Below, one piece after another: positions 1-64,000 of a DNA stretch of 64,000 bases. Both the position numbers and the translations under genes were made by a program. Below the pieces are notes generated by a model. The model ran no database searches. It worked only from the letters and a program-made list of their open reading frames with translations, and was not told the origin of the DNA. The stretch covers positions 694,028-758,027 of the forward strand of contig OY970175.1 of the NCBI GenBank assembly GCA_963707865.1, read 5' to 3'. The DNA is from an uncultured bacterium (GTDB taxonomy: Bacteria; Patescibacteriota; Minisyncoccia; UBA6257; 2-01-FULL-56-20). Within the stretch, counting starts at the first letter, position 1; each line of letters begins with the position of its first letter.

Positions 1-206
1 CGAAGGTCGGGAAAATCGCCGCGGCGGGTGCGGCTATGGCCGTTGCGACCGTCCTCCTTTCTGCCGCTCAGCTGCATGTGGCTTTGAACATTATGATCTC
101 CGGCATTCTCTACTTTGTGATCCTTTTTATCACGCGAGAGCCGCTCCTCGCAGAGATACGAAAAATCATCGCTGTCGCAAAGCCGCCCGATGCTTCTTCG
201 GGGTAA
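1..206 (+). CDS. 3' end of a membrane protein gene running off the window (partial)
   Basis: Frame 3 is open from the window edge and ends at TAA 204-206. The translation is hydrophobic (...AMAVATVLLSAAQLHVALNIMISGILYFVILFITREPLL...). It sits at the edge of the glycan cluster. Function not identifiable. Confidence 0.3.
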   Translation, partial: KVGKIAAAGAAMAVATVLLSAAQLHVALNIMISGILYFVILFITREPLLAEIRKIIAVAKPPDASSG

Positions 207-232
207 GTTCCGCTATAAGCGAGCGTTGCCGC

Positions 233-1348
233 TCACAAAACATACTTCTCCATCTCCGCAGAAAATCTCTCTTTTGTAAAGCGTTTTGCCACCTCGGCCA
301 AAGCGTTTTCCGAAAACCGCCGATATTCTTCTTTGTCGGACAGAATCTCGCGTAGCGCGCCAGCCAAGGCCATCGTATTTCTCGTCGGTACTGTCCTTCC
401 CGTTATCCCATCTACGCTCACTTCCGGCACGCCAGTGGGAAGGTTGGTATTCACCACCGGTTTCCCGCATGCCAGAGCCTCAATCTGCACAATGCCAAAA
501 GCTTCAGAAGGTTCGCACGACGGAAGCGCGAATACATCGCAGGCATAGTAATACGGCACGAGATCGCGAACAGGATCAATGATGCGAACTTTTCCACCGA
601 GGCCGCTCACATCAATCTCGGTTTGTAGAACGCTCTTCAGGGGTCCCTTACCCACGATAACCAAGTTGGCCGGAACATCTTTCATCGCCCTCACGAGATA
701 AGAGAAACCTTTGTAATATACTAAGCGGCCCACGGAAAGCACGAGGGGCTTCCCGTATGTTTGTCGTATCTCCGCCGCTTTTCTTCGCATATCATCGGTC
801 ATTTTGAAACGCGCGGTATCAACGCCGAAATAAATCACCCTGCATTTTCCGGAAAAATCACGGAGCATCGCCGAAGTGCGGCCAAGCGCCTTATTGGAAA
901 CGAAAATATGATCCGCCCTGCAAAGCGCGAAATGGATGAATGGGGCGAACGGAATTTTCGCGAGTTTCTGCCGAATGATGTCAGAGTGATACCAAACGAT
1001 CACTTTCTTCTTCTGCCCAAAAAGCCGGTACGCGACGAACGCGAGCGGGAACGGATGATGCAGGATAATCACATCCGCATTCTTCGCCAATGTTCGGAAC
1101 AGGCGGAAAAAATCGAACGAGATTGGCATGCCAGACACCATCCCCCAGCTCCCCGCCCGATAGGTCAACACGCCGTTTATAGTATCAACCTGCCGCGTGC
1201 CGCGCAGCTGGCAGACAAGATTCGTCACGGAAACGCCATCTCTTCCGTTGAAATGTTCGGCGATGTCCCGCGCCACCGTTTCCACGCCGCCGATCCACGG
1301 ATAATATAGCTTATTGACCTGAAGGATCTTCATGATTATCGAACGCAA
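233..1348 (-). CDS. Glycosyltransferase, GT4 (group 1) family
   Basis: 371-aa ORF. The likely start is MKILQVNKLYYPWIGGVE at 1333. GT4 hallmarks are present: EAFGIVQIEALACGKPVV and the E-x7-E region. Confidence 0.8.
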   Translation of the reverse strand: MRSIIMKILQVNKLYYPWIGGVETVARDIAEHFNGRDGVSVTNLVCQLRGTRQVDTINGVLTYRAGSWGMVSGMPISFDFFRLFRTLAKNADVIILHHPFPLAFVAYRLFGQKKKVIVWYHSDIIRQKLAKIPFAPFIHFALCRADHIFVSNKALGRTSAMLRDFSGKCRVIYFGVDTARFKMTDDMRRKAAEIRQTYGKPLVLSVGRLVYYKGFSYLVRAMKDVPANLVIVGKGPLKSVLQTEIDVSGLGGKVRIIDPVRDLVPYYYACDVFALPSCEPSEAFGIVQIEALACGKPVVNTNLPTGVPEVSVDGITGRTVPTRNTMALAGALREILSDKEEYRRFSENALAEVAKRFTKERFSAEMEKYVL

Positions 1349-2097
1349 TATCTATAAATAATTCTCTGGATCCAATTGGGCACGATTTTCTTCCCTAAAA
1401 TTTTTATGGGCAGTGCCCTGTAACAAAGCCTTCTCCATAACGTCAGTTCGTGATAATCCTCTAGTATCCGCTCATATTCCTTGATGGCTGCGGCTGTCTT
1501 TTTATTTGACACGCCTTCGTTGTTGAAAACGGCAACCACCATCGGCGCTTCAAAAAAAGTTTTCCGCGCTTTTACGGCGAAAAGTACCTGTTCGTAGTCA
1601 GCGGCCAGATGATATCGAGTATCAAAAGGGTGATCTTTCAACAAGCTCGTCCTGGCAAAAAGGCTTTGGTGGTTGAATGGCATTTTCACTCGAAAATCGG
1701 CTATCGGCCTCGGACGCCTCACGACGGAAAACCCATGATAGCGAAACTGCGTAGCTCCGTACACAAGATCGTTCTCTTCCGTAAGATAGCGGGAGATTTT
1801 CCCCAAGACGTCTTTATCAACAAAAGAATCTCCCGCATTCATGAAGTTTATCCACTGACCGGAAGCTAAGCGAATTCCTTTGTTCATGGCATCGTAAATC
1901 CCTTCATCTTTTTGGGAAATGAAGATGATGGGAAATTTTTTCTGGTATTCCTTCACGACATCAATGGTTCCGTCAGTCGATCCGCCGTCCACGACGATAT
2001 ATTCCAAATCCTTATAGGTCTGAGAAATAACCGACGCCATGGTCCCCCCTATGTTCTCACGCGCGTTATAGCAAACCGTAACAACAGATATTTTCAT
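1336..2097 (-). CDS. Glycosyltransferase family 2
   Basis: The N-terminus is MKISVVTVCYNARENIGGTMASVISQTYKDLEYIVVDGGSTDGT, a typical GT2 (GT-A fold, DxD) signature. Confidence 0.8.
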   Translation of the reverse strand: MKISVVTVCYNARENIGGTMASVISQTYKDLEYIVVDGGSTDGTIDVVKEYQKKFPIIFISQKDEGIYDAMNKGIRLASGQWINFMNAGDSFVDKDVLGKISRYLTEENDLVYGATQFRYHGFSVVRRPRPIADFRVKMPFNHQSLFARTSLLKDHPFDTRYHLAADYEQVLFAVKARKTFFEAPMVVAVFNNEGVSNKKTAAAIKEYERILEDYHELTLWRRLCYRALPIKILGKKIVPNWIQRIIYRYCVR

Positions 2098-2100
2098 TGT

Positions 2101-3111
2101 TTAAAGTTTTTTTATCCAAACCAATTTCCCTTTTAAAAATTGCAGAAAAGAACAAAGCAAAAATTCCATGGTGATTTTTTTACTTTTTTCCGACCCTGTC
2201 TCTGCTATAAAATCAATCATCTTATTTTTGTCTTGCTCCCATCTTTTCCATCCATCAGAGACCGATATTTTGGAATTCCGCAGAACGTCAGCAAAATGAC
2301 TGAAGTCAATATAACGCCTCTTTGCATCAAATAAATAACCGTTACGTCCGTCTTGAATGTATTCATTCATGGTGCCTTCGTTATACGCGACGACAACCTT
2401 CCCCATAGCCATTGCCTCCAGAAAGCTCATTCCAATCCCTTCCTTTTTCCTCGGCGCAATAAAAACGTCGGCAGCGTCGAGAAGCCGGAGGTAATCCTCT
2501 CGAGAATCGGCCTCAGAATTTCTTACTATTTCCATTTTATACTTTTTAATATCTGCTTCCGAAATTACCTCTTCCTTAAAAAACGGATCCGGCGCAGATC
2601 GATAGACAAGACGATTCACGTCCTTCGTGTCCAAAATTCTTTTAAGGTCGGAGAATTTAATGCCGCCGCGATACCAAAAAAGGAAATTTAACTTCTTTGC
2701 CGACTCCGCGTTGCGAAAATTCGGAGGCAAGTAATATTGTAAAGGCAACACCTCGATGCCAAACGTTTTGCACTTCTTATATATAACATCCGAGAACGAT
2801 ACCACCCGTACAGGCAGGCGCGATAAGGAACTCCAGTAGATATCCCGCAGGGACACCCCGTCATACATTGGCGCCCATATTATTTTCGCCGTTATCTTCC
2901 TTAACTGCCATAGGGGCAAAATCGATTGCAAAAAAAATACACGCGCATAGGTATTGGTCAGATCCACTGACGGCCCCTTTCCGCCCCACCAAGTATCATC
3001 CCAAAAAATATCAACCTCAAAATGTTTCTGCAAAGTGCTCGTCACAAATTTTGTCGACTCTGTCTTTTTGTGGAAAGAATGATCAACAAAAAGAATTTTG
3101 GGCTCGCCCAT
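2101..3111 (-). CDS. Glycosyltransferase (GT1/GT4-like C-terminal domain)
   Basis: The C-terminal region EGIGMSFLEAMAMGKVVVAYNEGTMNEYIQDGRNGYLFD resembles the GT-B nucleotide-sugar binding domain. The N-terminal part is not assignable. Confidence 0.55.
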   Translation of the reverse strand: MGEPKILFVDHSFHKKTESTKFVTSTLQKHFEVDIFWDDTWWGGKGPSVDLTNTYARVFFLQSILPLWQLRKITAKIIWAPMYDGVSLRDIYWSSLSRLPVRVVSFSDVIYKKCKTFGIEVLPLQYYLPPNFRNAESAKKLNFLFWYRGGIKFSDLKRILDTKDVNRLVYRSAPDPFFKEEVISEADIKKYKMEIVRNSEADSREDYLRLLDAADVFIAPRKKEGIGMSFLEAMAMGKVVVAYNEGTMNEYIQDGRNGYLFDAKRRYIDFSHFADVLRNSKISVSDGWKRWEQDKNKMIDFIAETGSEKSKKITMEFLLCSFLQFLKGKLVWIKKL

Positions 3112-3119
3112 GTTCTTAT

Positions 3120-4212
3120 TTACTGGTGTTTCTTTTTAGAAAGAGAGGCTCCGATTAACTTATTAAGAATTTCCACGATTCTCAGTTCCCCTCCTTTGCC
3201 TCGATTTGATAGCATGTTGATCACGTCGTTCCTGTTGAACTGCGCCGGATTGACCTCTCGCAATGTTTTCCATAAATATTTTCCTAACGTCGAGGAGTCC
3301 AAGGTGTCTTCTTTTGCATTATATTTCAGCAACAACGGCAGTAAAAGACGCGGCGCCCAGATGCGCGATGCGAGCACCGAAAAATAGTAGAATCCGCTCT
3401 GGTAATGAATAAAGGGTATCCTCCGACCTTTATAAATCAAATGGCCTTCCTCATCGCTCGCAACCTTCGCCGCTGCCCGATTCGGCATATAGGCATCCAT
3501 CTGAAAAAAGCTCAATGGATTTTGGACATAATAGAAACCGCTCTTGACGATTGGGGGGGGCATTTTCCTGAAAAATTTTTCCGGAAGATATCAGATATTC
3601 AAGAAAATCCTGATCGCTCCCGAGAGGTTCCCGATAGAGCGAGGCGTTAAATTTCTCATGGTCATGAGCCCGGCACTCTTCTTTGGTTATGCCGCCGTTT
3701 TTTAAATATTCTTTTACGTTGCTGTTCAGTTTCCCTAGTTCGCGATCATAGGTCTCAAACCATCCCTTTCGGGAAATGGTAAGAAAACAAGGGCAATCAA
3801 GCGTCATGAAGGTGAGCCCCTTCGTTTTCTCCGCAAGTTCATTGAGGGAAATATAAAGCGCCATGTCGCTGTCAAGATGCCAAAATTGGCCCGCATCGTA
3901 TTTTTCCCGATAGTCCTTGAACGCTATCCAGCGCAGAAAGCAGTTTCTTTCATAGCGGCTGTAGTGCGCGTCTATATTCGGATATCTTCCGACAATGGCG
4001 CCGAATTCTTCCGTAAAATCGACAACGTCTATGCTCCTTTCGGACAGCTCCCGCAGATAGTTTTGCGAGAGGCTCTCAAAGCCCTCCAAAAGAAGCACCT
4101 TGATTCTTTCTTGGGAATGAAACCTCAAGAGGGAATCTCCAAGGGCCGTGAGAGGGATGTTTTCCTTAAATCGCCGCTCTCCCTTCAGGCACCACGCAGA
4201 GGTGTAAAACAT
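3120..4212 (-). pseudogene. Hypothetical glycan-cluster gene split by a frameshift at a G8/C8 homopolymer
   Basis: Two ORFs, 3451..4212 and 3120..3563, overlap by 113 nt in different frames. Both frames pass through the run of eight G at 3553-3560 (C8 on the coding strand). With seven C the frames fuse: ...FQENAPP-IVKSGFYYVQ... to give one protein of ~361 aa. Confidence 0.5.
3553..3560. repeat. G8 (C8 on coding strand) homopolymer tract at the frameshift point
   Basis: Seen directly: ttgggggggg cat at 3551-3563. Confidence 0.9.
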
Positions 4213-4282
4213 CGTTCATACTATCATGATATTTTTCCCTTTATAAAACAAGGGATTGGGGCGGCAGGGCGCGCAAGAACGC

Positions 4283-5659
4283 CTATTGCCGCCCTCGCAC
4301 GATCGCGAGGAGAGTGTCCATGTAATTCCCGGCATTATGATATTTTACCCAATTAAGCATGCATGCGTGTGCGCGCTTTTTTGCATCTTCTGAATTTTCC
4401 AGGTAAGAGAGCATCGCCCTCCCAAGAGACCCTTCGTCATCCAAGCGGAATAATACTCCTCCGCTCTTGTATTTCACAAACTCGCGTTCCATCCACGTAC
4501 CCACCGGGATAATCACTGATTTGCCGAAAGCCAGCGCTTCGCCGAAAATTCCCGATGTCTGCGCATGATAGCTTTCCGCGGTATAGGGAATCACGACGGC
4601 ATCCGCCCGCAGCAAAAGCCCGTAATATTCTTTCGTGTCCAATACCCGACCAATGATTTCCACCCCGCCCCCCATGGCAAGCAACTCCCTTTTCGCCTGC
4701 ATGACCCGCTCCCTCGGATACTTCAGGCAATTGGACTGAATCAAAAACCTTATCTGCCGGGATTTCCTGTTCGCGGTTACAAAATCGATCGCCGCAGGAA
4801 GCAAATGATATCCCTTCCTCTCGGCCGCATGTCCGATGTAAACAAAGGTTTTCGCATTCGTCGGCGATGCCGGCGCCTTGCGAGGCAGAACGGGGGTGTT
4901 CGGCATGGGCAGGACATGAACCTTGCGCCGGGCCATGGTTCTATACTCTTCCTCCAAGACATCGCTGTCGGTCGTAAAAAAAATCTTTCCGCTGCCCGGC
5001 AACCGCTCCAAAAGCTTTATCAAAAATTTGTAGAAATAGTACGATGGCATAGGCTTTTTAGGATGGCCATACTGCATCGTGGCATACCGAAACAGCAGCA
5101 CCAGCCAGGGCCGCTCGGCCAGCGCGAATGAGCGATACCAGAGATACAGCGCGACGAGCGAGGTCTGGCTCAAGGTATGGACCAGCACGATGTCATCGCT
5201 TGCAAAAGGCCCCTTGCCGACTTTTTTTAAATCGCTCAAAAACGACCGGTTCCCCGCAATCGCATCGAGGGCTCCGTTCAAATGCAAGAACTTATTTGCC
5301 AATTGGGGGATGCGCACCGACGAATAATATTCGCGCGGATCAATGGAAAACGCAGGAACGATGTTGAACTTTGTTCTTACTGCTTCGTCGTCCACGGGCG
5401 TACAATAAATGCTCGCTTCGTTTCCCCGCCCAACCCATTCTTCATATACCGACCTGGTGTATTCAAAATGATGTCCCACCTTGCTCGCGAATCCGTTGTC
5501 GAGAATATGGAGTTTCATGCTAGTGTTCTTTTGAGGAAAGGCTTCCTTTTGCGATCGCGATGGCCATTTGAAGTCCCTGCTCCAGTGAAATCTTTGGCTG
5601 CCATCCAAGGCACTTGACCGATGGTTCACTGAAGGGCGGCGGACCTTCTTTATCGCCAA
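4283..5659 (-). CDS. Glycosyltransferase, GT4 family
   Basis: The likely start is MKLHILDNGF at 5518, abutting the upstream gene end. The C-terminal GT4 motifs are ...ESYHAQTSGIFGEALAFGKSVIIP... Confidence 0.75.
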   Translation of the reverse strand: MAIKKVRRPSVNHRSSALDGSQRFHWSRDFKWPSRSQKEAFPQKNTSMKLHILDNGFASKVGHHFEYTRSVYEEWVGRGNEASIYCTPVDDEAVRTKFNIVPAFSIDPREYYSSVRIPQLANKFLHLNGALDAIAGNRSFLSDLKKVGKGPFASDDIVLVHTLSQTSLVALYLWYRSFALAERPWLVLLFRYATMQYGHPKKPMPSYYFYKFLIKLLERLPGSGKIFFTTDSDVLEEEYRTMARRKVHVLPMPNTPVLPRKAPASPTNAKTFVYIGHAAERKGYHLLPAAIDFVTANRKSRQIRFLIQSNCLKYPRERVMQAKRELLAMGGGVEIIGRVLDTKEYYGLLLRADAVVIPYTAESYHAQTSGIFGEALAFGKSVIIPVGTWMEREFVKYKSGGVLFRLDDEGSLGRAMLSYLENSEDAKKRAHACMLNWVKYHNAGNYMDTLLAIVRGRQ

Positions 5660-6338
5660 GCATAAAAGGGACGCGGCATTGTTCGCTGATAATCCGAACT
5701 ACTTCGCGCAACGGCGTCCATTGCCAACTCGTAATATCTGCATAGGGCTGCTCACCTTCAAACTGACGAAGAAGTCCCTCCGCGCAGTCACTCACATATA
5801 AGAATTGGCGTAGTTCATCGCCGTTTGTCCCGCAGACAATCTTCTTATTGATAAGCGCTTGATATACCAAATCGGTCACCACATGGCTCTTTTCGCCTAT
5901 TCCTTCCCATCCATAGACGTTCCAGAACTTCGCGGTCAACCCCCCGAGGTTTTTCGCGTAAATCTCCCCCACTGCTTTGGAAACCCTATAAGGAGTATGT
6001 GAACCGACGTTTTGGGAGGCGGTGATTTGAGAGGTCGTAAAGAGGAACGGTTTTTTTGTTTTTTCGAGAACGGCAAAAACGGACTCGCAAAGCCCCATGC
6101 TCCTCTTCAAAGCTTCGATTTGTTCTTCAGGGGAAGTATGGTTCTTCCACGCGGGAACATGCCATGCAAGGAACCAAACGCGGTCTGCCCACCGGAACGC
6201 CTCTTCAAATTGTTCGGCATGTTCAAGATTCTCGCCATTGCTCCGGTCTAAACTTCGCACAGCGTTGCCGCGCGACCGGAGCAAAGCCGCAAGACTCCTT
6301 CCGATAAAACCTTTGCCGCCGAGCACGAGATCGTTCAT
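5520..6338 (-). CDS. NAD(P)-dependent sugar oxidoreductase, RmlD-like (dTDP-4-dehydrorhamnose reductase family)
   Basis: N-terminal Rossmann fold LVLGGKGFIGRSL. A YxxxK catalytic motif is present (TPYRVSKAVGEIY). It is 272 aa and adjacent to RmlC. The specific substrate is inferred only. Confidence 0.55.
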   Translation of the reverse strand: MNDLVLGGKGFIGRSLAALLRSRGNAVRSLDRSNGENLEHAEQFEEAFRWADRVWFLAWHVPAWKNHTSPEEQIEALKRSMGLCESVFAVLEKTKKPFLFTTSQITASQNVGSHTPYRVSKAVGEIYAKNLGGLTAKFWNVYGWEGIGEKSHVVTDLVYQALINKKIVCGTNGDELRQFLYVSDCAEGLLRQFEGEQPYADITSWQWTPLREVVRIISEQCRVPFMLGDKEGPPPFSEPSVKCLGWQPKISLEQGLQMAIAIAKGSLSSKEH

Positions 6339-6402
6339 GTCGGCGTTACAGATTGGTTTTGTTCCAGATAGACCGCGTAGTACACCTCGACGAATAATAT
6401 TT

Positions 6403-6948
6403 TCATTCGGTTCCTATGTATTTTGCGGCGGCGTCGCGCGGAGCTAAAATAGGATTTTTTATCGGCCAATTGATGCCGAACTTCGGGTCATCCCACCGGT
6501 AGGTAAATTGCCCCTTGGGACGATAATGCATGGATTGCTTATATTGGAAAACAGTCTTGTCGGTGAGCGCAAGATATGCAATGCCATACATTGGCGGCAC
6601 CAAAACGCGCGCATGATTCTCGCCGTTCAGGTCAAAGAATTCCCACTCGCCGAAGGCGGCGGATTTCTTATCGCAATTGACGACCACGAAAAATACCTTT
6701 CCCTGAAGGCACGAAACCAGTTTCCATGTTTCATGGTCCCCATGGATCCCGCGGAGCGCGTTCTTTGTCGTTACCGAAATATCGTCCTCAACAAAATGGA
6801 CATCTATCCCGTAGCTTTTATACTTTTCGTCATTATACGTTTCAAGGAACATGCCCCTCGCGTCATTGAACAATTCTCCCCGCCCATTCGAAAACGATTC
6901 GGGCCTGATGAACAATACTCCCTCCAGTTTTGTTTTCTCTACTTTCAT
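6403..6948 (-). CDS. rfbC: dTDP-4-dehydrorhamnose 3,5-epimerase (RmlC family)
   Basis: 181 aa with the cupin fold. LRGIHGDHETWKLVSCLQGKVFFVVVN matches the RmlC active-site region (RGLHxQ / K..V.G motifs). Confidence 0.8.
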   Translation of the reverse strand: MKVEKTKLEGVLFIRPESFSNGRGELFNDARGMFLETYNDEKYKSYGIDVHFVEDDISVTTKNALRGIHGDHETWKLVSCLQGKVFFVVVNCDKKSAAFGEWEFFDLNGENHARVLVPPMYGIAYLALTDKTVFQYKQSMHYRPKGQFTYRWDDPKFGINWPIKNPILAPRDAAAKYIGTE

Positions 6949-6990
6949 ATGCCATTACGAAATGCTCCGGAACCCATCCGGCCCGTTTTG

Positions 6991-7935
6991 CTAGGCATTC
7001 GCATATGGGCTCGTGATTTCTAAAGCCTGAACTGCCTTGATAAGCTCATCAATCCCTTCCTCTATCGAAATGGAAGTCCTGAAGCCGGTCTTATTCAGCT
7101 TGTCATACGATACCGCGTAATCTCTTTGATCAATGTCGTGGCCGATGTCCGCAAAGTGAAGATAATAATCTATTTTCTTCTTAAGGATGAGGCAAATATC
7201 CTCCTTGCTGTAATTCATGGAATCATCGCCGACGTTGTAAATTTCCCCTTTCATTGTCTCGTAATGCTCCATGGCGAAGAGAAACGCCCGCGCCATATCG
7301 CGCACGTGGATGAAAGTGCGCATGAAACTTTTCTCGTACACGATCAAGCTTTTATCCCTGACAGCGCGGTAAGTAAAATCGTTGGGCAAAAGATCCAATC
7401 GCATCCTCGGCGAAACCCCGAATGCGGTGGCGAACCGATAAATGACGAATTCCTTATTGCTTTTTATGGTGTCTTCAGCCTCCGCTTTTTGTTTGCCATA
7501 ATCACTCAGGGGATTTAAGGGGGAGGTCTCGGTGCAGAAATCCTGGATAATCTTTCCATACGTACTCCCGGTTGAAGCGAAGATGATTGGGGTGCGGCCG
7601 CCTAATATCTTCACCAAATTCATGGTGCCGTTCACGTTGATATCCCGGGAAAGTTCGGGGTTCTTGCGGCAAGCCGGAAATCCGACAATGGCAGCCAGAT
7701 GGATGACGGCGTCGGCACCGTCCACCGCTTTCGAGACATCTTCTTTGGAACGCACGTCTCCTTTTATAAAATCAAAATTCTTGTCGGCAAAAAACGGCAT
7801 CAGAACGTCGCCGCCGAAATGAAGGGCGTCCAAAACCCTGACGCGATACCCTTTTCCCAACAACGCCCCGACTAACGTCGTGCCCACATATCCGGCTCCG
7901 CCAGTGACCAAAACAGTTCTGAATCTTTTATCCAT
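6991..7935 (-). CDS. NAD-dependent epimerase/dehydratase (extended SDR)
   Basis: The N-terminus is VLVTGGAGYVGTTLVGALL (GxxGxxG). A YxxxK motif is present (SDYGKQKAEAE). 314 aa. Confidence 0.75.
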   Translation of the reverse strand: MDKRFRTVLVTGGAGYVGTTLVGALLGKGYRVRVLDALHFGGDVLMPFFADKNFDFIKGDVRSKEDVSKAVDGADAVIHLAAIVGFPACRKNPELSRDINVNGTMNLVKILGGRTPIIFASTGSTYGKIIQDFCTETSPLNPLSDYGKQKAEAEDTIKSNKEFVIYRFATAFGVSPRMRLDLLPNDFTYRAVRDKSLIVYEKSFMRTFIHVRDMARAFLFAMEHYETMKGEIYNVGDDSMNYSKEDICLILKKKIDYYLHFADIGHDIDQRDYAVSYDKLNKTGFRTSISIEEGIDELIKAVQALEITSPYANA

Positions 7936-7940
7936 GGTAT

Positions 7941-9197
7941 CTATAGTACTCTAGCACGCGGGATGGGAACTATAAACTTCCCGCCGCGCTCTCTATAATC
8001 CTTTTCTCTCTCTAAAATAGAGTCAAAATAATTCCAGATAAGCAATAAATAAAGATCGGGTGGCCCGTCTTTTTTGATTATCTCGTCGGAAACTATGGGG
8101 ATGTGCATCCCAGGCGTAAGCTTGCCGAACTTAAATGGGGTTTTCTCAATGCAATACTCAACCAGATCCGGCCCTATTCCGCAGAAATTGAGAAGGGTGT
8201 TTCCTTTCGCGGGAGCACCGTAGCCGACGATTCTCTTTCCGTTCCGCTTGTTTTCGTTAAGGATTTCGAGAAGCCCCTTCTTTATCTCCAAAACCTTTTT
8301 CGCAAAATCGTCGTAAATCCCGACACCCTGCAACCCTTCCTTTACTTCCATCGCGGCCAGCTTCGCCGGCATTTCCGTCACTGGATGCGCGCCGTTTTCC
8401 ACATGGGTAGCGTAACACCGGAGTGAACCGCCTTGTGTCGCGACCCGTTCGACGTCAAATATTTTCATGCCACACTTTTCCATAAGAACGCTGAGCGGGC
8501 GAATGGTAAAGAACGATAAGTGCTCGTGGTAAATATTGTCGAATTCGGTATTTCTAATGAGTTCAAGACCGTACTGCACTTCAAAAACGAAAACTCCGTC
8601 GGCATCCAAGATATTCTTTACGCCCATTACGAAATCCAACGGCTCGTCGACGTGGGCCAGTACGTTATTAGCGGAAACGATCCCCGCGCGGCCATACTGC
8701 TTCTGAAGCGTACGGGACAACGCCTCGGAGAAAAAATCCCCGACCACATTGATCCCCCGCGCACGGCAAACATCCGCAACGTTCGTTGCGGGTTCCACTC
8801 CCAAAACGGTAAAGCCGAGCTTTTTCATTGGAGTAAGGAGCGCGCCGTCGTTGCTTGCTATCTCAATGACAAGTTTATTGGCCGCGCGCCCAAATCTCCG
8901 GTGAATTTCCTCCGCATACTGTTCAAAATGCTTCACAAGCGAGGGGGCGGCCGAAGAAAAAAGCGCATATTCCTCCGGGAACAATAAGCGGGGATTCACC
9001 ACGTCCAAAATCTGTATGTGATCGCACCGACGGCACACCCCAATGCGCAAGGGAAACCGAAGTTCTTCTTTATTCTTCACCTCATCCGTGGAGACAAAAG
9101 CGTCTGCCAGAGGAGTGCTCCCCAGGTCCAAGAAACAATGGAGGTCCGCGCTGCCACAAATGCGGCACGAAGCTCGCGTGTAATAATTCTCGGTCAT
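7941..9197 (-). CDS. NDP-sugar C-methyltransferase (TylCIII/TcaB9-like class I SAM MTase with N-terminal Zn ribbon)
   Basis: An N-terminal CRICGS...C(x2)C zinc ribbon is followed by a class I SAM MTase core (LVIEIASNDGALL) and a C-terminal C-methyltransferase domain. The architecture matches sugar 3-C-methyltransferases. Confidence 0.65.
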   Translation of the reverse strand: MTENYYTRASCRICGSADLHCFLDLGSTPLADAFVSTDEVKNKEELRFPLRIGVCRRCDHIQILDVVNPRLLFPEEYALFSSAAPSLVKHFEQYAEEIHRRFGRAANKLVIEIASNDGALLTPMKKLGFTVLGVEPATNVADVCRARGINVVGDFFSEALSRTLQKQYGRAGIVSANNVLAHVDEPLDFVMGVKNILDADGVFVFEVQYGLELIRNTEFDNIYHEHLSFFTIRPLSVLMEKCGMKIFDVERVATQGGSLRCYATHVENGAHPVTEMPAKLAAMEVKEGLQGVGIYDDFAKKVLEIKKGLLEILNENKRNGKRIVGYGAPAKGNTLLNFCGIGPDLVEYCIEKTPFKFGKLTPGMHIPIVSDEIIKKDGPPDLYLLLIWNYFDSILEREKDYRERGGKFIVPIPRARVL

Positions 9198-9227
9198 GTC
9201 TTGCTGGATATTATCTTCGCCTTTTCA

Positions 9228-10202
9228 CTAGGCACGTTGATTGATCCGCTCCTTAATCCATGCATAGGTCAAAGCCAGTCCGTCCTCAAGCTTCGCGGCA
9301 GGTGCCCAGCCGAGTTTCTCCTTGATAAGGCGATTGTCTGAATTTCTCCCGCGGACACCCAGGGGGCCAGTGATATGTTTTATGGAGAGCTTCTTATTTT
9401 CAATTCTCATAATCATTCCCGCCAGCTGATTGATAGTTACCATTTCCTCCGAGCCGATGTTCACCGGTCCGGCGAATTCCGACTGCATCAAACGCCGTAT
9501 GCCCTCAACGCATTCATCAATGTAAAGAAAGGAACGGGTCTGTTCGCCGTCGCCCCATATCTCGATCTTGCCGCCGTCCGGCGTTTCGGCAACTTTGCGG
9601 CACAACGCTGCAGGCACCTTTTCCCGTCCACCCGTCCATGTCCCCTCGGGACCGAAGATATTATGGAATCGCGCAATGTGGACGTCGATGCCGTAATTTC
9701 TTTTGAACGCGAGGTAAACATGCTCACTGAAAAGCTTTTCCCATCCGTATTCGCTGTCCGGCGCGGCGGGATAGGCGGAATCCTCGGAACATTTCGGATT
9801 CTTCGGATCTTCTTGATTGTAGGCGGGGTACATGCAAGCCGAGGAAGAATAAAATATCTTTTTCAGATTGCCGCTCTTCTGGCCGAAGTGAAGAACGTTT
9901 AAATTGATCGTCGCGGAATTGTGAAGGATGTCGGCATCGTGGTCTCCCGTAAAGACGAACCCCGCGCCGCCCATGTCGGCGGCGAGCTGGTAACCCTCAT
10001 CGTACGGCTCGCTGAAAAGTTTTTCCACGACCGCCTGGTCGCGCAAATCGCCAATCACAAAATCATCCGCAGCCGTCGCACTAAATTCCGGATATTTCAA
10101 ATCGTCGCCGCGCACCCAATAGCCTTCCTTTTTTAACCTTTTCACCAGATGGCTGCCGATGAACCCGCCTGCCCCGCAGACCAAAGCCCTTTTGTTATTC
10201 AT
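9228..10202 (-). CDS. NAD-dependent epimerase/dehydratase (extended SDR; GDP-fucose-synthase / UDP-glucuronate-decarboxylase-like)
   Basis: N-terminus ALVCGAGGFIGSHLVKRL. A YxxxK motif is present (SAYPAAPDSEYGWEK). 324 aa. Confidence 0.75.
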   Translation of the reverse strand: MNNKRALVCGAGGFIGSHLVKRLKKEGYWVRGDDLKYPEFSATAADDFVIGDLRDQAVVEKLFSEPYDEGYQLAADMGGAGFVFTGDHDADILHNSATINLNVLHFGQKSGNLKKIFYSSSACMYPAYNQEDPKNPKCSEDSAYPAAPDSEYGWEKLFSEHVYLAFKRNYGIDVHIARFHNIFGPEGTWTGGREKVPAALCRKVAETPDGGKIEIWGDGEQTRSFLYIDECVEGIRRLMQSEFAGPVNIGSEEMVTINQLAGMIMRIENKKLSIKHITGPLGVRGRNSDNRLIKEKLGWAPAAKLEDGLALTYAWIKERINQRA

Positions 10203-10319
10203 GGTTGGCTTGAATGTTCCTAATCTTAGGGTAACCTTTATTGAATTCTTACCCGCCGACGTACCGACGCTTTTATTTTGATATAGCAGGCACTCATGTC
10301 TCCGCGGCGTTGCAGTTCT

Positions 10320-11030
10320 TCATATTGGCTTACAGATAAAATCCTCCTCGGCATCATGCCGCAGCTCGCAATGGTATGGGGCAATTGAGTTCAGAACAAG
10401 AGGAAGTTCCACCTTGTCGGTGTTCCGGTGATATGCGGACATGGCTATGATGGGCTTGTTTTTCTTTATGGTTTCCGCCGCGCCTTTCAGGACATTTGCT
10501 TCGGAACCCTCCACGTCCATTTTCAAGAAGTCCATTGGGATATCGAGGGAATCTATGGTCTTCATGGGAACGGGAGTACCGCCATGTCCAATGTAATTTC
10601 CATCCTCTAGGCCCCTGCACTCTATAGACGCTGCGCGATCGCTTCTCGGCACCCTAACCAAGGATGCAGTGCCGTTGAAATCGCCCAATACGCAGTTAAA
10701 GCATTTGATGTTCAAATAATTTTTCGTATTCTCCCGAAGAACATCAAACGTCTTTGGAGTCGGTTCAAAAGCGTAGATTGTGCAATCGGGATGTTTCTGC
10801 GCCGCAAAGACAGAGAATACGCCAATGTTCGCCCCCGCATCCACTACCGCGGCATTCGGCTTGATAAGTTCCACATGGTACTGGTTTTGGGTGATAATCT
10901 GAAAAATATGCCCTCTTAAGCTTTTTGGTCGCCAGATTTGGGGAAACATCATTCCGAGAGTTTGGAAAAAAGTAAGTTTTCCATCGAAGAACCACCCCCA
11001 AGCCATGATTCTTGCTTTGATATGTTTCAT
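10320..11030 (-). CDS. FkbM-family methyltransferase
   Basis: The motif VVDAGANIGVFSVFAAQ...IYAFEPTPKTFDVL is typical of Methyltransf_21 (FkbM). Confidence 0.7.
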   Translation of the reverse strand: MKHIKARIMAWGWFFDGKLTFFQTLGMMFPQIWRPKSLRGHIFQIITQNQYHVELIKPNAAVVDAGANIGVFSVFAAQKHPDCTIYAFEPTPKTFDVLRENTKNYLNIKCFNCVLGDFNGTASLVRVPRSDRAASIECRGLEDGNYIGHGGTPVPMKTIDSLDIPMDFLKMDVEGSEANVLKGAAETIKKNKPIIAMSAYHRNTDKVELPLVLNSIAPYHCELRHDAEEDFICKPI

Positions 11031-11091
11031 GCCGTTTTTACCATAGCCAGATCCCGATGATGCTTATTTTCTGCCTCATATTTCCCTGCGC

Positions 11092-11745
11092 CTATTTTGT
11101 CTGAACGCCCCTGGAAGAGGTTGCTTGCGATTGCGAGAGCATTGATCCGAGTGCTGCCTGTACGCTCGCGTCGCTCGGCCAATTGGAAAGGATCTTCTGC
11201 CCGATGGCGATCGCGTCAGTCGTATCTCCCGAGGCCCGGTAGAGGCCAAAAAGACCGTAGAGCGTCTGCGGGCGGTTGGGGCCAAGCGCAAGCCCTTCCA
11301 GATAATACTGCTTCGCGGCATTGAGGAACGAAGTGTCCTCCGTCCCCGCGAACGCCAATTCGTTCATGGCTCCTTCAAGATAGACGTCTTGCCCGAAACT
11401 CATTCCCTTGCCGCGCGCGATGATGGGGTCGTAGTAACTTTGCACAAAGCCGACGATGGCGGCCACCGTTGACGTGGAACCGACTCCGCGCTGCAAGAGC
11501 CCGAGGACGCTGTTCGCTGTGTTTCGCACGAGCTCTTCCTGGCCGATGGGCGAAGGATAATCAAGCGGCGCGGCGAGACGGCCCTCAAAATCCTGGAGCG
11601 AGGTGGGCGGCTGGGACTGGAAACTTCCCAGCGTATTGATAAAGAGCTCGGCCTTCCGGAGCGGCAGATACGAACCGTATGCGGCGACGGCGAGAATGAT
11701 GATCGCGAGCGCCGTAGCGATAGTTCCCTTGACAGTCCTATCCAT
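11092..11745 (-). CDS. Membrane-anchored hypothetical protein (TPR-like C-terminal region)
   Basis: The likely start is MDRTVKGTIATALAIIILAVAAYG (one TM helix). It is helical and repeat-rich. It lies immediately downstream of the O-antigen-ligase-like gene. Confidence 0.4.
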   Translation of the reverse strand: MDRTVKGTIATALAIIILAVAAYGSYLPLRKAELFINTLGSFQSQPPTSLQDFEGRLAAPLDYPSPIGQEELVRNTANSVLGLLQRGVGSTSTVAAIVGFVQSYYDPIIARGKGMSFGQDVYLEGAMNELAFAGTEDTSFLNAAKQYYLEGLALGPNRPQTLYGLFGLYRASGDTTDAIAIGQKILSNWPSDASVQAALGSMLSQSQATSSRGVQTK

Positions 11746-13222
11746 GGTGTTGGCGTTGACTATGATTCGCATGTTGCTCGGATCTTTCGTAAAAATAATA
11801 GTAGGCGAATCCCAAGAAGAGGAACAGGCAAAGGTACATCGGGAGCACATCAAAGATAGCGACGCCCTGCACCAAGTAGGCCACCGGCATTGCAAGGAGC
11901 AAACCGCGCTCCACGATCCCCGACGATGCCGCCCGAACGGCCTCGCCTTTCTTTGAAAAGAATTCCCACGCGAAGACGAAAAAGATGGAGAGGTAGCTCA
12001 AGAGCCCGAGCGCGCCGGTCTCCGCGAGATAATCAAAGAAAACGCTGTGCGCGCGGTCAAACCACGTTTCGCTGTTTTGGCCCGGCGTGAAGAAACGCGG
12101 ATCAAAATACTTGTCGTAGACCGCGGTGAAGTTCTCCGGACCCCATCCGAGAACCGGCCGCTCCAAGAACCCTTTCCACGCTTCGCCCCAGACCCAGAAC
12201 CGCGTCTGGGCAGTTGAATCAGAAAAGCTGATCTGCAAAAGCCGTCCACCGGGCAGAGTTTGCACTAAATTGGAGTTCCGCAACGAATAAACGGTCCCGG
12301 CGAACGCGATAAGAAGGATAAGTGCAATGAGCGACCATTTTCGGAAAGAACCGCGGCCGGCAAAGATGAAATACAGCACGAGGGCAAATAATCCCGCACC
12401 GAAGCCGAGCTCGGCACCGCGCGTCTGGCTCAAATAAAAGAAAATAAAGAGTATGAAGATAAGCGCCCCATAGCCAACATGGGACCACATTTTCATTGCA
12501 CCCGCTGCTTTCCTTCTAATCCAAAGGTATCCGGCATAGAACATAGAAAACATGAGATACGGCGCGACGTACGCGGGATTTCCGAGCGAACCCTGGAAAC
12601 GCCCGTCTATAAGCTTGTGCCACCACCCCGAGGGCGCACCCCCGCTCGTATAGGGCCCAATGAACCCGGAGAATAGAAAGTTTCCCCCAAGGCCGTAGAG
12701 GATCATAAGAACCGCCGCCGCAAGCGAAAATTTGAAAATATTTTTCCATTCTTTTTCGGTGCGCAGCAAAAGCACGAGGAGCAGGAAGAAGAGATAGTAG
12801 TGGATCATCTGGAAACCGCCTTCCCCACGCTCATAGTTGGCCCAAAACGCCGCATGCACGTCATACGCGAAGAGGCATGCAAGGAGGAACATAAACACGA
12901 ACGCGGAGACGGCGATCACGAGCGGTTTCTTAAATGCCGTCCGGAGATGCGTCATCAACTCGCCTTCCCGCATCTCAAATGCCCATGCTAAAATGAAGAA
13001 AATAAGCGCAAGCTCAATCGCAAACCTGAAAAAATAATCCTTCCCGCCGATGAAGGGAAAAAATATTGAATTCATCACGATGACGACCGCGAACACCGCG
13101 ACGTAGAGATACCATTTCGCGATGCGGCGGAGAGAAATGCCAAAAAGTTTCGCCACGATGCCGAGAATGGGCAATGCAACGATGACCGCGAGCGCTTCTG
13201 GGTGGTTAATGATGGTGTCCAT
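11738..13222 (-). CDS. O-antigen ligase-like (Wzy_C) polytopic membrane protein
   Basis: 494 aa with about 10 TM segments. A loop carries ...YLSQTRGAELGF... typical of the O-antigen ligase/Wzy_C family. Confidence 0.65.
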   Translation of the reverse strand: MDTIINHPEALAVIVALPILGIVAKLFGISLRRIAKWYLYVAVFAVVIVMNSIFFPFIGGKDYFFRFAIELALIFFILAWAFEMREGELMTHLRTAFKKPLVIAVSAFVFMFLLACLFAYDVHAAFWANYERGEGGFQMIHYYLFFLLLVLLLRTEKEWKNIFKFSLAAAVLMILYGLGGNFLFSGFIGPYTSGGAPSGWWHKLIDGRFQGSLGNPAYVAPYLMFSMFYAGYLWIRRKAAGAMKMWSHVGYGALIFILFIFFYLSQTRGAELGFGAGLFALVLYFIFAGRGSFRKWSLIALILLIAFAGTVYSLRNSNLVQTLPGGRLLQISFSDSTAQTRFWVWGEAWKGFLERPVLGWGPENFTAVYDKYFDPRFFTPGQNSETWFDRAHSVFFDYLAETGALGLLSYLSIFFVFAWEFFSKKGEAVRAASSGIVERGLLLAMPVAYLVQGVAIFDVLPMYLCLFLFLGFAYYYFYERSEQHANHSQRQHHG

Positions 13223-13230
13223 AACAACGG

Positions 13231-14727
13231 CTAACGGGCGTATTCCACGGCCCGTATTTCCCGGATGACGTTCACTTTGATCTCTCCTGGATATTGTAAC
13301 TCGGATTGTATCCGGTTCGCAATCTCCCGCGCAAGTTCAAGCGCACGGAAGTCATCTATCTTTTCGGGCACCACGAACACGCGGAGTTCGCGGCCTGCGG
13401 AGATAGCATAGGCCTGCTTCACGCCCTGAAACTCCGAGGCAATCTTCTCAAGGTCGGCGAGACGCTTCACGTAATTCTCAAGCGTCCCGCGCCGCGCGCC
13501 GGGCCGCGCCGCCGAGAGCACATCCGCCGCAGCTACGATGAACGCTTCCGGCCGCGCATAGGGATAATCATCGTGGTGGGATTGCATCGCCTCAATAACA
13601 CGCTCGTCAATGTTGTACTTTTTGAGGAGTTTCATGCCGAGGTCTACGTGTGTCCCCTCCACCTCCTGATCAATTGCTTTGCCAATGTCGTGGAGAAACG
13701 CCCCTTTCTTCGCAACCTCCGCATTCAACCCGAGCTCGCGGGCCATCATTTCCGAAATATACGCCATCTCAACAGAATGCGTGAGTACGTTCTGGCCGAA
13801 GCTTGCCCGGAAATGCAGCCGGCCAACCATCTGTAAAATCTCCTTCGGCATGTCAAAAATGCCGAGGTCTTGCGCTGCCGCCTCGCCGATCTCCTGCGTG
13901 CGCTTACCGAGCTCTGTTTTCGCCTCCTCCACTTTCTCCTCAATCTTTGCGGGCTGGATGCGGCCGTCTTTGATCAAGCGCTCCAGCGCAATCCGCGCCA
14001 CTTCGCGGCGATAGGGATCAAATGAAGAAATAATGATCGCCTCCGGTGCCTCGTCAATGATGAATTCCACCCCCGTTGCGCGCTCCAAAGCCCTGATATT
14101 CCTCCCCTCGCGGCCAATGATCTTTCCCTTCAGGTCATCGTCGCTCAAAGGTAACAGCGTGGTCGTAATCTCCGACACGTGCGAGCGCGCATAGCGCTGG
14201 AGCGCGGTCGTTATAACTTCCGCCGTTTTCTTCTCGATCTCGTCTTGCCCTTCGCGGTCCATCTTCTGAACAAGCTGCGCCAAGTCCTGCGCCCGGTTCT
14301 CCTTCACGCGGCGTATAATTTCCTCCTTCGCCTCCTCCGCGGAAAGTTTCCCGATCTTTTCCAACTGTGATTGGACCTCGGCTTCCCCCGTTTTTAATTT
14401 CTCTTCGCGGGTGCGGAGTTTCCCCTCTTCGGCGGAAAGCTCCTCCGATCGCTTCTCAAACGTTTCCTCTTTTTTGAGGAGGCGGCTCTCCAACGCATCA
14501 ATTTCCTTCCTGTGCTCCTTTTCCTCGCTTTTGATATCAACCAAAAGCGAGGCGGCCTTGTCCTTTGCCTCTACGACAATCTCTTTCGCTTTGGCTTCCG
14601 CCTCAGCAAGATCCTTTTTTATTTTTTCTTCTACGTTCCCGAGCCGACTAGCCGCCCAATACCGACGGACGAAGTACCCTACTGCAATGCCAAAAACCGC
14701 CGCAACGAGCGGTATAAGTGCGTTCAT
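13231..14727 (-). CDS. rny: Ribonuclease Y
   Basis: N-terminal TM helix, then a long coiled-coil, then a KH domain (IIGREGRNIRALE) and an HD domain (LHDIGKA...). Confidence 0.9.
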   Translation of the reverse strand: MNALIPLVAAVFGIAVGYFVRRYWAASRLGNVEEKIKKDLAEAEAKAKEIVVEAKDKAASLLVDIKSEEKEHRKEIDALESRLLKKEETFEKRSEELSAEEGKLRTREEKLKTGEAEVQSQLEKIGKLSAEEAKEEIIRRVKENRAQDLAQLVQKMDREGQDEIEKKTAEVITTALQRYARSHVSEITTTLLPLSDDDLKGKIIGREGRNIRALERATGVEFIIDEAPEAIIISSFDPYRREVARIALERLIKDGRIQPAKIEEKVEEAKTELGKRTQEIGEAAAQDLGIFDMPKEILQMVGRLHFRASFGQNVLTHSVEMAYISEMMARELGLNAEVAKKGAFLHDIGKAIDQEVEGTHVDLGMKLLKKYNIDERVIEAMQSHHDDYPYARPEAFIVAAADVLSAARPGARRGTLENYVKRLADLEKIASEFQGVKQAYAISAGRELRVFVVPEKIDDFRALELAREIANRIQSELQYPGEIKVNVIREIRAVEYAR

Positions 14728-14803
14728 AGTTAATGTTATTGAAGTATTTCATTTTAGGGACTTTTAATTATTACTATAATACAATACCGCGCCAGGCAAA
14801 TAC

Positions 14804-14833
14804 TTGTCAATTAAATTCTGCCTTTGCTATAAT
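14804..14833 (+). promoter_or_regulatory. Candidate sigma70-like promoter in the rny/gpmI divergent intergenic region
   Basis: TTGTCA (14804-09), 18-nt spacer, TATAAT (14828-33). The intergenic region is AT-rich. Confidence 0.3.
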
Positions 14834-14957
14834 GGCAGTACAGCTGGTGGGAAGGGTTCCAGTCGCGCGCTGGACTGGCATAAAAGATCCGGAAACGGGT
14901 CTTTTGTGTTTTCGCACAGCGTTCGCGCGACCGCGCGCGCGCGGTTATAATAGAACC

Positions 14958-16493
14958 ATGGCAAAGAAAACAACCGTCCTCATTGTCCTTGACGGCTGGG
15001 GCATCGGCCACAACAGCGAATCAAATCCGATCTATGTCGTGAAGCCGCCGGTGTTTGAATGGCTAAGAAACAATTATCCAATGACGAGCTTGCAAGCGTC
15101 GGGGATCGCGATCGGACTCCCCTGGGGCGAGGTCGGCAACAGCGAGGTTGGGCATCTCACGCTCGGCGCCGGCAAAGTCCTTTATCAGTATTATCCGAAG
15201 ATTATGATGGCCATCCGGGACGGGACCTTTTTCCAAAATCCGGTGCTCAAGGCGGCCTGCGCTCACGCACGGGAGCATAATGCCGCGATAAATTTCCTTG
15301 GGCTTCTCACGAAAGCCAACGTGCATGCTGCACTTGATCATTTGAAGGCGCTCATCAAAATGGCTCAGGCGGAACAGGTACCGAAGATCAATCTGCATCT
15401 CTTTGCCGACGGGAAGGACAGCCCGCTGCACACTGTGGAAAGTTTCCTCGGCGAACTGCCGCGCGAATATCTTGCTTCCCTCATCGGCCGATACTACGCC
15501 ATGGACCGGAACGGAACCTGGCAGCTCACGGAAACCGCCTATGACACCGTGACGGGCCAAGCGGGGAGGGTGGTGGATGATCCCGCGCCCATCATTAAGG
15601 CTACCTACCAAGAAAGCGGCACGGAGGAATATCTCCCGCCGATGCGCTTTGGAGAAGACAAGAAAATTCAGGATGGCGACGCCGTCATTTTCTTCAATTA
15701 CCGCGAGGATAGCATCCGGCAGCTCGCGTCGTCATTCATATTGAAAGATTTTGACAAATTCCCGACGCTCAAGTTCCAAAATCTATACGTTGCAACGATG
15801 AGCCACTATGATGACACATTCAACGTCCCCGTCATCTACCCCGCCGACATTGTGGAAAATCCCATCGGAAAAGTGATCTCCGACCTAGGCATGGTCCAGC
15901 TTCGTCTTGCCGAAACTTATAAATATGCGCACGTTACCTATTTCTTCAACGGCCTCCGCGAGCCGCCGTTCAAAGGAGAATACCGCACGCTCATCCCTTC
16001 AAACTCCAGCCTCCACCCCGAGGAACATCCGGAAATGATGGCGGGGGCGGTCACCGACCGGCTCCTTGAGGCGATTCAAAACAAAACGTTTGACTTTATC
16101 CTCGTCAATTACGCCAATCCCGACACCATCGGCCACACCGCCGATTACAACGCGGCCCTGGAAGCCGTGCGGGTTATTGACCGAGAAATCGGCCGCATCC
16201 TCAAGGTCGCGATAAACCCAGACACCATCCTCGCTATCACAAGCGATCACGGCCACATTGAGGAAATGATCAGTCCCGTGACAGGGCTTCCCGAGAGCCA
16301 GCATGCATCAAGTCCCGTGCCGCTTCATTTTGTCGCAGACCAATACCGAGGCAGAAAATTCATCAACGCTGATATACTTGAAGCCGAAACGCTCGGCTCT
16401 CTCGCCGACGTCGCCCCCACCCTCCTTGAAGCAATGGGCATAGAAAAACCAGCCGAGATGACCGGCCGCAGCCTGCTGGACCAGATCGCATAG
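14958..16493 (+). CDS. gpmI: 2,3-bisphosphoglycerate-independent phosphoglycerate mutase
   Basis: Starts MAKKTTVLIVLDGWGIGHNSESNP. The family motifs are conserved throughout. The ORF track's upstream extension from 14733 is not supported. Confidence 0.9.
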   Translation: MAKKTTVLIVLDGWGIGHNSESNPIYVVKPPVFEWLRNNYPMTSLQASGIAIGLPWGEVGNSEVGHLTLGAGKVLYQYYPKIMMAIRDGTFFQNPVLKAACAHAREHNAAINFLGLLTKANVHAALDHLKALIKMAQAEQVPKINLHLFADGKDSPLHTVESFLGELPREYLASLIGRYYAMDRNGTWQLTETAYDTVTGQAGRVVDDPAPIIKATYQESGTEEYLPPMRFGEDKKIQDGDAVIFFNYREDSIRQLASSFILKDFDKFPTLKFQNLYVATMSHYDDTFNVPVIYPADIVENPIGKVISDLGMVQLRLAETYKYAHVTYFFNGLREPPFKGEYRTLIPSNSSLHPEEHPEMMAGAVTDRLLEAIQNKTFDFILVNYANPDTIGHTADYNAALEAVRVIDREIGRILKVAINPDTILAITSDHGHIEEMISPVTGLPESQHASSPVPLHFVADQYRGRKFINADILEAETLGSLADVAPTLLEAMGIEKPAEMTGRSLLDQIA

Positions 16494-16541
16494 CGATCTC
16501 CCGCCAGAGAAAACGACCGCGACCCTTACGGGAGGAAATCC

Positions 16542-16943
16542 TTGGCGCCTACCGCGTGGTATAATAAATCCGTTATGCACTGGCTCGCGCGCATCGTCCT
16601 CGTGATCGCCGGCAACGCCCTTGCCCTCTGGCTCGCGAATACGTACGTACCCGGTTTCGTCCTGAACGCAAACTGGCTGGAGCTCATAATCATCGCGCTC
16701 ATCCTCGCCCTGCTCAATTTTGTTCTGAAGCCGCTCCTTACGCTCATCCTCGGTCCCATCATCGTGATCACGCTCGGCATCGGCGTCATCGTCGTGAACG
16801 CGATTATCGTGTATCTCCTTCCCATCGTTGCCGATCATATTGACAAGCTTCAGGGAAGTATTAGTATTCAAACCATTCCCGCGCTCATTCTCTCCACGCT
16901 TATCATAAGCGCCATCAACTTTATTATTCATCTCGCCACCTAA
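16542..16943 (+). CDS. DUF360 / phage-holin-4_2-like small membrane protein
   Basis: About four TM helices (VIAGNALALWLANTYVPGF...). It is typical of the YvlD-like family often found next to secG. Confidence 0.5.
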   Translation: MAPTAWYNKSVMHWLARIVLVIAGNALALWLANTYVPGFVLNANWLELIIIALILALLNFVLKPLLTLILGPIIVITLGIGVIVVNAIIVYLLPIVADHIDKLQGSISIQTIPALILSTLIISAINFIIHLAT

Positions 16944-17159
16944 ATGATCTCCATTATCCAAATTTCCCTCGCCATCATCATCATCGCGCTTATTCTTCTC
17001 CAAGAACGCTCGTCGGGGATATCGGGGCTTTTGGGCGGCGAGGGCGGCGGGTTTTACCAGGCGCGCCGCGGGATGGAGAAGGTCATCTTCTACGCGACGA
17101 TTGTGCTCGCCGTCGCGTTTGTCGTACTCGCGGTATACCGGCTCGCCGCCCATCTGTAA
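16944..17159 (+). CDS. secG: Preprotein translocase subunit SecG
   Basis: MISIIQISLAIIIIALILLQ...GG..G...RRGMEKVIFYATIVLAVAFVVLA. It has the SecG two-TM pattern with a Gly-rich loop. Confidence 0.7.
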   Translation: MISIIQISLAIIIIALILLQERSSGISGLLGGEGGGFYQARRGMEKVIFYATIVLAVAFVVLAVYRLAAHL

Positions 17160-17203
17160 CCACAAACGGAGAGGCCGGGCTGCGCATTCGAGAGACACGC
17201 ATC

Positions 17204-18847
17204 ATGCAACTCCTTAAGAAAATTTTTTTTGCTTTTACGAGGAATGAGCGTATTGCGTTTTTAATTGCTGCCTCGCTTGCCGCCGCGAGCTTCGTAGTGG
17301 TCATGAGCTCGCTTGTGGTCCAGGCAACCACCGTGGTCCCCGCCGCTGGCGGAGATTATACCGAAGGAATGGTGGGACAGCCCGAATACGTGAACCCGGT
17401 TATGGCGGCGAGCGAAACCGATTTGAGTTTGGTAAAAATGATCTACAGCAATGTCTATGACATTGCCGACAACGTCGCGGTTTCGCCGGACGGAAAAACC
17501 TGGACGGTGCGACTGAAGGAGAACTTGCACTGGCAGGATGGCGAGAAGCTCACCTCCGACGATGTCATCTTCACCGTCCAGTCAATAGAAAGCGCGGATG
17601 CTAATTCCCCGCTCGCGGCAAGCTGGCAGGGCGTCGCCGTGAGCCGCGTGAGCGAACTCGTGCTCCAATTCAACCTTATCAACCCATATGCTTTCTTCGG
17701 CGACGATTTGAAAAACCTCTATGTGGTGCCTAAGCACGTTTTTGCGAATACGCCGCCCGGCAATTGGCGCCTCTCCGACTACAATTTGAGGCCCGTCGGG
17801 AGCGGCCCGTACGAATTCGTTTCATACGAAAAGCAATCTGACGGCACCATCTCGGCCTACCACCTCCGGGCGTGGGGCAATTATTTCGGTACAAAACCTC
17901 TCATTCAACATTTTGATTTCAGTTTTGCAAGCAACCTCGACGCCCTCGTGAAAAGTTTTAACGCGGGGCAAATCAACGGCATGGATAACGTCCCGCCGGA
18001 TCACCTTGCTGCGATTGAACGCCCCCATGATCTCTTCGCGTGGCGCACCTCAAGCTACTACGCGGTGTTCTTCAATCAGAGCAAAAGCCTTCCGCTCCAA
18101 GATCCCGCCGTCCGCGAAGCGCTTTCGGCCGCGGTGGATCGCAGCGCACTCGTCGCCCTCGTTTTAAACAGCAAAGGAACGCCGGAGTACGGCCCCATCC
18201 CCGAAGGCGCTCCATATTTTGTACCTGTTTCAGTGACGACCTCACTTGATTTCGCGTCGGCAACCCTTGATGCGGCGGGATGGCGCGCGGGCGCAGACGG
18301 CTTCCGCGCAAAGACCATCCAAAAAACCTCCGTGCCGCTTGTCGTGAACCTGACCGTCCCGCAGATAGATTTCCTCACGCGGACTGCACAAGCACTGCAA
18401 AGTGCATGGGAAAGCATTGGGGTCGCGGTGAACATCTCGCCCGCGGATCCGCAATCCCTCGCGGATAACACGATCAAGAACCGCGATTATGAATCGCTGC
18501 TTTTTGGGAACATCCTTGGTCCTGATTCCGATCTCAGCGCCTTCTGGGCCTCCTCACAAAGGTTCTTCCCCGGCCTCAACCTTGCAATCTATCAAAACAA
18601 GAAGGTTGACTCGCTCACTGCGGCGGCGCGCGCAGACATGAACGACGCCTCGCGGACGCAGGAATTCGCAAGTGCGGAAAACGCCATTGTCGCCGACAAT
18701 CCCGCCGTATTCCTTTATTCGCCGGACTATTTGTACGTGACCGATAAAAGCGTACGGGGCATAGCGACCGGATTCCTTTCCGATCCGTCCGACCGATTCC
18801 GAAACATCGGCGCGTGGTATTTGAACACAGCGCGGGTGCTCAAATAA
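17204..18847 (+). CDS. ABC transporter substrate-binding protein, family 5 (oligopeptide/nickel type)
   Basis: N-terminal signal/anchor. 547 aa with the SBP_bac_5 pattern. Confidence 0.65.
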   Translation: MQLLKKIFFAFTRNERIAFLIAASLAAASFVVVMSSLVVQATTVVPAAGGDYTEGMVGQPEYVNPVMAASETDLSLVKMIYSNVYDIADNVAVSPDGKTWTVRLKENLHWQDGEKLTSDDVIFTVQSIESADANSPLAASWQGVAVSRVSELVLQFNLINPYAFFGDDLKNLYVVPKHVFANTPPGNWRLSDYNLRPVGSGPYEFVSYEKQSDGTISAYHLRAWGNYFGTKPLIQHFDFSFASNLDALVKSFNAGQINGMDNVPPDHLAAIERPHDLFAWRTSSYYAVFFNQSKSLPLQDPAVREALSAAVDRSALVALVLNSKGTPEYGPIPEGAPYFVPVSVTTSLDFASATLDAAGWRAGADGFRAKTIQKTSVPLVVNLTVPQIDFLTRTAQALQSAWESIGVAVNISPADPQSLADNTIKNRDYESLLFGNILGPDSDLSAFWASSQRFFPGLNLAIYQNKKVDSLTAAARADMNDASRTQEFASAENAIVADNPAVFLYSPDYLYVTDKSVRGIATGFLSDPSDRFRNIGAWYLNTARVLK

Positions 18848-18994
18848 ACAGTGCGGATTTTCCAATGCTTTTTGGAACTTAGTTCAAGTCGCAGCGCCGG
18901 AGCAGATAGTTTGATATCGGACAGACCGAGAGGCGTTAGAACTTTTTGAGATACTGAGTGGTAGGGTGAGATAAAATTTGCTATATTCGTAGGT

Positions 18995-19687
18995 ATGAAA
19001 ACTGCAGGAATAATCGGCGGCCTAGGGCCAGAAACAACTTCAGAATTTTATCTGGAGCTTATTTTTTCATCAAAAAAATTAAATAAAGAAAGTTACCCGC
19101 CGATTTTAATATATAGCGTTTCACTGCCATATTTAGTTGAGGAAGAAGCCATCGTTAAGGGAATTGGTGTAGAAAGGTGTCTTCCGCTTCTGATTGATGC
19201 GGCACAAAAATTGGAAATGGGTGAAGCAGATTTTTTGGCGTTGCCCTGCAATTCCCTTCATTTATTTATTAAAGACATTAGAAAGTCAGTAAAAATTCCT
19301 GTTTTGAGTATACTTGAGGAAACCACAAATTTTCTCCGAGAAAAATCAATAAAGAAGGTGGGCATTATTTCTACTGCTATCACACAAAAAAATAAACTCT
19401 ACGAACAAGCACTACAAGAAAGTGACATTGAGGTTGTTGTGCCAGATGATTTCCAGCAAGCAAGAATAGGAAAAATGATTCATAATTTAGTTTCAAATAG
19501 AAAAAGCAATAAAGATAGAGAGGAATTGATTACAATTATCAATGACTTTGAAAAGAAGGCGGTGAAAAATGTTATTCTGGCTTGCACCGACCTACAACTT
19601 TTGATTCCTCAACATCCTCATCTCAAAATCTACGACACAATGAAAATCTTAGCAGACGCCACGGTGGAACGAATTTTGAAGGGATAG
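18995..19687 (+). CDS. Aspartate/glutamate racemase family protein
   Basis: MKTAGIIGGLGPETT... and ...ILACTDL... are the two conserved Cys-containing Asp/Glu racemase motifs. It lies in the low-GC islet. Confidence 0.75.
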   Translation: MKTAGIIGGLGPETTSEFYLELIFSSKKLNKESYPPILIYSVSLPYLVEEEAIVKGIGVERCLPLLIDAAQKLEMGEADFLALPCNSLHLFIKDIRKSVKIPVLSILEETTNFLREKSIKKVGIISTAITQKNKLYEQALQESDIEVVVPDDFQQARIGKMIHNLVSNRKSNKDREELITIINDFEKKAVKNVILACTDLQLLIPQHPHLKIYDTMKILADATVERILKG

Positions 19688-19825
19688 AAAGTTTTTCCTC
19701 AAGTGAGTAATTTTGCCGCATTTTTGACCGGGGTAACTATATCACAAAACTTGGAATGCTGAATTTGCTGGCCTTTTGTATAAAATAGGTTCTCACATCG
19801 TCCAATCGCCGGAGCGGATAAAAAT

Positions 19826-20575
19826 CTACTTGCTCAAATACAGCGAATCTAAGTCGCTGAATTTTTCTTGTTTTGTAATTCTTTTCACCAACACTCTTCT
19901 TTTCTCTTTGAAAACCCTGTACGCGTTCGCGTTGGAGCGGGAAGCAACAATCCGGTATCGTCCACCGACAAATTCGATGGCACAATGATTATCGACCGCC
20001 ACACCGAATCCGCCGATTTTCTTTATCATTTTTCGGAATGCATTCCTCCGTTTGACGCCCAGGGTCTGGCCATCGAAATGGGGACAGTATATCCCCCTCA
20101 CCAATCCCAATCCTTTCACATTAATGTAGCGCCAGGATTTCGGATGATAAAACGCCATCGAATCGCTGTGACCGGATTCAAACCAACAGATCGATCCCGC
20201 ACTTAACCCACAGAGGACGGTATTCTTCTTGTACGCCTCCTTCAGCAACCTACCTACTCCACGCTTCCTCCAAAGCTTCATCATCATGAGTGTATTGCCG
20301 CCGCCAACGTAAATAATGTCTGATCGTAGTATTTTTCCTTTGATTCCCTGATAAGATAATTTCTCACGGATCAAGAAGAGAACATCGGGCCTACACCCCA
20401 ATCTACGAAAATGCTCCCTAACAGTATCCCAATAGCCCCGATGATCAGAACTTGCCGTCGGAATGAAAAGAAGGCGAGGATGTCGTTTTCCGGAAAGACG
20501 AACAATTTCTTTATCAATAGAAGTTGTACCTTTCTTTCTGATATCCTCTCCTCCGATGGCGACGATTTTACCCAT
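19826..20575 (-). CDS. Peptidase E / S51 family (alpha-aspartyl dipeptidase, cyanophycinase-like)
   Basis: ...LLFIPTAS...IIYVGGGNTLMMMKLWR...LCGLSAGSICWFESGHSD is the S51 Ser-His-Glu catalytic region. It lies in the low-GC islet. Confidence 0.75.
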   Translation of the reverse strand: MGKIVAIGGEDIRKKGTTSIDKEIVRLSGKRHPRLLFIPTASSDHRGYWDTVREHFRRLGCRPDVLFLIREKLSYQGIKGKILRSDIIYVGGGNTLMMMKLWRKRGVGRLLKEAYKKNTVLCGLSAGSICWFESGHSDSMAFYHPKSWRYINVKGLGLVRGIYCPHFDGQTLGVKRRNAFRKMIKKIGGFGVAVDNHCAIEFVGGRYRIVASRSNANAYRVFKEKRRVLVKRITKQEKFSDLDSLYLSK

Positions 20576-20758
20576 AAATCTATCCTATCATGACCATCAC
20601 CCAGGCTCTAACATCGTCCGTCCGCCAGAGCGGATATGTGATGTCAAACCAGATGGTTTTTGTTATCATTTTCGTATGAATGACGCTCGCGCATATTGGG
20701 AAGGCGCACTGAAAAAATATGGTGCTCAAGATTGGCATTTGACTTTTGACGGTCGCTC

Positions 20759-21430
20759 GTGCTACACTACAGTTTCCAAGGTAAGTTGCTCCATGCCATG
20801 CACCCTAGACAAAGGGAAATAACCTGGACAGCAGAGTTGGCCTATGCCGTTGGTCTTATTGCCACAGACGGCTGTCTTTCTCCCGACGGCCGCCACATCG
20901 ACTTCACGTCAAACGACAGAGACCTTATTGAAACATTTGAACGGTGTCTCGGAATAACTAACAGGATTGTAGAAAAACGAAGCGGTTATACACGTAAACT
21001 AAGTTCTTATCGCATTCAATTTGGCAATGTTACCCTTTACGAATGGCTGGTCAAAATAGGATTGATGCCGAACAAATCAAAACAGTTGGGAGATCTTGCT
21101 ATCCCGGACGAATTCTTCTTCCATTTTCTCCGAGGACATCTTGACGGAGATGGTTCAATTAGAAAATATCTAGATCCCACCTACCCAAAAAGCTTGCGAC
21201 TGTACACGACTTTCCGTTCCGCGTCGCTCCCACATCTGGTATGGATAAAAACAAAAATAGAGAAGCTTTTGGGTATTTCTGGATTCCTGGAAACACAGCC
21301 GAACGTTTACAGGCTCACCTTTAGCAAATATAATTCTATTACCTTACTTAATGAAATCTATCCGGCAGCGGATGTTCCGTGCCTGGGAAGAAAACTAATG
21401 ATTGCAGGTGAATTTGTTGGCATGAGATAA
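20759..21430 (+). CDS. LAGLIDADG homing endonuclease (double-motif, single-chain type)
   Basis: Two motifs: ELAYAVGLIATDGCLS and FHFLRGHLDGDGSI, about 95 aa apart. The probable start is MHPRQ at ~20798. The stop (21428-30) abuts tRNA-Leu. Confidence 0.75.
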   Translation: MLHYSFQGKLLHAMHPRQREITWTAELAYAVGLIATDGCLSPDGRHIDFTSNDRDLIETFERCLGITNRIVEKRSGYTRKLSSYRIQFGNVTLYEWLVKIGLMPNKSKQLGDLAIPDEFFFHFLRGHLDGDGSIRKYLDPTYPKSLRLYTTFRSASLPHLVWIKTKIEKLLGISGFLETQPNVYRLTFSKYNSITLLNEIYPAADVPCLGRKLMIAGEFVGMR

Positions 21431-21431
21431 T

Positions 21432-21515
21432 GCCGAGGTGATGGAAATGGCAGACATGTAGCGTTCAGGGCGCTATGGCCGCAAGGCCGTGAGGGTTCAA
21501 ATCCCTCCCTCGGCA
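21432..21515 (+). tRNA. tRNA-Leu (anticodon CAG), class II with long variable arm
   Basis: Hand-folded. Acceptor gccgagg / cctcggc (7 bp). D-arm with GG. Anticodon stem tagcg / cgcta with loop ttCAGgg. Variable arm ggcc-gcaa-ggcc. T-arm gaggg-ttcaaat-ccctc. Discriminator A. No encoded CCA. Confidence 0.85.
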
Positions 21516-21644
21516 CAAAATAAAAGCATGATGAAAAAAATTGAGGAGAAAGAACGGCCGCGAATAAAGCCGCCCGAGATACGGCCGCACACAACCACGC
21601 CCGGACAGAGGCCAGCTTTGGTTGCACTGAGGTCGCCGCACGCA

Positions 21645-23393
21645 ATGACCCATACCAAACAGGGTCGCAGTCCGGCGCCGCACCGCGAAATGATGCGGCC
21701 GAAAGAGGAACAAACCGCGGTAGTACCCAAGGAAGACACGCTCCGTTTCATACCGCTTGGCGGTCTGGAGGAGATCGGCAGGAATTGCTACTTCTTCGAG
21801 TATAAGGACGAGATCATCATTGTTGACGTAGGCATCCAATTTCCCGAAGAGGAAACGCCGGGTATTGATTATATTATTCCAAACATCGCATATCTTGAAT
21901 CCAAAAAGGATCGCATCCAAGCGATCCTCATTACCCACGGCCACTATGACCACATGGCCGCAATCCACTACCTTATAGAAAAACTGGGTAACCCCGTCAT
22001 CTACACGGCGGACTTTACAAAGGCAATGATAGAAAAACGGCACCAGGAATTCACGAATGTGCCGAAGCTGCGTTTCAAGGTGGTGAAACACGGCGACCAC
22101 GAGAAACTCGGCAGATACTTTGAGGCCGACTTCTTCAATGTTGACCACACAATCCCCGACGCGCTCGGCTTCGTATTGAAGACGCCCGTCGGCAACATGG
22201 TGAGCTTCGGCGATTTCCGGCTCCGAATGGACAAACAGGGCAAGCCGGTGGAAACGGAGATATTCGGCGAAATCGGCGCGCGCGGCATCCACACCGTCTT
22301 TATTGACAGCACGAATGCCTACAAACCGGGATTCTCATTCTCGGAAGAAACCGTAAGCGACAATCTCTACGAGCTCATGAGCCATGCGAAGGGGCGGCTC
22401 CTCATCGCCACATTCTCCTCGCTCCTCACGCGCCTTTTTGAGGTCGTGAAGCTCGCCGAAAAACTTGACCGGAAAGTTGCGCTGAATGGCAGGTCCATGA
22501 AGGACAATTTCCAAATCGCTGAGCAGCTTGGCTATCTCAAGACCAAAAAGGACGAAATCGTCCCGATTGAGGAGATCAATAAATATCCCGATAACAAAGT
22601 GGTCATCCTCACGACCGGATCCCAGGGAGAAAAGAACGCCGGACTCATGCGCATTGTGAACGGCGACCACAAGGTAGTGCGCCTCAAATCCACCGATACC
22701 GTCATTTTCTCATCGTCGGTCGTGCCGGGAAACGAGCGGAGCGTGCAGGCGCTACAAGATAACATCGCGCGGCAGGTGGACGAACTTTATAACGTAAAGA
22801 TCCTGGACATCCACGCCTCGGGTCACGCGCACCAGGAGGACCTGAAATTCGTGCTCCGGCTCATGAAACCAAAGTTCGCTGTCCCGATCCACGGATATTA
22901 CTTCTTCCGTTCGGCACTTAAAAAAATTGCGGTTGAGGTAGGCCTCCCCCGCGAAACGGTCAAGATGATGGACAACGGGCAAGTGGCGGAAATTACAAAA
23001 GACACGTTTACGATAACCAAGCAGACTGTGCCTGCGTCATATGTGATGGTGGACGGCTTGGGCGTCGGCGACGTGGAGGAAGTAGTGATCCGCGACCGGC
23101 GCGCGCTTTCTCAGGAAGGCATGGTCGTCATCATCCTCACTATTGACCAAACCAAGGGGCGGCTTCTCAAAAACCCCGATATTATCTCGCGTGGTTTCAT
23201 CTATCTCAAGGAAAACCAGGAGCTTCTGGAAGAAATTCGCAAGCGCATTCGCGCGCTCATTGTGCGCCTTCCCAGTTACCGCGAAGTGGAGCCCGATTAT
23301 CTAAAGACGCTCGTCCGCGATCAAGTCGGACAATTCCTTTATAACAAAACACGGCGCCGGCCGATGATCCTGCCCGTGATCATAGAAGTTTAG
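21645..23393 (+). CDS. rnj: Ribonuclease J (beta-CASP metallo-beta-lactamase RNase)
   Basis: ...LRFIPLGGLEEIGRNCYFFEY...ILITHGHYDHMAAI... The MBL HxHxDH motif, beta-CASP domain and C-terminal domain are present. The start could be ATG 21645 or 21690. The ORF-track start 21489 overlaps the tRNA and is rejected. Confidence 0.85.
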   Translation: MTHTKQGRSPAPHREMMRPKEEQTAVVPKEDTLRFIPLGGLEEIGRNCYFFEYKDEIIIVDVGIQFPEEETPGIDYIIPNIAYLESKKDRIQAILITHGHYDHMAAIHYLIEKLGNPVIYTADFTKAMIEKRHQEFTNVPKLRFKVVKHGDHEKLGRYFEADFFNVDHTIPDALGFVLKTPVGNMVSFGDFRLRMDKQGKPVETEIFGEIGARGIHTVFIDSTNAYKPGFSFSEETVSDNLYELMSHAKGRLLIATFSSLLTRLFEVVKLAEKLDRKVALNGRSMKDNFQIAEQLGYLKTKKDEIVPIEEINKYPDNKVVILTTGSQGEKNAGLMRIVNGDHKVVRLKSTDTVIFSSSVVPGNERSVQALQDNIARQVDELYNVKILDIHASGHAHQEDLKFVLRLMKPKFAVPIHGYYFFRSALKKIAVEVGLPRETVKMMDNGQVAEITKDTFTITKQTVPASYVMVDGLGVGDVEEVVIRDRRALSQEGMVVIILTIDQTKGRLLKNPDIISRGFIYLKENQELLEEIRKRIRALIVRLPSYREVEPDYLKTLVRDQVGQFLYNKTRRRPMILPVIIEV

Positions 23394-23407
23394 TGACCAA
23401 AAACAAA

Positions 23408-23431
23408 AGACCCGAACGCTCGGGTCTTTTG
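23408..23431 (+). terminator. Rho-independent terminator after rnj
   Basis: Hairpin agacccgaacgctcgggtct followed by tttt. Confidence 0.5.
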
Positions 23432-23680
23432 CGAATCCGAACGCAGTACTGCGATTCGGCTTACCATCCTTAGTTTTAAGGATACTCGGCATGATGTACT
23501 TGTCAAATTTTATTTAACAAAAATTTAACATCAATCTGGTAATATCGGTTCCGCGGTGGGCATGGCGCGGCGCTGGATTCGGCTTACCATCCAGAATCCA
23601 CGGGGTCCGATTCCCCGCATGTCCACCGCTCTCTGGGAACAATAATTTCACGAGCCATAAAATCATGGTATTATCAAGGC

Positions 23681-24667
23681 ATGAAACCAGTTTTAGTTTC
23701 GGGCATCAAACCAGAAGGGCATCAACATATCGGCAATTATTTAGGCGGGCTCAAAAATTTCGTTGATCTCCAGAATTCGGGTGATTACGATTGTTATTTT
23801 TTCCTTGCAGACCTTCACTCGCTCACAGAGGATTTTGAGCCGAAGAAAAAACGGGAACAGATCCTTGAGCTTACCGCAGAATATCTTGCGGTGGGGCTTG
23901 ATCAAAAACGGTCCACCCTCTTTTTGCAATCGCTCATCCCCGCGCACTCGGAACTCATGTGGCTCTTGACCACGATCACCTCTGAGGGAGAGTTGCGGCG
24001 AATGACGCAATACAAGGATAAGGTGCTCGTGAAAAAAACCGAGGCAAATACGGGACTCCTTATGTACCCCGTCCTCATGGCTGCGGACATTTTTCTTTAC
24101 GATGCCGCAGTCGTCCCCGTGGGCGAGGACCAATTACAACATCTGGAACTCGCGCGCACGCTCGCGCGGAAGTGGAACGCCCGCTTCGGCGAGACGTTCA
24201 TTGAGCCGAAAGGCCTGCTCACGAAAACGTCACGCGTGATGAGCCTGAAGGATCCCGCGAAAAAGATGTCCAAGTCGGAACCCCAGGGATGCCTTTTCCT
24301 TGACAACTCGCCCGAAGAAATAAAAGCCAAAATCACCCACGCGACGACCGACTCCGGTTCGGAAATAACCTACGACCCCGCGAAGAAGCCCGGCGTCGCG
24401 AATCTTTTGGAAATCTACGCGGCGCTCGCGCATACGGAACCGAAGATGATCGCGAAGGAATTCGCAGGTGAGAATTATTCCGCGTTCAAAAAACGGTTTG
24501 CGGAATTGGTCGCCGACCACTTCGCCGAATTCCGCGCGAAGAAAAAGGCGCTGCTAGAAAAACCCTCCGTGCTCGCGAACGTCCTAAAAGAAGGTTCTGC
24601 GTACGCCGCAAAAATCGCCGAAAAGAAAATAAAGGAGGTAAAAGAAAGGGTTGGGTTGGAAATATAG
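23681..24667 (+). CDS. trpS: Tryptophanyl-tRNA synthetase
   Basis: Class I aaRS with the HIGH-like motif EGHQHIGNYLG and KMSKS. 328 aa, TrpRS-sized. A candidate promoter is TTCACG-16-TATTAT at 23647-23674. Confidence 0.9.
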   Translation: MKPVLVSGIKPEGHQHIGNYLGGLKNFVDLQNSGDYDCYFFLADLHSLTEDFEPKKKREQILELTAEYLAVGLDQKRSTLFLQSLIPAHSELMWLLTTITSEGELRRMTQYKDKVLVKKTEANTGLLMYPVLMAADIFLYDAAVVPVGEDQLQHLELARTLARKWNARFGETFIEPKGLLTKTSRVMSLKDPAKKMSKSEPQGCLFLDNSPEEIKAKITHATTDSGSEITYDPAKKPGVANLLEIYAALAHTEPKMIAKEFAGENYSAFKKRFAELVADHFAEFRAKKKALLEKPSVLANVLKEGSAYAAKIAEKKIKEVKERVGLEI

Positions 24668-25127
24668 AACTCATAAATATAATACTTTCGTGCTCGACAT
24701 ACACATCAAGACTATCCCCCATAAAGAACATCGCTATCCGACGCTCGGAGATTATTGGCGCAACGCTGACGGGAAGCAGGAAATGCGGATATCAGAGATG
24801 GGAAATGATGATTATGCATTTATGATTGCCGTCCACGAATTGATTGAATGGTATCTCACGGGAAAGCGAGGCATCAAAGAAGAAGACATCAAGGCTTTCG
24901 ATGAAGCATTTGAGAAGGAGCGATTACGGGGTCTCCATACTGAAAAAGACGAAGCGGGCTTCGACCCCCGTGCACCATATGTGAAAGAACATAGCTTTGC
25001 CACGAATGTTGAAAAACAGCTTGCAAAAGAGCTGGGCGTGGACTGGGATAAATATGATGCGGGAATTAAAGCACTGTTCGCAAAATTTGAAGCATCAGGG
25101 GATACAAAGGCGGGGACGGAAAAATAA
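24651..25127 (+). CDS. Hypothetical protein (start uncertain)
   Basis: The ORF overlaps the trpS stop. An alternative start is MRISEMGNDD at ~24786. No recognisable domain. The local sequence is AT-richer. Confidence 0.3.
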   Translation: MGWKYRTHKYNTFVLDIHIKTIPHKEHRYPTLGDYWRNADGKQEMRISEMGNDDYAFMIAVHELIEWYLTGKRGIKEEDIKAFDEAFEKERLRGLHTEKDEAGFDPRAPYVKEHSFATNVEKQLAKELGVDWDKYDAGIKALFAKFEASGDTKAGTEK

Positions 25128-25175
25128 GTATGAAAAGCTACACATGAGAGAGGATTCGAACTTTTTCAACGACCG

Positions 25176-28100
25176 CTACACCCTCCGTATCCCGATCCAG
25201 ACCTCCTGACCATCAATTTTGGTCGCTTCCTCGGCGCTGAATTTTTCGAAATGCCCGTATTCTATTGACTTTGCACCAACGGCCACGCGAAGCACTGCTT
25301 CTTGCTTCACAACCATTCCCCTTATTGCCGCAGGGAGATCAAGCATGAGTACGATCGCGTCCTTGGGCGCAAGTCCCGCCTCTTGCCGCAGACCCTGCAC
25401 CATTCGCGCAATTTCGCGCAATAATCCCTTCTCTCGAAGCTCTGGGGTTATCACGGTGTCTAGCTTCATCAGCTCTTCAAGGGTCGCGTCAAACTCAACA
25501 CTTTGAACATTTACCTCTTCAGCGAGAAGAACAGTGGAGCCCTCTGATAGAGTCACCGAATCCGCTGTTTTGACGATAAGCGTCTGGAGGGGTTGCCGAA
25601 TCTTAATGCCGGCTTCCGCGCGCTTCGCAAGCCCCAAACTCGCGATGCGGCGCACTTCGGCCATTTCTTTAATCAATTGTTTATTCTCCTTTTTATCGGG
25701 AGAAACTTCAGGGCTCGGCCACTCGGCAAGATGAACCGACTCCTCCACTTCCTTACCGCTGCCATATGGCTTCAATATTCCATAAAGTTCTTCGGCGAGG
25801 AACGGCACGAATGGTGCGATAACCTTGCTCGTTGTAAGAAGACATTTATACAACGTTGTGGGAAAGGCAGCATCCTTCCGTTTCCGGCTGCGGCGGAGAT
25901 ACCACGTGGAAAGGTCGTCAATGTATTCCTGGATCGTCCGCGTAGCACGCACGGTGTCATATGCCGAGAGATATTCGGTCACGAACTTCACGAGCTCCGC
26001 CGTCCGCACTGCAATCCATCTATCAAGAACTTTTTCTGATTCTGATGAAGGGTGCTCCTTGGACGAAAGCATCTTCGGCTCAATATATGTCGTGAAGAAT
26101 TTCCCTACGTTCCAGAGAATAACAACTACTTTCCGATAAATATTCTCCACTGCTTTCTCAGAAAAATTCACATTATCCGCCTGCATCACGACGGAATTCA
26201 TGAGATAGAACCGCAAGCTGTCCGCGCCATATTTTTCTATCACAATGTTCGGATCGGGGTAATTGTTCTTTGATTTGCTCATCTTTGATCCGTCCTCCGC
26301 AAGAATCGTACCGGTGGTCACTACATTGTCAAACGGTGCTTTGCCGAAAAGGATCAGGGAAATCACGTGCATCACATAGAACCACGCGCGCGTCTGCGCG
26401 ATGTATTCCGCGACGAATTGCGCCGGGAAGCGGCTTTCAAAAACTTTCTTGTTCTCAAATGGGTAATGATACTCGGCGAACGGCATGGAACCCGCTTCCA
26501 CCCACGAGTCAAAGATCTCCGGCGTCCGCTTCATGGTTTTTCCACACGCACTGCACGCAAACGTTATCTCGTCAATATACGGCCGGTGCAGGTCCGCCTC
26601 GCCGCCGTCATTTCGCGGGAGGACATTTAGTTCCATCTTCCGTATTTCCGCGAAGGTGATGAAATCCTTTTTTTGCCGTTCTTTTTCCTCTGTCGCGCGT
26701 TTTTCGCTCCAACCCTCGGCAGCATGGAAAAGCATCCATGCCGGATATTCGTGTGTTATAAGGAGAATGTTTTTCCCAACGTATTTCGCCTCGCATTCCG
26801 TGAGAAATTCCCACGCGCGGGCACGCACGTCGCGTAACGACTCCCCTCCTTCGGGCCGTTTTTCAAACCGTTCCTGGTAGGTCGGGAAAAGATCAAAATA
26901 TTTCTTGTCCAAATGCCCGGTGAGCACCGGTCCAAGGTGGATCTCCTCGAGGCGCTTGTCAAACCTCACCTTTTCCCCGCCAAGCACGGAGGCGACGATC
27001 TCTTCGGTCTCCACGGTGCGCGTCACATCCGACGAGATCACGAGGTCAATTTTTTCCCCACGCTTCGCGAGCTCCGCCTTGAAGCGTTTAATGGAGTCCT
27101 CTGCCTCCTTCCGGCCGCGCGGCGTGAGGTGCAAATATTTCCGCTGACCGGAATCAATGACGTTGAACATATTACTCTCTGCTTCCCCGTGCCGCATGAC
27201 CCAATAATTGTTTTTTGAGTGGCCGGCGAGTTTTGAAAGGTCTTCCAAGCTGCCCGCGACCTCTTCGCGACCACAACCTCCGCACTTCCATACCGGAATG
27301 GGATTCCCCCAATAACGATTTCTGGAAATATTCCAATCCGGCGCCGCCTCCACGCTTTTTTCGTAACGGCCATGCTTCAAGTGTTCCGGAAACCAGTTGA
27401 TCTCGCGGTCGTTTGACTTCAATAGCTGTGGTTTTATTTTCTGGATGTTCATGAACCACGCGGGGATGGCGTTGTAGAAAAGCACGGTGCCGCAGCGCCA
27501 GCAATGCGGATACGAGTGCGTATACATCTCGCGCTTGAACAACAACCCGCGATTTTGCAAGTCCTCTTTAATGATTTTTTCAGAAGCCTTGAAGTATTTG
27601 CCCCGCACGAGTTCCGGCGCCTTCTCGTTGAATATCCCCTTTTCATCCAGAAGCGGCACAACGGGCAATCCCACGCGCATGCCGAGCTCATAATCGTCTT
27701 CACCATAAACGACCGCCGTGTGCACGATGCCGGTGCCCTCGTCCGTCGTTACAAAACCCGCATGATACACCTTATAGGACTTATCACCCTTCATCGATGC
27801 AATCTCATAAAGTGGTTCGTAGCTAACCCCGCGCAATTGACTTCCGGGAAATGTGACTCTGGGATTTTCGAGGCCGTATGCTTTTGCCCTACTGACCTCG
27901 ACAATCAAACCTTCGCCGTCTCGTTCGTAAACTCCATATTCTAGTTCGGAACTTATGGCTAGCGCGACATTGCCGGGAAGTGTCCAAGGGGTCGTTGTCC
28001 ATGCCAACAGAAACGTGTTGGGTGGCAAATTGAGTCCCTTTGTTTGACCTTCGATGACAGTCTTAAACTTCACCGTCACCGATTCCTCCGACACATCCTT

Positions 28101-28676
28101 ATAGCTATTGTCCATCGCCACCTCAAAATTTGAGATTGGGGTTTCGCAGCGCGGGCAATACAAGAGTACTTTCCGCCCTTCGTAAACGAGTTTCTTTTTA
28201 TATATTTCTTTGAATGCCCACCAGACGGATTCCATATAATTCACATCCATCGTCTTATAGGAATCGTCAAACTCCACCCAGCGCGCGATGCGTCGGATCA
28301 TTTTTTTCCATTCCGAGGCATACTCCAAAACCATGCTTCGGCAGGTCTCGTTGAATTTTTTGATGCCAATCTCTTCTATTTGTTTCTTCCCGGAAATGCC
28401 GAGTTTGCGTTCAACAATTTCTTCAATCGGCAGCCCGTGGCAATCCCATCCCCACCGCCGGCGCACGAATCGCCCGTTCATCGTCTGAAACCGCGGCACT
28501 ACGTCCTTTATCGTAGACGCCAAGAGGTGCCCGTAATGCGGGAAACCGGTCGCGAACGGAGGCCCGTCATAAAAAGTGAAAGGTTTCCCGTTTTGGGTCT
28601 TCTCCAAGCTTTTCTTAAAAATATGCCGGGAATCCCAGAATTTCAGAACCTCCTCTTCGGAAGGATTTTGCGCCAT
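25176..28676 (-). CDS. ileS: Isoleucyl-tRNA synthetase (type 2, eukaryote-like) carrying an inserted histidine-phosphatase-fold domain
   Basis: HIGH (PHYGHLL), CP1 editing domain (TTPWTLPGNVALAIS) and KMSKS are present. The zinc knuckle is split: CGGCG ... [~215-aa insert with RHGE, LTPRGRKEA, SSDVTRTVET, LITHE motifs] ... CSACGK. The whole is one continuous 1166-aa ORF. Confidence 0.9.
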   Translation of the reverse strand: MAQNPSEEEVLKFWDSRHIFKKSLEKTQNGKPFTFYDGPPFATGFPHYGHLLASTIKDVVPRFQTMNGRFVRRRWGWDCHGLPIEEIVERKLGISGKKQIEEIGIKKFNETCRSMVLEYASEWKKMIRRIARWVEFDDSYKTMDVNYMESVWWAFKEIYKKKLVYEGRKVLLYCPRCETPISNFEVAMDNSYKDVSEESVTVKFKTVIEGQTKGLNLPPNTFLLAWTTTPWTLPGNVALAISSELEYGVYERDGEGLIVEVSRAKAYGLENPRVTFPGSQLRGVSYEPLYEIASMKGDKSYKVYHAGFVTTDEGTGIVHTAVVYGEDDYELGMRVGLPVVPLLDEKGIFNEKAPELVRGKYFKASEKIIKEDLQNRGLLFKREMYTHSYPHCWRCGTVLFYNAIPAWFMNIQKIKPQLLKSNDREINWFPEHLKHGRYEKSVEAAPDWNISRNRYWGNPIPVWKCGGCGREEVAGSLEDLSKLAGHSKNNYWVMRHGEAESNMFNVIDSGQRKYLHLTPRGRKEAEDSIKRFKAELAKRGEKIDLVISSDVTRTVETEEIVASVLGGEKVRFDKRLEEIHLGPVLTGHLDKKYFDLFPTYQERFEKRPEGGESLRDVRARAWEFLTECEAKYVGKNILLITHEYPAWMLFHAAEGWSEKRATEEKERQKKDFITFAEIRKMELNVLPRNDGGEADLHRPYIDEITFACSACGKTMKRTPEIFDSWVEAGSMPFAEYHYPFENKKVFESRFPAQFVAEYIAQTRAWFYVMHVISLILFGKAPFDNVVTTGTILAEDGSKMSKSKNNYPDPNIVIEKYGADSLRFYLMNSVVMQADNVNFSEKAVENIYRKVVVILWNVGKFFTTYIEPKMLSSKEHPSSESEKVLDRWIAVRTAELVKFVTEYLSAYDTVRATRTIQEYIDDLSTWYLRRSRKRKDAAFPTTLYKCLLTTSKVIAPFVPFLAEELYGILKPYGSGKEVEESVHLAEWPSPEVSPDKKENKQLIKEMAEVRRIASLGLAKRAEAGIKIRQPLQTLIVKTADSVTLSEGSTVLLAEEVNVQSVEFDATLEELMKLDTVITPELREKGLLREIARMVQGLRQEAGLAPKDAIVLMLDLPAAIRGMVVKQEAVLRVAVGAKSIEYGHFEKFSAEEATKIDGQEVWIGIRRV

Positions 28677-28759
28677 TATCCTCTTAAAATACCAGATTTT
28701 ACGAGGATTTCAAAGGATCCGGCCGTATCGCGACTGCACCACGCGGGTTAGCCGCACTA

Positions 28760-30469
28760 TTATATTTTTTCCGGCGCACGGATACCTAAGAGATCGAGCG
28801 AAAACTTCAAAGCGTCAGCGGCAACTTTCGCAAGAAGAAGCCTTACATCACGTCGCTCTTTATTTTCATCCTTTAAAATCGGCGTTGTTTCATAGAACTT
28901 GTTCGCCGCAACGGCAAGTTTATACATATAAGTAACAAGGCCGCTCGGAGTATTGAGCTCGCCCGCCCGAAGGACAACACTGGGAAGCTCAATGAGTTTG
29001 CGGACAAGCGCGAGTTCCACCTCAGTATCCAAAAATTCAAAATGGAATTCTGCGCCATGCGTTTTTCCCGAAAGGTCAATTGACGATTTTCGCAGAATGC
29101 TCCGCAAACGGGCATACGCGTACTGCACGTAAGGCCCCGAATCGCCCTCAAACGAAAGCGACTTGTCAAAATCAAAAATGATATCCTGGCCGGGGCTCTG
29201 CTTCAAAATGGAATATTTGACTGCGCCGACGGCAATGCTTTCGGCCACCTCCTCGCGCTCCCTTTCGTCCAGATCGCTCTTCTCGCTTATGTGTTCCCGC
29301 AGTTTTGCTTTGACTTGGTCAAGCATTGATTCGGCGATGATCACGTCGCCGGTGCGCGATGCCATCTTACCGCTCGGGAGCCGCAACATGCCATGCCCCA
29401 CATGGCGCGTTTTCGCTGCAACCTCCGGAAAGATAAGTTCCATCACCTTCAAAAGCACTTTAAAGTAATCATTGATCTCATTGCCGGTCACAATGACGGA
29501 AAGGTCTAGTGGATAGAGCTCGAATTTCTTCTTGTTCAGGCCAAGCTCTTTCGCTTCGTACGTCGGCAGTCCTTTTGAATTCACGAACACCCGCGTATGC
29601 AGGCCATATTTTTCTCCGGGGAACACGATCACGCCGTCGCTCTCTATAAAGATGTCCTTGTGGGCCGCGACCACCGCCATCCCCTCCTTCGCCATCTCCC
29701 CTTCGTAAAAATAATCATTGAACTTCGTGCCAAGGCGGGCATAGACCGTTTCAAAATATGCCAAGCTCCACTTCCGGCCCTCATCGTAAAGCTTGTTTAT
29801 TTCCTGATCCGTCCTTGAATATATCTTTTCGTTTATTCCAATAATGGCCTCCTTCGCATCCGATTCGCCTTCGTATGCCTTGGAACCAAGCGCATACGCC
29901 CTACCGAGGAATTCCATTTTATTTTCTACACTACTCGCTTCGCTCTGCATTTTTTGCATGCCCCATATTGCCTTTGCAACGTGGAGACCGACGTCGCCCT
30001 GGTAATTCGCGCGGATTACTTTCGCCCCGAGCGCTTCATAAAGACGCGCGAACGATTCCCCAATCGCGTTGCTCATAAGATGCCCGATATGGAAAAGCTT
30101 GAAAGGGTTCGGGTCGGTGAATTCCACCATCACGGTCTTCCCCTTCATGTTCTTGCTTACGCCATAGTGCTCGTCGCCCGCAATCTTCTTGATTTCTCCC
30201 TGCACCGTTTTTTTGCTCAGCCAAAAATTGATGAAACCGGGTTCCGCTGCCTCCACTTTTTCAAAAAATCCTTTTGGTGCTGCCTTCGCCACCTCTGCCG
30301 CAAGGCGCGTTGCGCGCGCGAGCGGTTTTTCGGCGCCCGAAAGCCGCATCGCAATATTCGTTGCATAGTGCCCGAAATTCTCCTTCTCTGGTACGAGGAT
30401 CTCAATGGTGGGCAATGCGCCGCCGACCGCTTGTTCCAAAATTTTCACGATCTTTTCCTTCATTCCCAA
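28760..30469 (-). CDS. argS: Arginyl-tRNA synthetase
   Basis: HIGH motif FHIGHLMSNAIGE and the ArgRS C-terminal anticodon-binding domain. TTG start codon. Confidence 0.9.
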   Translation of the reverse strand: MGMKEKIVKILEQAVGGALPTIEILVPEKENFGHYATNIAMRLSGAEKPLARATRLAAEVAKAAPKGFFEKVEAAEPGFINFWLSKKTVQGEIKKIAGDEHYGVSKNMKGKTVMVEFTDPNPFKLFHIGHLMSNAIGESFARLYEALGAKVIRANYQGDVGLHVAKAIWGMQKMQSEASSVENKMEFLGRAYALGSKAYEGESDAKEAIIGINEKIYSRTDQEINKLYDEGRKWSLAYFETVYARLGTKFNDYFYEGEMAKEGMAVVAAHKDIFIESDGVIVFPGEKYGLHTRVFVNSKGLPTYEAKELGLNKKKFELYPLDLSVIVTGNEINDYFKVLLKVMELIFPEVAAKTRHVGHGMLRLPSGKMASRTGDVIIAESMLDQVKAKLREHISEKSDLDEREREEVAESIAVGAVKYSILKQSPGQDIIFDFDKSLSFEGDSGPYVQYAYARLRSILRKSSIDLSGKTHGAEFHFEFLDTEVELALVRKLIELPSVVLRAGELNTPSGLVTYMYKLAVAANKFYETTPILKDENKERRDVRLLLAKVAADALKFSLDLLGIRAPEKI

Positions 30470-30499
30470 TTCTCCTTATTTTACCGCTATAATGGATGT

Positions 30500-30937
30500 A
30501 TGGAAACCATTGCGGAAAACCGCCGAGCGCGGTTTGATTATGAGATTTCGGACACCTACGATGCCGGCATAGAACTTTTCGGCCACGAGGTGAAAAGCGC
30601 AAAAAGCGGCCGCTTTCAGATAGCGGGCGCGCGGGTTTTGATCCGCAATGGCGAGGCGTGGCTCGTGAACTCCCACATCCCGCCCTACCAGCCGAAGAAC
30701 ACCCCATCGGGATACGAAGAAGACCGCTCGCGAAAGCTTTTGCTCACGAAAGATGAAATAAAAGCGCTGACCGGCGCGCTTCAAGAAAAAGGACAGGTGC
30801 TCGTCCCCCTTCGCGCATTCCTGAAACACGGATTCATAAAATTGGAGCTTGGGCTCGGCCGCACAAAGAAAAAGTCCGACAAGCGCGAGGCGCTCAAAAA
30901 GCGCGCGCATGAGCGCGAGATGCGCGGCGCCGAATAG
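30500..30937 (+). CDS. smpB: SsrA-binding protein SmpB
   Basis: METIAENRRARFDYEISDTYDAGIELFGHEVKS... (145 aa). Only the C-terminal part of the 327-aa track ORF is real. Confidence 0.85.
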   Translation: METIAENRRARFDYEISDTYDAGIELFGHEVKSAKSGRFQIAGARVLIRNGEAWLVNSHIPPYQPKNTPSGYEEDRSRKLLLTKDEIKALTGALQEKGQVLVPLRAFLKHGFIKLELGLGRTKKKSDKREALKKRAHEREMRGAE

Positions 30938-30971
30938 CGGCGCGGGCATCCGTGGCGCCCCACGGCACCCG

Positions 30972-31547
30972 TTAAAAAACTTTCACCCCGAACCTCGCGA
31001 GCTCCCGCACGATCTCGTAGAGCGGCAATCCCATAACGCCGAAGAAATCACCCTCCACTTTCCGCACGAATGCCGCACCGCGTCCCTGCACGGCGTATGC
31101 ACCAGCCTTGTCTAGCGGCTCGCCCGTTTTTACGTACGCATCAATCTCGCGGCCGCCGAGCTTTCTGAAATAAATCCTGCTCTCGCTCACGCGCGACACT
31201 CTTTTCCTTGTTTTGGTATCAATAATAGTAAAACCGGTAAACACCGAATGCGCCGTTCCGCTCAACAACTTCAGCATCGCCCTTGCCCTCTTCGGTGTGC
31301 CGGGCTTTCCCAGAACGCGGTTTTTATAAACGACGCAGGTGTCCGCCCCGATGACGACGGCGTCCTTATGCCGCCGTGCTACCGATTCCGCCTTTTTCAA
31401 AGACAACCTCTTTACAAGTTCCCTTGGCACGAGTTTTAAGGTCATGTCTTCTTCGTAGTCGCCCGGGTCCACGATAAACTTCAAACCAATCCTGCTCAAA
31501 ATCTCCGTCCTCCTCGGAGAGGACGACGCAAGAACAATCTTTTGCAT
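30972..31547 (-). CDS. maf: Maf-like nucleoside triphosphate pyrophosphatase
   Basis: MQKIVLASSSPRRTEIL...GADTVV...VTGFTIID is the Maf family signature. Confidence 0.8.
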   Translation of the reverse strand: MQKIVLASSSPRRTEILSRIGLKFIVDPGDYEEDMTLKLVPRELVKRLSLKKAESVARRHKDAVVIGADTCVVYKNRVLGKPGTPKRARAMLKLLSGTAHSVFTGFTIIDTKTRKRVSRVSESRIYFRKLGGREIDAYVKTGEPLDKAGAYAVQGRGAAFVRKVEGDFFGVMGLPLYEIVRELARFGVKVF

Positions 31548-31597
31548 AGAGCTGATTATATCACGCAATTGCCTACCTCAAAGCCAGGGAAACACTC

Positions 31598-32284
31598 TCA
31601 GTCCTCCGCAGACTCCTTCCCCGTTTTTTTGTCCAAAATTCTAGGCCGGCGACCCTCATCCCAATATTCACCTAGCTCATCACGGTAGGGAAGAATACCC
31701 ACGTCCCTAAGAGATATCTCACGGATCCTGCCGGTCTCCAAGTCCCGTACCCGAACAAACCAAAAGTCACTCTCATCGAATGGCGTACCCAACACTTCAT
31801 ATTTTTCCAAGTGGCGCTCTTCTTTTCTTATGTATTCTATTTCAAGCACTATTCCTGGCTTTATTTCGTCCAGTTCGGGAATTTTCCATGTTCGTTCCCG
31901 AATTCGCTTTTCTTTTTCGCCGCGAGCGTCCATTACGTCGGGTGCTTCGGCCGATGCTTCCCGCTCTCTCTCGGGAAGGAATCGTCCCAGTTCTTGTTGA
32001 AGTTTTATCAACTGGTCGCTTTTATCCCCGCCCATGGCGCCGGCCAGGAGATTAAGTTCTTGTTTGATTTCGTGATTGGCCTCGTCGTATTTCTCGGCCT
32101 CAATCAGTGGCGCAATCTTTCGCCGAATGTCCTCGAACGTATCCTCTTTGGCTTTTTCCCAATAGTTTTGATCGGGATTTTGAATCACTAGTTTCTTCCC
32201 TTCGGGAGATTCGCCTTTCACGGGTGGTACTTCCTTCGGCACAGCTCTTTTAAGGGCTCCCGTTACGTTTTCGAAATTAAACAT
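31598..32284 (-). CDS. Acidic hypothetical protein
   Basis: Likely start MFNFENVTG. Glu/Lys-rich, no recognisable domain. The longer track ORF (to 32803) would run through a plus-strand promoter and gene, so it is not supported. Confidence 0.35.
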   Translation of the reverse strand: MFNFENVTGALKRAVPKEVPPVKGESPEGKKLVIQNPDQNYWEKAKEDTFEDIRRKIAPLIEAEKYDEANHEIKQELNLLAGAMGGDKSDQLIKLQQELGRFLPEREREASAEAPDVMDARGEKEKRIRERTWKIPELDEIKPGIVLEIEYIRKEERHLEKYEVLGTPFDESDFWFVRVRDLETGRIREISLRDVGILPYRDELGEYWDEGRRPRILDKKTGKESAED

Positions 32285-32473
32285 GGTTGTGATTTCGCCG
32301 CTTAATTTAATATTACATGTTTTAGTAAATATATTGCAACGCGCACGCTCAATAAAGACCGTTTGGGCGAAACGAGTGGTCAACATCGGAACTCGGTGAA
32401 GATTTGAGGAATTGCCGAAGCTATTAAACAAGGTGTCGGTTGCCATTCCGTAGGACGTTCGCGATCGCCGGGT

Positions 32474-32502
32474 TTGACAAACCGCAATCCGACATCTATA
32501 AC
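32474..32502 (+). promoter_or_regulatory. Near-consensus sigma70 promoter
   Basis: TTGACA (32474-79), 17-nt spacer, TATAAC (32497-502). Confidence 0.4.
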
Positions 32503-32548
32503 CTAACCAGGTGTTCGCAAATGTTTGTGGATCCAAAAGAGGAGGTCT

Positions 32549-32845
32549 ATGGCTACTTTCAGGTTCAGGAGAAAAGACACTGGGGAAATCACGGAAGTTA
32601 AGGGGCGACACGGGAAGAAATACGCCTTCGCCAGAGCTATCGTCCAGTTTGGCCTCCGTGCTGACCAAATCAACCTTGTTGAGCATGCAGGACGTGATGG
32701 ACACGTAAAACCGCCTCATCGACCCGGCAATTCGCGAAAGCGCTTTGCCAGAGCACAAAATCGCGTACAGGAACAGATGGGCCGCCCCCTTGCGGAAAGC
32801 CATCCTTCCGAGGATTCGTACAGCATCTATTTTGGTAGGTGGTAG
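32549..32845 (+). CDS. Small basic hypothetical protein (~98 aa)
   Basis: Perfect SD GAGGAGG 6 nt before ATG 32549. A strong promoter lies upstream and a terminator immediately downstream. No recognisable domain. Confidence 0.4.
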   Translation: MATFRFRRKDTGEITEVKGRHGKKYAFARAIVQFGLRADQINLVEHAGRDGHVKPPHRPGNSRKRFARAQNRVQEQMGRPLAESHPSEDSYSIYFGRW

Positions 32846-32872
32846 AACCCATCATTGCAACGGCTCCACACG

Positions 32873-32918
32873 CAGAGAAGCTCATTGCTCCTATTGCTGT
32901 GGAGCTTCTCTGTTTTTT
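32873..32918. terminator. Bidirectional rho-independent terminator between convergent genes
   Basis: cagagaagctc ... gagcttctctg + tttttt on plus. The complement gives aaaaaa-hairpin on minus. Confidence 0.5.
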
Positions 32919-33098
32919 AAATTATTCCCGATTATTCCCGGCGCGGAGAGCAGAAAGAAATGCTGGTGGAGACGGAGGTTAGTTATTTAAACACACTGAT
33001 TCCCAATTTTTAGGTAAAAGAAAAGCCCGTTTGGTTCCGGGTGGGCTAGACCGTGGAAGGAAATCCTTCACTTCGGGTTGTCGGATTGTTTTGGCTAC

Positions 33099-34070
33099 TC
33101 AACTAGGGACGACCCAAATCGAATCGTGGTAGGGACTCTTTCCCCATTCTTCCGGCAACATAGACATGCTCTCAAAAAGGTCCCACGCTCGATAAAAGCT
33201 TCGCCAGGCGTCACTGGATTTCAAGTATGCCTCCCTGTCTTCAAGCTGAGCCTTCCTTGTCTCCTCATGCTCTCTTTGCGCCGCAAGAGCCGCGGCTTTA
33301 TACGCCGTGAATTTCTTCCTTGCCCACGACGCGAGCGCTGTGCGGGCTTCTCGTGTTTCCGGAAAAGGATGGGGATGAGCCAGCTCTCGCCACTCAAGAT
33401 GCTGCCTGATGTTCTTTACGTTTCTGAACCTGTCCTCCATGGCCTGGAGCCGACGGCTGCGTTCCTGAATGCCACGCGTGAACAGGCATCCCATGCGGCG
33501 GAAAAAGTCATGTTGCGCGTTCATAAGATTAATCTTCTCGGCAAGCTGATCTGCATCTTTAAGAAGGATGAACCGGCAGAAAACGGTGTACTCCTCAATG
33601 AGGGGGCACTTAGCATAAACGCCCTGATCATTTTTAAGGACACGCTCGTACCGACCATGGAGTAGATAAAGATTTCCATTGTCGGCGAGCAAGAACTGAT
33701 TTTCCTCAAGAAATCGCACGCCGTATGACAATCCGAATAGGGTTCTACCAATCTCTCCTTCTTGATTGAAGGTGTTGTGCAGGAGCTCGACGCACTTGAG
33801 CCGCAGATTAAAATCCTTGGGCTCGACCACATTCAGATCCGCATGGTGGAGGCTCTTGCCGTCGTGCCACCTGTCGGGGTTGATGTGCTCTCGCGCGGGC
33901 TTCATCTCGGGGAGATATTTTATGAGCGGCTTGCAACTAGCGATTACCTTCATGATGACTTCAGCCCACTCGTGCTTGTTGAGTTCGTTGATACGGACGG
34001 GCCTCACGAGGCCCTGAATTAGACTAACGAATCTGCCGAATCTGTTGGACAATGTTTCATGTCCGTACAT
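33099..34070 (-). CDS. Hypothetical protein translationally coupled to the IS481-family transposase (possible passenger gene)
   Basis: ATG MYGHETLS at 34070 overlaps the transposase stop (34057-59). 323 aa, no recognised domain. Confidence 0.45.
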   Translation of the reverse strand: MYGHETLSNRFGRFVSLIQGLVRPVRINELNKHEWAEVIMKVIASCKPLIKYLPEMKPAREHINPDRWHDGKSLHHADLNVVEPKDFNLRLKCVELLHNTFNQEGEIGRTLFGLSYGVRFLEENQFLLADNGNLYLLHGRYERVLKNDQGVYAKCPLIEEYTVFCRFILLKDADQLAEKINLMNAQHDFFRRMGCLFTRGIQERSRRLQAMEDRFRNVKNIRQHLEWRELAHPHPFPETREARTALASWARKKFTAYKAAALAAQREHEETRKAQLEDREAYLKSSDAWRSFYRAWDLFESMSMLPEEWGKSPYHDSIWVVPS

Positions 34071-35007
34071 TTGTCCCCTCGATAGATTGAAGATATTCGA
34101 CCGGCGTCTTTCCGGCAAGGGCAAGGTGAGGACAGATGGTATTGTACCAGGCACAGTAAGCGGCCTGTTTTTGTTTTGCCTCGGCCACGGTGCGGAACGC
34201 CACCTTGTTCCAGAACCGTTCCCGGTCGTTGCGGTGGGAACGTTCCACCTTGCCGTTCTGCGCGGGATGCCCGGGAGCGATGAGATAGTGGACCATCTTC
34301 TGTTTTGCGCAGGCGAGGTCGAACGGATGCAACCGCGGCTTCATGGGGTCAGCTGATTTCGGATATCCTATGTAGCGATTCGTAAAGATGGATCCGTTGT
34401 CGGTCTTCACCGCACGGATGCGGAACGGTGCGGCCGCAATGACCCTTTCGAGAAACAGGATCGCGGTTCTCGTGGATTGTTCCTGGGTTACCCACAGATG
34501 CCGCCACCGGGTGCAGCAGTCGATCGCGGTGAACTGGTAGAGCCAGTTGCCCTTGAATTTCCTCACGTAGACGACGTCGATCTCCACCATCTCGCCGGGG
34601 AACGTGGCCGTCGGTTTCCACTTTTCCTTGGGCGTGAGACGCTTCTTCGTACGCGAGAGGCCTTCACGCTTCAATACTTTTGCAATGCCGCGTGCCGAGA
34701 GCCGCATGCCTTCGCGGGCGAGGAGGTGTACGAGCACGTCCGGACCGAGATCGGTCTCCGTTCTCATAGTCCGGATCTTTTTCACGATATCTCGCGAAAA
34801 CTGTTTTGGGTGTGCGTGCGGCCTGCGCGATCTGGGCACGAGGGCGCTCGCCCCGCCACTGCGATATGCCGCCACCCAACGCTTCAGCGTACGGTATGAA
34901 AATGGTGCGTGGGCAGCAATGGCCTTGATGCTCATCTCTTTTTCAAGATGCGGCCTGATCCACCGCATTCGTTCCTCCGCTGCGTCTTTGGCAAGTGTTT
35001 GTGGCAT
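34057..35007 (-). mobile_element. IS481-family DDE transposase gene (rve integrase core)
   Basis: N-terminal HTH, then DDE core: ...WLYQFTAIDCCTRW...VKTDNGSIF...HPAQNGKVERSHRN... Clear terminal inverted repeats could not be found by eye, so element ends are unresolved. Confidence 0.75.
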
Positions 35008-35152
35008 ATTCCCCAGCTTACGCTTCGAGGGGCCATATGTATGTGCAGAGTACCCGAATCCATTGCCAGACCCCCTTCACTTGTGAAATACCAGATTTCT
35101 CTGGCCTGCCTAGGGTATACTCCTGATTCCACAAAAATTCAATCTCAGAACG

Positions 35153-35466
35153 GGTGGAGACGGGCGGAATCGAACCGCCGTGTAAAGGTAATGCGCGTGG
35201 GCCGTCTACGAGCGTGTCTAGTGGAACACTAGCAACGTGATCCTAATTTTCGCGCGTGGCATAGGATCGTCCGCCGCGGCTAGTCCCCTTATATAAGACC
35301 GGCTATGAGCCCAAGGAACCCGGGCTCGCCGATCCCGGCATTACGCGTAAGCGAACGCCGGAGCTGTAACTCTATTAGAGTTGGCAGTTATGTTTGTGCA
35401 GCAGTTACGTCGCTGCCCTCGGCCCGCAAACCCACTGCTTACCTTTATCAAAGCCAGTGCGTCCCC
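35153..35466 (-). ncRNA. ssrA: tmRNA (ssrA), ~314 nt
   Basis: Hand-derived. 5' GGGGACG pairs with 3' CGUCUCCACC, giving the G3:U70 alanine identity pair. T-arm GGCGG-UUCGAUU-CCGCC. Ends ...CUCCACC with the terminal A not encoded. A candidate tag reading frame is GCC AAC UCU AAU AGA GUU ACA GCU CCG GCG UUC GCU UAC GCG UAA (ANSNRVTAPAFAYA). A candidate promoter is TTCACA-17-TATAAT at 35484-35512 on minus. Confidence 0.75.
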
Positions 35467-35584
35467 TTTCAAATTGCCCCGCCATTATAGCGCAAATCGT
35501 AAACAGTGTGAAGCACGGCGAACATCTTTTGGCTTTGTGGAACCGTGCGGAGGCCGAGTAAAAAAATCCGCGAGTGAATAGAAA

Positions 35585-35630
35585 AATGCCGGGTGCCCCC
35601 GTGCGAAGCGCGAGAGGGTGGCATTTTTTC
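35585..35630. terminator. Putative bidirectional terminator between the PH-domain gene and ssrA
   Basis: aatgcc ... ggcatt stem with T-runs on both strands. Flanked by a 25-bp perfect inverted repeat. Confidence 0.3.
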
Positions 35631-35689
35631 GTTATGAGCGAGCCGGATTTTCGCGAGGCCGGAGAGGGTTCCACAAAGCCAAAAGATGT

Positions 35690-36265
35690 TCACTGCGCCT
35701 CCACCACTTTCTGCACATTCGCACGCTTTAGCAACTCCGCCTGCAGCCACTCCGCAAGGTCTTTGTCCATCGCTGGCAGGATCCCTTCCGATTCGTCCTC
35801 GCCGGATTTTTCTTCCTCCTCGCCCGCGGTCAAAATGACGAGCCGGCTCAAGCCAAGCATTTGGAAGGAAAGGTTTCTTCCTATGTCCACGTTCTGGATC
35901 TGGCGGTACGGGATCGCGGTTTCTTCTTTGTTCAAAACTCCATTTTTAATCTTCAGCGCATCGTCGCCAAGATAAAATTTGTAGTTCCTATAAATGAGCC
36001 ATGTAATCAAAAAAGTGGCGGCGGCAACCAACGCAAAGACGAGAAACGCAACCCACGTGGAAAAACTGACATAGGAACTGAGATCAACGGAAAAAACATT
36101 TTTTAAAAATGGCTGCCCTTGAAGTACGAAGAGGGCGATTGCAATGAGCAAAAAAACGGCAGCGGCATGTATCCGGTCCAGAAGAAAAATCACGAAGGTC
36201 TTCTTCCCAAGTGTGTGATACACTTCCTGCGGAACGCCGGGATGGTTCACTGGTTTCTCGTCCAT
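35690..36265 (-). CDS. Membrane-flanked bacterial PH-domain protein (YdbS/YdbT-like)
   Basis: Two TM helices, then a soluble domain, with an acidic C-terminal tail. Pattern of bPH_2 / DUF304 proteins. Confidence 0.45.
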   Translation of the reverse strand: MDEKPVNHPGVPQEVYHTLGKKTFVIFLLDRIHAAAVFLLIAIALFVLQGQPFLKNVFSVDLSSYVSFSTWVAFLVFALVAAATFLITWLIYRNYKFYLGDDALKIKNGVLNKEETAIPYRQIQNVDIGRNLSFQMLGLSRLVILTAGEEEEKSGEDESEGILPAMDKDLAEWLQAELLKRANVQKVVEAQ

Positions 36266-36405
36266 GATGCTATTCTATCACACTGGCGGGGCGCACAGAC
36301 GAGGCGCACGGGCGGCAGGCGCAACGCTGGACAAAGACCGTTCGCCCACATTAGAATGATAAGGTCATATCAAACGTACTCGGCAGTTTTTTCTCCAAAA
36401 CTCCC

Positions 36406-36921
36406 ATACAAAAACCCCGCATCAACAGTCAAATAACCGCACCCGAGCTCCGCGTTATAAACGAGGAGGGGAAAAATCTCGGCATTCTTCCACGCGAGAA
36501 GGCGCTTGCCTTGGCGCGTCCCGCCGAAGGCGTAGATCTCATTGAAATCTCGCCGAATGCGAAACCGCCCGTCGTGCGCCTTATGAGCTACGACAAGTTC
36601 CGCTACGAGGAGGCGAAGCGCGAGAGAAAAGAACGGCTCGCACAGAAAGGGGGCGGCCTGAAGCACGTGCAGATCAGTGCCCGCGCCGCGCGGAACGATC
36701 TCATGATAAAACTGAAGCAGCTTGAAGAATTCCTGGCCGAGGGGCACCAGATAGAGATCAACATGCGCCTCCGCGGTCGCGAAAAAGGCATGAAGGACTG
36801 GGCACAACAAAAGCTCGCGGATTTTATGAAGATGATCCCCGTGGAATACAAGCGTATCTCCGAACCCCGCTTCGCGAAGTACGGCATGAGCGTCCAGATT
36901 GCAAAGAAATCAAAAGCGTAG
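36406..36921 (+). CDS. infC: Translation initiation factor IF-3
   Basis: The IF-3 homology extends upstream of the first in-frame AUG/UUG. ...IQKPRINSQITAPELRVINEEGKNLGILPREKALALA... aligns with the IF-3 N-domain. The frame is open back to a stop at 36352. The probable start is a non-AUG codon (AUA 36406 or AUC 36421), as in E. coli infC (AUU). Confidence 0.75.
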   Translation: MQKPRINSQITAPELRVINEEGKNLGILPREKALALARPAEGVDLIEISPNAKPPVVRLMSYDKFRYEEAKRERKERLAQKGGGLKHVQISARAARNDLMIKLKQLEEFLAEGHQIEINMRLRGREKGMKDWAQQKLADFMKMIPVEYKRISEPRFAKYGMSVQIAKKSKA

Positions 36922-37020
36922 TACACTTCCTTCGTTAAGCCCGTGCGGCTCGGTTTTAGTGAGTGTCCAGTTTTGGCGAGCTCAGGGAAATTCCGCAAAA
37001 CCGTTTAGGGAACCAAAAAA

Positions 37021-37194
37021 ATGTCTATAAGTAAATCCGTCACAGACCGAATAAGGATAACGAAGAACGGCAAGATCGTGCGCCGCCCGATGGCGGTGGA
37101 CCATTTCCGCACGCGGACGAACGCGAAGGCGATCAGAAACAAGAGAAAGAATCGCTCGCTTGGGATCTCGCTGAAGACGTTAAAAAATTATTAA
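37021..37194 (+). CDS. rpmI: 50S ribosomal protein L35
   Basis: A 57-aa basic ORF missed by the ORF track (<60 aa): MSISKSVTDRIRITKNGKIVRRPMAVDHFRTRTNAKAIRNKRKNRS... The infC-rpmI-rplT order is conserved. Confidence 0.75.
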   Translation: MSISKSVTDRIRITKNGKIVRRPMAVDHFRTRTNAKAIRNKRKNRSLGISLKTLKNY

Positions 37195-37208
37195 TCATTA
37201 CTTGACAA

Positions 37209-37553
37209 ATGCCGAGAGTTAAACGGGGAACCATTGCCAATAAGCGGCGCGCGAAGGTCCTTAAATACACCAAGGGGTTCCGCTGGGGCCGCAAATCGAA
37301 AGAACGCGCCGCAAAGGAAGCACTCCTCCACGCATGGACGCACGCATTCCGCGGACGTAAAGAAAAGAAGCGGACCAGCCGCACGCTTTGGAACGTAAAA
37401 ATCAATGCCGCGGTTCGCGAGGAAGGCATGAATTACAGCACATTCATCGCTGCACTTAAAAAGAAGAAGGTGGCATTGGATAGAAAAATACTCGCCGACC
37501 TCGCGGAGCACGAACCGGAGATATTCAAGAAAATAGTGGCGTTCGTGAAATAA
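37209..37553 (+). CDS. rplT: 50S ribosomal protein L20
   Basis: MPRVKRGTIANKRRAKVLKYTKGFRWGRK... is the classic L20. Confidence 0.9.
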   Translation: MPRVKRGTIANKRRAKVLKYTKGFRWGRKSKERAAKEALLHAWTHAFRGRKEKKRTSRTLWNVKINAAVREEGMNYSTFIAALKKKKVALDRKILADLAEHEPEIFKKIVAFVK

Positions 37554-37596
37554 ACTGACAAGAAAACCGGCGCTTCGGCGCCGGCTTTTGATTGCT

Positions 37597-38106
37597 TTAA
37601 CGCGGTGGCCGCACTGGGTGGTGGTATTGCCTGCTCCGCGCGCGGAGGAAATCGTTCGCCTGCTTTAAAACCTTCCGGGTGTCGCCATATTTTTTGCCGA
37701 TCACACCCATTGCATCGCGATACAGGAACCATCCGTAGCCACTGTGCTCTCGGGGGATAATTTTTACTTCTGCCTTGTGCGTCTCGGCGAGAAAAAGAAT
37801 GACGGTGTCGTAAATGCCCTGGTCCCCAATGCGGAAATAAAACCGTTCATAGGCGCGGAAATTCGGCACGATCCGCAATTCGGATTTTTTGATGCCCGTT
37901 TCCTCTTCAAGCTCACGGAGCGCCGCATCAATGCTGCGCTCCCCCGGCTGGAAATGCCCCTTCGGAAAATTCCAGTAATCGCCGCGGCGGTAGAGCAAAA
38001 GGAATTTTATACCGTCGCTTACCCTCCGATAGACCACAAAGCCGGCGACCACCTGTTTTTTGGTGGGAGGTTTTCCAAACTGTTCGGGTGGGTGCAGCGG
38101 CGTCAT
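37597..38106 (-). CDS. NUDIX hydrolase
   Basis: The Nudix box GHFQPGERSIDAALRELEEETG is present. Confidence 0.8.
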   Translation of the reverse strand: MTPLHPPEQFGKPPTKKQVVAGFVVYRRVSDGIKFLLLYRRGDYWNFPKGHFQPGERSIDAALRELEEETGIKKSELRIVPNFRAYERFYFRIGDQGIYDTVILFLAETHKAEVKIIPREHSGYGWFLYRDAMGVIGKKYGDTRKVLKQANDFLRARSRQYHHPVRPPR

Positions 38107-39894
38107 TTATTTTAAGAATTTTTTCATTTTTTCCACCGGCCAGGCGTTTATTATATCACCTTTTACCGCCCAGCCGCGACGAGCCTGCGCAATGCCCCAT
38201 TCCAAAAGAGAAAAGTGTGCGGCGGCGTGAGCGTCGGAATCTATGGCCATAGGCACGCCGGCTTCCACACACTTCCGTACGTACTCGTCTTTAAGATCAA
38301 GTCGTTCGGGAAGCGCGTCAATCTCAAGAATGGTGCCGGTTTTCTTCGCGTGCGCGATGATCGCTTCCACGTCTATGTCGTACGGCGGGCGGCGGTTGAT
38401 GATGCGGCCAGTCGGATGGAAAAAGATATCCACATGTGGGTTCGCCATCGCGCGTTTCACACGCTCGGTCTGCGCCGCGCGCGGGAGATTAAAATGTGAG
38501 TGGACCGAAACGCCGACGACGTCCAACTTCGCCAAGATGGAATCGGGAAGGTCCAGCGTTCCGTCTTTTAAAATGTCGCACTCGGTTCCTTTGAGAAGAA
38601 CGATTCTCCCCGCGAACTTTTTGTTCAGCCGGTCAATCTCCGCCATCTGCTTTAAAATCCGAACCTCGTCCAAACCGTGCGTCATGGCGAGCCGTTTCGT
38701 GTGATCGGTGATCGCAATGTAACGGAGCCCATGCGCCATCGCCGCCTTCGCCATGCCCTCTATGGAATCCGTCCCGTCGGTCCAGTCGGTCTGTGTTTGG
38801 AGGTCCCCCTGGAGATCGTCGTAGCCGATAAGTTTCGGCAGTCGATGCACCTGTGCGGCTTCCAATTCGCCCGTATTCTCGCGTAGCTCCGGTTCAATAT
38901 AATCCATGCCGAACGCCTTGTAGAGTTCCTCTTCGGTCGCGCCCGCGATCATTTTTTCACGAACATCTTTTTTACTGCTGCCCGCCGTATCCCTCCTGCC
39001 ATCCACGCCGCGACCACCCTTTAGGGAAAACAATCCGTACTCGTTCAGTTTCCATCCCCTCGCGACGGCAATCTTGCGCAGCGCGACGTTGTGATCCTTG
39101 GAGCCGGTAAAATAATTGAGCGCGGCACCGTAAGATTCCTTCGGCACGACCCGGAGATCAACGTTGATCCCCGATTTTAATTTCACCGATGATTTCGTTT
39201 CGCCATGCGCGATGACCGACACCACATCGGGCATGGAAGCAAAGTGGTCCATCACCTCCTTCGGTTTTGCGGAAACGACGAGGATGTCCGCGTCGCCAAT
39301 CGTTTCCTTCCGGCGGCGCACGGAACCCGCGGCGATCGCCTTCGTAACGCCCGCGACCTTCGCAAGATCCGCCTCAATGGCACGAATCTGCGGCATCATA
39401 TAGCCCAAGAGGAATCGGCTGCCTGAACTCTTGGCAAACCCGATACCTTTTAGAATTTTCTCCTCGCTTTTCTCGCCAAACCCCGTGAGTTTCGCGATCT
39501 TGCCCGCCTTCGCCGCTTTCTCAAGATCGGCGAGGTCGCTTACGCCCAATTTTTGATAAAGCTTTTTGATTGATTTCGGGCCAAGCCCCTCCACGCGCGA
39601 TAAGCTTTCAAGATTCACCGGCGTTTTCTTCTTTAGATCCTCATAGTATTTCACCTTGCCGATCCGTACGAACTCCTCTATTTTTTCCGCAATGGAAACG
39701 CCCACGCCGGGAATCTCTTTGAGCGCTTTTATCCCGCCCCGCTCATATATATCGGCCACTTCCTCTTCAAGTCCCTCTATTGCCACCGCCGCTTTTTGAT
39801 ATGCTCGCGGCTTGAAGGGAACGTTCTGCATCTCCAAATATTCCCCGATTTCACGGAGAAGCTCGGCAACCGATTGGTTGGAAACTTTCTGCAT
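38107..39894 (-). CDS. polX: DNA polymerase X family protein with C-terminal PHP domain
   Basis: N-terminal HhH/pol-beta-like region (GIGVSIAEKI, GLGPKSIKKL), nucleotidyltransferase core, and a C-terminal PHP phosphoesterase domain (ITDHTKRL..., HSHF...). Confidence 0.85.
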   Translation of the reverse strand: MQKVSNQSVAELLREIGEYLEMQNVPFKPRAYQKAAVAIEGLEEEVADIYERGGIKALKEIPGVGVSIAEKIEEFVRIGKVKYYEDLKKKTPVNLESLSRVEGLGPKSIKKLYQKLGVSDLADLEKAAKAGKIAKLTGFGEKSEEKILKGIGFAKSSGSRFLLGYMMPQIRAIEADLAKVAGVTKAIAAGSVRRRKETIGDADILVVSAKPKEVMDHFASMPDVVSVIAHGETKSSVKLKSGINVDLRVVPKESYGAALNYFTGSKDHNVALRKIAVARGWKLNEYGLFSLKGGRGVDGRRDTAGSSKKDVREKMIAGATEEELYKAFGMDYIEPELRENTGELEAAQVHRLPKLIGYDDLQGDLQTQTDWTDGTDSIEGMAKAAMAHGLRYIAITDHTKRLAMTHGLDEVRILKQMAEIDRLNKKFAGRIVLLKGTECDILKDGTLDLPDSILAKLDVVGVSVHSHFNLPRAAQTERVKRAMANPHVDIFFHPTGRIINRRPPYDIDVEAIIAHAKKTGTILEIDALPERLDLKDEYVRKCVEAGVPMAIDSDAHAAAHFSLLEWGIAQARRGWAVKGDIINAWPVEKMKKFLK

Positions 39895-39911
39895 GTCAAT
39901 ATCGCATCTCG

Positions 39912-42395
39912 CTATTGCGCCGCATCCACAAAATCAAAGACGTCGCCGGCGGCGCCTGTTGTGTCGCCCACAAGCACAAGCTTCACGCGGCTCCCCTTAC
40001 CGACTTTCTTTGAAAGAATGGCGCGGGAGAGCGGCGCTCTAAGTTTCTCGTCAATGACGCGGCGCAGGGGACGAGCGCCGAACGCCGGGTCGTAGCCGAG
40101 CTTCACAAGCTGCGCCACCGCCGCCGGATCAAACTCAAGCGTAATACCCTGGTCTTTCAGCGTTCCCGCAAGTTCTTTTAAATTTATCTCTACGATCTTC
40201 CCAAGTTCATTCGGGCCAAGATCTTTGAAAATAACGATCTTAGAAAAACGGTTCAAAAGCTCCGGCTTGAAAACGTCCACGAGCCGCTTTTTGAGATACT
40301 CCGCGATGTCCGCCATGGATTCGCCTTTTGCGAGAGACTCATTGATGATGTCGGAGTGCGCATTGGAGGTCGCAATGACGATCGTGTTTGTGAAGTCAAT
40401 CGTGCGGCCGAGGTTGTCCGTAAGGCGGCCGTCGTCCAGAACTTGAAGAAACAAATTCAGGATGTCGGGGAACGCTTTTTCAAATTCATCAAGGAGGACC
40501 AAGCTGTAGGGCTTGTCGTGAATAGCATCGGTGAGCGCCCCGCGCGTAGTCCCGTCCGGCGAGCCGATGAAGCGGGAGTAGCTTGCTTTGTCCTGGTACT
40601 CCGTCATGTCAAACCGCACCATCATCTGCTCCGAACCGAATTGCACCTTTGCGAGCGTCTTCGCAAGCTCGGTCTTTCCGACGCCGGTGGGACCCACAAA
40701 AAGGAAACTCGCGATCGGCCCGCCTTTGCGCGTAAGACCGCTCCGGTATTCGCGGAGCGCCTCTGCGACCGCGGTGACCGCCTCTTCCTGGTCCACGAGC
40801 CGTTCGTGGATAATCTCTTCAAGGTGCAGCAATTTCCCCGCCTCCTCCTCGCCCGCTTCGCGGATCGGCATGTGCGCCTTCGCTTCGGCAACCGCCATCA
40901 CGCGATCCATGGTCAATGTCTTTTCGCCGTGCTCTTCCGCATCCACGAGCGCGGATTTTAATAGTTCCTCCGCGCTTGACGGCAGAAGTTTGTCCCTGAA
41001 ATATTTCTTGGCGAGCGTGACCGCGCACTTCACCGCACCGAAGCTGATCACGACGCGGCTCTGCTGCTCGAGAAGCATGCTTTCATACGTGAGGACCCTT
41101 CCCGCTTCCGCTTCGGTCACCTCATTCATGTGAATGACCTCGAAAGCGCCTACAAAATCACTCCGCGGCTCTATGAGCTGCTTGAACTCCCTTGGATATG
41201 TGGCCCCTACGACGGGGAACGCGTTGTTTTTGATGACGGGCATCAAAACGTCCGCCGCCGAAAGGTATGCCGTGCCAGAGGTATGGACAAGATTGTGGAT
41301 ATCCGGGATATAGACAATGATGTTTCCCGCCATGTAAATTTCCTCCACGATCTTTTTAAGCCGCGCGGAAAGCTCCTCCGGCGCCGCACCCGCCACGAGA
41401 TTTTGAAGTTCAATTGACACGAGCCGTTTGTCAAATAGCGCTTTCGGCACCTTGTCCTTGGTAAGCTCGAATGCGAGATGCTGCACCAGCGCTTCTTTCC
41501 CGATCCCCGGCTCACCGACAAGGAGGGCGTTTGGATTCATGGGGCGACCGAGCGTTTCCACAAGCCGTTCATACTCGGCATCGTGGCCGATCAGAAATCC
41601 CACCTGCTCTGCACGCGCAAGGTCGGTGAAATCGGTGCCGTATCTATCCAAAGTCGGCGTCGGCCGCGCCGTCCATGCCCGGTTCATAATACGGTGCCGA
41701 AGGCGGCGGCTTGAGTCAAAAATAAACCCGCCGACGGCACGGGGGGAACGGCTTATGAATGAGCGCTTGGACGAAAAGATGAGCGCGGTCTGGAGATCTC
41801 CTGCCTCTATGGAAAACATATGGAAAAGCCGGTCTATAACGTCGGACTTTACCTTCGCGAGAGCCGAAAAGAGGTCGCTCGGCTCTATGAAATTATGGCC
41901 GGCGGTAAGTGCCTCACCGAAGGCGGCTGCCACAAGTGTTTCGGCGCTTTTCTGATATTCCTCATACGACGCCATCTCCGCGGAGACCGGCTCCGCAAGC
42001 AATTCGTTGAGTTTCGCTTTGAACTCGTCCGGTTTCACATCAAGGCGGCGCAAGCCCTCTCCCGTGCGCGGGAGATCCGTAAGGCGCCCGGTGATACAAA
42101 GGAAAAAGTTCTGCTTCGCGACAAGGCCGTAATCAAACGCGCGCGCGAGCGCCGAAAAGGCGGCGGGCGTGAGGAGCCACGCCAGATTGATCTTTCCCTG
42201 CGACGGGAGCTCCGCGATGGGGAGGTCTGCTTCGCCCCGATGCACAAGCCGGTCCAAAAAGACAAGCCCCAGGAAAATTCCGGCGTACCGGAGCGGCCGC
42301 ATCCCCGAGATGAGAAGTGTCGCGGTGGCGAAAAGCAAAACCAAATAGGTGATGTAGCTCACGACGCGGACCGTGAATCTTCCCGCGATCGTCAT
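39912..42395 (-). CDS. Clp/Hsp100-family AAA+ ATPase, membrane-anchored, with degenerate first nucleotide-binding domain
   Basis: The likely start is MTIAGRFTVRVVSYITYLVLLFATATLLISG (TM helix). NBD1 has Walker A GEPGIGKEA (Thr to Glu) and Walker B IVYIPDIH (DE lost). NBD2 has canonical Walker A GPTGVGKTELAK and Walker B LVLLDEFEKA. A ClpB-D2-small C-terminal domain is present. Confidence 0.7.
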   Translation of the reverse strand: MTIAGRFTVRVVSYITYLVLLFATATLLISGMRPLRYAGIFLGLVFLDRLVHRGEADLPIAELPSQGKINLAWLLTPAAFSALARAFDYGLVAKQNFFLCITGRLTDLPRTGEGLRRLDVKPDEFKAKLNELLAEPVSAEMASYEEYQKSAETLVAAAFGEALTAGHNFIEPSDLFSALAKVKSDVIDRLFHMFSIEAGDLQTALIFSSKRSFISRSPRAVGGFIFDSSRRLRHRIMNRAWTARPTPTLDRYGTDFTDLARAEQVGFLIGHDAEYERLVETLGRPMNPNALLVGEPGIGKEALVQHLAFELTKDKVPKALFDKRLVSIELQNLVAGAAPEELSARLKKIVEEIYMAGNIIVYIPDIHNLVHTSGTAYLSAADVLMPVIKNNAFPVVGATYPREFKQLIEPRSDFVGAFEVIHMNEVTEAEAGRVLTYESMLLEQQSRVVISFGAVKCAVTLAKKYFRDKLLPSSAEELLKSALVDAEEHGEKTLTMDRVMAVAEAKAHMPIREAGEEEAGKLLHLEEIIHERLVDQEEAVTAVAEALREYRSGLTRKGGPIASFLFVGPTGVGKTELAKTLAKVQFGSEQMMVRFDMTEYQDKASYSRFIGSPDGTTRGALTDAIHDKPYSLVLLDEFEKAFPDILNLFLQVLDDGRLTDNLGRTIDFTNTIVIATSNAHSDIINESLAKGESMADIAEYLKKRLVDVFKPELLNRFSKIVIFKDLGPNELGKIVEINLKELAGTLKDQGITLEFDPAAVAQLVKLGYDPAFGARPLRRVIDEKLRAPLSRAILSKKVGKGSRVKLVLVGDTTGAAGDVFDFVDAAQ

Positions 42396-42432
42396 CTTGA
42401 GCCGCGGATCATCGAACCGCAGCTCGTAGCGA

Positions 42433-42780
42433 TTAGAGTCCCCTTGCGGCATTGAAAATAATAACGGCCGGTATCGCGAGCCAGACCACGTAGAAAAGCA
42501 GGAAGAGCAGTGCAATCACCGCGTATACCACGCCGCCGATCAAAATCCTGCCAGTCCGAAAGATAACGCCGAGGACGCGCCCAATGATCGTATAGTCGCC
42601 GTAGAGCGGCCGGAAAAAATATCGGAGGGTGACCCTAACCGCAAACGAGCGATCGGCATCTTCCAGCGTCGCGATAAACTGATGCCCGATCCTGCGCGAG
42701 CCGTCCACGTACCAGTGGTGAAAGAAATCCGTGAGGCGATACAAGAACCGCTGCACAAGATACGCCGGCGCGAAATCCAT
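42433..42780 (-). CDS. Small polytopic membrane protein upstream of the Clp-like ATPase
   Basis: 115 aa with a hydrophobic C-terminal half (GGVVYAVIALLFLLFYVVWLAIPAVIIF). No known domain. Confidence 0.35.
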   Translation of the reverse strand: MDFAPAYLVQRFLYRLTDFFHHWYVDGSRRIGHQFIATLEDADRSFAVRVTLRYFFRPLYGDYTIIGRVLGVIFRTGRILIGGVVYAVIALLFLLFYVVWLAIPAVIIFNAARGL

Positions 42781-42794
42781 GCCTTAATGATACC

Positions 42795-43460
42795 TCAAAA
42801 AAGGCCCGCCTGCTTCGGCTTCGCCGCGTTCTTTGCCGCTTTCTTCGCCGTCGGAAGAACAGGCGTGGTTATTTCTATTGTGAGTTCTCCCTTCAAAATC
42901 TTGGGCAGTTTTTTAAAGTCCTCGCGAAGCGCGCCCATCATTTCCACGGGCGAGCGGAGCGCGGCGGCGGTGTGATAGATCGGGAACACGATCCTTTCTT
43001 CCACATTGAACACCCGCCCGTGATCACGCGTAATCTTCGCATCGAGCAGAAAATAATTCATCGCGAAGCGGCCCACCGCGACGATCACTTTCGGATTGAT
43101 GATTTCTATTTGCCGCGTGAGATACGGCTTGTATGCCTCAATTTCAGAGGGCAGCGGATCGCGGTTCTCCGGCGGGCGGCGCTTGATGATGTTCGTAATA
43201 TAAACATCCTCGCGCTTCCAGCCGATGCCTTTGATGAGATCGTCCAAAAGTTGCCCGGCTCTCCCCACGAACGGCCGCTTCAGCCGGTCCTCGTTAGCGC
43301 CCGGGCCTTCGCCCACAAACATCACGTCGCAGTCAATATTCCCTTCGCCAAAAACCAAATTTGATTCGCGGAGCGGCAAGGGTGCTGCCGCAATCTCCGC
43401 CTCCAGCTTCGCAAGTTCAGCACGCTTGTCCATAGGAAGATTATAGCGCATCTCCACCAC
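42795..43460 (-). CDS. Uracil-DNA glycosylase, family 4
   Basis: GEGPGANEDRLKRPFVGRAGQLLDDLI ... HPS-like ...RPPENRDPLPSEIEAYKPYL. Family-4 UDG motifs A and B. Confidence 0.8.
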   Translation of the reverse strand: MVEMRYNLPMDKRAELAKLEAEIAAAPLPLRESNLVFGEGNIDCDVMFVGEGPGANEDRLKRPFVGRAGQLLDDLIKGIGWKREDVYITNIIKRRPPENRDPLPSEIEAYKPYLTRQIEIINPKVIVAVGRFAMNYFLLDAKITRDHGRVFNVEERIVFPIYHTAAALRSPVEMMGALREDFKKLPKILKGELTIEITTPVLPTAKKAAKNAAKPKQAGLF

Positions 43461-43747
43461 CCCGTGGATCGGCCGGGAATTGCACCCGGACCTTCGCCTG
43501 TCAATGACGATATTCTGCTGTTAAACTACCGACCCCCGATCACGGGGTGCGTTCACCATACACGAATAGCCATTAAAATTATTTAAAATATTAATCGCCA
43601 CTGTGAGGTGGCGACTAATACGACAGGCGAAGATTGGTCGGCAATTCATGCAGACCATCGTCTTATCTTCACTATAGCGACCCAAGAAGAAATGTCAAAA
43701 ATCATTTAATAATTTTTTAATCAATGGAAGTACGCTATGCTTAATGA

Positions 43748-44209
43748 ATGGATCTTCATCTGGGAACTCTAAAGATAGTTCCCGCGAGCGGTAGCTACAC
43801 AATTGTGTTAACCGCCGGAAAGATCTCAAAGAAAGATAATTTCGGCAACTTCAAGCTCGGGTCTATCTCTGGCATGAAGTTCAACGACGCGAATGGCAAC
43901 CGCCGCAAAGACAACGGTGAGGTCGGCTTGGCGGGTTGGACGATCAACCTTACGAAGGTTGGCTCTCCGACCATCATTGCTTCCACCGTAACCGACGCGA
44001 GCGGTAACTACTCCTTCGCGAACCTCGGCCCTGGAACCTACCAAGTGCGGGAGGTCCAGCAGTCCCCCTGGGTTCAGACAACGAGCAACCCGTCGAACAT
44101 AAAGATGTATTCCGGCACCGTTTCCAAAAACGATAACTTTGGGAACCACAACGGCCCGGTACCGAAAGATCGTTTCGGCTTCTTTGGTTGGGGTTGGGGC
44201 AACCGTTAG
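43748..44209 (+). CDS. SdrD-B/Cna-B-like domain protein, short (possible remnant of a surface protein)
   Basis: ...NDANGNRRKDNGEVGLAGWTINLT...TDASGNYSFANLGPGTYQV... is the SD-repeat B-domain pattern. No signal peptide. The ORF starts right after an in-frame stop. Confidence 0.4.
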   Translation: MDLHLGTLKIVPASGSYTIVLTAGKISKKDNFGNFKLGSISGMKFNDANGNRRKDNGEVGLAGWTINLTKVGSPTIIASTVTDASGNYSFANLGPGTYQVREVQQSPWVQTTSNPSNIKMYSGTVSKNDNFGNHNGPVPKDRFGFFGWGWGNR

Positions 44210-44228
44210 TCTATCGGAGAAGTAGCTA

Positions 44229-44260
44229 AGACCCCGTCTTTATAAGGACGGGGTTTTAGT
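44229..44260 (+). terminator. Rho-independent terminator
   Basis: accccgtctttataaggacggggt + tttt. Confidence 0.5.
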
Positions 44261-44343
44261 ATTTTTGTAGTCACGCACATACCTGGAACCATAATGTGCC
44301 TAGTTACTGCACTTCGGGATGCTGGACTGTAACGATTCGCGGC

Positions 44344-44388
44344 GAGCGGCAAGAAAAAATTCTCGCAGGAAGAATTTTATTCTGGCTC
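44344..44388. repeat. 45-nt conserved hairpin motif, copy 1 (second copy at 59563-59607)
   Basis: gagcggcaagaaaaaattCTcgcaggaAGaattttattctggctc versus copy 2 ...ttGCcgctggaGCaatt... The two differences are compensatory, which preserves the stem. Confidence 0.6.
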
Positions 44389-44413
44389 TTCAAAAGGATA
44401 TTTGCTTCTTGCT

Positions 44414-44698
44414 GTGTGCTTATATGAGACTGCTCGAGAGTATTTTATCCAAAATTCCTGAATTTTGATACCCCTCTTACCCCTTCAAATACCCCTTCAA
44501 TTGCCCTGCATCGAATTGAAGGGGTAGCAAGTCCAGTTTGCTCTGCAAACTCTGATCTTTTCGACCCTCGTCTCTGAAAATCACAAGTCCTACTTCACTC
44601 CGCTAGACCCCCTCCGAAATGGTGTGCTCAGCCCCTCAGCCGCTCACTTACGTTCGGGCTTCGGGGCTTCGCGTATGGCGCGCCCAAATTCCTCCCCC
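44414..44698. repeat. 285-bp perfect inverted repeat, left copy (IR-L)
   Basis: Checked by hand. The reverse complement of 44414-44698 equals 47876-48160 base for base across all segments compared. Confidence 0.9.
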
Positions 44699-44958
44699 AA
44701 CCCCTCCTTTGAGGCGCGCTAAGAGGTGGTAGTTCCACGCTTTGCGACCCTATTCCTGTCCATAGGGCAATACCACGTCTTAGCGTGTCTGACCCTCCAG
44801 AAAGCGGTTTCTTGCCCTTGCCCCAGCCCTCCCATTGCGCGGGCAAGAGTCATTAAAACTCCCTTAAAAGAAGCTTGTCCTTTCAGCTTTGAATAGCGAT
44901 AATTTTGGGATGAAAATTATCAAAAAATCGAGTATGATTACCTTAAATCTTACTCGCC

Positions 44959-45768
44959 ATGAAACAATCAGCCACAACAAGGAAATTATCGCTCCCTCCG
45001 ACCAAGCGGGCCCCGAAAGCCCCAAAATTTTCCAAGAAATTTGTGAATAAAATCCTTTGCGGCGATGCCATCGAGCTTATGCGAGAGATACCCGACGGCG
45101 CGGTTGATCTCGTTGTAACTTCGCCGCCATATAACCTTAAAAATTCCACCGGCAACGGAATGAAGGATGGGCGCGGTGGGAAGTGGGCCAATGCCGCCCT
45201 GCAAAACGGATACAGCAATCACGACGACTGTATGCCGCACGACAAATATGTGAAGTGGCAGAGAGATTGCCTAAAGGAGATGATGCGAATTATCCCGGAG
45301 GATGGCGCGATTTTCTATAACCATAAATGGCGCGTTCAGGGAGGTTTGCTACAAGATCGGCAGGATATTGTCGGCGGATTCCCGGTTAGGCAGATCATCA
45401 TTTGGAAACGGAAGGGCGGCTTAAATTTTAACGCCGGATATTTCTTGCCGACTTATGAAGTCATTTATCTTATCGCCAAACCGAAATTCAAACTAGCGAC
45501 GAAAGCGAACGCGCACGGCGATGTTTGGGAGTTTACGCAGGAGATGAATAACGAACATCCGGCCGCTTTTCCCGTAGCTCTAATTGATCGGATAGTTTCC
45601 GCAACGGACGCTAAAACTATTCTCGACCCTTTCATGGGTTCGGGCACGACGGCACTTTCTGCGATAAATTTTAAGCGAGATTATATCGGCATTGATATTT
45701 CGCCAGAGTATTGCGAGATGGCCGAAAAGAGAATTAAGAAACATAAAGCTCAATCGCGGCTCTTATAA
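44959..45768 (+). CDS. Type II DNA methyltransferase, beta-class amino-MTase (SPPY; likely N4-cytosine, M.MvaI/M.BcnI-like)
   Basis: Motif IV DLVVTSPPYNL precedes motif I ILDPFMGSGTT (beta permutation, N6_N4_Mtase). It is immediately upstream of the REase candidate. Confidence 0.8.
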   Translation: MKQSATTRKLSLPPTKRAPKAPKFSKKFVNKILCGDAIELMREIPDGAVDLVVTSPPYNLKNSTGNGMKDGRGGKWANAALQNGYSNHDDCMPHDKYVKWQRDCLKEMMRIIPEDGAIFYNHKWRVQGGLLQDRQDIVGGFPVRQIIIWKRKGGLNFNAGYFLPTYEVIYLIAKPKFKLATKANAHGDVWEFTQEMNNEHPAAFPVALIDRIVSATDAKTILDPFMGSGTTALSAINFKRDYIGIDISPEYCEMAEKRIKKHKAQSRLL

Positions 45769-45770
45769 TC

Positions 45771-46568
45771 ATGGCAAAGAAACCCGTTATTTATACAAAA
45801 CCATCGTTGATAGCGAAGCTCAAAGAAATCGCCGCGATGGGTTGGATACCGAATGCCCGACGAGGCAACGCCGGAGGCGTAGGTAATACGCTTGAAGACC
45901 TGCTTGGCATAAGAGAAAATAACTTGCCGATTCCCAACGCCGCAGAGTGGGAACTGAAAGCGCAGAGAATAAATACCACGTCGCTCACAACTTTATTCCA
46001 TATCGAGCCATCGCCCCGCGCCATCGGTTTTGTGCCAAAAGTTTTGTTGCCATTGTACGGATGGCCCCACGAAGAAGCAGGGAAGAAATACGGAAAAAAC
46101 GAGATGAGTTTTCGCCAAACGATTCACGGCGGATCGCGGAGCGACAGAGGTTTTAAGGTTGTGATAGATCGCAAAGAGAAAAAGATTTTAATCTCGTTCG
46201 ACGCGAAAAGTGTTGATCCAAGACATAAGACCTGGCTCGAATTAGTTAAAAAGCGCGTGGGCTTAGGCGAACTTAATCCCCAACCATATTGGGGATTCGA
46301 TGATTTAGAACATAAAGCCGGAACGAAATTGCTTAACGCTTTTTACGTTCAGGCGGAGGTGAAGATAGAGCGCAAGAAGGAATTTTATAAATATACGAAA
46401 GTGATGATGCTACAAAAATTTAGTTTCGACGGATTTTTGAAAGCGTTGGAGGAGGGTAAGATACTCGTTGATTTCGATGCTCGCACAGGCCACAATCACG
46501 GAACGAAATTTAGAATGAGGCAGGATTGCTTGCCGATGCTTTACGAGAAAAACACCATCATTTTATGA
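45771..46568 (+). CDS. Type II restriction endonuclease, MvaI/BcnI-like (recalled family similarity)
   Basis: Starts 3 nt after the MTase stop. The pattern GGVGNTLEDLLGIRENN...EWELKAQR...LTTLFHIEP matches my recollection of the MvaI/BcnI family N-terminal region. Those enzymes pair with N4mC SPPY MTases. This is not database-verified. Confidence 0.5.
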   Translation: MAKKPVIYTKPSLIAKLKEIAAMGWIPNARRGNAGGVGNTLEDLLGIRENNLPIPNAAEWELKAQRINTTSLTTLFHIEPSPRAIGFVPKVLLPLYGWPHEEAGKKYGKNEMSFRQTIHGGSRSDRGFKVVIDRKEKKILISFDAKSVDPRHKTWLELVKKRVGLGELNPQPYWGFDDLEHKAGTKLLNAFYVQAEVKIERKKEFYKYTKVMMLQKFSFDGFLKALEEGKILVDFDARTGHNHGTKFRMRQDCLPMLYEKNTIIL

Positions 46569-47833
46569 AAACTAGGCTAGAGGCGAAAAAGGCTAGTTGG
46601 CTAAATAAGTACAAAGGAGATATCGAGCTAGAGCCTTTCTTTCAGAGAGGAACAGTTTGGAGCGATGATAAAAAACAGTATTTTATAGACTCGCTTTTAA
46701 AGGGCTGGGGAACGCCAAAAATTTTCCTTTGGGAAACGGGTAAAGATTCTTATGCCTGTTTAGATGGCAAACAGCGTTTGACCAGTCTATTTAAATTTAT
46801 GGCCGACAGACTGCCATTAAAAGAAGATTATTCTACTGGATATGGCGGTAAAAAATATACCGAGTTACCAGTTAGCGTCCAAGATGCGATCGACGATTAT
46901 GAATTTTCGGTAGAAATATTAGAAGCCAAAGACGACGAAGTGATAGAACTCTATAAGAGGTTACAAGGGGGCACTCCTTTAAATTTCGGAGAGAAGTTAT
47001 TTGCGATGTCGGGAAATATGAACGATTTTATTAAACGCCGGCTAAACACAAAAACATTCTTTAAGGAAAGAGTATCGCTTCCAGATACTAGATACTCGCA
47101 CTATGCTGTTTGCGCGCAATTATGCTTATTGAGCATAAAAGGCGCAAAAGAAGACTTGAAGCTAAAGAACCTAGAGAAGTTTTTTAGAGATTATCGCGGC
47201 TTCAATACCAAGAGCCCTGAAGCAGATAAAATTTTCGACGTTATAAAACATCTTGAAAAGGCGTTCCCTAACAAGAGCGATCCGGCCCTACGAAATAGGG
47301 CGAATGTCGTATCTATATTTCATCTAATAGCAGATATATCTGCGCGTGGCGATATTTCCGGGAGAGAAGAAGAAATAGGTGCGTTCTTTAGAAAATTTGT
47401 GAAGGATATTCAGAAAGAGTTTGATAAAAAGCCCGAGAACCGCGATCCCGCCATATTGAGTTATCAATCGGCGGTTACGCAAGGAGCAGACAAAATTAAG
47501 TCTATTAATATCAGGCACGGCGTTTTATTAAAAAAACTTGAGTCGAAAAATAAATTTTTCTATGGCCTTCTTCATCCAGCTTCTCCGCAGGACAAATTTA
47601 TGAAAATGTATAACGACGCACGAAAGAAGCTAAGGATCACCACTGTTGGTGGATTTGATGCGTGGCTTATTAGTAATAAAGGCCTGTCAGATATAGGGTG
47701 CTCGAAAGCTCGTGCTGGAACGGAAACTTTTATAGGACATATTCGCAATTGTATCCATTATTCTGAACATGGAACTGTTCCAGTAAAGGACTTAGATAGG
47801 GCCATCAAAATTTTGAAAGAGATATTAAGGTAA
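46565..47833 (+). CDS. DUF262-domain protein (GmrSD / ParB-like nuclease family; candidate type IV restriction or defence nuclease)
   Basis: ATG overlaps the REase stop (ATGA). The N-terminal DUF262 hallmark is ...YACLDGKQRLTSLFKF... (the DGQQR motif). The C-terminal region is compatible with a DUF1524/His-Me-like domain. Confidence 0.65.
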   Translation: MKTRLEAKKASWLNKYKGDIELEPFFQRGTVWSDDKKQYFIDSLLKGWGTPKIFLWETGKDSYACLDGKQRLTSLFKFMADRLPLKEDYSTGYGGKKYTELPVSVQDAIDDYEFSVEILEAKDDEVIELYKRLQGGTPLNFGEKLFAMSGNMNDFIKRRLNTKTFFKERVSLPDTRYSHYAVCAQLCLLSIKGAKEDLKLKNLEKFFRDYRGFNTKSPEADKIFDVIKHLEKAFPNKSDPALRNRANVVSIFHLIADISARGDISGREEEIGAFFRKFVKDIQKEFDKKPENRDPAILSYQSAVTQGADKIKSINIRHGVLLKKLESKNKFFYGLLHPASPQDKFMKMYNDARKKLRITTVGGFDAWLISNKGLSDIGCSKARAGTETFIGHIRNCIHYSEHGTVPVKDLDRAIKILKEILR

Positions 47834-47875
47834 AAATTTTTGCTCCCGGCCATGCGGCCGCGAGCTATTTTTTGT

Positions 47876-48160
47876 GGGGGAGGAATTTGGGCGCGCCATA
47901 CGCGAAGCCCCGAAGCCCGAACGTAAGTGAGCGGCTGAGGGGCTGAGCACACCATTTCGGAGGGGGTCTAGCGGAGTGAAGTAGGACTTGTGATTTTCAG
48001 AGACGAGGGTCGAAAAGATCAGAGTTTGCAGAGCAAACTGGACTTGCTACCCCTTCAATTCGATGCAGGGCAATTGAAGGGGTATTTGAAGGGGTAAGAG
48101 GGGTATCAAAATTCAGGAATTTTGGATAAAATACTCTCGAGCAGTCTCATATAAGCACAC
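47876..48160. repeat. 285-bp perfect inverted repeat, right copy (IR-R)
   Basis: Reverse complement of IR-L (44414-44698). The two copies flank the MTase-REase-DUF262 cassette. Confidence 0.9.
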
Positions 48161-48328
48161 CAAGATAAGATTTTCCTCAACTCTACCAATTTTTTCGCGC
48201 GCCGCGCGGAGCGCGGCATAATGCGGCACGGGGGTAAATTCGATTTCTCTATTCCTCAGAGATACGTTCGAGCCGAAAATTTTTTGTACGGATGTCTTTT
48301 TGAGGGAGAGGGTGGGGGTAAGAGAGAT
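48158..48328. repeat. 171-bp inverted duplicate of the tRNA-Arg 3' tip plus the recombinase 3' end
   Basis: The reverse complement of 51003-51173 equals 48158-48328 (checked by hand). The copy begins with CACCA, which is the tRNA-Arg 3' end. It overlaps the outer end of IR-R by 3 nt. Confidence 0.85.
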
Positions 48329-48333
48329 AGCTA

Positions 48334-49416
48334 TTAAAGCTCCTCGGATTTTTTAAGACGAAGGCGAGCCAGTTCTCTAAGGTCAAATTCTTTCTCCGAG
48401 CCTCTTATCCGGCCGCCGATTAATCCAAGATTGTAGGTTATTTCCTCGCTCGTGTTGCGCCAGTTAGTATCCTCAAGCGTTTTGTCGATTAACTTTTTGA
48501 CCTCAATGGGTGCCTTTTCCTTATCGCGTCCGGTTAAGGTGTCTTGAGCGGTGTATGGGAGCATCACCGATCCCCTGAATATTTCCGGCTTGCCGAATAC
48601 CAATTCCGTAAGCCCGTTCTGTTGAAAAACAGGAGTGAGTAGCCCCTGAACTTGGGCGACGCCTAGCACTTTTATCTTCTTGACCGCCTCGTCGATTGCG
48701 ATGTTCTCCGTTGAAAATTCATTTATATAATCCTTGCCGCCTATTTCCCAATTCTCCCTACTGTGATAGTGGCCTGAAACGTATTCTTTGCCTTCTTTCT
48801 CGGTCATGCAGAATATTTCCCTGTCTTTGAGAAAATTTTTATCAACCTTTGGCTTCTTCAGTTTTTCGTCTAGGTCGAGTATGTCATCCTCGTGATGGCC
48901 GCAACTTCCGCAAGTATATGAATCAATGAGCTTGTTTCCTTCGCGGCTGGATTTTTTCTCAAGCGTTGCCTTACACTTTGGGCACGATCGCGGTTCCGGT
49001 CGGTATTCTTCGCCGTCTTGGAAAAATTTGCGTACTTCGCGGCAGTTTTCGCATTTGAAATAGAAAAGGACTCGCTCCTTTTTGCCGTAGCCTTCCATAG
49101 TTTTCTCCACCATATCCATGTCGGAGCGGCATACGAGGCATAGCGCATTGAATTTTGGCCGAGCCTTTTCCAGTTTCTGATTGTATTCTCCAATAGCTTT
49201 TCTGCGATCCCTGATAGCCTCAAATTTATTCGCATACCGCTCGCCGCGCATGAAGTAGAGCGAGACCTTTCCGAACAGAACCCACATCGGGTCATTTTTA
49301 TTCTCCTTGATAGTCTTATCCATTCTCGCCACAAATTTGCGGCACTCCTCGACTGTTTCGCGGTCGTATTCGTCGCTATAAGCGGTGTCGTTCTTATCCG
49401 TTTCTTCGAGGTTCAT
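48334..49416 (-). CDS. Hypothetical protein with two tandem CxxC...CxxC zinc ribbons (function unknown)
   Basis: CLVCRS..(22)..CENCRE and CPKCKA..(20)..CGSCGH, then a ~190-aa C-terminal domain with no recognised family. Co-oriented with the XRE gene directly upstream. Confidence 0.45.
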   Translation of the reverse strand: MNLEETDKNDTAYSDEYDRETVEECRKFVARMDKTIKENKNDPMWVLFGKVSLYFMRGERYANKFEAIRDRRKAIGEYNQKLEKARPKFNALCLVCRSDMDMVEKTMEGYGKKERVLFYFKCENCREVRKFFQDGEEYRPEPRSCPKCKATLEKKSSREGNKLIDSYTCGSCGHHEDDILDLDEKLKKPKVDKNFLKDREIFCMTEKEGKEYVSGHYHSRENWEIGGKDYINEFSTENIAIDEAVKKIKVLGVAQVQGLLTPVFQQNGLTELVFGKPEIFRGSVMLPYTAQDTLTGRDKEKAPIEVKKLIDKTLEDTNWRNTSEEITYNLGLIGGRIRGSEKEFDLRELARLRLKKSEEL

Positions 49417-49422
49417 CTTCGA

Positions 49423-49626
49423 TTACTTGAGCAGGTTATTAACGGAAACGCCTAGAGCCTTAGCAATCTTCTCGACGTTTTTAAGAGAAATATTCCATAT
49501 GCCGCGCTCGATCTGGCTAATATAGGTCGGGTGGACGTTCAAAAGCTTGGCGAGGTCGCCCTGCGACATCCCCTTGTCGAGGCGGAGCCGCTTCATTCTC
49601 TTACCGAATTTGATAGATATATCCAT
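49423..49626 (-). CDS. XRE-family helix-turn-helix transcriptional regulator
   Basis: ...KRLRLDKGMSQGDLAKLLNVHPTYISQIERG... is the classic Cro/CI-type HTH. 67 aa. Confidence 0.8.
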   Translation of the reverse strand: MDISIKFGKRMKRLRLDKGMSQGDLAKLLNVHPTYISQIERGIWNISLKNVEKIAKALGVSVNNLLK

Positions 49627-49706
49627 GCCTATAAGTGCTCTTGTAAATATGGTAACAGGTGCGTTACTATTGTTCTATATAGAGGTAGGCCTCTATAATA
49701 AAAGAT

Positions 49707-51182
49707 ATGCCAAATTATTTTCTCTACGTCAGAAAATCGACCGACGTTGAAGATAAGCAAGTCCGCTCCATCGAAGATCAGCTTGCCGTTCTGCGTACTC
49801 TAGCTAGCACCGAGAAACTTCATATCATTGAGGAGTTTGTCGAGAAGCAGTCCGCGAAAGTGCCCGGCCGGCCAGTTTTTGACGAGATGCTCCGCCGCAT
49901 CGAAAAGGGCGAAGCCTCCGGCATCGTCTGTTGGAAGTTAGATCGTCTCGCTCGCAATCCGGTGGACGGAGGGCAGATAAGTTGGTTCTTGCAGAGGGGC
50001 ATCATCCAGCATATCCAGACTTATGAAAAGAGCTATCGTCCCGCGGATAACGTCATTATGATGAGCGTCGAGTTCGGGATGGCGAACCAGTATATTTTAG
50101 ATTTGAGCGCGAACACCAAACGCGGCCTGATGGAGAAGGTGAAAAGAGGCGAATATCCGTCGCTCGCCCCGATCGGATATATCAACGATCCGCGAAGCAA
50201 AACGGTAATCCTTGATCAGAAAAAGGCTAGCATCATTCGCGGCGCGTTTGAACTCTACGCCGAGGGCAATTCCCGTCTTGGGGACGTATCTGTGTTTTTC
50301 GCAAAGCAAAATTTCTTCTCCAAAATCGGCAACACCTATCATCGGGACAGGATCACCCGTATTCTCTCCAATCCTTTCTATTGCGGCTTTTTCCGCTATG
50401 CCGGAGAGATACACGAAGGCAACCACGAGCCGATCGTTTCAAAGCAACTGTTCGATAAGGTGCAGGATATCCTAAAGAAGAAAGGGCGGCCGCATCACAA
50501 GCAGAAGAACGACCCTCGCCCGTTTTGCGGCCTGTTCCGGTGCGGCGAGTGCGGAATGATGGTAACGGCCGAAGTCCAAAGAAAGCACGCCTATTATCGG
50601 TGCACGAAGAAGTCCTCCATACGCTGTTCCCAGCCCTATATTAGAGAGGAGGTTTTGGATAAACAGCTATCGGATATTCTCAAAAATTTTGCCATGCCCT
50701 CGGCATGGGCGGAGAATTTATCGCACAGAGCGGACAAAGATAGCGAGGAGACCACCCGTTCCGTGGCGGCTTTTGTTCAAGAGTTGCGGTCTCAAATATC
50801 GGACATCAACCGCAAGCTCGAGCGGCTTCTTGAGACGTATTTAGAGCAAGATATCGAACGGGACGTGTACCGAGAGGAGAAGGCAAAACTCCTCTCGTCC
50901 AAGAAGTCGCTTACGGAGCAAATCGCCCGTCTTGAACAAAAGCAAAACGCATGGCTCGAACACTTCCGAGACTGGCTGAAAGACGCACAGAATCTGAACG
51001 AAATCTCTCTTACCCCCACCCTCTCCCTCAAAAAGACATCCGTACAAAAAATTTTCGGCTCGAACGTATCTCTGAGGAATAGAGAAATCGAATTTACCCC
51101 CGTGCCGCATTATGCCGCGCTCCGCGCGGCGCGCGAAAAAATTGGTAGAGTTGAGGAAAATCTTATCTTGGTGCCCTCGTGA
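49707..51182 (+). CDS. Large serine recombinase (integrase/transposase type)
   Basis: N-terminal resolvase catalytic domain (YVRKSTDVEDKQVRSIEDQ..., WKLDRLARN), then the recombinase domain, a zinc ribbon (CGLFRCGECG...YYRC) and a coiled-coil. The last 14 nt of the ORF overlap the tRNA-Arg 3' end. Confidence 0.85.
   Translation: MPNYFLYVRKSTDVEDKQVRSIEDQLAVLRTLASTEKLHIIEEFVEKQSAKVPGRPVFDEMLRRIEKGEASGIVCWKLDRLARNPVDGGQISWFLQRGIIQHIQTYEKSYRPADNVIMMSVEFGMANQYILDLSANTKRGLMEKVKRGEYPSLAPIGYINDPRSKTVILDQKKASIIRGAFELYAEGNSRLGDVSVFFAKQNFFSKIGNTYHRDRITRILSNPFYCGFFRYAGEIHEGNHEPIVSKQLFDKVQDILKKKGRPHHKQKNDPRPFCGLFRCGECGMMVTAEVQRKHAYYRCTKKSSIRCSQPYIREEVLDKQLSDILKNFAMPSAWAENLSHRADKDSEETTRSVAAFVQELRSQISDINRKLERLLETYLEQDIERDVYREEKAKLLSSKKSLTEQIARLEQKQNAWLEHFRDWLKDAQNLNEISLTPTLSLKKTSVQKIFGSNVSLRNREIEFTPVPHYAALRAAREKIGRVEENLILVPS
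51003..51173. repeat. 171-bp repeat, right copy (recombinase 3' end through tRNA-Arg CACCA tip)
   Basis: Inverted partner of 48158-48328. Confidence 0.85.
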
Positions 51183-51243
51183 GGAATTGAACCTCAATCT
51201 TCTCCTTCGGAGGGAGACGTCCTATCCGTTGAACTACGAGGGC
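51169..51243 (-). tRNA. tRNA-Arg (anticodon CCG), CCA encoded
   Basis: Minus-strand read GCCCTCGTAGTTCAACGGATAGGACGTCTCCCTCCGAAGGAGAAGATTGAGGTTCAATTCCTCACGAGGGCACCA. Acceptor 7 bp, anticodon loop CUCCGAA, T-arm TGAGG-TTCAATT-CCTCA. Confidence 0.8.
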
Positions 51244-51323
51244 CCTACTCTGCACGCATGTGTTTGGCTGAACTCGTCTTCGCGCGAGGGCAAACGTATT
51301 CGCGCAGAGCAGGGCTACGTCCG

Positions 51324-52439
51324 TCAGTGTACTACAAACGTCCACACTTCGTAAACGGCGCCGATCACGAAAACGGCGGCGACGATATCAAGAAGAAATC
51401 TCTTCGTGGCAGAGAGCACGAGCGCCCGCCGGCCAACGGAGATAATAAGAAGATATTGCAAACTAAAGAAAAGTCCGCCAACAAGGCCAACGACCGTGAG
51501 AAAATTATTCAGGCCGAGGCCGATGAGCGCGGGCGGCAGAAGCAGAATGAGCGAGCGCGAAGCGAGCCGGCTCCATCCAAGATCATTCTCAAGTGCATTT
51601 TTTATCTCACGGGAAATCGGCACGTAGACGGTCGCAATCGCAAGCAAACCGAAGACGGCGATTATCTCTTTTTTCCAAAGAGGCCAGCCCACGAGGCCGG
51701 AAACCGTGTCGGGCGTGACCGCAGACGCAGAACCGAGGATGCCGGCGACAAACATTATATAGAGCAGCGCCACTACAAATGACCCGAATGCAAGTGCCCG
51801 CCACGGATCCGCCGCGGCGCCCGATCCCCTGCGCGATTCATAGGCAGGTTCCACGCTTGTCCACCCCGCGAGCGCGAAGAGAACGACGCCGAACGGCAGG
51901 AAAAGATTTTTAGCGTTGATTGCAGGGATACCGGCGAACGTCACCGCGGGCCAGGCGCTCGCAAAGATGAAAATGATGATGGCGGCGGTGCAGACAATGC
52001 CCGTAAGTTCAAGTTCCACCACACGCCGATCGCTTACAAAAATGGGAATGGCGGTAAAAAGCCAGAATACAAGAAGCGCAATATGGGGTGTGACGGCCGG
52101 GAAGGCAAGGTGCACGAACTGCGCGCCAAGAATAAGATATACGACGAGTGTGAGGAGGAGTCCGAGCACGATCGCGGCGAACCCGACCCAGAAACCGCTT
52201 GTCCCAAAATATTTCCTCGCGAGCCCCAAGAGCCGTTCCCTTTCGCCGATTTTCTCAAGTGTTTTCAAATAGACCACATGCGCCGCGCTCACGAACGCCG
52301 CGAGGACAATCAAATAAAAAAGGCTGACGAGCCAGCCCGATTGGTAAAAAAGATAAGGGAGTGCGAACACGCCGTCTCCCACCGTCGCTGCGGCAACGAT
52401 CGCGGCGACCTTCAAAAATCCGCCCCGCAGTGACCTCAT
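51324..52439 (-). CDS. Polytopic membrane transporter (amino-acid permease-like)
   Basis: About 11 TM helices with an APC/Aa_trans-like pattern. The substrate cannot be assigned. Confidence 0.5.
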   Translation of the reverse strand: MRSLRGGFLKVAAIVAAATVGDGVFALPYLFYQSGWLVSLFYLIVLAAFVSAAHVVYLKTLEKIGERERLLGLARKYFGTSGFWVGFAAIVLGLLLTLVVYLILGAQFVHLAFPAVTPHIALLVFWLFTAIPIFVSDRRVVELELTGIVCTAAIIIFIFASAWPAVTFAGIPAINAKNLFLPFGVVLFALAGWTSVEPAYESRRGSGAAADPWRALAFGSFVVALLYIMFVAGILGSASAVTPDTVSGLVGWPLWKKEIIAVFGLLAIATVYVPISREIKNALENDLGWSRLASRSLILLLPPALIGLGLNNFLTVVGLVGGLFFSLQYLLIISVGRRALVLSATKRFLLDIVAAVFVIGAVYEVWTFVVH

Positions 52440-52708
52440 TCGACGGAATACACCGAATCTCCTTCGTGGACCTTTTCGCTTACCTTGATGCCCACCTGCT
52501 CGCCCTTCGGCGCCTTGTCAATCGGCTTGTGATCGTACTGCATAGAATCCACCATCTCCTCAAAATCGGTCGTCGCCCCTTTGAACGCAATTCTCGTCCC
52601 TACGGGCACCTCTTTGTTGAATTCTACGATCGCAACCCCGATCTTGTTATAGAAATGGGTGACCTTGCCGATGGGCTTGGGCGCTTTCGGAGCCTTTTTG
52701 GTAGCCAT
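52436..52708 (-). CDS. Small hypothetical protein
   Basis: 90 aa, MATKKAPKAPKPIGKVTHFYNKIGVAIVEF... No recognised domain. Confidence 0.35.
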   Translation of the reverse strand: MATKKAPKAPKPIGKVTHFYNKIGVAIVEFNKEVPVGTRIAFKGATTDFEEMVDSMQYDHKPIDKAPKGEQVGIKVSEKVHEGDSVYSVE

Positions 52709-52719
52709 GGGTTTTACGT

Positions 52720-53328
52720 TTATTTTTTGGCGCGACCTTTACTCGGACTTGTTTCTTCCTCTTCCGCTTCAATCATCGCGACCACTTTGTCTAAGAGCGA
52801 CTTCGGGTCGGGATCAAAGACCACTTTCCCCGTGCCGCGATGCGCCACCTGGAGAATATGCTCAATCTCGTCGCTCTCCCCGCCAGTTCCTGTCAAAACC
52901 CCCTGCGGTTTTTTGTCTTCGAACGCGATGGTGAATTCATTGAGTGTCCCTACGCGACCGCAGATCGTGATCACGGCGTCGGCCGTGCGCGTGAGGAGCA
53001 GGTTTCGTCCGGAATAGTCAAAGCCGGTATAAACAATGAGGTCGTGGTAATCAAGCGGCAGGTGGTAGCTTTTCACGTGCGCGAGTTTCGACGCAGCTGG
53101 CGAAAGCCCGATCACGATGCCCCCGGCTTCCTTCGCTCCTTTTGCAGCCCAGTATGGAATGCCAGTTGTGGCGCCCGTCACGAGTACCATCCCGCGCTCC
53201 GCGATCATGCGGCCCATCGCTTCGGCCTTCTCGAGCGTCCCCGGCGTCGCGATATCCGTCACGGCGGAGCCGGAAACGCAGATTTTATATTTGAGGTAGG
53301 TCTTTGAAAGCTCCGGTGTCATATTCAA
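52720..53328 (-). CDS. LOG/TIGR00725-family Rossmann-fold nucleotide-binding protein
   Basis: ...VLVTGATTGIPYWAAKGAKEAGG...ITICGRVGTLNEF... matches the LOG/SLOG fold pattern. Confidence 0.55.
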   Translation of the reverse strand: MNMTPELSKTYLKYKICVSGSAVTDIATPGTLEKAEAMGRMIAERGMVLVTGATTGIPYWAAKGAKEAGGIVIGLSPAASKLAHVKSYHLPLDYHDLIVYTGFDYSGRNLLLTRTADAVITICGRVGTLNEFTIAFEDKKPQGVLTGTGGESDEIEHILQVAHRGTGKVVFDPDPKSLLDKVVAMIEAEEEETSPSKGRAKK

Positions 53329-54671
53329 ATGATAACCGATTCCTTTTCTTTCGGCACCTCAGCAGCCACCACAAGCTCGTCTCTGATTTTTTGCGCAAGC
53401 GCCTCACTAGCCGCTTCTTCTCCCTGCACGACGAACACTTTTTTAAGCGTGTGCCGCATGGGGGAAAGCCATGCCATGAGGAGCGGCTGGTCAGCGTGTG
53501 CGGAGTAACCGGGGATGTTCACTTTTTTGCAGCGCACGGGAACCGTCTCGCCGAAGATCCGCACCTCCTGTGCGCCGTCCAAGATCGCGCGGCCGAGCGT
53601 TCCTTTTGCCTGGTAACCGATAAAAAGAATCGTGCTTTTAGGATCGGGGAGGTAGCGTATTTCGTGATGCAGGATGCGGCCGCCGTTTGACATACCCGAT
53701 CCTGCAACCACCACCTTCGGCGGCGGAGTGTCATTAATCTCTTTTGATTGCTCCGTTGTAAGCGTGAGATGCAAACCGGGAAAATTCAAAATGTCGTCGC
53801 CGGATCTTGCGATGTGGGCGGTTTCCTTATTGAAATAATTTTCGTACTTTTTGTAGACCGCCGTGAGCTTGATCGCGAGCGGACTATCAATAAACACGGG
53901 CACACGCGGGATGCGCCCTTCTTCGAACAGCTGGTGAAGGTGATAGAGCAGCTCCTGCGTACGCTCCATCGCGAACGTTGGGATCATGAGCGTGCCGCCG
54001 GTCCTTACCGTGTCTTCTATCACGTCCTCAAGCTGCTCCCGGCGCTTATCTACGTTCTCGTGCACGCGGTCACCGTAGGTTGATTCAATCACACAGTAAT
54101 CCGCCTCGCTTAATTTTTCCGTCGGTTGAATGATAGGCGACGGTGAATTGCCGAGATCTCCCGAAAAGACGATCGTCTTCCCTTCGGCTTTTATCCGTAT
54201 GCTCGCGGAACCCAAAATGTGCCCCGCATCAAAAAGTTCGACAGTGAAAGCTCCCACGGTAACCGGCTCGTGATAGCGAAGCCCTTGCCAGTGCGTGCGT
54301 AGCTGCATAATGTCTTCCGTAGTGTAGAGTGGCGCTTTCTCTTCGCGCTCTGCTTCTTTGCCGAGAATGTGCTCAGAGTCAAGGAGCATAAGCTCCGCGA
54401 AATCCTTCGTCGCCGCCGTGGAATAGACCGTGCCGTGGAACCCAGCGCGGACGAGCGAAGGAAGGCGGCCCGTATGGTCAAGATGGGAATGAGTGATAAA
54501 GACGGCGGCAATGTCTTTCGGGTCGTACGGGAACGGGTCAAAGTTCCGCCGCTCGGCATAGTGGCTTCCTTGGTGCAAGCCGCAGTCCACCATGATCTTC
54601 GTGGCACCGGATTCCAAAAGATAGTTCGCGCCCGTCACTTCGCCCACGCCGCCGTAAAAGGTAAGTTTCAT
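53325..54671 (-). CDS. Metallo-beta-lactamase / beta-CASP family RNA-metabolising hydrolase
   Basis: MKLTFYGGVGEVTGANYLLESG...HSHLDHTGRLP. MBL motifs, beta-CASP domain and an RMMBL C-terminus. Confidence 0.8.
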   Translation of the reverse strand: MKLTFYGGVGEVTGANYLLESGATKIMVDCGLHQGSHYAERRNFDPFPYDPKDIAAVFITHSHLDHTGRLPSLVRAGFHGTVYSTAATKDFAELMLLDSEHILGKEAEREEKAPLYTTEDIMQLRTHWQGLRYHEPVTVGAFTVELFDAGHILGSASIRIKAEGKTIVFSGDLGNSPSPIIQPTEKLSEADYCVIESTYGDRVHENVDKRREQLEDVIEDTVRTGGTLMIPTFAMERTQELLYHLHQLFEEGRIPRVPVFIDSPLAIKLTAVYKKYENYFNKETAHIARSGDDILNFPGLHLTLTTEQSKEINDTPPPKVVVAGSGMSNGGRILHHEIRYLPDPKSTILFIGYQAKGTLGRAILDGAQEVRIFGETVPVRCKKVNIPGYSAHADQPLLMAWLSPMRHTLKKVFVVQGEEAASEALAQKIRDELVVAAEVPKEKESVII

Positions 54672-54677
54672 ACGATA

Positions 54678-55982
54678 TTAATTGTAATCTTTTTCCTCGA
54701 GCGCCTCCTCAAACGCCTGCCGCTCGTTCCAAGGGATCCTCCCGCCATCCGCGACGTGGATGCAACCCTCGCTTCCCTTGCCCGTGCCGATTACGACGTC
54801 GCCCGCCCGCATGAGCGCGAACGCCTTTTTGACCGCTTCCCGCCTGTCCAATATTTCATAGACGTTAACGTATTCCAGATCCTCATCCGAAATCCCCACG
54901 CGTATCTCACGGATGATTTCCGCAGGGTCTTCGTCGTATGGATCTTCATCGGTAAGAATGATCTCGTCGCAGTATGCTGCGGCGATTTTCCCGAATTCCC
55001 TGCGTTTCCACTTATCGCGTCCGCCGCCCGCCGCACCCAGGACGCAGATAAGGCGCGCGTCGGGATAGTTCGCGTTCGGCTTCGGTTTCGCCGCCGCGTA
55101 GGCCGCCTTGAGCGAATCGGGCGTGTGCGCGTAGTCCACAATCGCGGTATAGGGACCCTTCGTTAAAAATTCCATTCGCCCCGGCACCCCATTAAAAGAC
55201 GTAAGTGCGCGTATAATGGCTGTTTCGTCAATCTCAAGGTCCGTCGCGATCGCAACCGCCGCCGCCGCATTTTGCGCATTGAAATGAGTGAGAACGAACC
55301 GTGGTGCTGACGCCCGCCTCGCAAAGCTCGGCTCCCCAATCTCCGCAAGAACTTTTTTAATTTGTTCGTCTTCGGTGGAATACGATCGTGTTTCCCGCGC
55401 CGCAAGCGCGTTACTGAAAAATTCAAAATGCTGGTCGTCGCGATTCAAAAGTATCCTGCCACCCTTCACAAGCACATAGTTCAAGAAGTCCAACTTCGCC
55501 TGCCGATATTTTTCAAAAGAACCGTGTGATTCAATATGTTCCGGCGCAAGATTAATCATTGCAGCGATCTTCCAATTGATAAAACGATGGCGATGCTGCG
55601 TGACACCTTGCGACGTGACCTCTATGATCGCGTAATGGCACCCCGTGAGTAATCCTTGGGCGAGGAAGTGCTGTATGCGCGCGCGTCCAGGCATTGAATT
55701 GCTGCCCGGATTCTTTTCGCTCGTTTCCCCGATTTTGATGCGCAGAGACGAAAGCAACGCGGTCTTTTTTCCTGCTGCCTCAAGCATCGCGTTCAAAAGC
55801 TCCACCGTCGTCGTTTTCCCCTTTGTGCCCGTGACGCCGATCACGAAAATTTTTCTACTCGGCCTACCATACCAAAGTGCCCCAAGCCACGCCCAGAGAA
55901 AATGGTACGCCGAAACAAGACGCGGAGAATCGTAGAAGAACCGTGCGATGCGCGATCGCTTGAACTTTTCCATCGCTGCCAT
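54678..55982 (-). CDS. Mur ligase family protein
   Basis: ATP-binding P-loop IGVTGTKGKTTTVELL and the Mur ligase middle and C-terminal domains. The exact specificity (MurE/MurF/other) is not determinable by eye. Confidence 0.65.
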   Translation of the reverse strand: MAAMEKFKRSRIARFFYDSPRLVSAYHFLWAWLGALWYGRPSRKIFVIGVTGTKGKTTTVELLNAMLEAAGKKTALLSSLRIKIGETSEKNPGSNSMPGRARIQHFLAQGLLTGCHYAIIEVTSQGVTQHRHRFINWKIAAMINLAPEHIESHGSFEKYRQAKLDFLNYVLVKGGRILLNRDDQHFEFFSNALAARETRSYSTEDEQIKKVLAEIGEPSFARRASAPRFVLTHFNAQNAAAAVAIATDLEIDETAIIRALTSFNGVPGRMEFLTKGPYTAIVDYAHTPDSLKAAYAAAKPKPNANYPDARLICVLGAAGGGRDKWKRREFGKIAAAYCDEIILTDEDPYDEDPAEIIREIRVGISDEDLEYVNVYEILDRREAVKKAFALMRAGDVVIGTGKGSEGCIHVADGGRIPWNERQAFEEALEEKDYN

Positions 55983-55983
55983 T

Positions 55984-56562
55984 TTATCTTTTTCCGAGCG
56001 CGCCGAGCGCTGTTTTCAGCCGCTCTTCCATGCCGTGCACTTTTGGATCAACTTTTCCGAGCGCTGCACGCGCCTCCTCGCGCCGATATCCGAGATTCAC
56101 AAGCGCCTCCACGATGTCCGTATCGTCCTCCATCTTTTCCACGACTAAACCCGATCTCGCCGACTGTACTTTCGTCCTCAGATCAAGAATGATCCGCTCC
56201 GCCGTCTTCCGACCGATCCCCGACGCACGCGTGAGCAAATCCGGCCGAGCCTCCTTGATCGCAGCCGAGAGTTCGTCCAGCTTTGCGACATCCAATACGG
56301 AGAGCGCCGACCTCGGCCCTACGCCCGAAACCGATATCAAAAGTTCGAAAAACGCGAGCTCTTTCTCGGACAAAAACCCATAGAGCTCCAGCCCGTCCTC
56401 GCGCAGATATAAATATGTAAAAATTTTTACCTCGCTTCCCGTGACCGGAAGCGCCGCGAGCGTCCGCCCGCTTACAAAAATCTTCAATCCAAGCCCCCCC
56501 ACTTCCACCACTACGAACCGATCGGCTTTCAAGGCTAATTTCCCCAATGCGCTGTAAAGCAT
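55984..56562 (-). CDS. ruvA: Holliday junction DNA helicase RuvA
   Basis: OB-fold N-terminal domain, HhH pairs (GVGPRSALSVL, GIGRKTAERI) and the C-terminal RuvB-interaction domain. Confidence 0.8.
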   Translation of the reverse strand: MLYSALGKLALKADRFVVVEVGGLGLKIFVSGRTLAALPVTGSEVKIFTYLYLREDGLELYGFLSEKELAFFELLISVSGVGPRSALSVLDVAKLDELSAAIKEARPDLLTRASGIGRKTAERIILDLRTKVQSARSGLVVEKMEDDTDIVEALVNLGYRREEARAALGKVDPKVHGMEERLKTALGALGKR

Positions 56563-56642
56563 TTGATTCCATTATTCCACAAACTTGAAACCCGCGCCAA
56601 GGACTTGCCACGATCGGATTTTTCGTTTATCCTACCTCCTAT

Positions 56643-56918
56643 ATGCCAATTACCACATCTGCAAAAAAGGCTCTGCGCCAGAACCGAACGCGGCACGCAA
56701 AAAACCTCCTGAAAAAGGAGGCCTATAAAAAGGCAGTGACAAACTACCGCAAATTGGTTGCCGCAAAAAAGATGGACGAAGCGCAGAAAACGCTCTCGTC
56801 CGTATTTAAGATGCTCGATAAGGCAGCGAAAACGAAGGTGATCGAGAAGAACAAGGCGAACCGTTTGAAGTCCCGCCTTGCTCAACTGAGCGCGAGATCC
56901 AGCAAAACCTCTTCGTAG
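56643..56918 (+). CDS. rpsT: 30S ribosomal protein S20
   Basis: MPITTSAKKALRQNRTRHAKN... is the classic S20. Confidence 0.85.
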   Translation: MPITTSAKKALRQNRTRHAKNLLKKEAYKKAVTNYRKLVAAKKMDEAQKTLSSVFKMLDKAAKTKVIEKNKANRLKSRLAQLSARSSKTSS

Positions 56919-57691
56919 TCCAACTTCCCGGATTTCACCGCAAGGTCGTATGCTGCCATGCGCGGGATCTTTTCGCCGGCCTGTGCGGCAAGGATATTGA
57001 ATATCTTCGGCGGCGGATCGTTTATGGCAAACAATTTTTCAAGCGCTAAGAGGCGGGTCCGCGCATCGTAGCTCTTCATGCCGTTCACGAGCGCCCAATA
57101 ATTCGGCGCGGCTTCAAGATCAAGCGCGTCCAGGTCCTTTTTCTCAATGGTATCCCCGCGCCCGGAAAGTGCTTTGAGAGCGCCCAGTTTTTGAAGTTCG
57201 GTGACAAGCGCCCACGAGTTCCCGTCGTAAATTGTTCCAAGAAATGCCGCGGCGGCGTCACTTATATTCAGACCAATCTTCTCCGCCTCTGATTTTATGA
57301 AAGCATGCCACGCAGATCCCTCAAGATTTTCAAATTTCTGCGCGAGCGACGGCTTTGCGAGTAGGAACGCGAACGCTTTTATGGGTTTATCTTTTTCCGA
57401 AACGAGGGCGGTAACGCTTTTCTCTGCGACAAGCGGCTTCAGCAATGTTGCGGCGGCGTCCCCGCCAAGCTCAAAAACGTTTTCCAAAACGGCGAGCTTG
57501 GCATTCGCAAAGATGGGTTGGCTCCGCACGAATTCAGAAAGGTCGTCAAGGGTTTTCTCTGCCGCAAGATCAAAAAAGCCGAGCCCGAGCGCGGAATGTT
57601 TTTTTCTGAACTCTGCAACAATCTCTTTTTTCTTTTGGAGCCGGCGGTAGTCGTCAGACCCGTAGAGAAATATGATCATGGTCGGCGCCAA
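56882..57691 (-). CDS. holA: DNA polymerase III delta subunit-like (HolA)
   Basis: N-terminus IIFLYGSDDYRRLQKKKEI (delta N-domain). 269 aa. The assignment is family-level only. Confidence 0.6.
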   Translation of the reverse strand: MAPTMIIFLYGSDDYRRLQKKKEIVAEFRKKHSALGLGFFDLAAEKTLDDLSEFVRSQPIFANAKLAVLENVFELGGDAAATLLKPLVAEKSVTALVSEKDKPIKAFAFLLAKPSLAQKFENLEGSAWHAFIKSEAEKIGLNISDAAAAFLGTIYDGNSWALVTELQKLGALKALSGRGDTIEKKDLDALDLEAAPNYWALVNGMKSYDARTRLLALEKLFAINDPPPKIFNILAAQAGEKIPRMAAYDLAVKSGKLDYEEVLLDLALS

Positions 57692-57692
57692 C

Positions 57693-59366
57693 TCAAAGTT
57701 TTCCTTCTTTGATCTTTCGTTTCGCGGCGGCCTTCATGAACTCGCGGAATAAGGGATGCGGGTCAAGCGGCCGTGATTTGAGTTCGGGGTGGAATTGCGA
57801 GCCCATGAAGAACGGATGCTTCTCACGAGGCAGCTCCATCACCTCCATCAGACGCCGGTCGGGCGACTGGCCCGAAAACACCATCCCCTTGTGTTCCAAC
57901 CGTTTGATAAAGACAGGGTTCACTTCATAGCGGTGGCGGTGCCGCTCGGAGATCTTTGCCTTGCCGTAAGCCGCCTCCGCAATCGTGCCTTTTGTGAGCA
58001 CCGCCGGATAGGCGCCCAACCGCATCGTACCGCCATATTTTTTCTCTTCCATAATCCTCTTTTGCTCCGGCAAAATATCAATCACGGGATATTTCGTGCG
58101 GGGATCTATCTCTGTTGTATTCGCACCGTGGAGCTTCAAAACATCGCGCGCGAACTCCACGACCGCAAGCTGCATACCGTAGCAAAGCCCTAAATAGGGA
58201 ATCTTGTTTTCGCGGCAGTAGCGGATTGCGGCCAGTTTCCCTTCAATGCCGCGGCTTCCGAAGCCGCCAGGGACGATAATACCGCCATATCCATCAAGCT
58301 TCTGGAGCGCCCGTTTACCTTTCTCAAATTGCTCCGACTCCAACCATTCAATGACCGGCTTTACCTTCCAATGCGCCGCAGAATGCTTGATTGCCTCAAT
58401 GACCGAGATATACGAATCGGTAAGGATGAACTTGCCACTTGAAAAATATTTTCCCACAATGCTGATTTTGACCGGCTGCTTCGCCGCATGGATACGTGCC
58501 GAAAGCCGCCGCCAATCGTGCAGGTCGTGTTTTCGCATCCGCAATCCAAGTTTTTTAAGAATAAGATCGCCCAGATGATCCCTTTCAAAATTAACCGGTA
58601 CGTCATACAAACTCGCAACATCCGGCGCGGATATCACATCCCCTTTTGAAGCCAGCCCGCATACGAAGGCGATCTTTTCCTTTCTTTTCTCGTCCAGAGG
58701 AATTGTCGCACGCCCCATAATAAGATCCGCCTGCAAACCGGCGCTGTTCAAGGTCCGAGCGGCATATTGGGTAGGCTTTGTTTTCAGTTCCGTGCCGCCG
58801 GCGCCAAGCGACGGAACGTGACTCACGAGCACAAGGAGGACATCGTGCGGCTGCTTCACTTTCAAAATCCTGATCGCTTCAAGGAAAAGGATGTTTTGAT
58901 ATTCTCCCGCGGTCCCCCCCACCTCAACAACAACGACGTCAGCCTTGTTGCTCCGCACTGCATTATTGATGCGGCGAATGACTTCGAGGGGGATATCTGG
59001 TACCACCTCCACGCACCTGCCGCCGTACCCCATGCTCCGTTCGCGGTTAATTACTGCCTGGTATACACTCCCCGTCGTCATGTAGCTTGCGCCTGTCAAG
59101 TCACGGTTAAGGAATCTTTCATAGTTCCCCATATCCTGGTCACACTCGGTGCCGTCATCCAAAACAAAAACCTCACCGTGCTCGGTGGGGTTCATGGTGC
59201 CTGCGTCAACATTCACATAAGGGTCAATTTTCACGGAGGTCACCTCAAGGCCGCGCGACTGCAAAATCTTTCCGATGGATGCCGAAGCGACGCCCTTGCC
59301 AACCCCCGACATTACGCCCCCTACCACAAAAACATATTTTGCGTCCCGCATGTTTTGATTGTGCAC
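57693..59366 (-). CDS. pyrG: CTP synthase
   Basis: N-terminal synthetase domain YVFVVGGVMSGVGKG and a C-terminal GATase with Cys in GLCYGMQL. 557 aa. Confidence 0.95.
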   Translation of the reverse strand: MHNQNMRDAKYVFVVGGVMSGVGKGVASASIGKILQSRGLEVTSVKIDPYVNVDAGTMNPTEHGEVFVLDDGTECDQDMGNYERFLNRDLTGASYMTTGSVYQAVINRERSMGYGGRCVEVVPDIPLEVIRRINNAVRSNKADVVVVEVGGTAGEYQNILFLEAIRILKVKQPHDVLLVLVSHVPSLGAGGTELKTKPTQYAARTLNSAGLQADLIMGRATIPLDEKRKEKIAFVCGLASKGDVISAPDVASLYDVPVNFERDHLGDLILKKLGLRMRKHDLHDWRRLSARIHAAKQPVKISIVGKYFSSGKFILTDSYISVIEAIKHSAAHWKVKPVIEWLESEQFEKGKRALQKLDGYGGIIVPGGFGSRGIEGKLAAIRYCRENKIPYLGLCYGMQLAVVEFARDVLKLHGANTTEIDPRTKYPVIDILPEQKRIMEEKKYGGTMRLGAYPAVLTKGTIAEAAYGKAKISERHRHRYEVNPVFIKRLEHKGMVFSGQSPDRRLMEVMELPREKHPFFMGSQFHPELKSRPLDPHPLFREFMKAAAKRKIKEGKL

Positions 59367-59473
59367 GCTTTCCCGCCACCACGCAAGTGGAACAGAAAGA
59401 CCAACCTCGTAGAAATTGGAATTAGTTGCGATTGTTGGGATTCATCATGAAAATGGGCGCACTTAGTTCCCGT

Positions 59474-59634
59474 GGGCAGCACTGGCAGGGAGGTTTACGG
59501 CGGATCGCGCAGGCCCGCTCAGCTTGGTCCGAAAACTTTTGCGTGTTTTCGGTAAGCGGGCCGAGCGGCAAGAAAAAATTGCCGCTGGAGCAATTTTATT
59601 CTGGTTCCGTAAACCTCCCTGTCAGTGCTGCCCC
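59474..59634. promoter_or_regulatory. Large structured element between the HK stop and pyrG start (27-bp outer stem enclosing ~106 nt with internal hairpins)
   Basis: Outer arms 59474-59500 and 59607-59633 are complementary with one G.T wobble. Inner hairpins are ccgaaaac-ttttgcgt-gttttcgg and copy 2 of the 45-nt motif (59563-59607). Confidence 0.4.
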
Positions 59635-59640
59635 AGAAAA

Positions 59641-61086
59641 TCAGGAGAATTCCTCCGGGCCCATCTCGCGCTGGGGTACCAAACTCGGATCGGTGGGTAA
59701 CGTAAAATGCACCGTCGTGCCGCGGTTGAGCTCCGATTCAACCCAAATTTCGCCACCGTGCGCCGTCACGATGTTTTTTGCGATATAAAGACCAAGACCG
59801 GATCCCTCCGTTTGCAATTTTACGGCGTTGTCCGCCCGATAGAACTTGGTGAACAACCTCCCCACTGCCTCGGGAGGAATACCGATGCCGGTATCCTTCA
59901 CGCTAACCTCAAGGAACGGCCTCGCGGGTACGGCGTCCACCTTCATAATTACCTCGCCGTTTTCCACATTGTACCGGATGGCATTTTCCAAAATATTTAC
60001 GACAGCAAGCGTAAGGTGCCCCTCGTCTATCATGACGCGGGGCAAATTCCCCGACGGCCGGTCAAAATACAGTTTCGTGCCTGCCTTCCGGGCAGCAGGC
60101 AAAACGTCCGCCAAAATCTTCCCGAGGAACTCCACAACGTCCGTCTCGAGAAACGTATAGCCGAATCGCCCCTCTTCCATTTTCGCGATGTTGAGCAGGT
60201 TTTCTATTCTGCGCAAGAGCCCTTGACTCGCAGCAAGAGCGCCATCCACGATAATCTTATTGGTCTCGGTAAGTTCCGCCGCATGCACAAGGGATTGGAG
60301 CGCCCAATTGATGTCGGTGACGGGGCCGCGGAGCTGATGGGACGCAATCGTCACAAACTCGCCCCGCGAGCGTATGGCCGCAATTTGCGTGGTACGGTCA
60401 CGGACGATTTTCATAAACCCGAACGGTAGCCCGTTTTCGTCATTGATCGGCGCCGTCGTCACGCGGAACTCAAACTGCGGATCTGTAAACGATACATCAA
60501 CCACCTGTGGATACGCCCCCTCAACTGAACGCACAATGACGCGCGGAGCGAGCGAAGGAAAAATAATCTGAATAAACGTGCGCCACTCGGGCCGCTCAAC
60601 GTCCTGTGGCGTAAGCACGTGCCCCAAAATGGCGTCTGCGGGAATCTCAAAAAGGCGCTCGGCGGCCGGATTGAAAAAATTCACCCTGAAGCCCTTGTCA
60701 TAAACAATAAGGGCGTCGTCTATGCTTGCGAGCATGCTTTTAAGCTCGCTCCGCTCAACTTTCGTATCCCAGTTGACCGCCGCCGCTTGGTACGCCGCGG
60801 TGACCGCAAGTGCAAGTACCACGAGCAACAACCCACCTTTCGCATACACAAAAAAGCCGCTCGGCATGGTAACAATGTCAAGCGCGAACGCCGCGGCGAT
60901 GACCGCGAACAAAATCCAAGCTACGTGGAACTCCTGCCGCGCTATGATACTTTTGAGTTTTGAAAGCCCTTTGCCCAAGTTCCTTTTATTGTACATCAAA
61001 AATCGTTCCTTGATTACCCCTCGTCCGTTTCGCAGTTTTTGCCGCCTTCGCAACGGTCGGCGCGTCCATGCCTCCGAGCCGCACAA
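59641..61086 (-). CDS. Sensor histidine kinase (TM + PAS + HisKA + HATPase_c)
   Basis: The likely start is MYNKRNLGK at 60996. H-box ...IASHQLRGPVTDI... N/G1/G2 boxes are present (...NAIRYN..., DTGIGIP, GSGLGL). Confidence 0.8.
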   Translation of the reverse strand: MCGSEAWTRRPLRRRQKLRNGRGVIKERFLMYNKRNLGKGLSKLKSIIARQEFHVAWILFAVIAAAFALDIVTMPSGFFVYAKGGLLLVVLALAVTAAYQAAAVNWDTKVERSELKSMLASIDDALIVYDKGFRVNFFNPAAERLFEIPADAILGHVLTPQDVERPEWRTFIQIIFPSLAPRVIVRSVEGAYPQVVDVSFTDPQFEFRVTTAPINDENGLPFGFMKIVRDRTTQIAAIRSRGEFVTIASHQLRGPVTDINWALQSLVHAAELTETNKIIVDGALAASQGLLRRIENLLNIAKMEEGRFGYTFLETDVVEFLGKILADVLPAARKAGTKLYFDRPSGNLPRVMIDEGHLTLAVVNILENAIRYNVENGEVIMKVDAVPARPFLEVSVKDTGIGIPPEAVGRLFTKFYRADNAVKLQTEGSGLGLYIAKNIVTAHGGEIWVESELNRGTTVHFTLPTDPSLVPQREMGPEEFS

Positions 61087-61927
61087 GAAGCGTCGCGAAC
61101 TTCATTACCTCAAAGTACGCTCTCACATCGGGCGGCTCCTTTTTTGTGGCGAGCGTTGCAAGCGCGGGTGCTTGCAACGGCACATGACGCTCAAGCGTGA
61201 CGAGCCGTTCCGAAAGCTCCGCATCTTTTTTGTGCGCGCCTAACTTATTCCCCAATATTGAATCGTTCGCGAGGTGCGCATATATATTCTTCACGCTCCC
61301 GAACTTTTGGATGAGCTCCGTGGCCGTCTTCGGTCCCACGCCTGGCACACCCTTCACGTTGTCCGATGGATCGCCCACAAGCGCTTTGTAATCAATAAGC
61401 TGTGCGGGCGCGAGACCGTACTTCTCACGTACCGCTCTTTCGTCGTAGACCGTCGTGTCGCTTATACCTTTATTGAACGTCCTCACCACGATTTTTTCCT
61501 CCTCCACAAGTTGGAGCGTGTCACGATCGCCGGTCAAGATCACGATCTGCACATCGTTCTCTTTCTTAAAATGTTCGGCAAAAGTAGCAATAAGATCGTC
61601 CGCCTCAAACCCCGGCTCCTCAAACGTCGATATCCCGAACGCGCCGAAAAGTTTGTGCGCTTCAATAATTTGAGAAATAAGAGCGTCGGGCGCAGGCGGA
61701 CGCTGCGCTTTGTATTCCGCATACATTTTGTCGCGAAAGGTCGGCTCCGGCCTGTCAAACAACGCCGCCGCGCAATCCGGCCTCTCCTCGCACCACAACT
61801 TCAATAAGATGCTTGCAACGCCGTAGATCGCGCCGGTCGGCTCGCCCTTCGGCCCCGTAAACGGCGGCAACGCGTGGAACGAGCGGTGGATAAGGGAGTT
61901 CGCGTCAATAAGAAGAAGTTTTTTCAT
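60986..61927 (-). CDS. 5'-3' exonuclease (Pol I N-terminal domain-like / FEN family)
   Basis: MKKLLLIDANSLIHRSFHALPP...GIGPKTA..., that is PIN-like 5'-3' exonuclease plus H3TH. There is no polymerase domain. Confidence 0.8.
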   Translation of the reverse strand: MKKLLLIDANSLIHRSFHALPPFTGPKGEPTGAIYGVASILLKLWCEERPDCAAALFDRPEPTFRDKMYAEYKAQRPPAPDALISQIIEAHKLFGAFGISTFEEPGFEADDLIATFAEHFKKENDVQIVILTGDRDTLQLVEEEKIVVRTFNKGISDTTVYDERAVREKYGLAPAQLIDYKALVGDPSDNVKGVPGVGPKTATELIQKFGSVKNIYAHLANDSILGNKLGAHKKDAELSERLVTLERHVPLQAPALATLATKKEPPDVRAYFEVMKFATLLVRLGGMDAPTVAKAAKTAKRTRGNQGTIFDVQ

Positions 61928-62430
61928 GCGTTACTGTTTATCATAATATGCCTTTCGCTTTCGTGCTTCCCGTGCCGGAACGTGAACCAAACAGTGCTCT
62001 TAGGCAAAATATTTTTTACGCGCTCTGCCCATTCAATGAGCACGATGTTGCGCGGGTTCGCGAGAATTTCTTTAAAGCCGATCACCGCAAAATGCTTTGC
62101 CCCTTTCAACCGGTAGGCATCCGCATGAAATATATTCGCAAATCCTTTCTGCGCCCGTGGACCTGCTGAACATACTCGCGCGCGCGGCAACGCATAGCGC
62201 CGCATAATAACAAAGGTCGGGCTTGACGCGCGCCTCTTCATACCGAGCCCTTTAAAAAATCCCTGCGCGAAAGTTGTCTTCCCGGCACCGAGATCACCTT
62301 TGAGCGCAAAGATTGCGGCACTTTTCCTGCGCCCTTTTTCTTTTAATATCTTCTTCGCAAATTCTTCACCGAGCGTTTTCGTCTCTTCTGAAGAAAAGCT
62401 TTGATAGGTCCTCGTTCGCCTTAATAGCAT
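61924..62430 (-). CDS. tsaE: tRNA threonylcarbamoyladenosine biosynthesis protein TsaE
   Basis: P-loop ALKGDLGAGKTTFAQG... 168 aa. The N-terminus overlaps the upstream gene by ~65 nt, so the true start may be internal. Confidence 0.75.
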   Translation of the reverse strand: MLLRRTRTYQSFSSEETKTLGEEFAKKILKEKGRRKSAAIFALKGDLGAGKTTFAQGFFKGLGMKRRASSPTFVIMRRYALPRARVCSAGPRAQKGFANIFHADAYRLKGAKHFAVIGFKEILANPRNIVLIEWAERVKNILPKSTVWFTFRHGKHESERHIMINSNA

Positions 62431-62938
62431 AGATGATAAGTCCTGCGAGCAACACCGCAGTCCCCACCATTATCGTAGAAAATTCGGCGTTTGTGAATCC
62501 GCGGTTCAACGGTACGGCGGCGGGATAGCTGCGGACCGCAACTGCGCTGCGCGCGGTCGCATTCAGCGCGCCCGGCGTTGGATCTGCAAACGCGAAATGC
62601 TGCGCTGGCCCCTTCGCGTAATCGACGCGGGAGAAGCTTTGCCCTTCCGGCGCGCTGCCGTCAAAATTCCCCTGGTCCGCCAATGCGCCGCTCGCGTCAT
62701 AGAGCGCGAGCCCTCCATCCGTGTTCCGCAGGGACAGCTTCGTTGCGGTTCTTTTTAGCACCAGATAGCCGTGCGCCGAGATGCGTCGCCCCACAAGCGA
62801 AAATTTTTTGCCATTCTCGGTTTTCAAAACCCACCCATTCAAATCCACTGCCGTGCCGCCATTGTTCCAAAGCTCAACCCACTCTCCTGCCGCGTCCGCA
62901 CCTACCGGATTCGGCAACCACTCGTTGAGATAGACCAT
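62366..62938 (-). CDS. Lamin-tail-domain (LTD) protein with C-terminal TM helix
   Basis: The LTD signature is LNEWLPNPVGADAAGEWVELWNNGGTAVDLNGWVL. The C-terminus has a hydrophobic helix IMVGTAVLLAGLIIYAI. Confidence 0.6.
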   Translation of the reverse strand: MVYLNEWLPNPVGADAAGEWVELWNNGGTAVDLNGWVLKTENGKKFSLVGRRISAHGYLVLKRTATKLSLRNTDGGLALYDASGALADQGNFDGSAPEGQSFSRVDYAKGPAQHFAFADPTPGALNATARSAVAVRSYPAAVPLNRGFTNAEFSTIMVGTAVLLAGLIIYAIKANEDLSKLFFRRDENAR

Positions 62939-63012
62939 TAAAAAATCCTAGCGTGCGGGGGATTAAAAACCGCTAAATTCATTTTATGGTATCATCCATA
63001 GAAATCTCGCCT

Positions 63013-63738
63013 ATGATTTCTCTAATCATTCCAACGCTGAACGAGGAAAATGTCCTGGAGAAGACGCTCAGGTCGCTCAAGGACTTCACCGCGTTGGATC
63101 ACGAAATCATTATTTCAGACGGACACAGCACTGATCGCACGGTCTCCATCGCGAAGAAATACGCCGACAAAGTGGTGGAACACGACGGCAGGACGCGACA
63201 AAACATTTCCGAAGGCAGGAATGCCGGCGCGGCAGCGGCCCGGGGTTCTTATTTGGTATTTCTGGATGCGGACGCTCGTATCGGAGGGAATCCGGATACT
63301 TTTTTCAGGGAAATGACCGGATATTTTGAGCGCCACCCGGAAACGGTGGCTCTCACCACAAAGGTAGCGGTGTACCCCGACTCTGCCACAACGACTGACA
63401 AAATAGTGTTTGGCGTCGTGAATCTTGGCCTTCGTTTCAAAAATAATATACTCCACGTGGGCGAATCCACGGGAGAGTTCCAAATGATACGGAAGACTGC
63501 TTTTGATGCTGTCCATGGCTTCCGGGAAGATCTCATTACGCGGGAAGACGCGGATATGTTTTTCCGATTGGCAAAAATCGGGCGAACCGCGGTTTATCCC
63601 CGGCTCACCGTATTCCACTCGGGACGGCGGGCACACAACATCGGCTGGCCACGGTTGCTCTGGATTTGGACAATAAACACGATCTGGGTCACGTTTTTTA
63701 ACCGCGCCCTAAGCAGAGAGTGGACAGTTATTCGCTGA
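63013..63738 (+). CDS. Glycosyltransferase family 2
   Basis: MISLIIPTLNEENVLEKTLRSL...ISDGHSTDRT... is the GT2 signature. A DAD motif is present (FLDADA). Confidence 0.75.
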   Translation: MISLIIPTLNEENVLEKTLRSLKDFTALDHEIIISDGHSTDRTVSIAKKYADKVVEHDGRTRQNISEGRNAGAAAARGSYLVFLDADARIGGNPDTFFREMTGYFERHPETVALTTKVAVYPDSATTTDKIVFGVVNLGLRFKNNILHVGESTGEFQMIRKTAFDAVHGFREDLITREDADMFFRLAKIGRTAVYPRLTVFHSGRRAHNIGWPRLLWIWTINTIWVTFFNRALSREWTVIR

Positions 63739-64000
63739 CTAAGTAATATCTCCCTCAGCACCACCAACACCACCAGGGCCTTTTTGGCCGTTCGGCAAGG
63801 TGGGCATGGAACTGTGCTTTAGCGGTTTCGTAACATAGCTGCAGCTCGCGGAGGTGTCGAGGGGTCGGCTGCGTCACCGCCCGCACCGCAGCTTGCCACG
63901 CCTCCCAGCTTTTTATAGTTCCCGCGCCCGCAGGAGAAGGAACCAAGGGCATGGTGAGCTCGCGCTCGTCAAACAAACCAAACTTCTGATCCATCCCTAA

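Follow-up and report, generated by a model that had tools for sequence, protein, structure and literature searches.

Large serine integrases (Listeria A118/LI, SPbeta SprA, phiC31, Bxb1) are built of resolvase, recombinase and zinc-ribbon domains, and act on simple sites that share a very short core and whose P and P' halves are imperfect mirror images. In attB of the LI integrase, the zinc-ribbon motif is 5 bp closer to the centre than it is in attP, and only the attP x attB pairing recombines (PMC3783163). Islands of tyrosine integrases insert at the 3' end of tRNA genes, rebuild the tRNA, carry defence cargo and leave direct repeats of 15-50 nt. SCC elements are small cargo islands at the 3' end of rlmH, a conserved gene, with terminal direct repeats and no internal inverted site; their recombinases, CcrAB and CcrC, run the reaction both ways and are not known to need a separate directionality factor. 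The genes of Myxococcus phage Mx8 intP and of SSV1-type archaeal integrases span their own attP, so that integration alters the end of the integrase gene; these integrases are of the tyrosine type and have only one attP, of which there is no inverted copy. Serine-invertase switches (Hin, Gin, Cin, Pin; for example PinQ) have inverted repeats with the crossover site and encode the recombinase at the segment; the enzymes are small, the sites measure 26-34 bp and come with an enhancer, and both orientations are common. Finally, the yeast 2-micron plasmid is a circle of two unique segments between long inverted repeats that hold the target (FRT) of its recombinase, Flp, a tyrosine recombinase; flipping of the segments amplifies copy number.

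In this report, we describe an island in a 64,000-nucleotide stretch of DNA (the window) that shares features with each of these systems. Our main conclusion is that it is probably the integrated form of an element of one large serine recombinase, with attL, attR and a spare attP in inverted orientation, and that two inverted attP regions were most likely present before integration. The likeness to serine integrases extends to the domains, the simple sites with a very short shared core and mirrored P/P' arms, and a zinc-ribbon motif placed further out in attP (4 nt here); unlike them, it targets the 3' tip of many different tRNA genes, has its attP inside the enzyme's own gene, with arms conserved over 110-290 nt, and retains a second, inverted attP after integration. 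As in tyrosine-integrase islands, a tRNA 3' end is rebuilt and the cargo is defensive, but the shared stretch here is only 3-5 nt, and the long repeats run in inverted orientation. The resemblance to SCC is in the small cargo island and in the best NCBIfam match, CcrB, whose 108 bits lie far under the equivalog cut-off of 900, so that the protein is not a Ccr enzyme. In contrast to the invertase switches, the protein is large and of integrase type, the repeats consist of att arms and a single orientation prevails. The predicted excised form would have the architecture of the 2-micron plasmid; no replication genes were seen. Serine-integrase elements are a known kind, and the layout with a spare inverted attP appears to be new among them, as our full-text literature searches returned no description of this architecture.

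Mobile elements of candidate-phyla-radiation bacteria are poorly known; the island would stand for a large family of defence islands, mobile and so far undescribed, in these bacteria. Its relatives also supply over 60 natural sets of attP, attB, attL and attR from a clade of serine integrases that recognises the universal tRNA T-loop. Such sets are of use in studies of site selection and in the choice of integrases as genome-engineering tools. The retained inverted attP poses a bench-testable question on the control of directionality.

The island measures 6757 bp (44417-51173) and lies in the 3' tip of a tRNA-Arg(CCG) gene. Its GC content is 0.39-0.52, against 0.52-0.59 in the flanks. From left to right it consists of attL (44414), restriction-modification cargo, an inverted attP, the recombinase module and attR (51173), with the following features:

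44374-44413, plus strand: host flank adjoining attL, the putative B half-site of the original attB, which would have been the region downstream of tRNA-Arg before insertion
44414-44416, no strand: core GTG at attL, the 3 nt common to both repeat pairs
44414-44699, plus strand: arm A, the P' arm of attL, 286 nt, an exact inverted copy of 47875-48160
44959-45768, plus strand: N4/N6 DNA methyltransferase, cargo (Pfam PF01555, E 6e-40; PADLOC MTase_II, E 1e-121)
45771-46568, plus strand: MvaI/BcnI-type restriction endonuclease, cargo (Pfam PF15515, E 6e-66; PADLOC REase_II)
46526-47833, plus strand: GmrSD_N / NsnA-like defence protein, cargo (Pfam PF03235, E 3e-16; PADLOC NsnA, E 6e-27)
47875-48328, minus strand: intact internal attP region, inverted, 454 nt (exact identity; core CAC at 48158-48160)
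48158-48328, minus strand: left arm of the 171-nt repeat; it copies recombinase codons 433-489 and forms the P arm of the internal attP
48334-49416, minus strand: ORF360, a zinc-ribbon protein, variable passenger of the recombinase module
49423-49626, minus strand: HTH_3 protein, similar to restriction-modification control (C) proteins (PF01381, E 2e-17; PADLOC Control_protein, E 1.4e-22)
49676-49698, no strand: palindrome TATATAGAGGTAGGCCTCTATAA between the divergent HTH_3 and recombinase genes, read from the sequence; a candidate operator
49707-51182, plus strand: large serine recombinase, 491 aa; its ORF runs through the core and stops 9 nt into the tRNA gene
51003-51173, plus strand: right arm of the 171-nt repeat, contained entirely in the recombinase ORF and representing the P arm of attR; core GTG at 51171-51173
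51169-51243, minus strand: tRNA-Arg(CCG), the B' half of attB (ARAGORN; the Rfam tRNA model ends at 51172)

The first-pass annotation had reported an exact inverted duplication, 48158-48328 against 51003-51173, and had placed the recombinase 3' end and the CACCA of tRNA-Arg in its right copy. Both statements hold: the arms are 171 nt long, 100% complementary and 2674 nt apart, with no additional matching base at either end, and the right one covers codons 433-489 of 491 and CACCA at 51169-51173. A perfect repeat of this length in 64 kb makes a chance origin impossible. The left copy indeed adjoins the sequence previously called IR-R, which forms the right-hand copy in another perfect inverted repeat, 286 nt long (44414-44699 / 47875-48160); the two repeats overlap there by 3 nt (48158-48160, CAC). 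Together, 47875-48328 (454 nt) is the exact reverse complement of 51003-51173 plus 44417-44699. The first pass missed that this left copy amounts to just the P arm of an entire inverted attP, the second arm of which recurs at attL.

Judging by three Pfam domains typical of the class, the 491-aa protein is a large serine recombinase. The resolvase catalytic domain (PF00239, E 2.7e-19, residues 5-149), with an N-terminal YVRKST motif, is followed by PF07508 (Recombinase, E 4.6e-14) and then PF13408 (Zn_ribbon_recom, E 3.2e-10). Residues 177-332 align with the C-terminal domain of the A118 integrase in the PDB (E 5e-10), and SPbeta SprA was also matched; identity to any annotated phage or plasmid enzyme is at most 31%. 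Residues ~335-430, considered for the coiled-coil motif that large serine recombinases have within the zinc-ribbon domain, are charged and, judged by eye, seem helical. The serine-invertase class was rejected, as the length of 491 aa and the integrase-type C-terminal domains differ from a small invertase with a C-terminal HTH. A tyrosine-integrase tRNA island was likewise rejected: no tyrosine integrase occurs among the island ORFs scanned, and only GTG is shared in direct orientation, with no long direct repeat, in keeping with the earlier view that this is not the direct att duplication of such an enzyme. Nor is the island a terminal-inverted-repeat transposon, since its flanks (...CTTGCT / CCCTCG...) carry no duplication and the five island ORFs scanned gave no match to a transposase family. 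We found no recombination directionality factor, and the recombinase module has no conserved candidate; ORF360 was ruled out as a conserved accessory factor, its homologue being absent from the matching segment of 106 relatives. The HTH_3 gene is divergent from the recombinase gene, and a small divergent ORF occupies the same position in 44 relatives.

The repeat contains the P arm and the shared core GTG, which agrees with the earlier suggestion that it duplicates the crossover region. A palindromic core (GC) without polarity was ruled out, as the junctions have only GTG in common, and the P and P' arms are imperfect mirror images of each other. The core shared between attL, attP and attR is 3-5 nt long in 9 loci; the three-site layout recurs at different tRNAs in L011, L023, L024, L053, L055, L141, L144 and L147, and the cores in these loci and in the window are GTG, GCT, GAG, GCTC, TGCTC and TGGTG. 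When 44417-51173 is removed in silico, ARAGORN still calls tRNA-Arg(CCG); the rebuilt site consists of ...TTGCTTCTTGCT, then GTG, joined to 51174 onward, and the empty site before insertion would read ...TTGCTTCTTGCTGTGCCCTCGTGAGG.... The C-terminal tail of the recombinase is ...LILVPS in the attR form versus ...LILVCLYETAREYFIQNS in the attP form. The latter tail also ends the 503-aa protein obtained when 48329-51002 is inverted in silico, so that in this window a flip does restore an intact recombinase (491 aa at present), as had been proposed. An exact search of metagenome contigs for the host flank plus core gave 0 matches, no terminal direct overlaps indicative of circular contigs occur among 160 loci (four short contigs with inverted ends are recombinase modules broken at their arms), and look-ups of three host proteins and the recombinase, meant to reveal other strains of the host, found nothing on record. 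With no circle, no empty site and host proteins absent from the look-up collection, we only infer excision and the two-attP form.

The spacing of half-site motifs sets attP apart from attB. In the window, the P' half-site motif TCGAGA (44434-44439) lies 18 nt beyond the core, and the T-loop motif TTGAAC of tRNA-Arg (51187-51192) lies 14 nt beyond it. Across the family, measured from the repeat boundary, TCGAAC starts at 14 nt on the tRNA side and at 18 nt beside the left arm, the difference being exactly 4 nt in 59 of 60 loci. This shift is the attP-versus-attB spacing known for serine integrases.

Relatives were collected in two scans (136 and 440), and the detailed set comprises 160 related loci from Patescibacteria; none was found among viral contigs. 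The tRNA 3' tip adjoins the recombinase gene in ~109 of the 160 loci (109 of the 124 with readable sequence after the gene), and 106 of the 160 carry a repeat over the 3' end of that gene, with a median of 158 nt. Most repeat-bearing contigs (57/84) stop at most 300 nt outside the left arm, as expected from the second repeat located there. Arms are homogenised within loci; in some loci they are just 84-93% alike. Relatives with recombinase genes 85-91% identical have almost nothing in common in either module except the arms. In L073 and L077, attP flanks the recombinase module on both sides, and assembler confusion is unlikely there because the arms are 84-90% alike. In L094 a native, syntenic tRNA pair lies on the left arm, which indicates that the 'spare' attP copy was used in that locus.

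The first-pass annotation had attributed the duplicate to an inversion or to recombination between inverted sites. Site-specific inversion is conservative and duplicates nothing. Since serine recombination is conservative, two inverted attP regions must already have been there before integration; moreover, the partner arm of the left copy lies at attL, so that the duplication predates integration and belongs to the design of the element. The mobile form, most likely with two inverted attP regions, would be a circle of ~6.76 kb in which two 454-bp repeats divide the recombinase module from the defence-cargo module. The attP copy that is read through by the recombinase gene would have paired with the tRNA tip, its half-site beyond the core imitating the T-loop motif at attP spacing. 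Strand exchange inside GTG would then split this copy into attL and attR, and the other copy would remain whole inside the island. The two copies may be held alike through gene conversion. Module inversion across them could occur and would be harmless in this window, but the repeat did not originate in this way, and relatives rarely show it.

What the data establish in this account is the anatomy, the core common to the sites, the spacing of the motifs and the conservation across the family. Our preferred guess is that the spare attP serves as a second docking site and that the conserved arms double as handles for cargo swapping. A bolder version, which we consider possible but doubtful, is a two-ended element in which each inverted attP docks independently at a tRNA tip: the integrated copy would stay permanently armed without a directionality factor, and it could enter a new host via its spare site together with the old tRNA junction (as L094 suggests), invert chromosome segments between tRNA genes, and swap defence cassettes in the manner of recombinase-mediated cassette exchange. 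Counting against the two-attP model, equivalent attP copies predict that both integration isomers are common; instead, both sides are resolved in the orientation of the window in 74 contigs and in the full mirror form in 0. Moreover, a spare attP has no attB partner once integrated, pairing of attP with attL or attR does not occur in known serine integrases, and the arms are 110-290 nt long against the ~50-bp attP of studied enzymes.

Other explanations were weighed against the two-attP reading. Assembly error, by which a wrongly resolved collapsed repeat would have produced the left copy or a false segment order, is hardly credible. The perfect repeats of 171 and 286 nt do exceed short reads, and several related contigs break at the arms; however, the independent Logan assembly of run ERR10755942 contains contigs identical to window positions 48299-50094 and 44820-47890, which span the unique-to-repeat junctions 48328/48329 and 47874/47875. 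In addition, more than 100 loci share the layout, some with arms different enough to be resolved, and it is present in a chromosome-level MAG assembly (L011, OY970354.1). These junction contigs, and a repeat found in 106 of 160 loci from many studies and assemblers, argue that the layout is real. We also judge it unlikely that the locus is an invertible switch, in which the recombinase or RecA flips 48329-51002 and coexisting orientations express the recombinase, or ORF360 and the HTH gene, differently. The perfect arms, the recombinase that stays intact after inversion and the homogenisation of arms within loci, which implies exchange between them, are in its favour, as is the present convergence of the recombinase gene on the tRNA gene, by which the recombinase gene might be silenced. 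L041 and L162, 99.99% identical over 7.2 kb, differ in the arm joined to the tRNA flank (left arm in L041, gene 3' end in L162), and L071 and L075 likewise join the tRNA to the left arm. With L094 this makes four such contigs, but three of them end inside the right arm, and these mirror-like contigs may be mis-joins. The count of 74 to 0 speaks against frequent switching, as does an insertion of 6-12 nt in 53 of 78 left arms, which splits the copied codons, so that left arms are not faithful gene ends. A switch, moreover, cannot create the duplication, and leaves the 286-nt repeat and the P' half-site beside the left arm unexplained. The enzyme belongs to the large serine recombinases rather than to the small invertases that come with an enhancer, and known members of its class do not join attP to attR.

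Less probable still are two adjoining cassettes, one for restriction-modification with 286-bp and one for the recombinase with 171-bp terminal inverted repeats, each mobile, the first possibly in trans. In favour of this, both segments end exactly at inverted repeats of their own, they have been exchanged independently among relatives, and L061 has additional A-cargo-A' units distant from any P arm. Yet the outer ends of both repeat pairs meet in a single 3-nt core that is also the tRNA and host-flank junction, P and P' mirror each other imperfectly as in attP, target-site duplication and a transposase gene are both lacking, and serine recombinases invert, rather than excise, a segment between inverted sites.

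The two-attP model leaves the conserved asymmetry of the arms unexplained, together with a covarying hairpin in the right arm (51114-51130). A known RNA family in the arms was ruled out, as Rfam matched nothing there besides tRNAs, arm A included; the arm A region has a strong RNA fold (z -4.2).

The inverted repeat reported in the first-pass annotation is exact: 48158-48328 is the perfect reverse complement of 51003-51173 over 171 nt, with 2674 nt between the arms and further extension at neither end. The right arm covers, as also proposed there, the end of the recombinase gene and the tip of a tRNA gene:

49707-51182: recombinase ORF, 491 aa, which holds the right arm
51169-51243, minus strand: tRNA-Arg(CCG), whose CACCA end forms the last 5 nt of the right arm

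A scan of the wider region revealed a second perfect inverted repeat, of 286 nt (44414-44699 and 47875-48160), whose right arm shares 3 nt with the left arm of the 171-nt repeat. A scripted check established that the 454 nt at 47875-48328 are the reverse complement of 51003-51173 plus 44417-44699; a single unit therefore exists in two copies, an intact, inverted one in the middle of the island and one that is split at GTG. The halves of the split copy have 6.76 kb between them, the right one adjoining the tRNA body and the left one adjoining host sequence 3' of an unrelated gene's terminator. The GC content of the island is 0.39-0.52, compared to 0.52-0.59 in the flanks, and after in silico deletion of 44417-51173 tRNA-Arg(CCG) is still called by ARAGORN. 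The window also contains tmRNA (35153-35466, tag ANSNRVTAPAFAYA), tRNA-Leu(CAG) (21432-21516) and tRNA-Ser(TGA) (43464-43535) genes, none of which bears an island at its tip.

Protein searches identified 160 related loci, 80 in species-representative genomes and 80 in metagenomes; a few occur in both collections, and almost all are labeled Patescibacteria. An opposite-strand tRNA 3' tip follows the recombinase gene in 109 of the 124 loci with readable sequence (window counted), the target being Arg, Asn, Gln, Val, Leu, Tyr, Ile, Ala, Glu, Gly, Lys or Phe, depending on the locus. An inverted repeat over the 3' end of the gene, hereafter the P arm, is present in 106/160 relatives (median 158 nt); it invariably ends 3-7 nt into the tRNA, and its partner arm precedes the gene by 0.1-8 kb. 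Nine loci, at different tRNAs, have the full three-site layout, and the core that the sites share is 3-5 nt long. In 57 of 84 contigs, the assembly breaks beyond the left arm, within 300 nt of it, as expected if the second repeat is present there too. In the literature that we searched, a three-site layout with an internal inverted attP is nowhere described.

The identity of the sites is indicated by the spacing of a short motif. Outside the left arm, almost all loci have a conserved sequence of type CTaTAcGAccAagTCGAACCTATTTT, in which TCGAAC begins 18 nt from the repeat boundary. At the other arm, the distance from the boundary to this motif in the tRNA T-loop is 14 nt; the difference is exactly 4 nt in 59/60 loci. 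In the Listeria integrase system, the motif bound by the zinc ribbon is 5 bp closer to the center in attB than in attP, and only attP x attB recombines, other pairings being inactive (PMC3783163). By this precedent, the left arm and its flank form an attP, the right arm and the tRNA form an attR, and 44414 is an attL. The island thus has three sites with a shared core and attP- and attB-type spacing, in a conserved layout. The 491-aa protein has the domain set of large serine recombinases (Resolvase, Recombinase, Zn_ribbon_recom) and aligns to the solved structures of the A118 integrase C-terminal domain and SPbeta SprA; it scores far under the cut-offs for both CcrB and XisF, and is at most 31% identical to enzymes of the phage and plasmid collections. 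Two relatives with 91% identical recombinase genes, L016 and L019, reside at tRNA-Gln and tRNA-Asn, respectively, which suggests that the recombinase recognizes the common T-loop rather than one tRNA. The end of the P arm is altered in these two loci to fit each tRNA tip. In seven other loci (L040, L062, L111, L133, L138, L140 and L153), a sequence resembling the 3' half of tRNA-Asn (CGGGTAGGATTCGAACCTACGACCAAC) lies directly 3' of the recombinase gene; ARAGORN calls no tRNA there, and the tRNA genes of these loci may be interrupted by introns.

Strand exchange by serine recombinases is conservative. Neither inversion nor integration can therefore have created the duplicate, which contradicts the earlier proposal that inversion, or recombination between inverted sites, had left it; two inverted attP regions must already have been part of the element when it entered tRNA-Arg. 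The mobile form would be a circle of about 6.76 kb carrying two 454-bp inverted repeats, and integration would have used the attP copy that is read through by the recombinase gene, the two copies presumably being kept alike by gene conversion. No excised circle was found among the 160 related loci checked for circular contigs, no empty site by exact search of metagenome contigs, and no other strains of the host by look-ups of host proteins.

The two arms of a locus are 84-100% alike, with a perfect match in 16 loci, whereas arms of representatives from different loci are less than 80% alike; the two copies thus evolve in concert. One difference recurs: in 53/78 loci, the left arm is interrupted about 115 nt from the core by a conserved T-rich insertion (6-12 nt), located exactly at the TCTTCGG / CTCGAACC junction (codons IFG|SN). 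A right-arm insertion is present in one locus only, and the window has none. Such left-arm insertions (for example, L017 3405-3573 and L022 8030-8188) abolish a TCGAAC motif. The P arm also carries a GC-rich hairpin, GCCGCGC-TCC-GCGCGGC (51114-51130 and 48201-48217 in the window), within the recombinase coding sequence. Its pairing is kept through double changes, at two pairs, in 10 of 30 sequences from relatives, so that selection seems to act on a DNA or RNA structure. The arm of the 286-nt repeat, or P' arm, is non-coding and, over 44414-44720 (copy at 47875-48160), has unusually strong predicted RNA folding (+ strand, z -4.2); it matched no Rfam family. The homologous region in relatives has GC-rich hairpins and a GAATGGGCGGCGGGGCGAGGGTTTTT-like element at its end.

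The window's orientation is predominant among relatives: 74 contigs are resolved on both sides as P' joined to P arm, module, gene, and P arm joined to tRNA, versus none in the full mirror form. A more sensitive test detected a tRNA on the left arm in four contigs. Three of these (L041, L071 and L075) may be mis-joins, because they terminate within the right arm. L041 (1-7210) and L162 (2828-10037) have a common 7.2-kb chromosomal flank, 99.99% identical; in L041 this flank meets the left arm, and in L162, as usual, the recombinase gene 3' end, so that one must assume an inversion polymorphism or else a mis-join via a 143-nt perfect repeat. In the fourth, L094, the arms differ by about 10%. 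Its left arm bears a tRNA-Val(tac)/tRNA-Arg(tct) pair (4037-4352) syntenic with related locus L100, and a second, inverted tRNA-Val/tRNA-Arg pair, 80% identical to the first, lies 3' of the gene (7290-7602); the latter may be a junction brought from a former host, or the product of a second integration. In two further loci, L073 and L077, an attP is present on either side, and the arms are 84-90% alike. Together with the mirror-like contigs and L094, they indicate that either module end can bear P' or tRNA. As the first-pass annotation had anticipated, the recombinase is intact in either orientation: in silico flipping of 48329-51002 yields an enzyme of 503 aa whose 14-residue tail is different. 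Inversion, if it occurs, would therefore be tolerated in the window.

We favor, with low confidence, the view that the spare attP is a second docking site and that the conserved arms also act as handles for cargo exchange. Left of the intact attP copy, the window carries genes for a methyltransferase, an endonuclease of MvaI/BcnI type and a GmrSD/NsnA-like protein. In the same position, L022, L030 and L052 encode Type ISP/Eco57I-like enzymes, SNF2 and PLD helicases, Shedu and Type III restriction genes. Among relatives with 85-91% identical recombinase genes, either module has nearly nothing in common, the arms excepted. The window's three-gene restriction/defense cassette is bracketed by the 286-nt perfect inverted repeat. 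L061 has additional cargo cassettes (2248-5552 and 11490-15444) bordered by inverted P'-type arms; one is distant from any P arm, and 32-nt palindromes separate paired cores. L053, an island at tRNA-Gln, has a tRNA-Arg(tct) gene (2244-2316) within its cargo.

Between internal attP and attR, the recombinase module comprises ORF360, a small HTH protein and the recombinase. The HTH protein (49423-49626) resembles restriction-modification control proteins (E 1.4e-22). The ORF after its gene (48334-49416; 360 aa, zinc-ribbon, no family) is a candidate for a controlled nuclease or other defense gene. A palindrome, TATATAGAGGTAGGCCTCTATAA, at 49676-49698, amid the divergent HTH and recombinase genes, looks like an operator.
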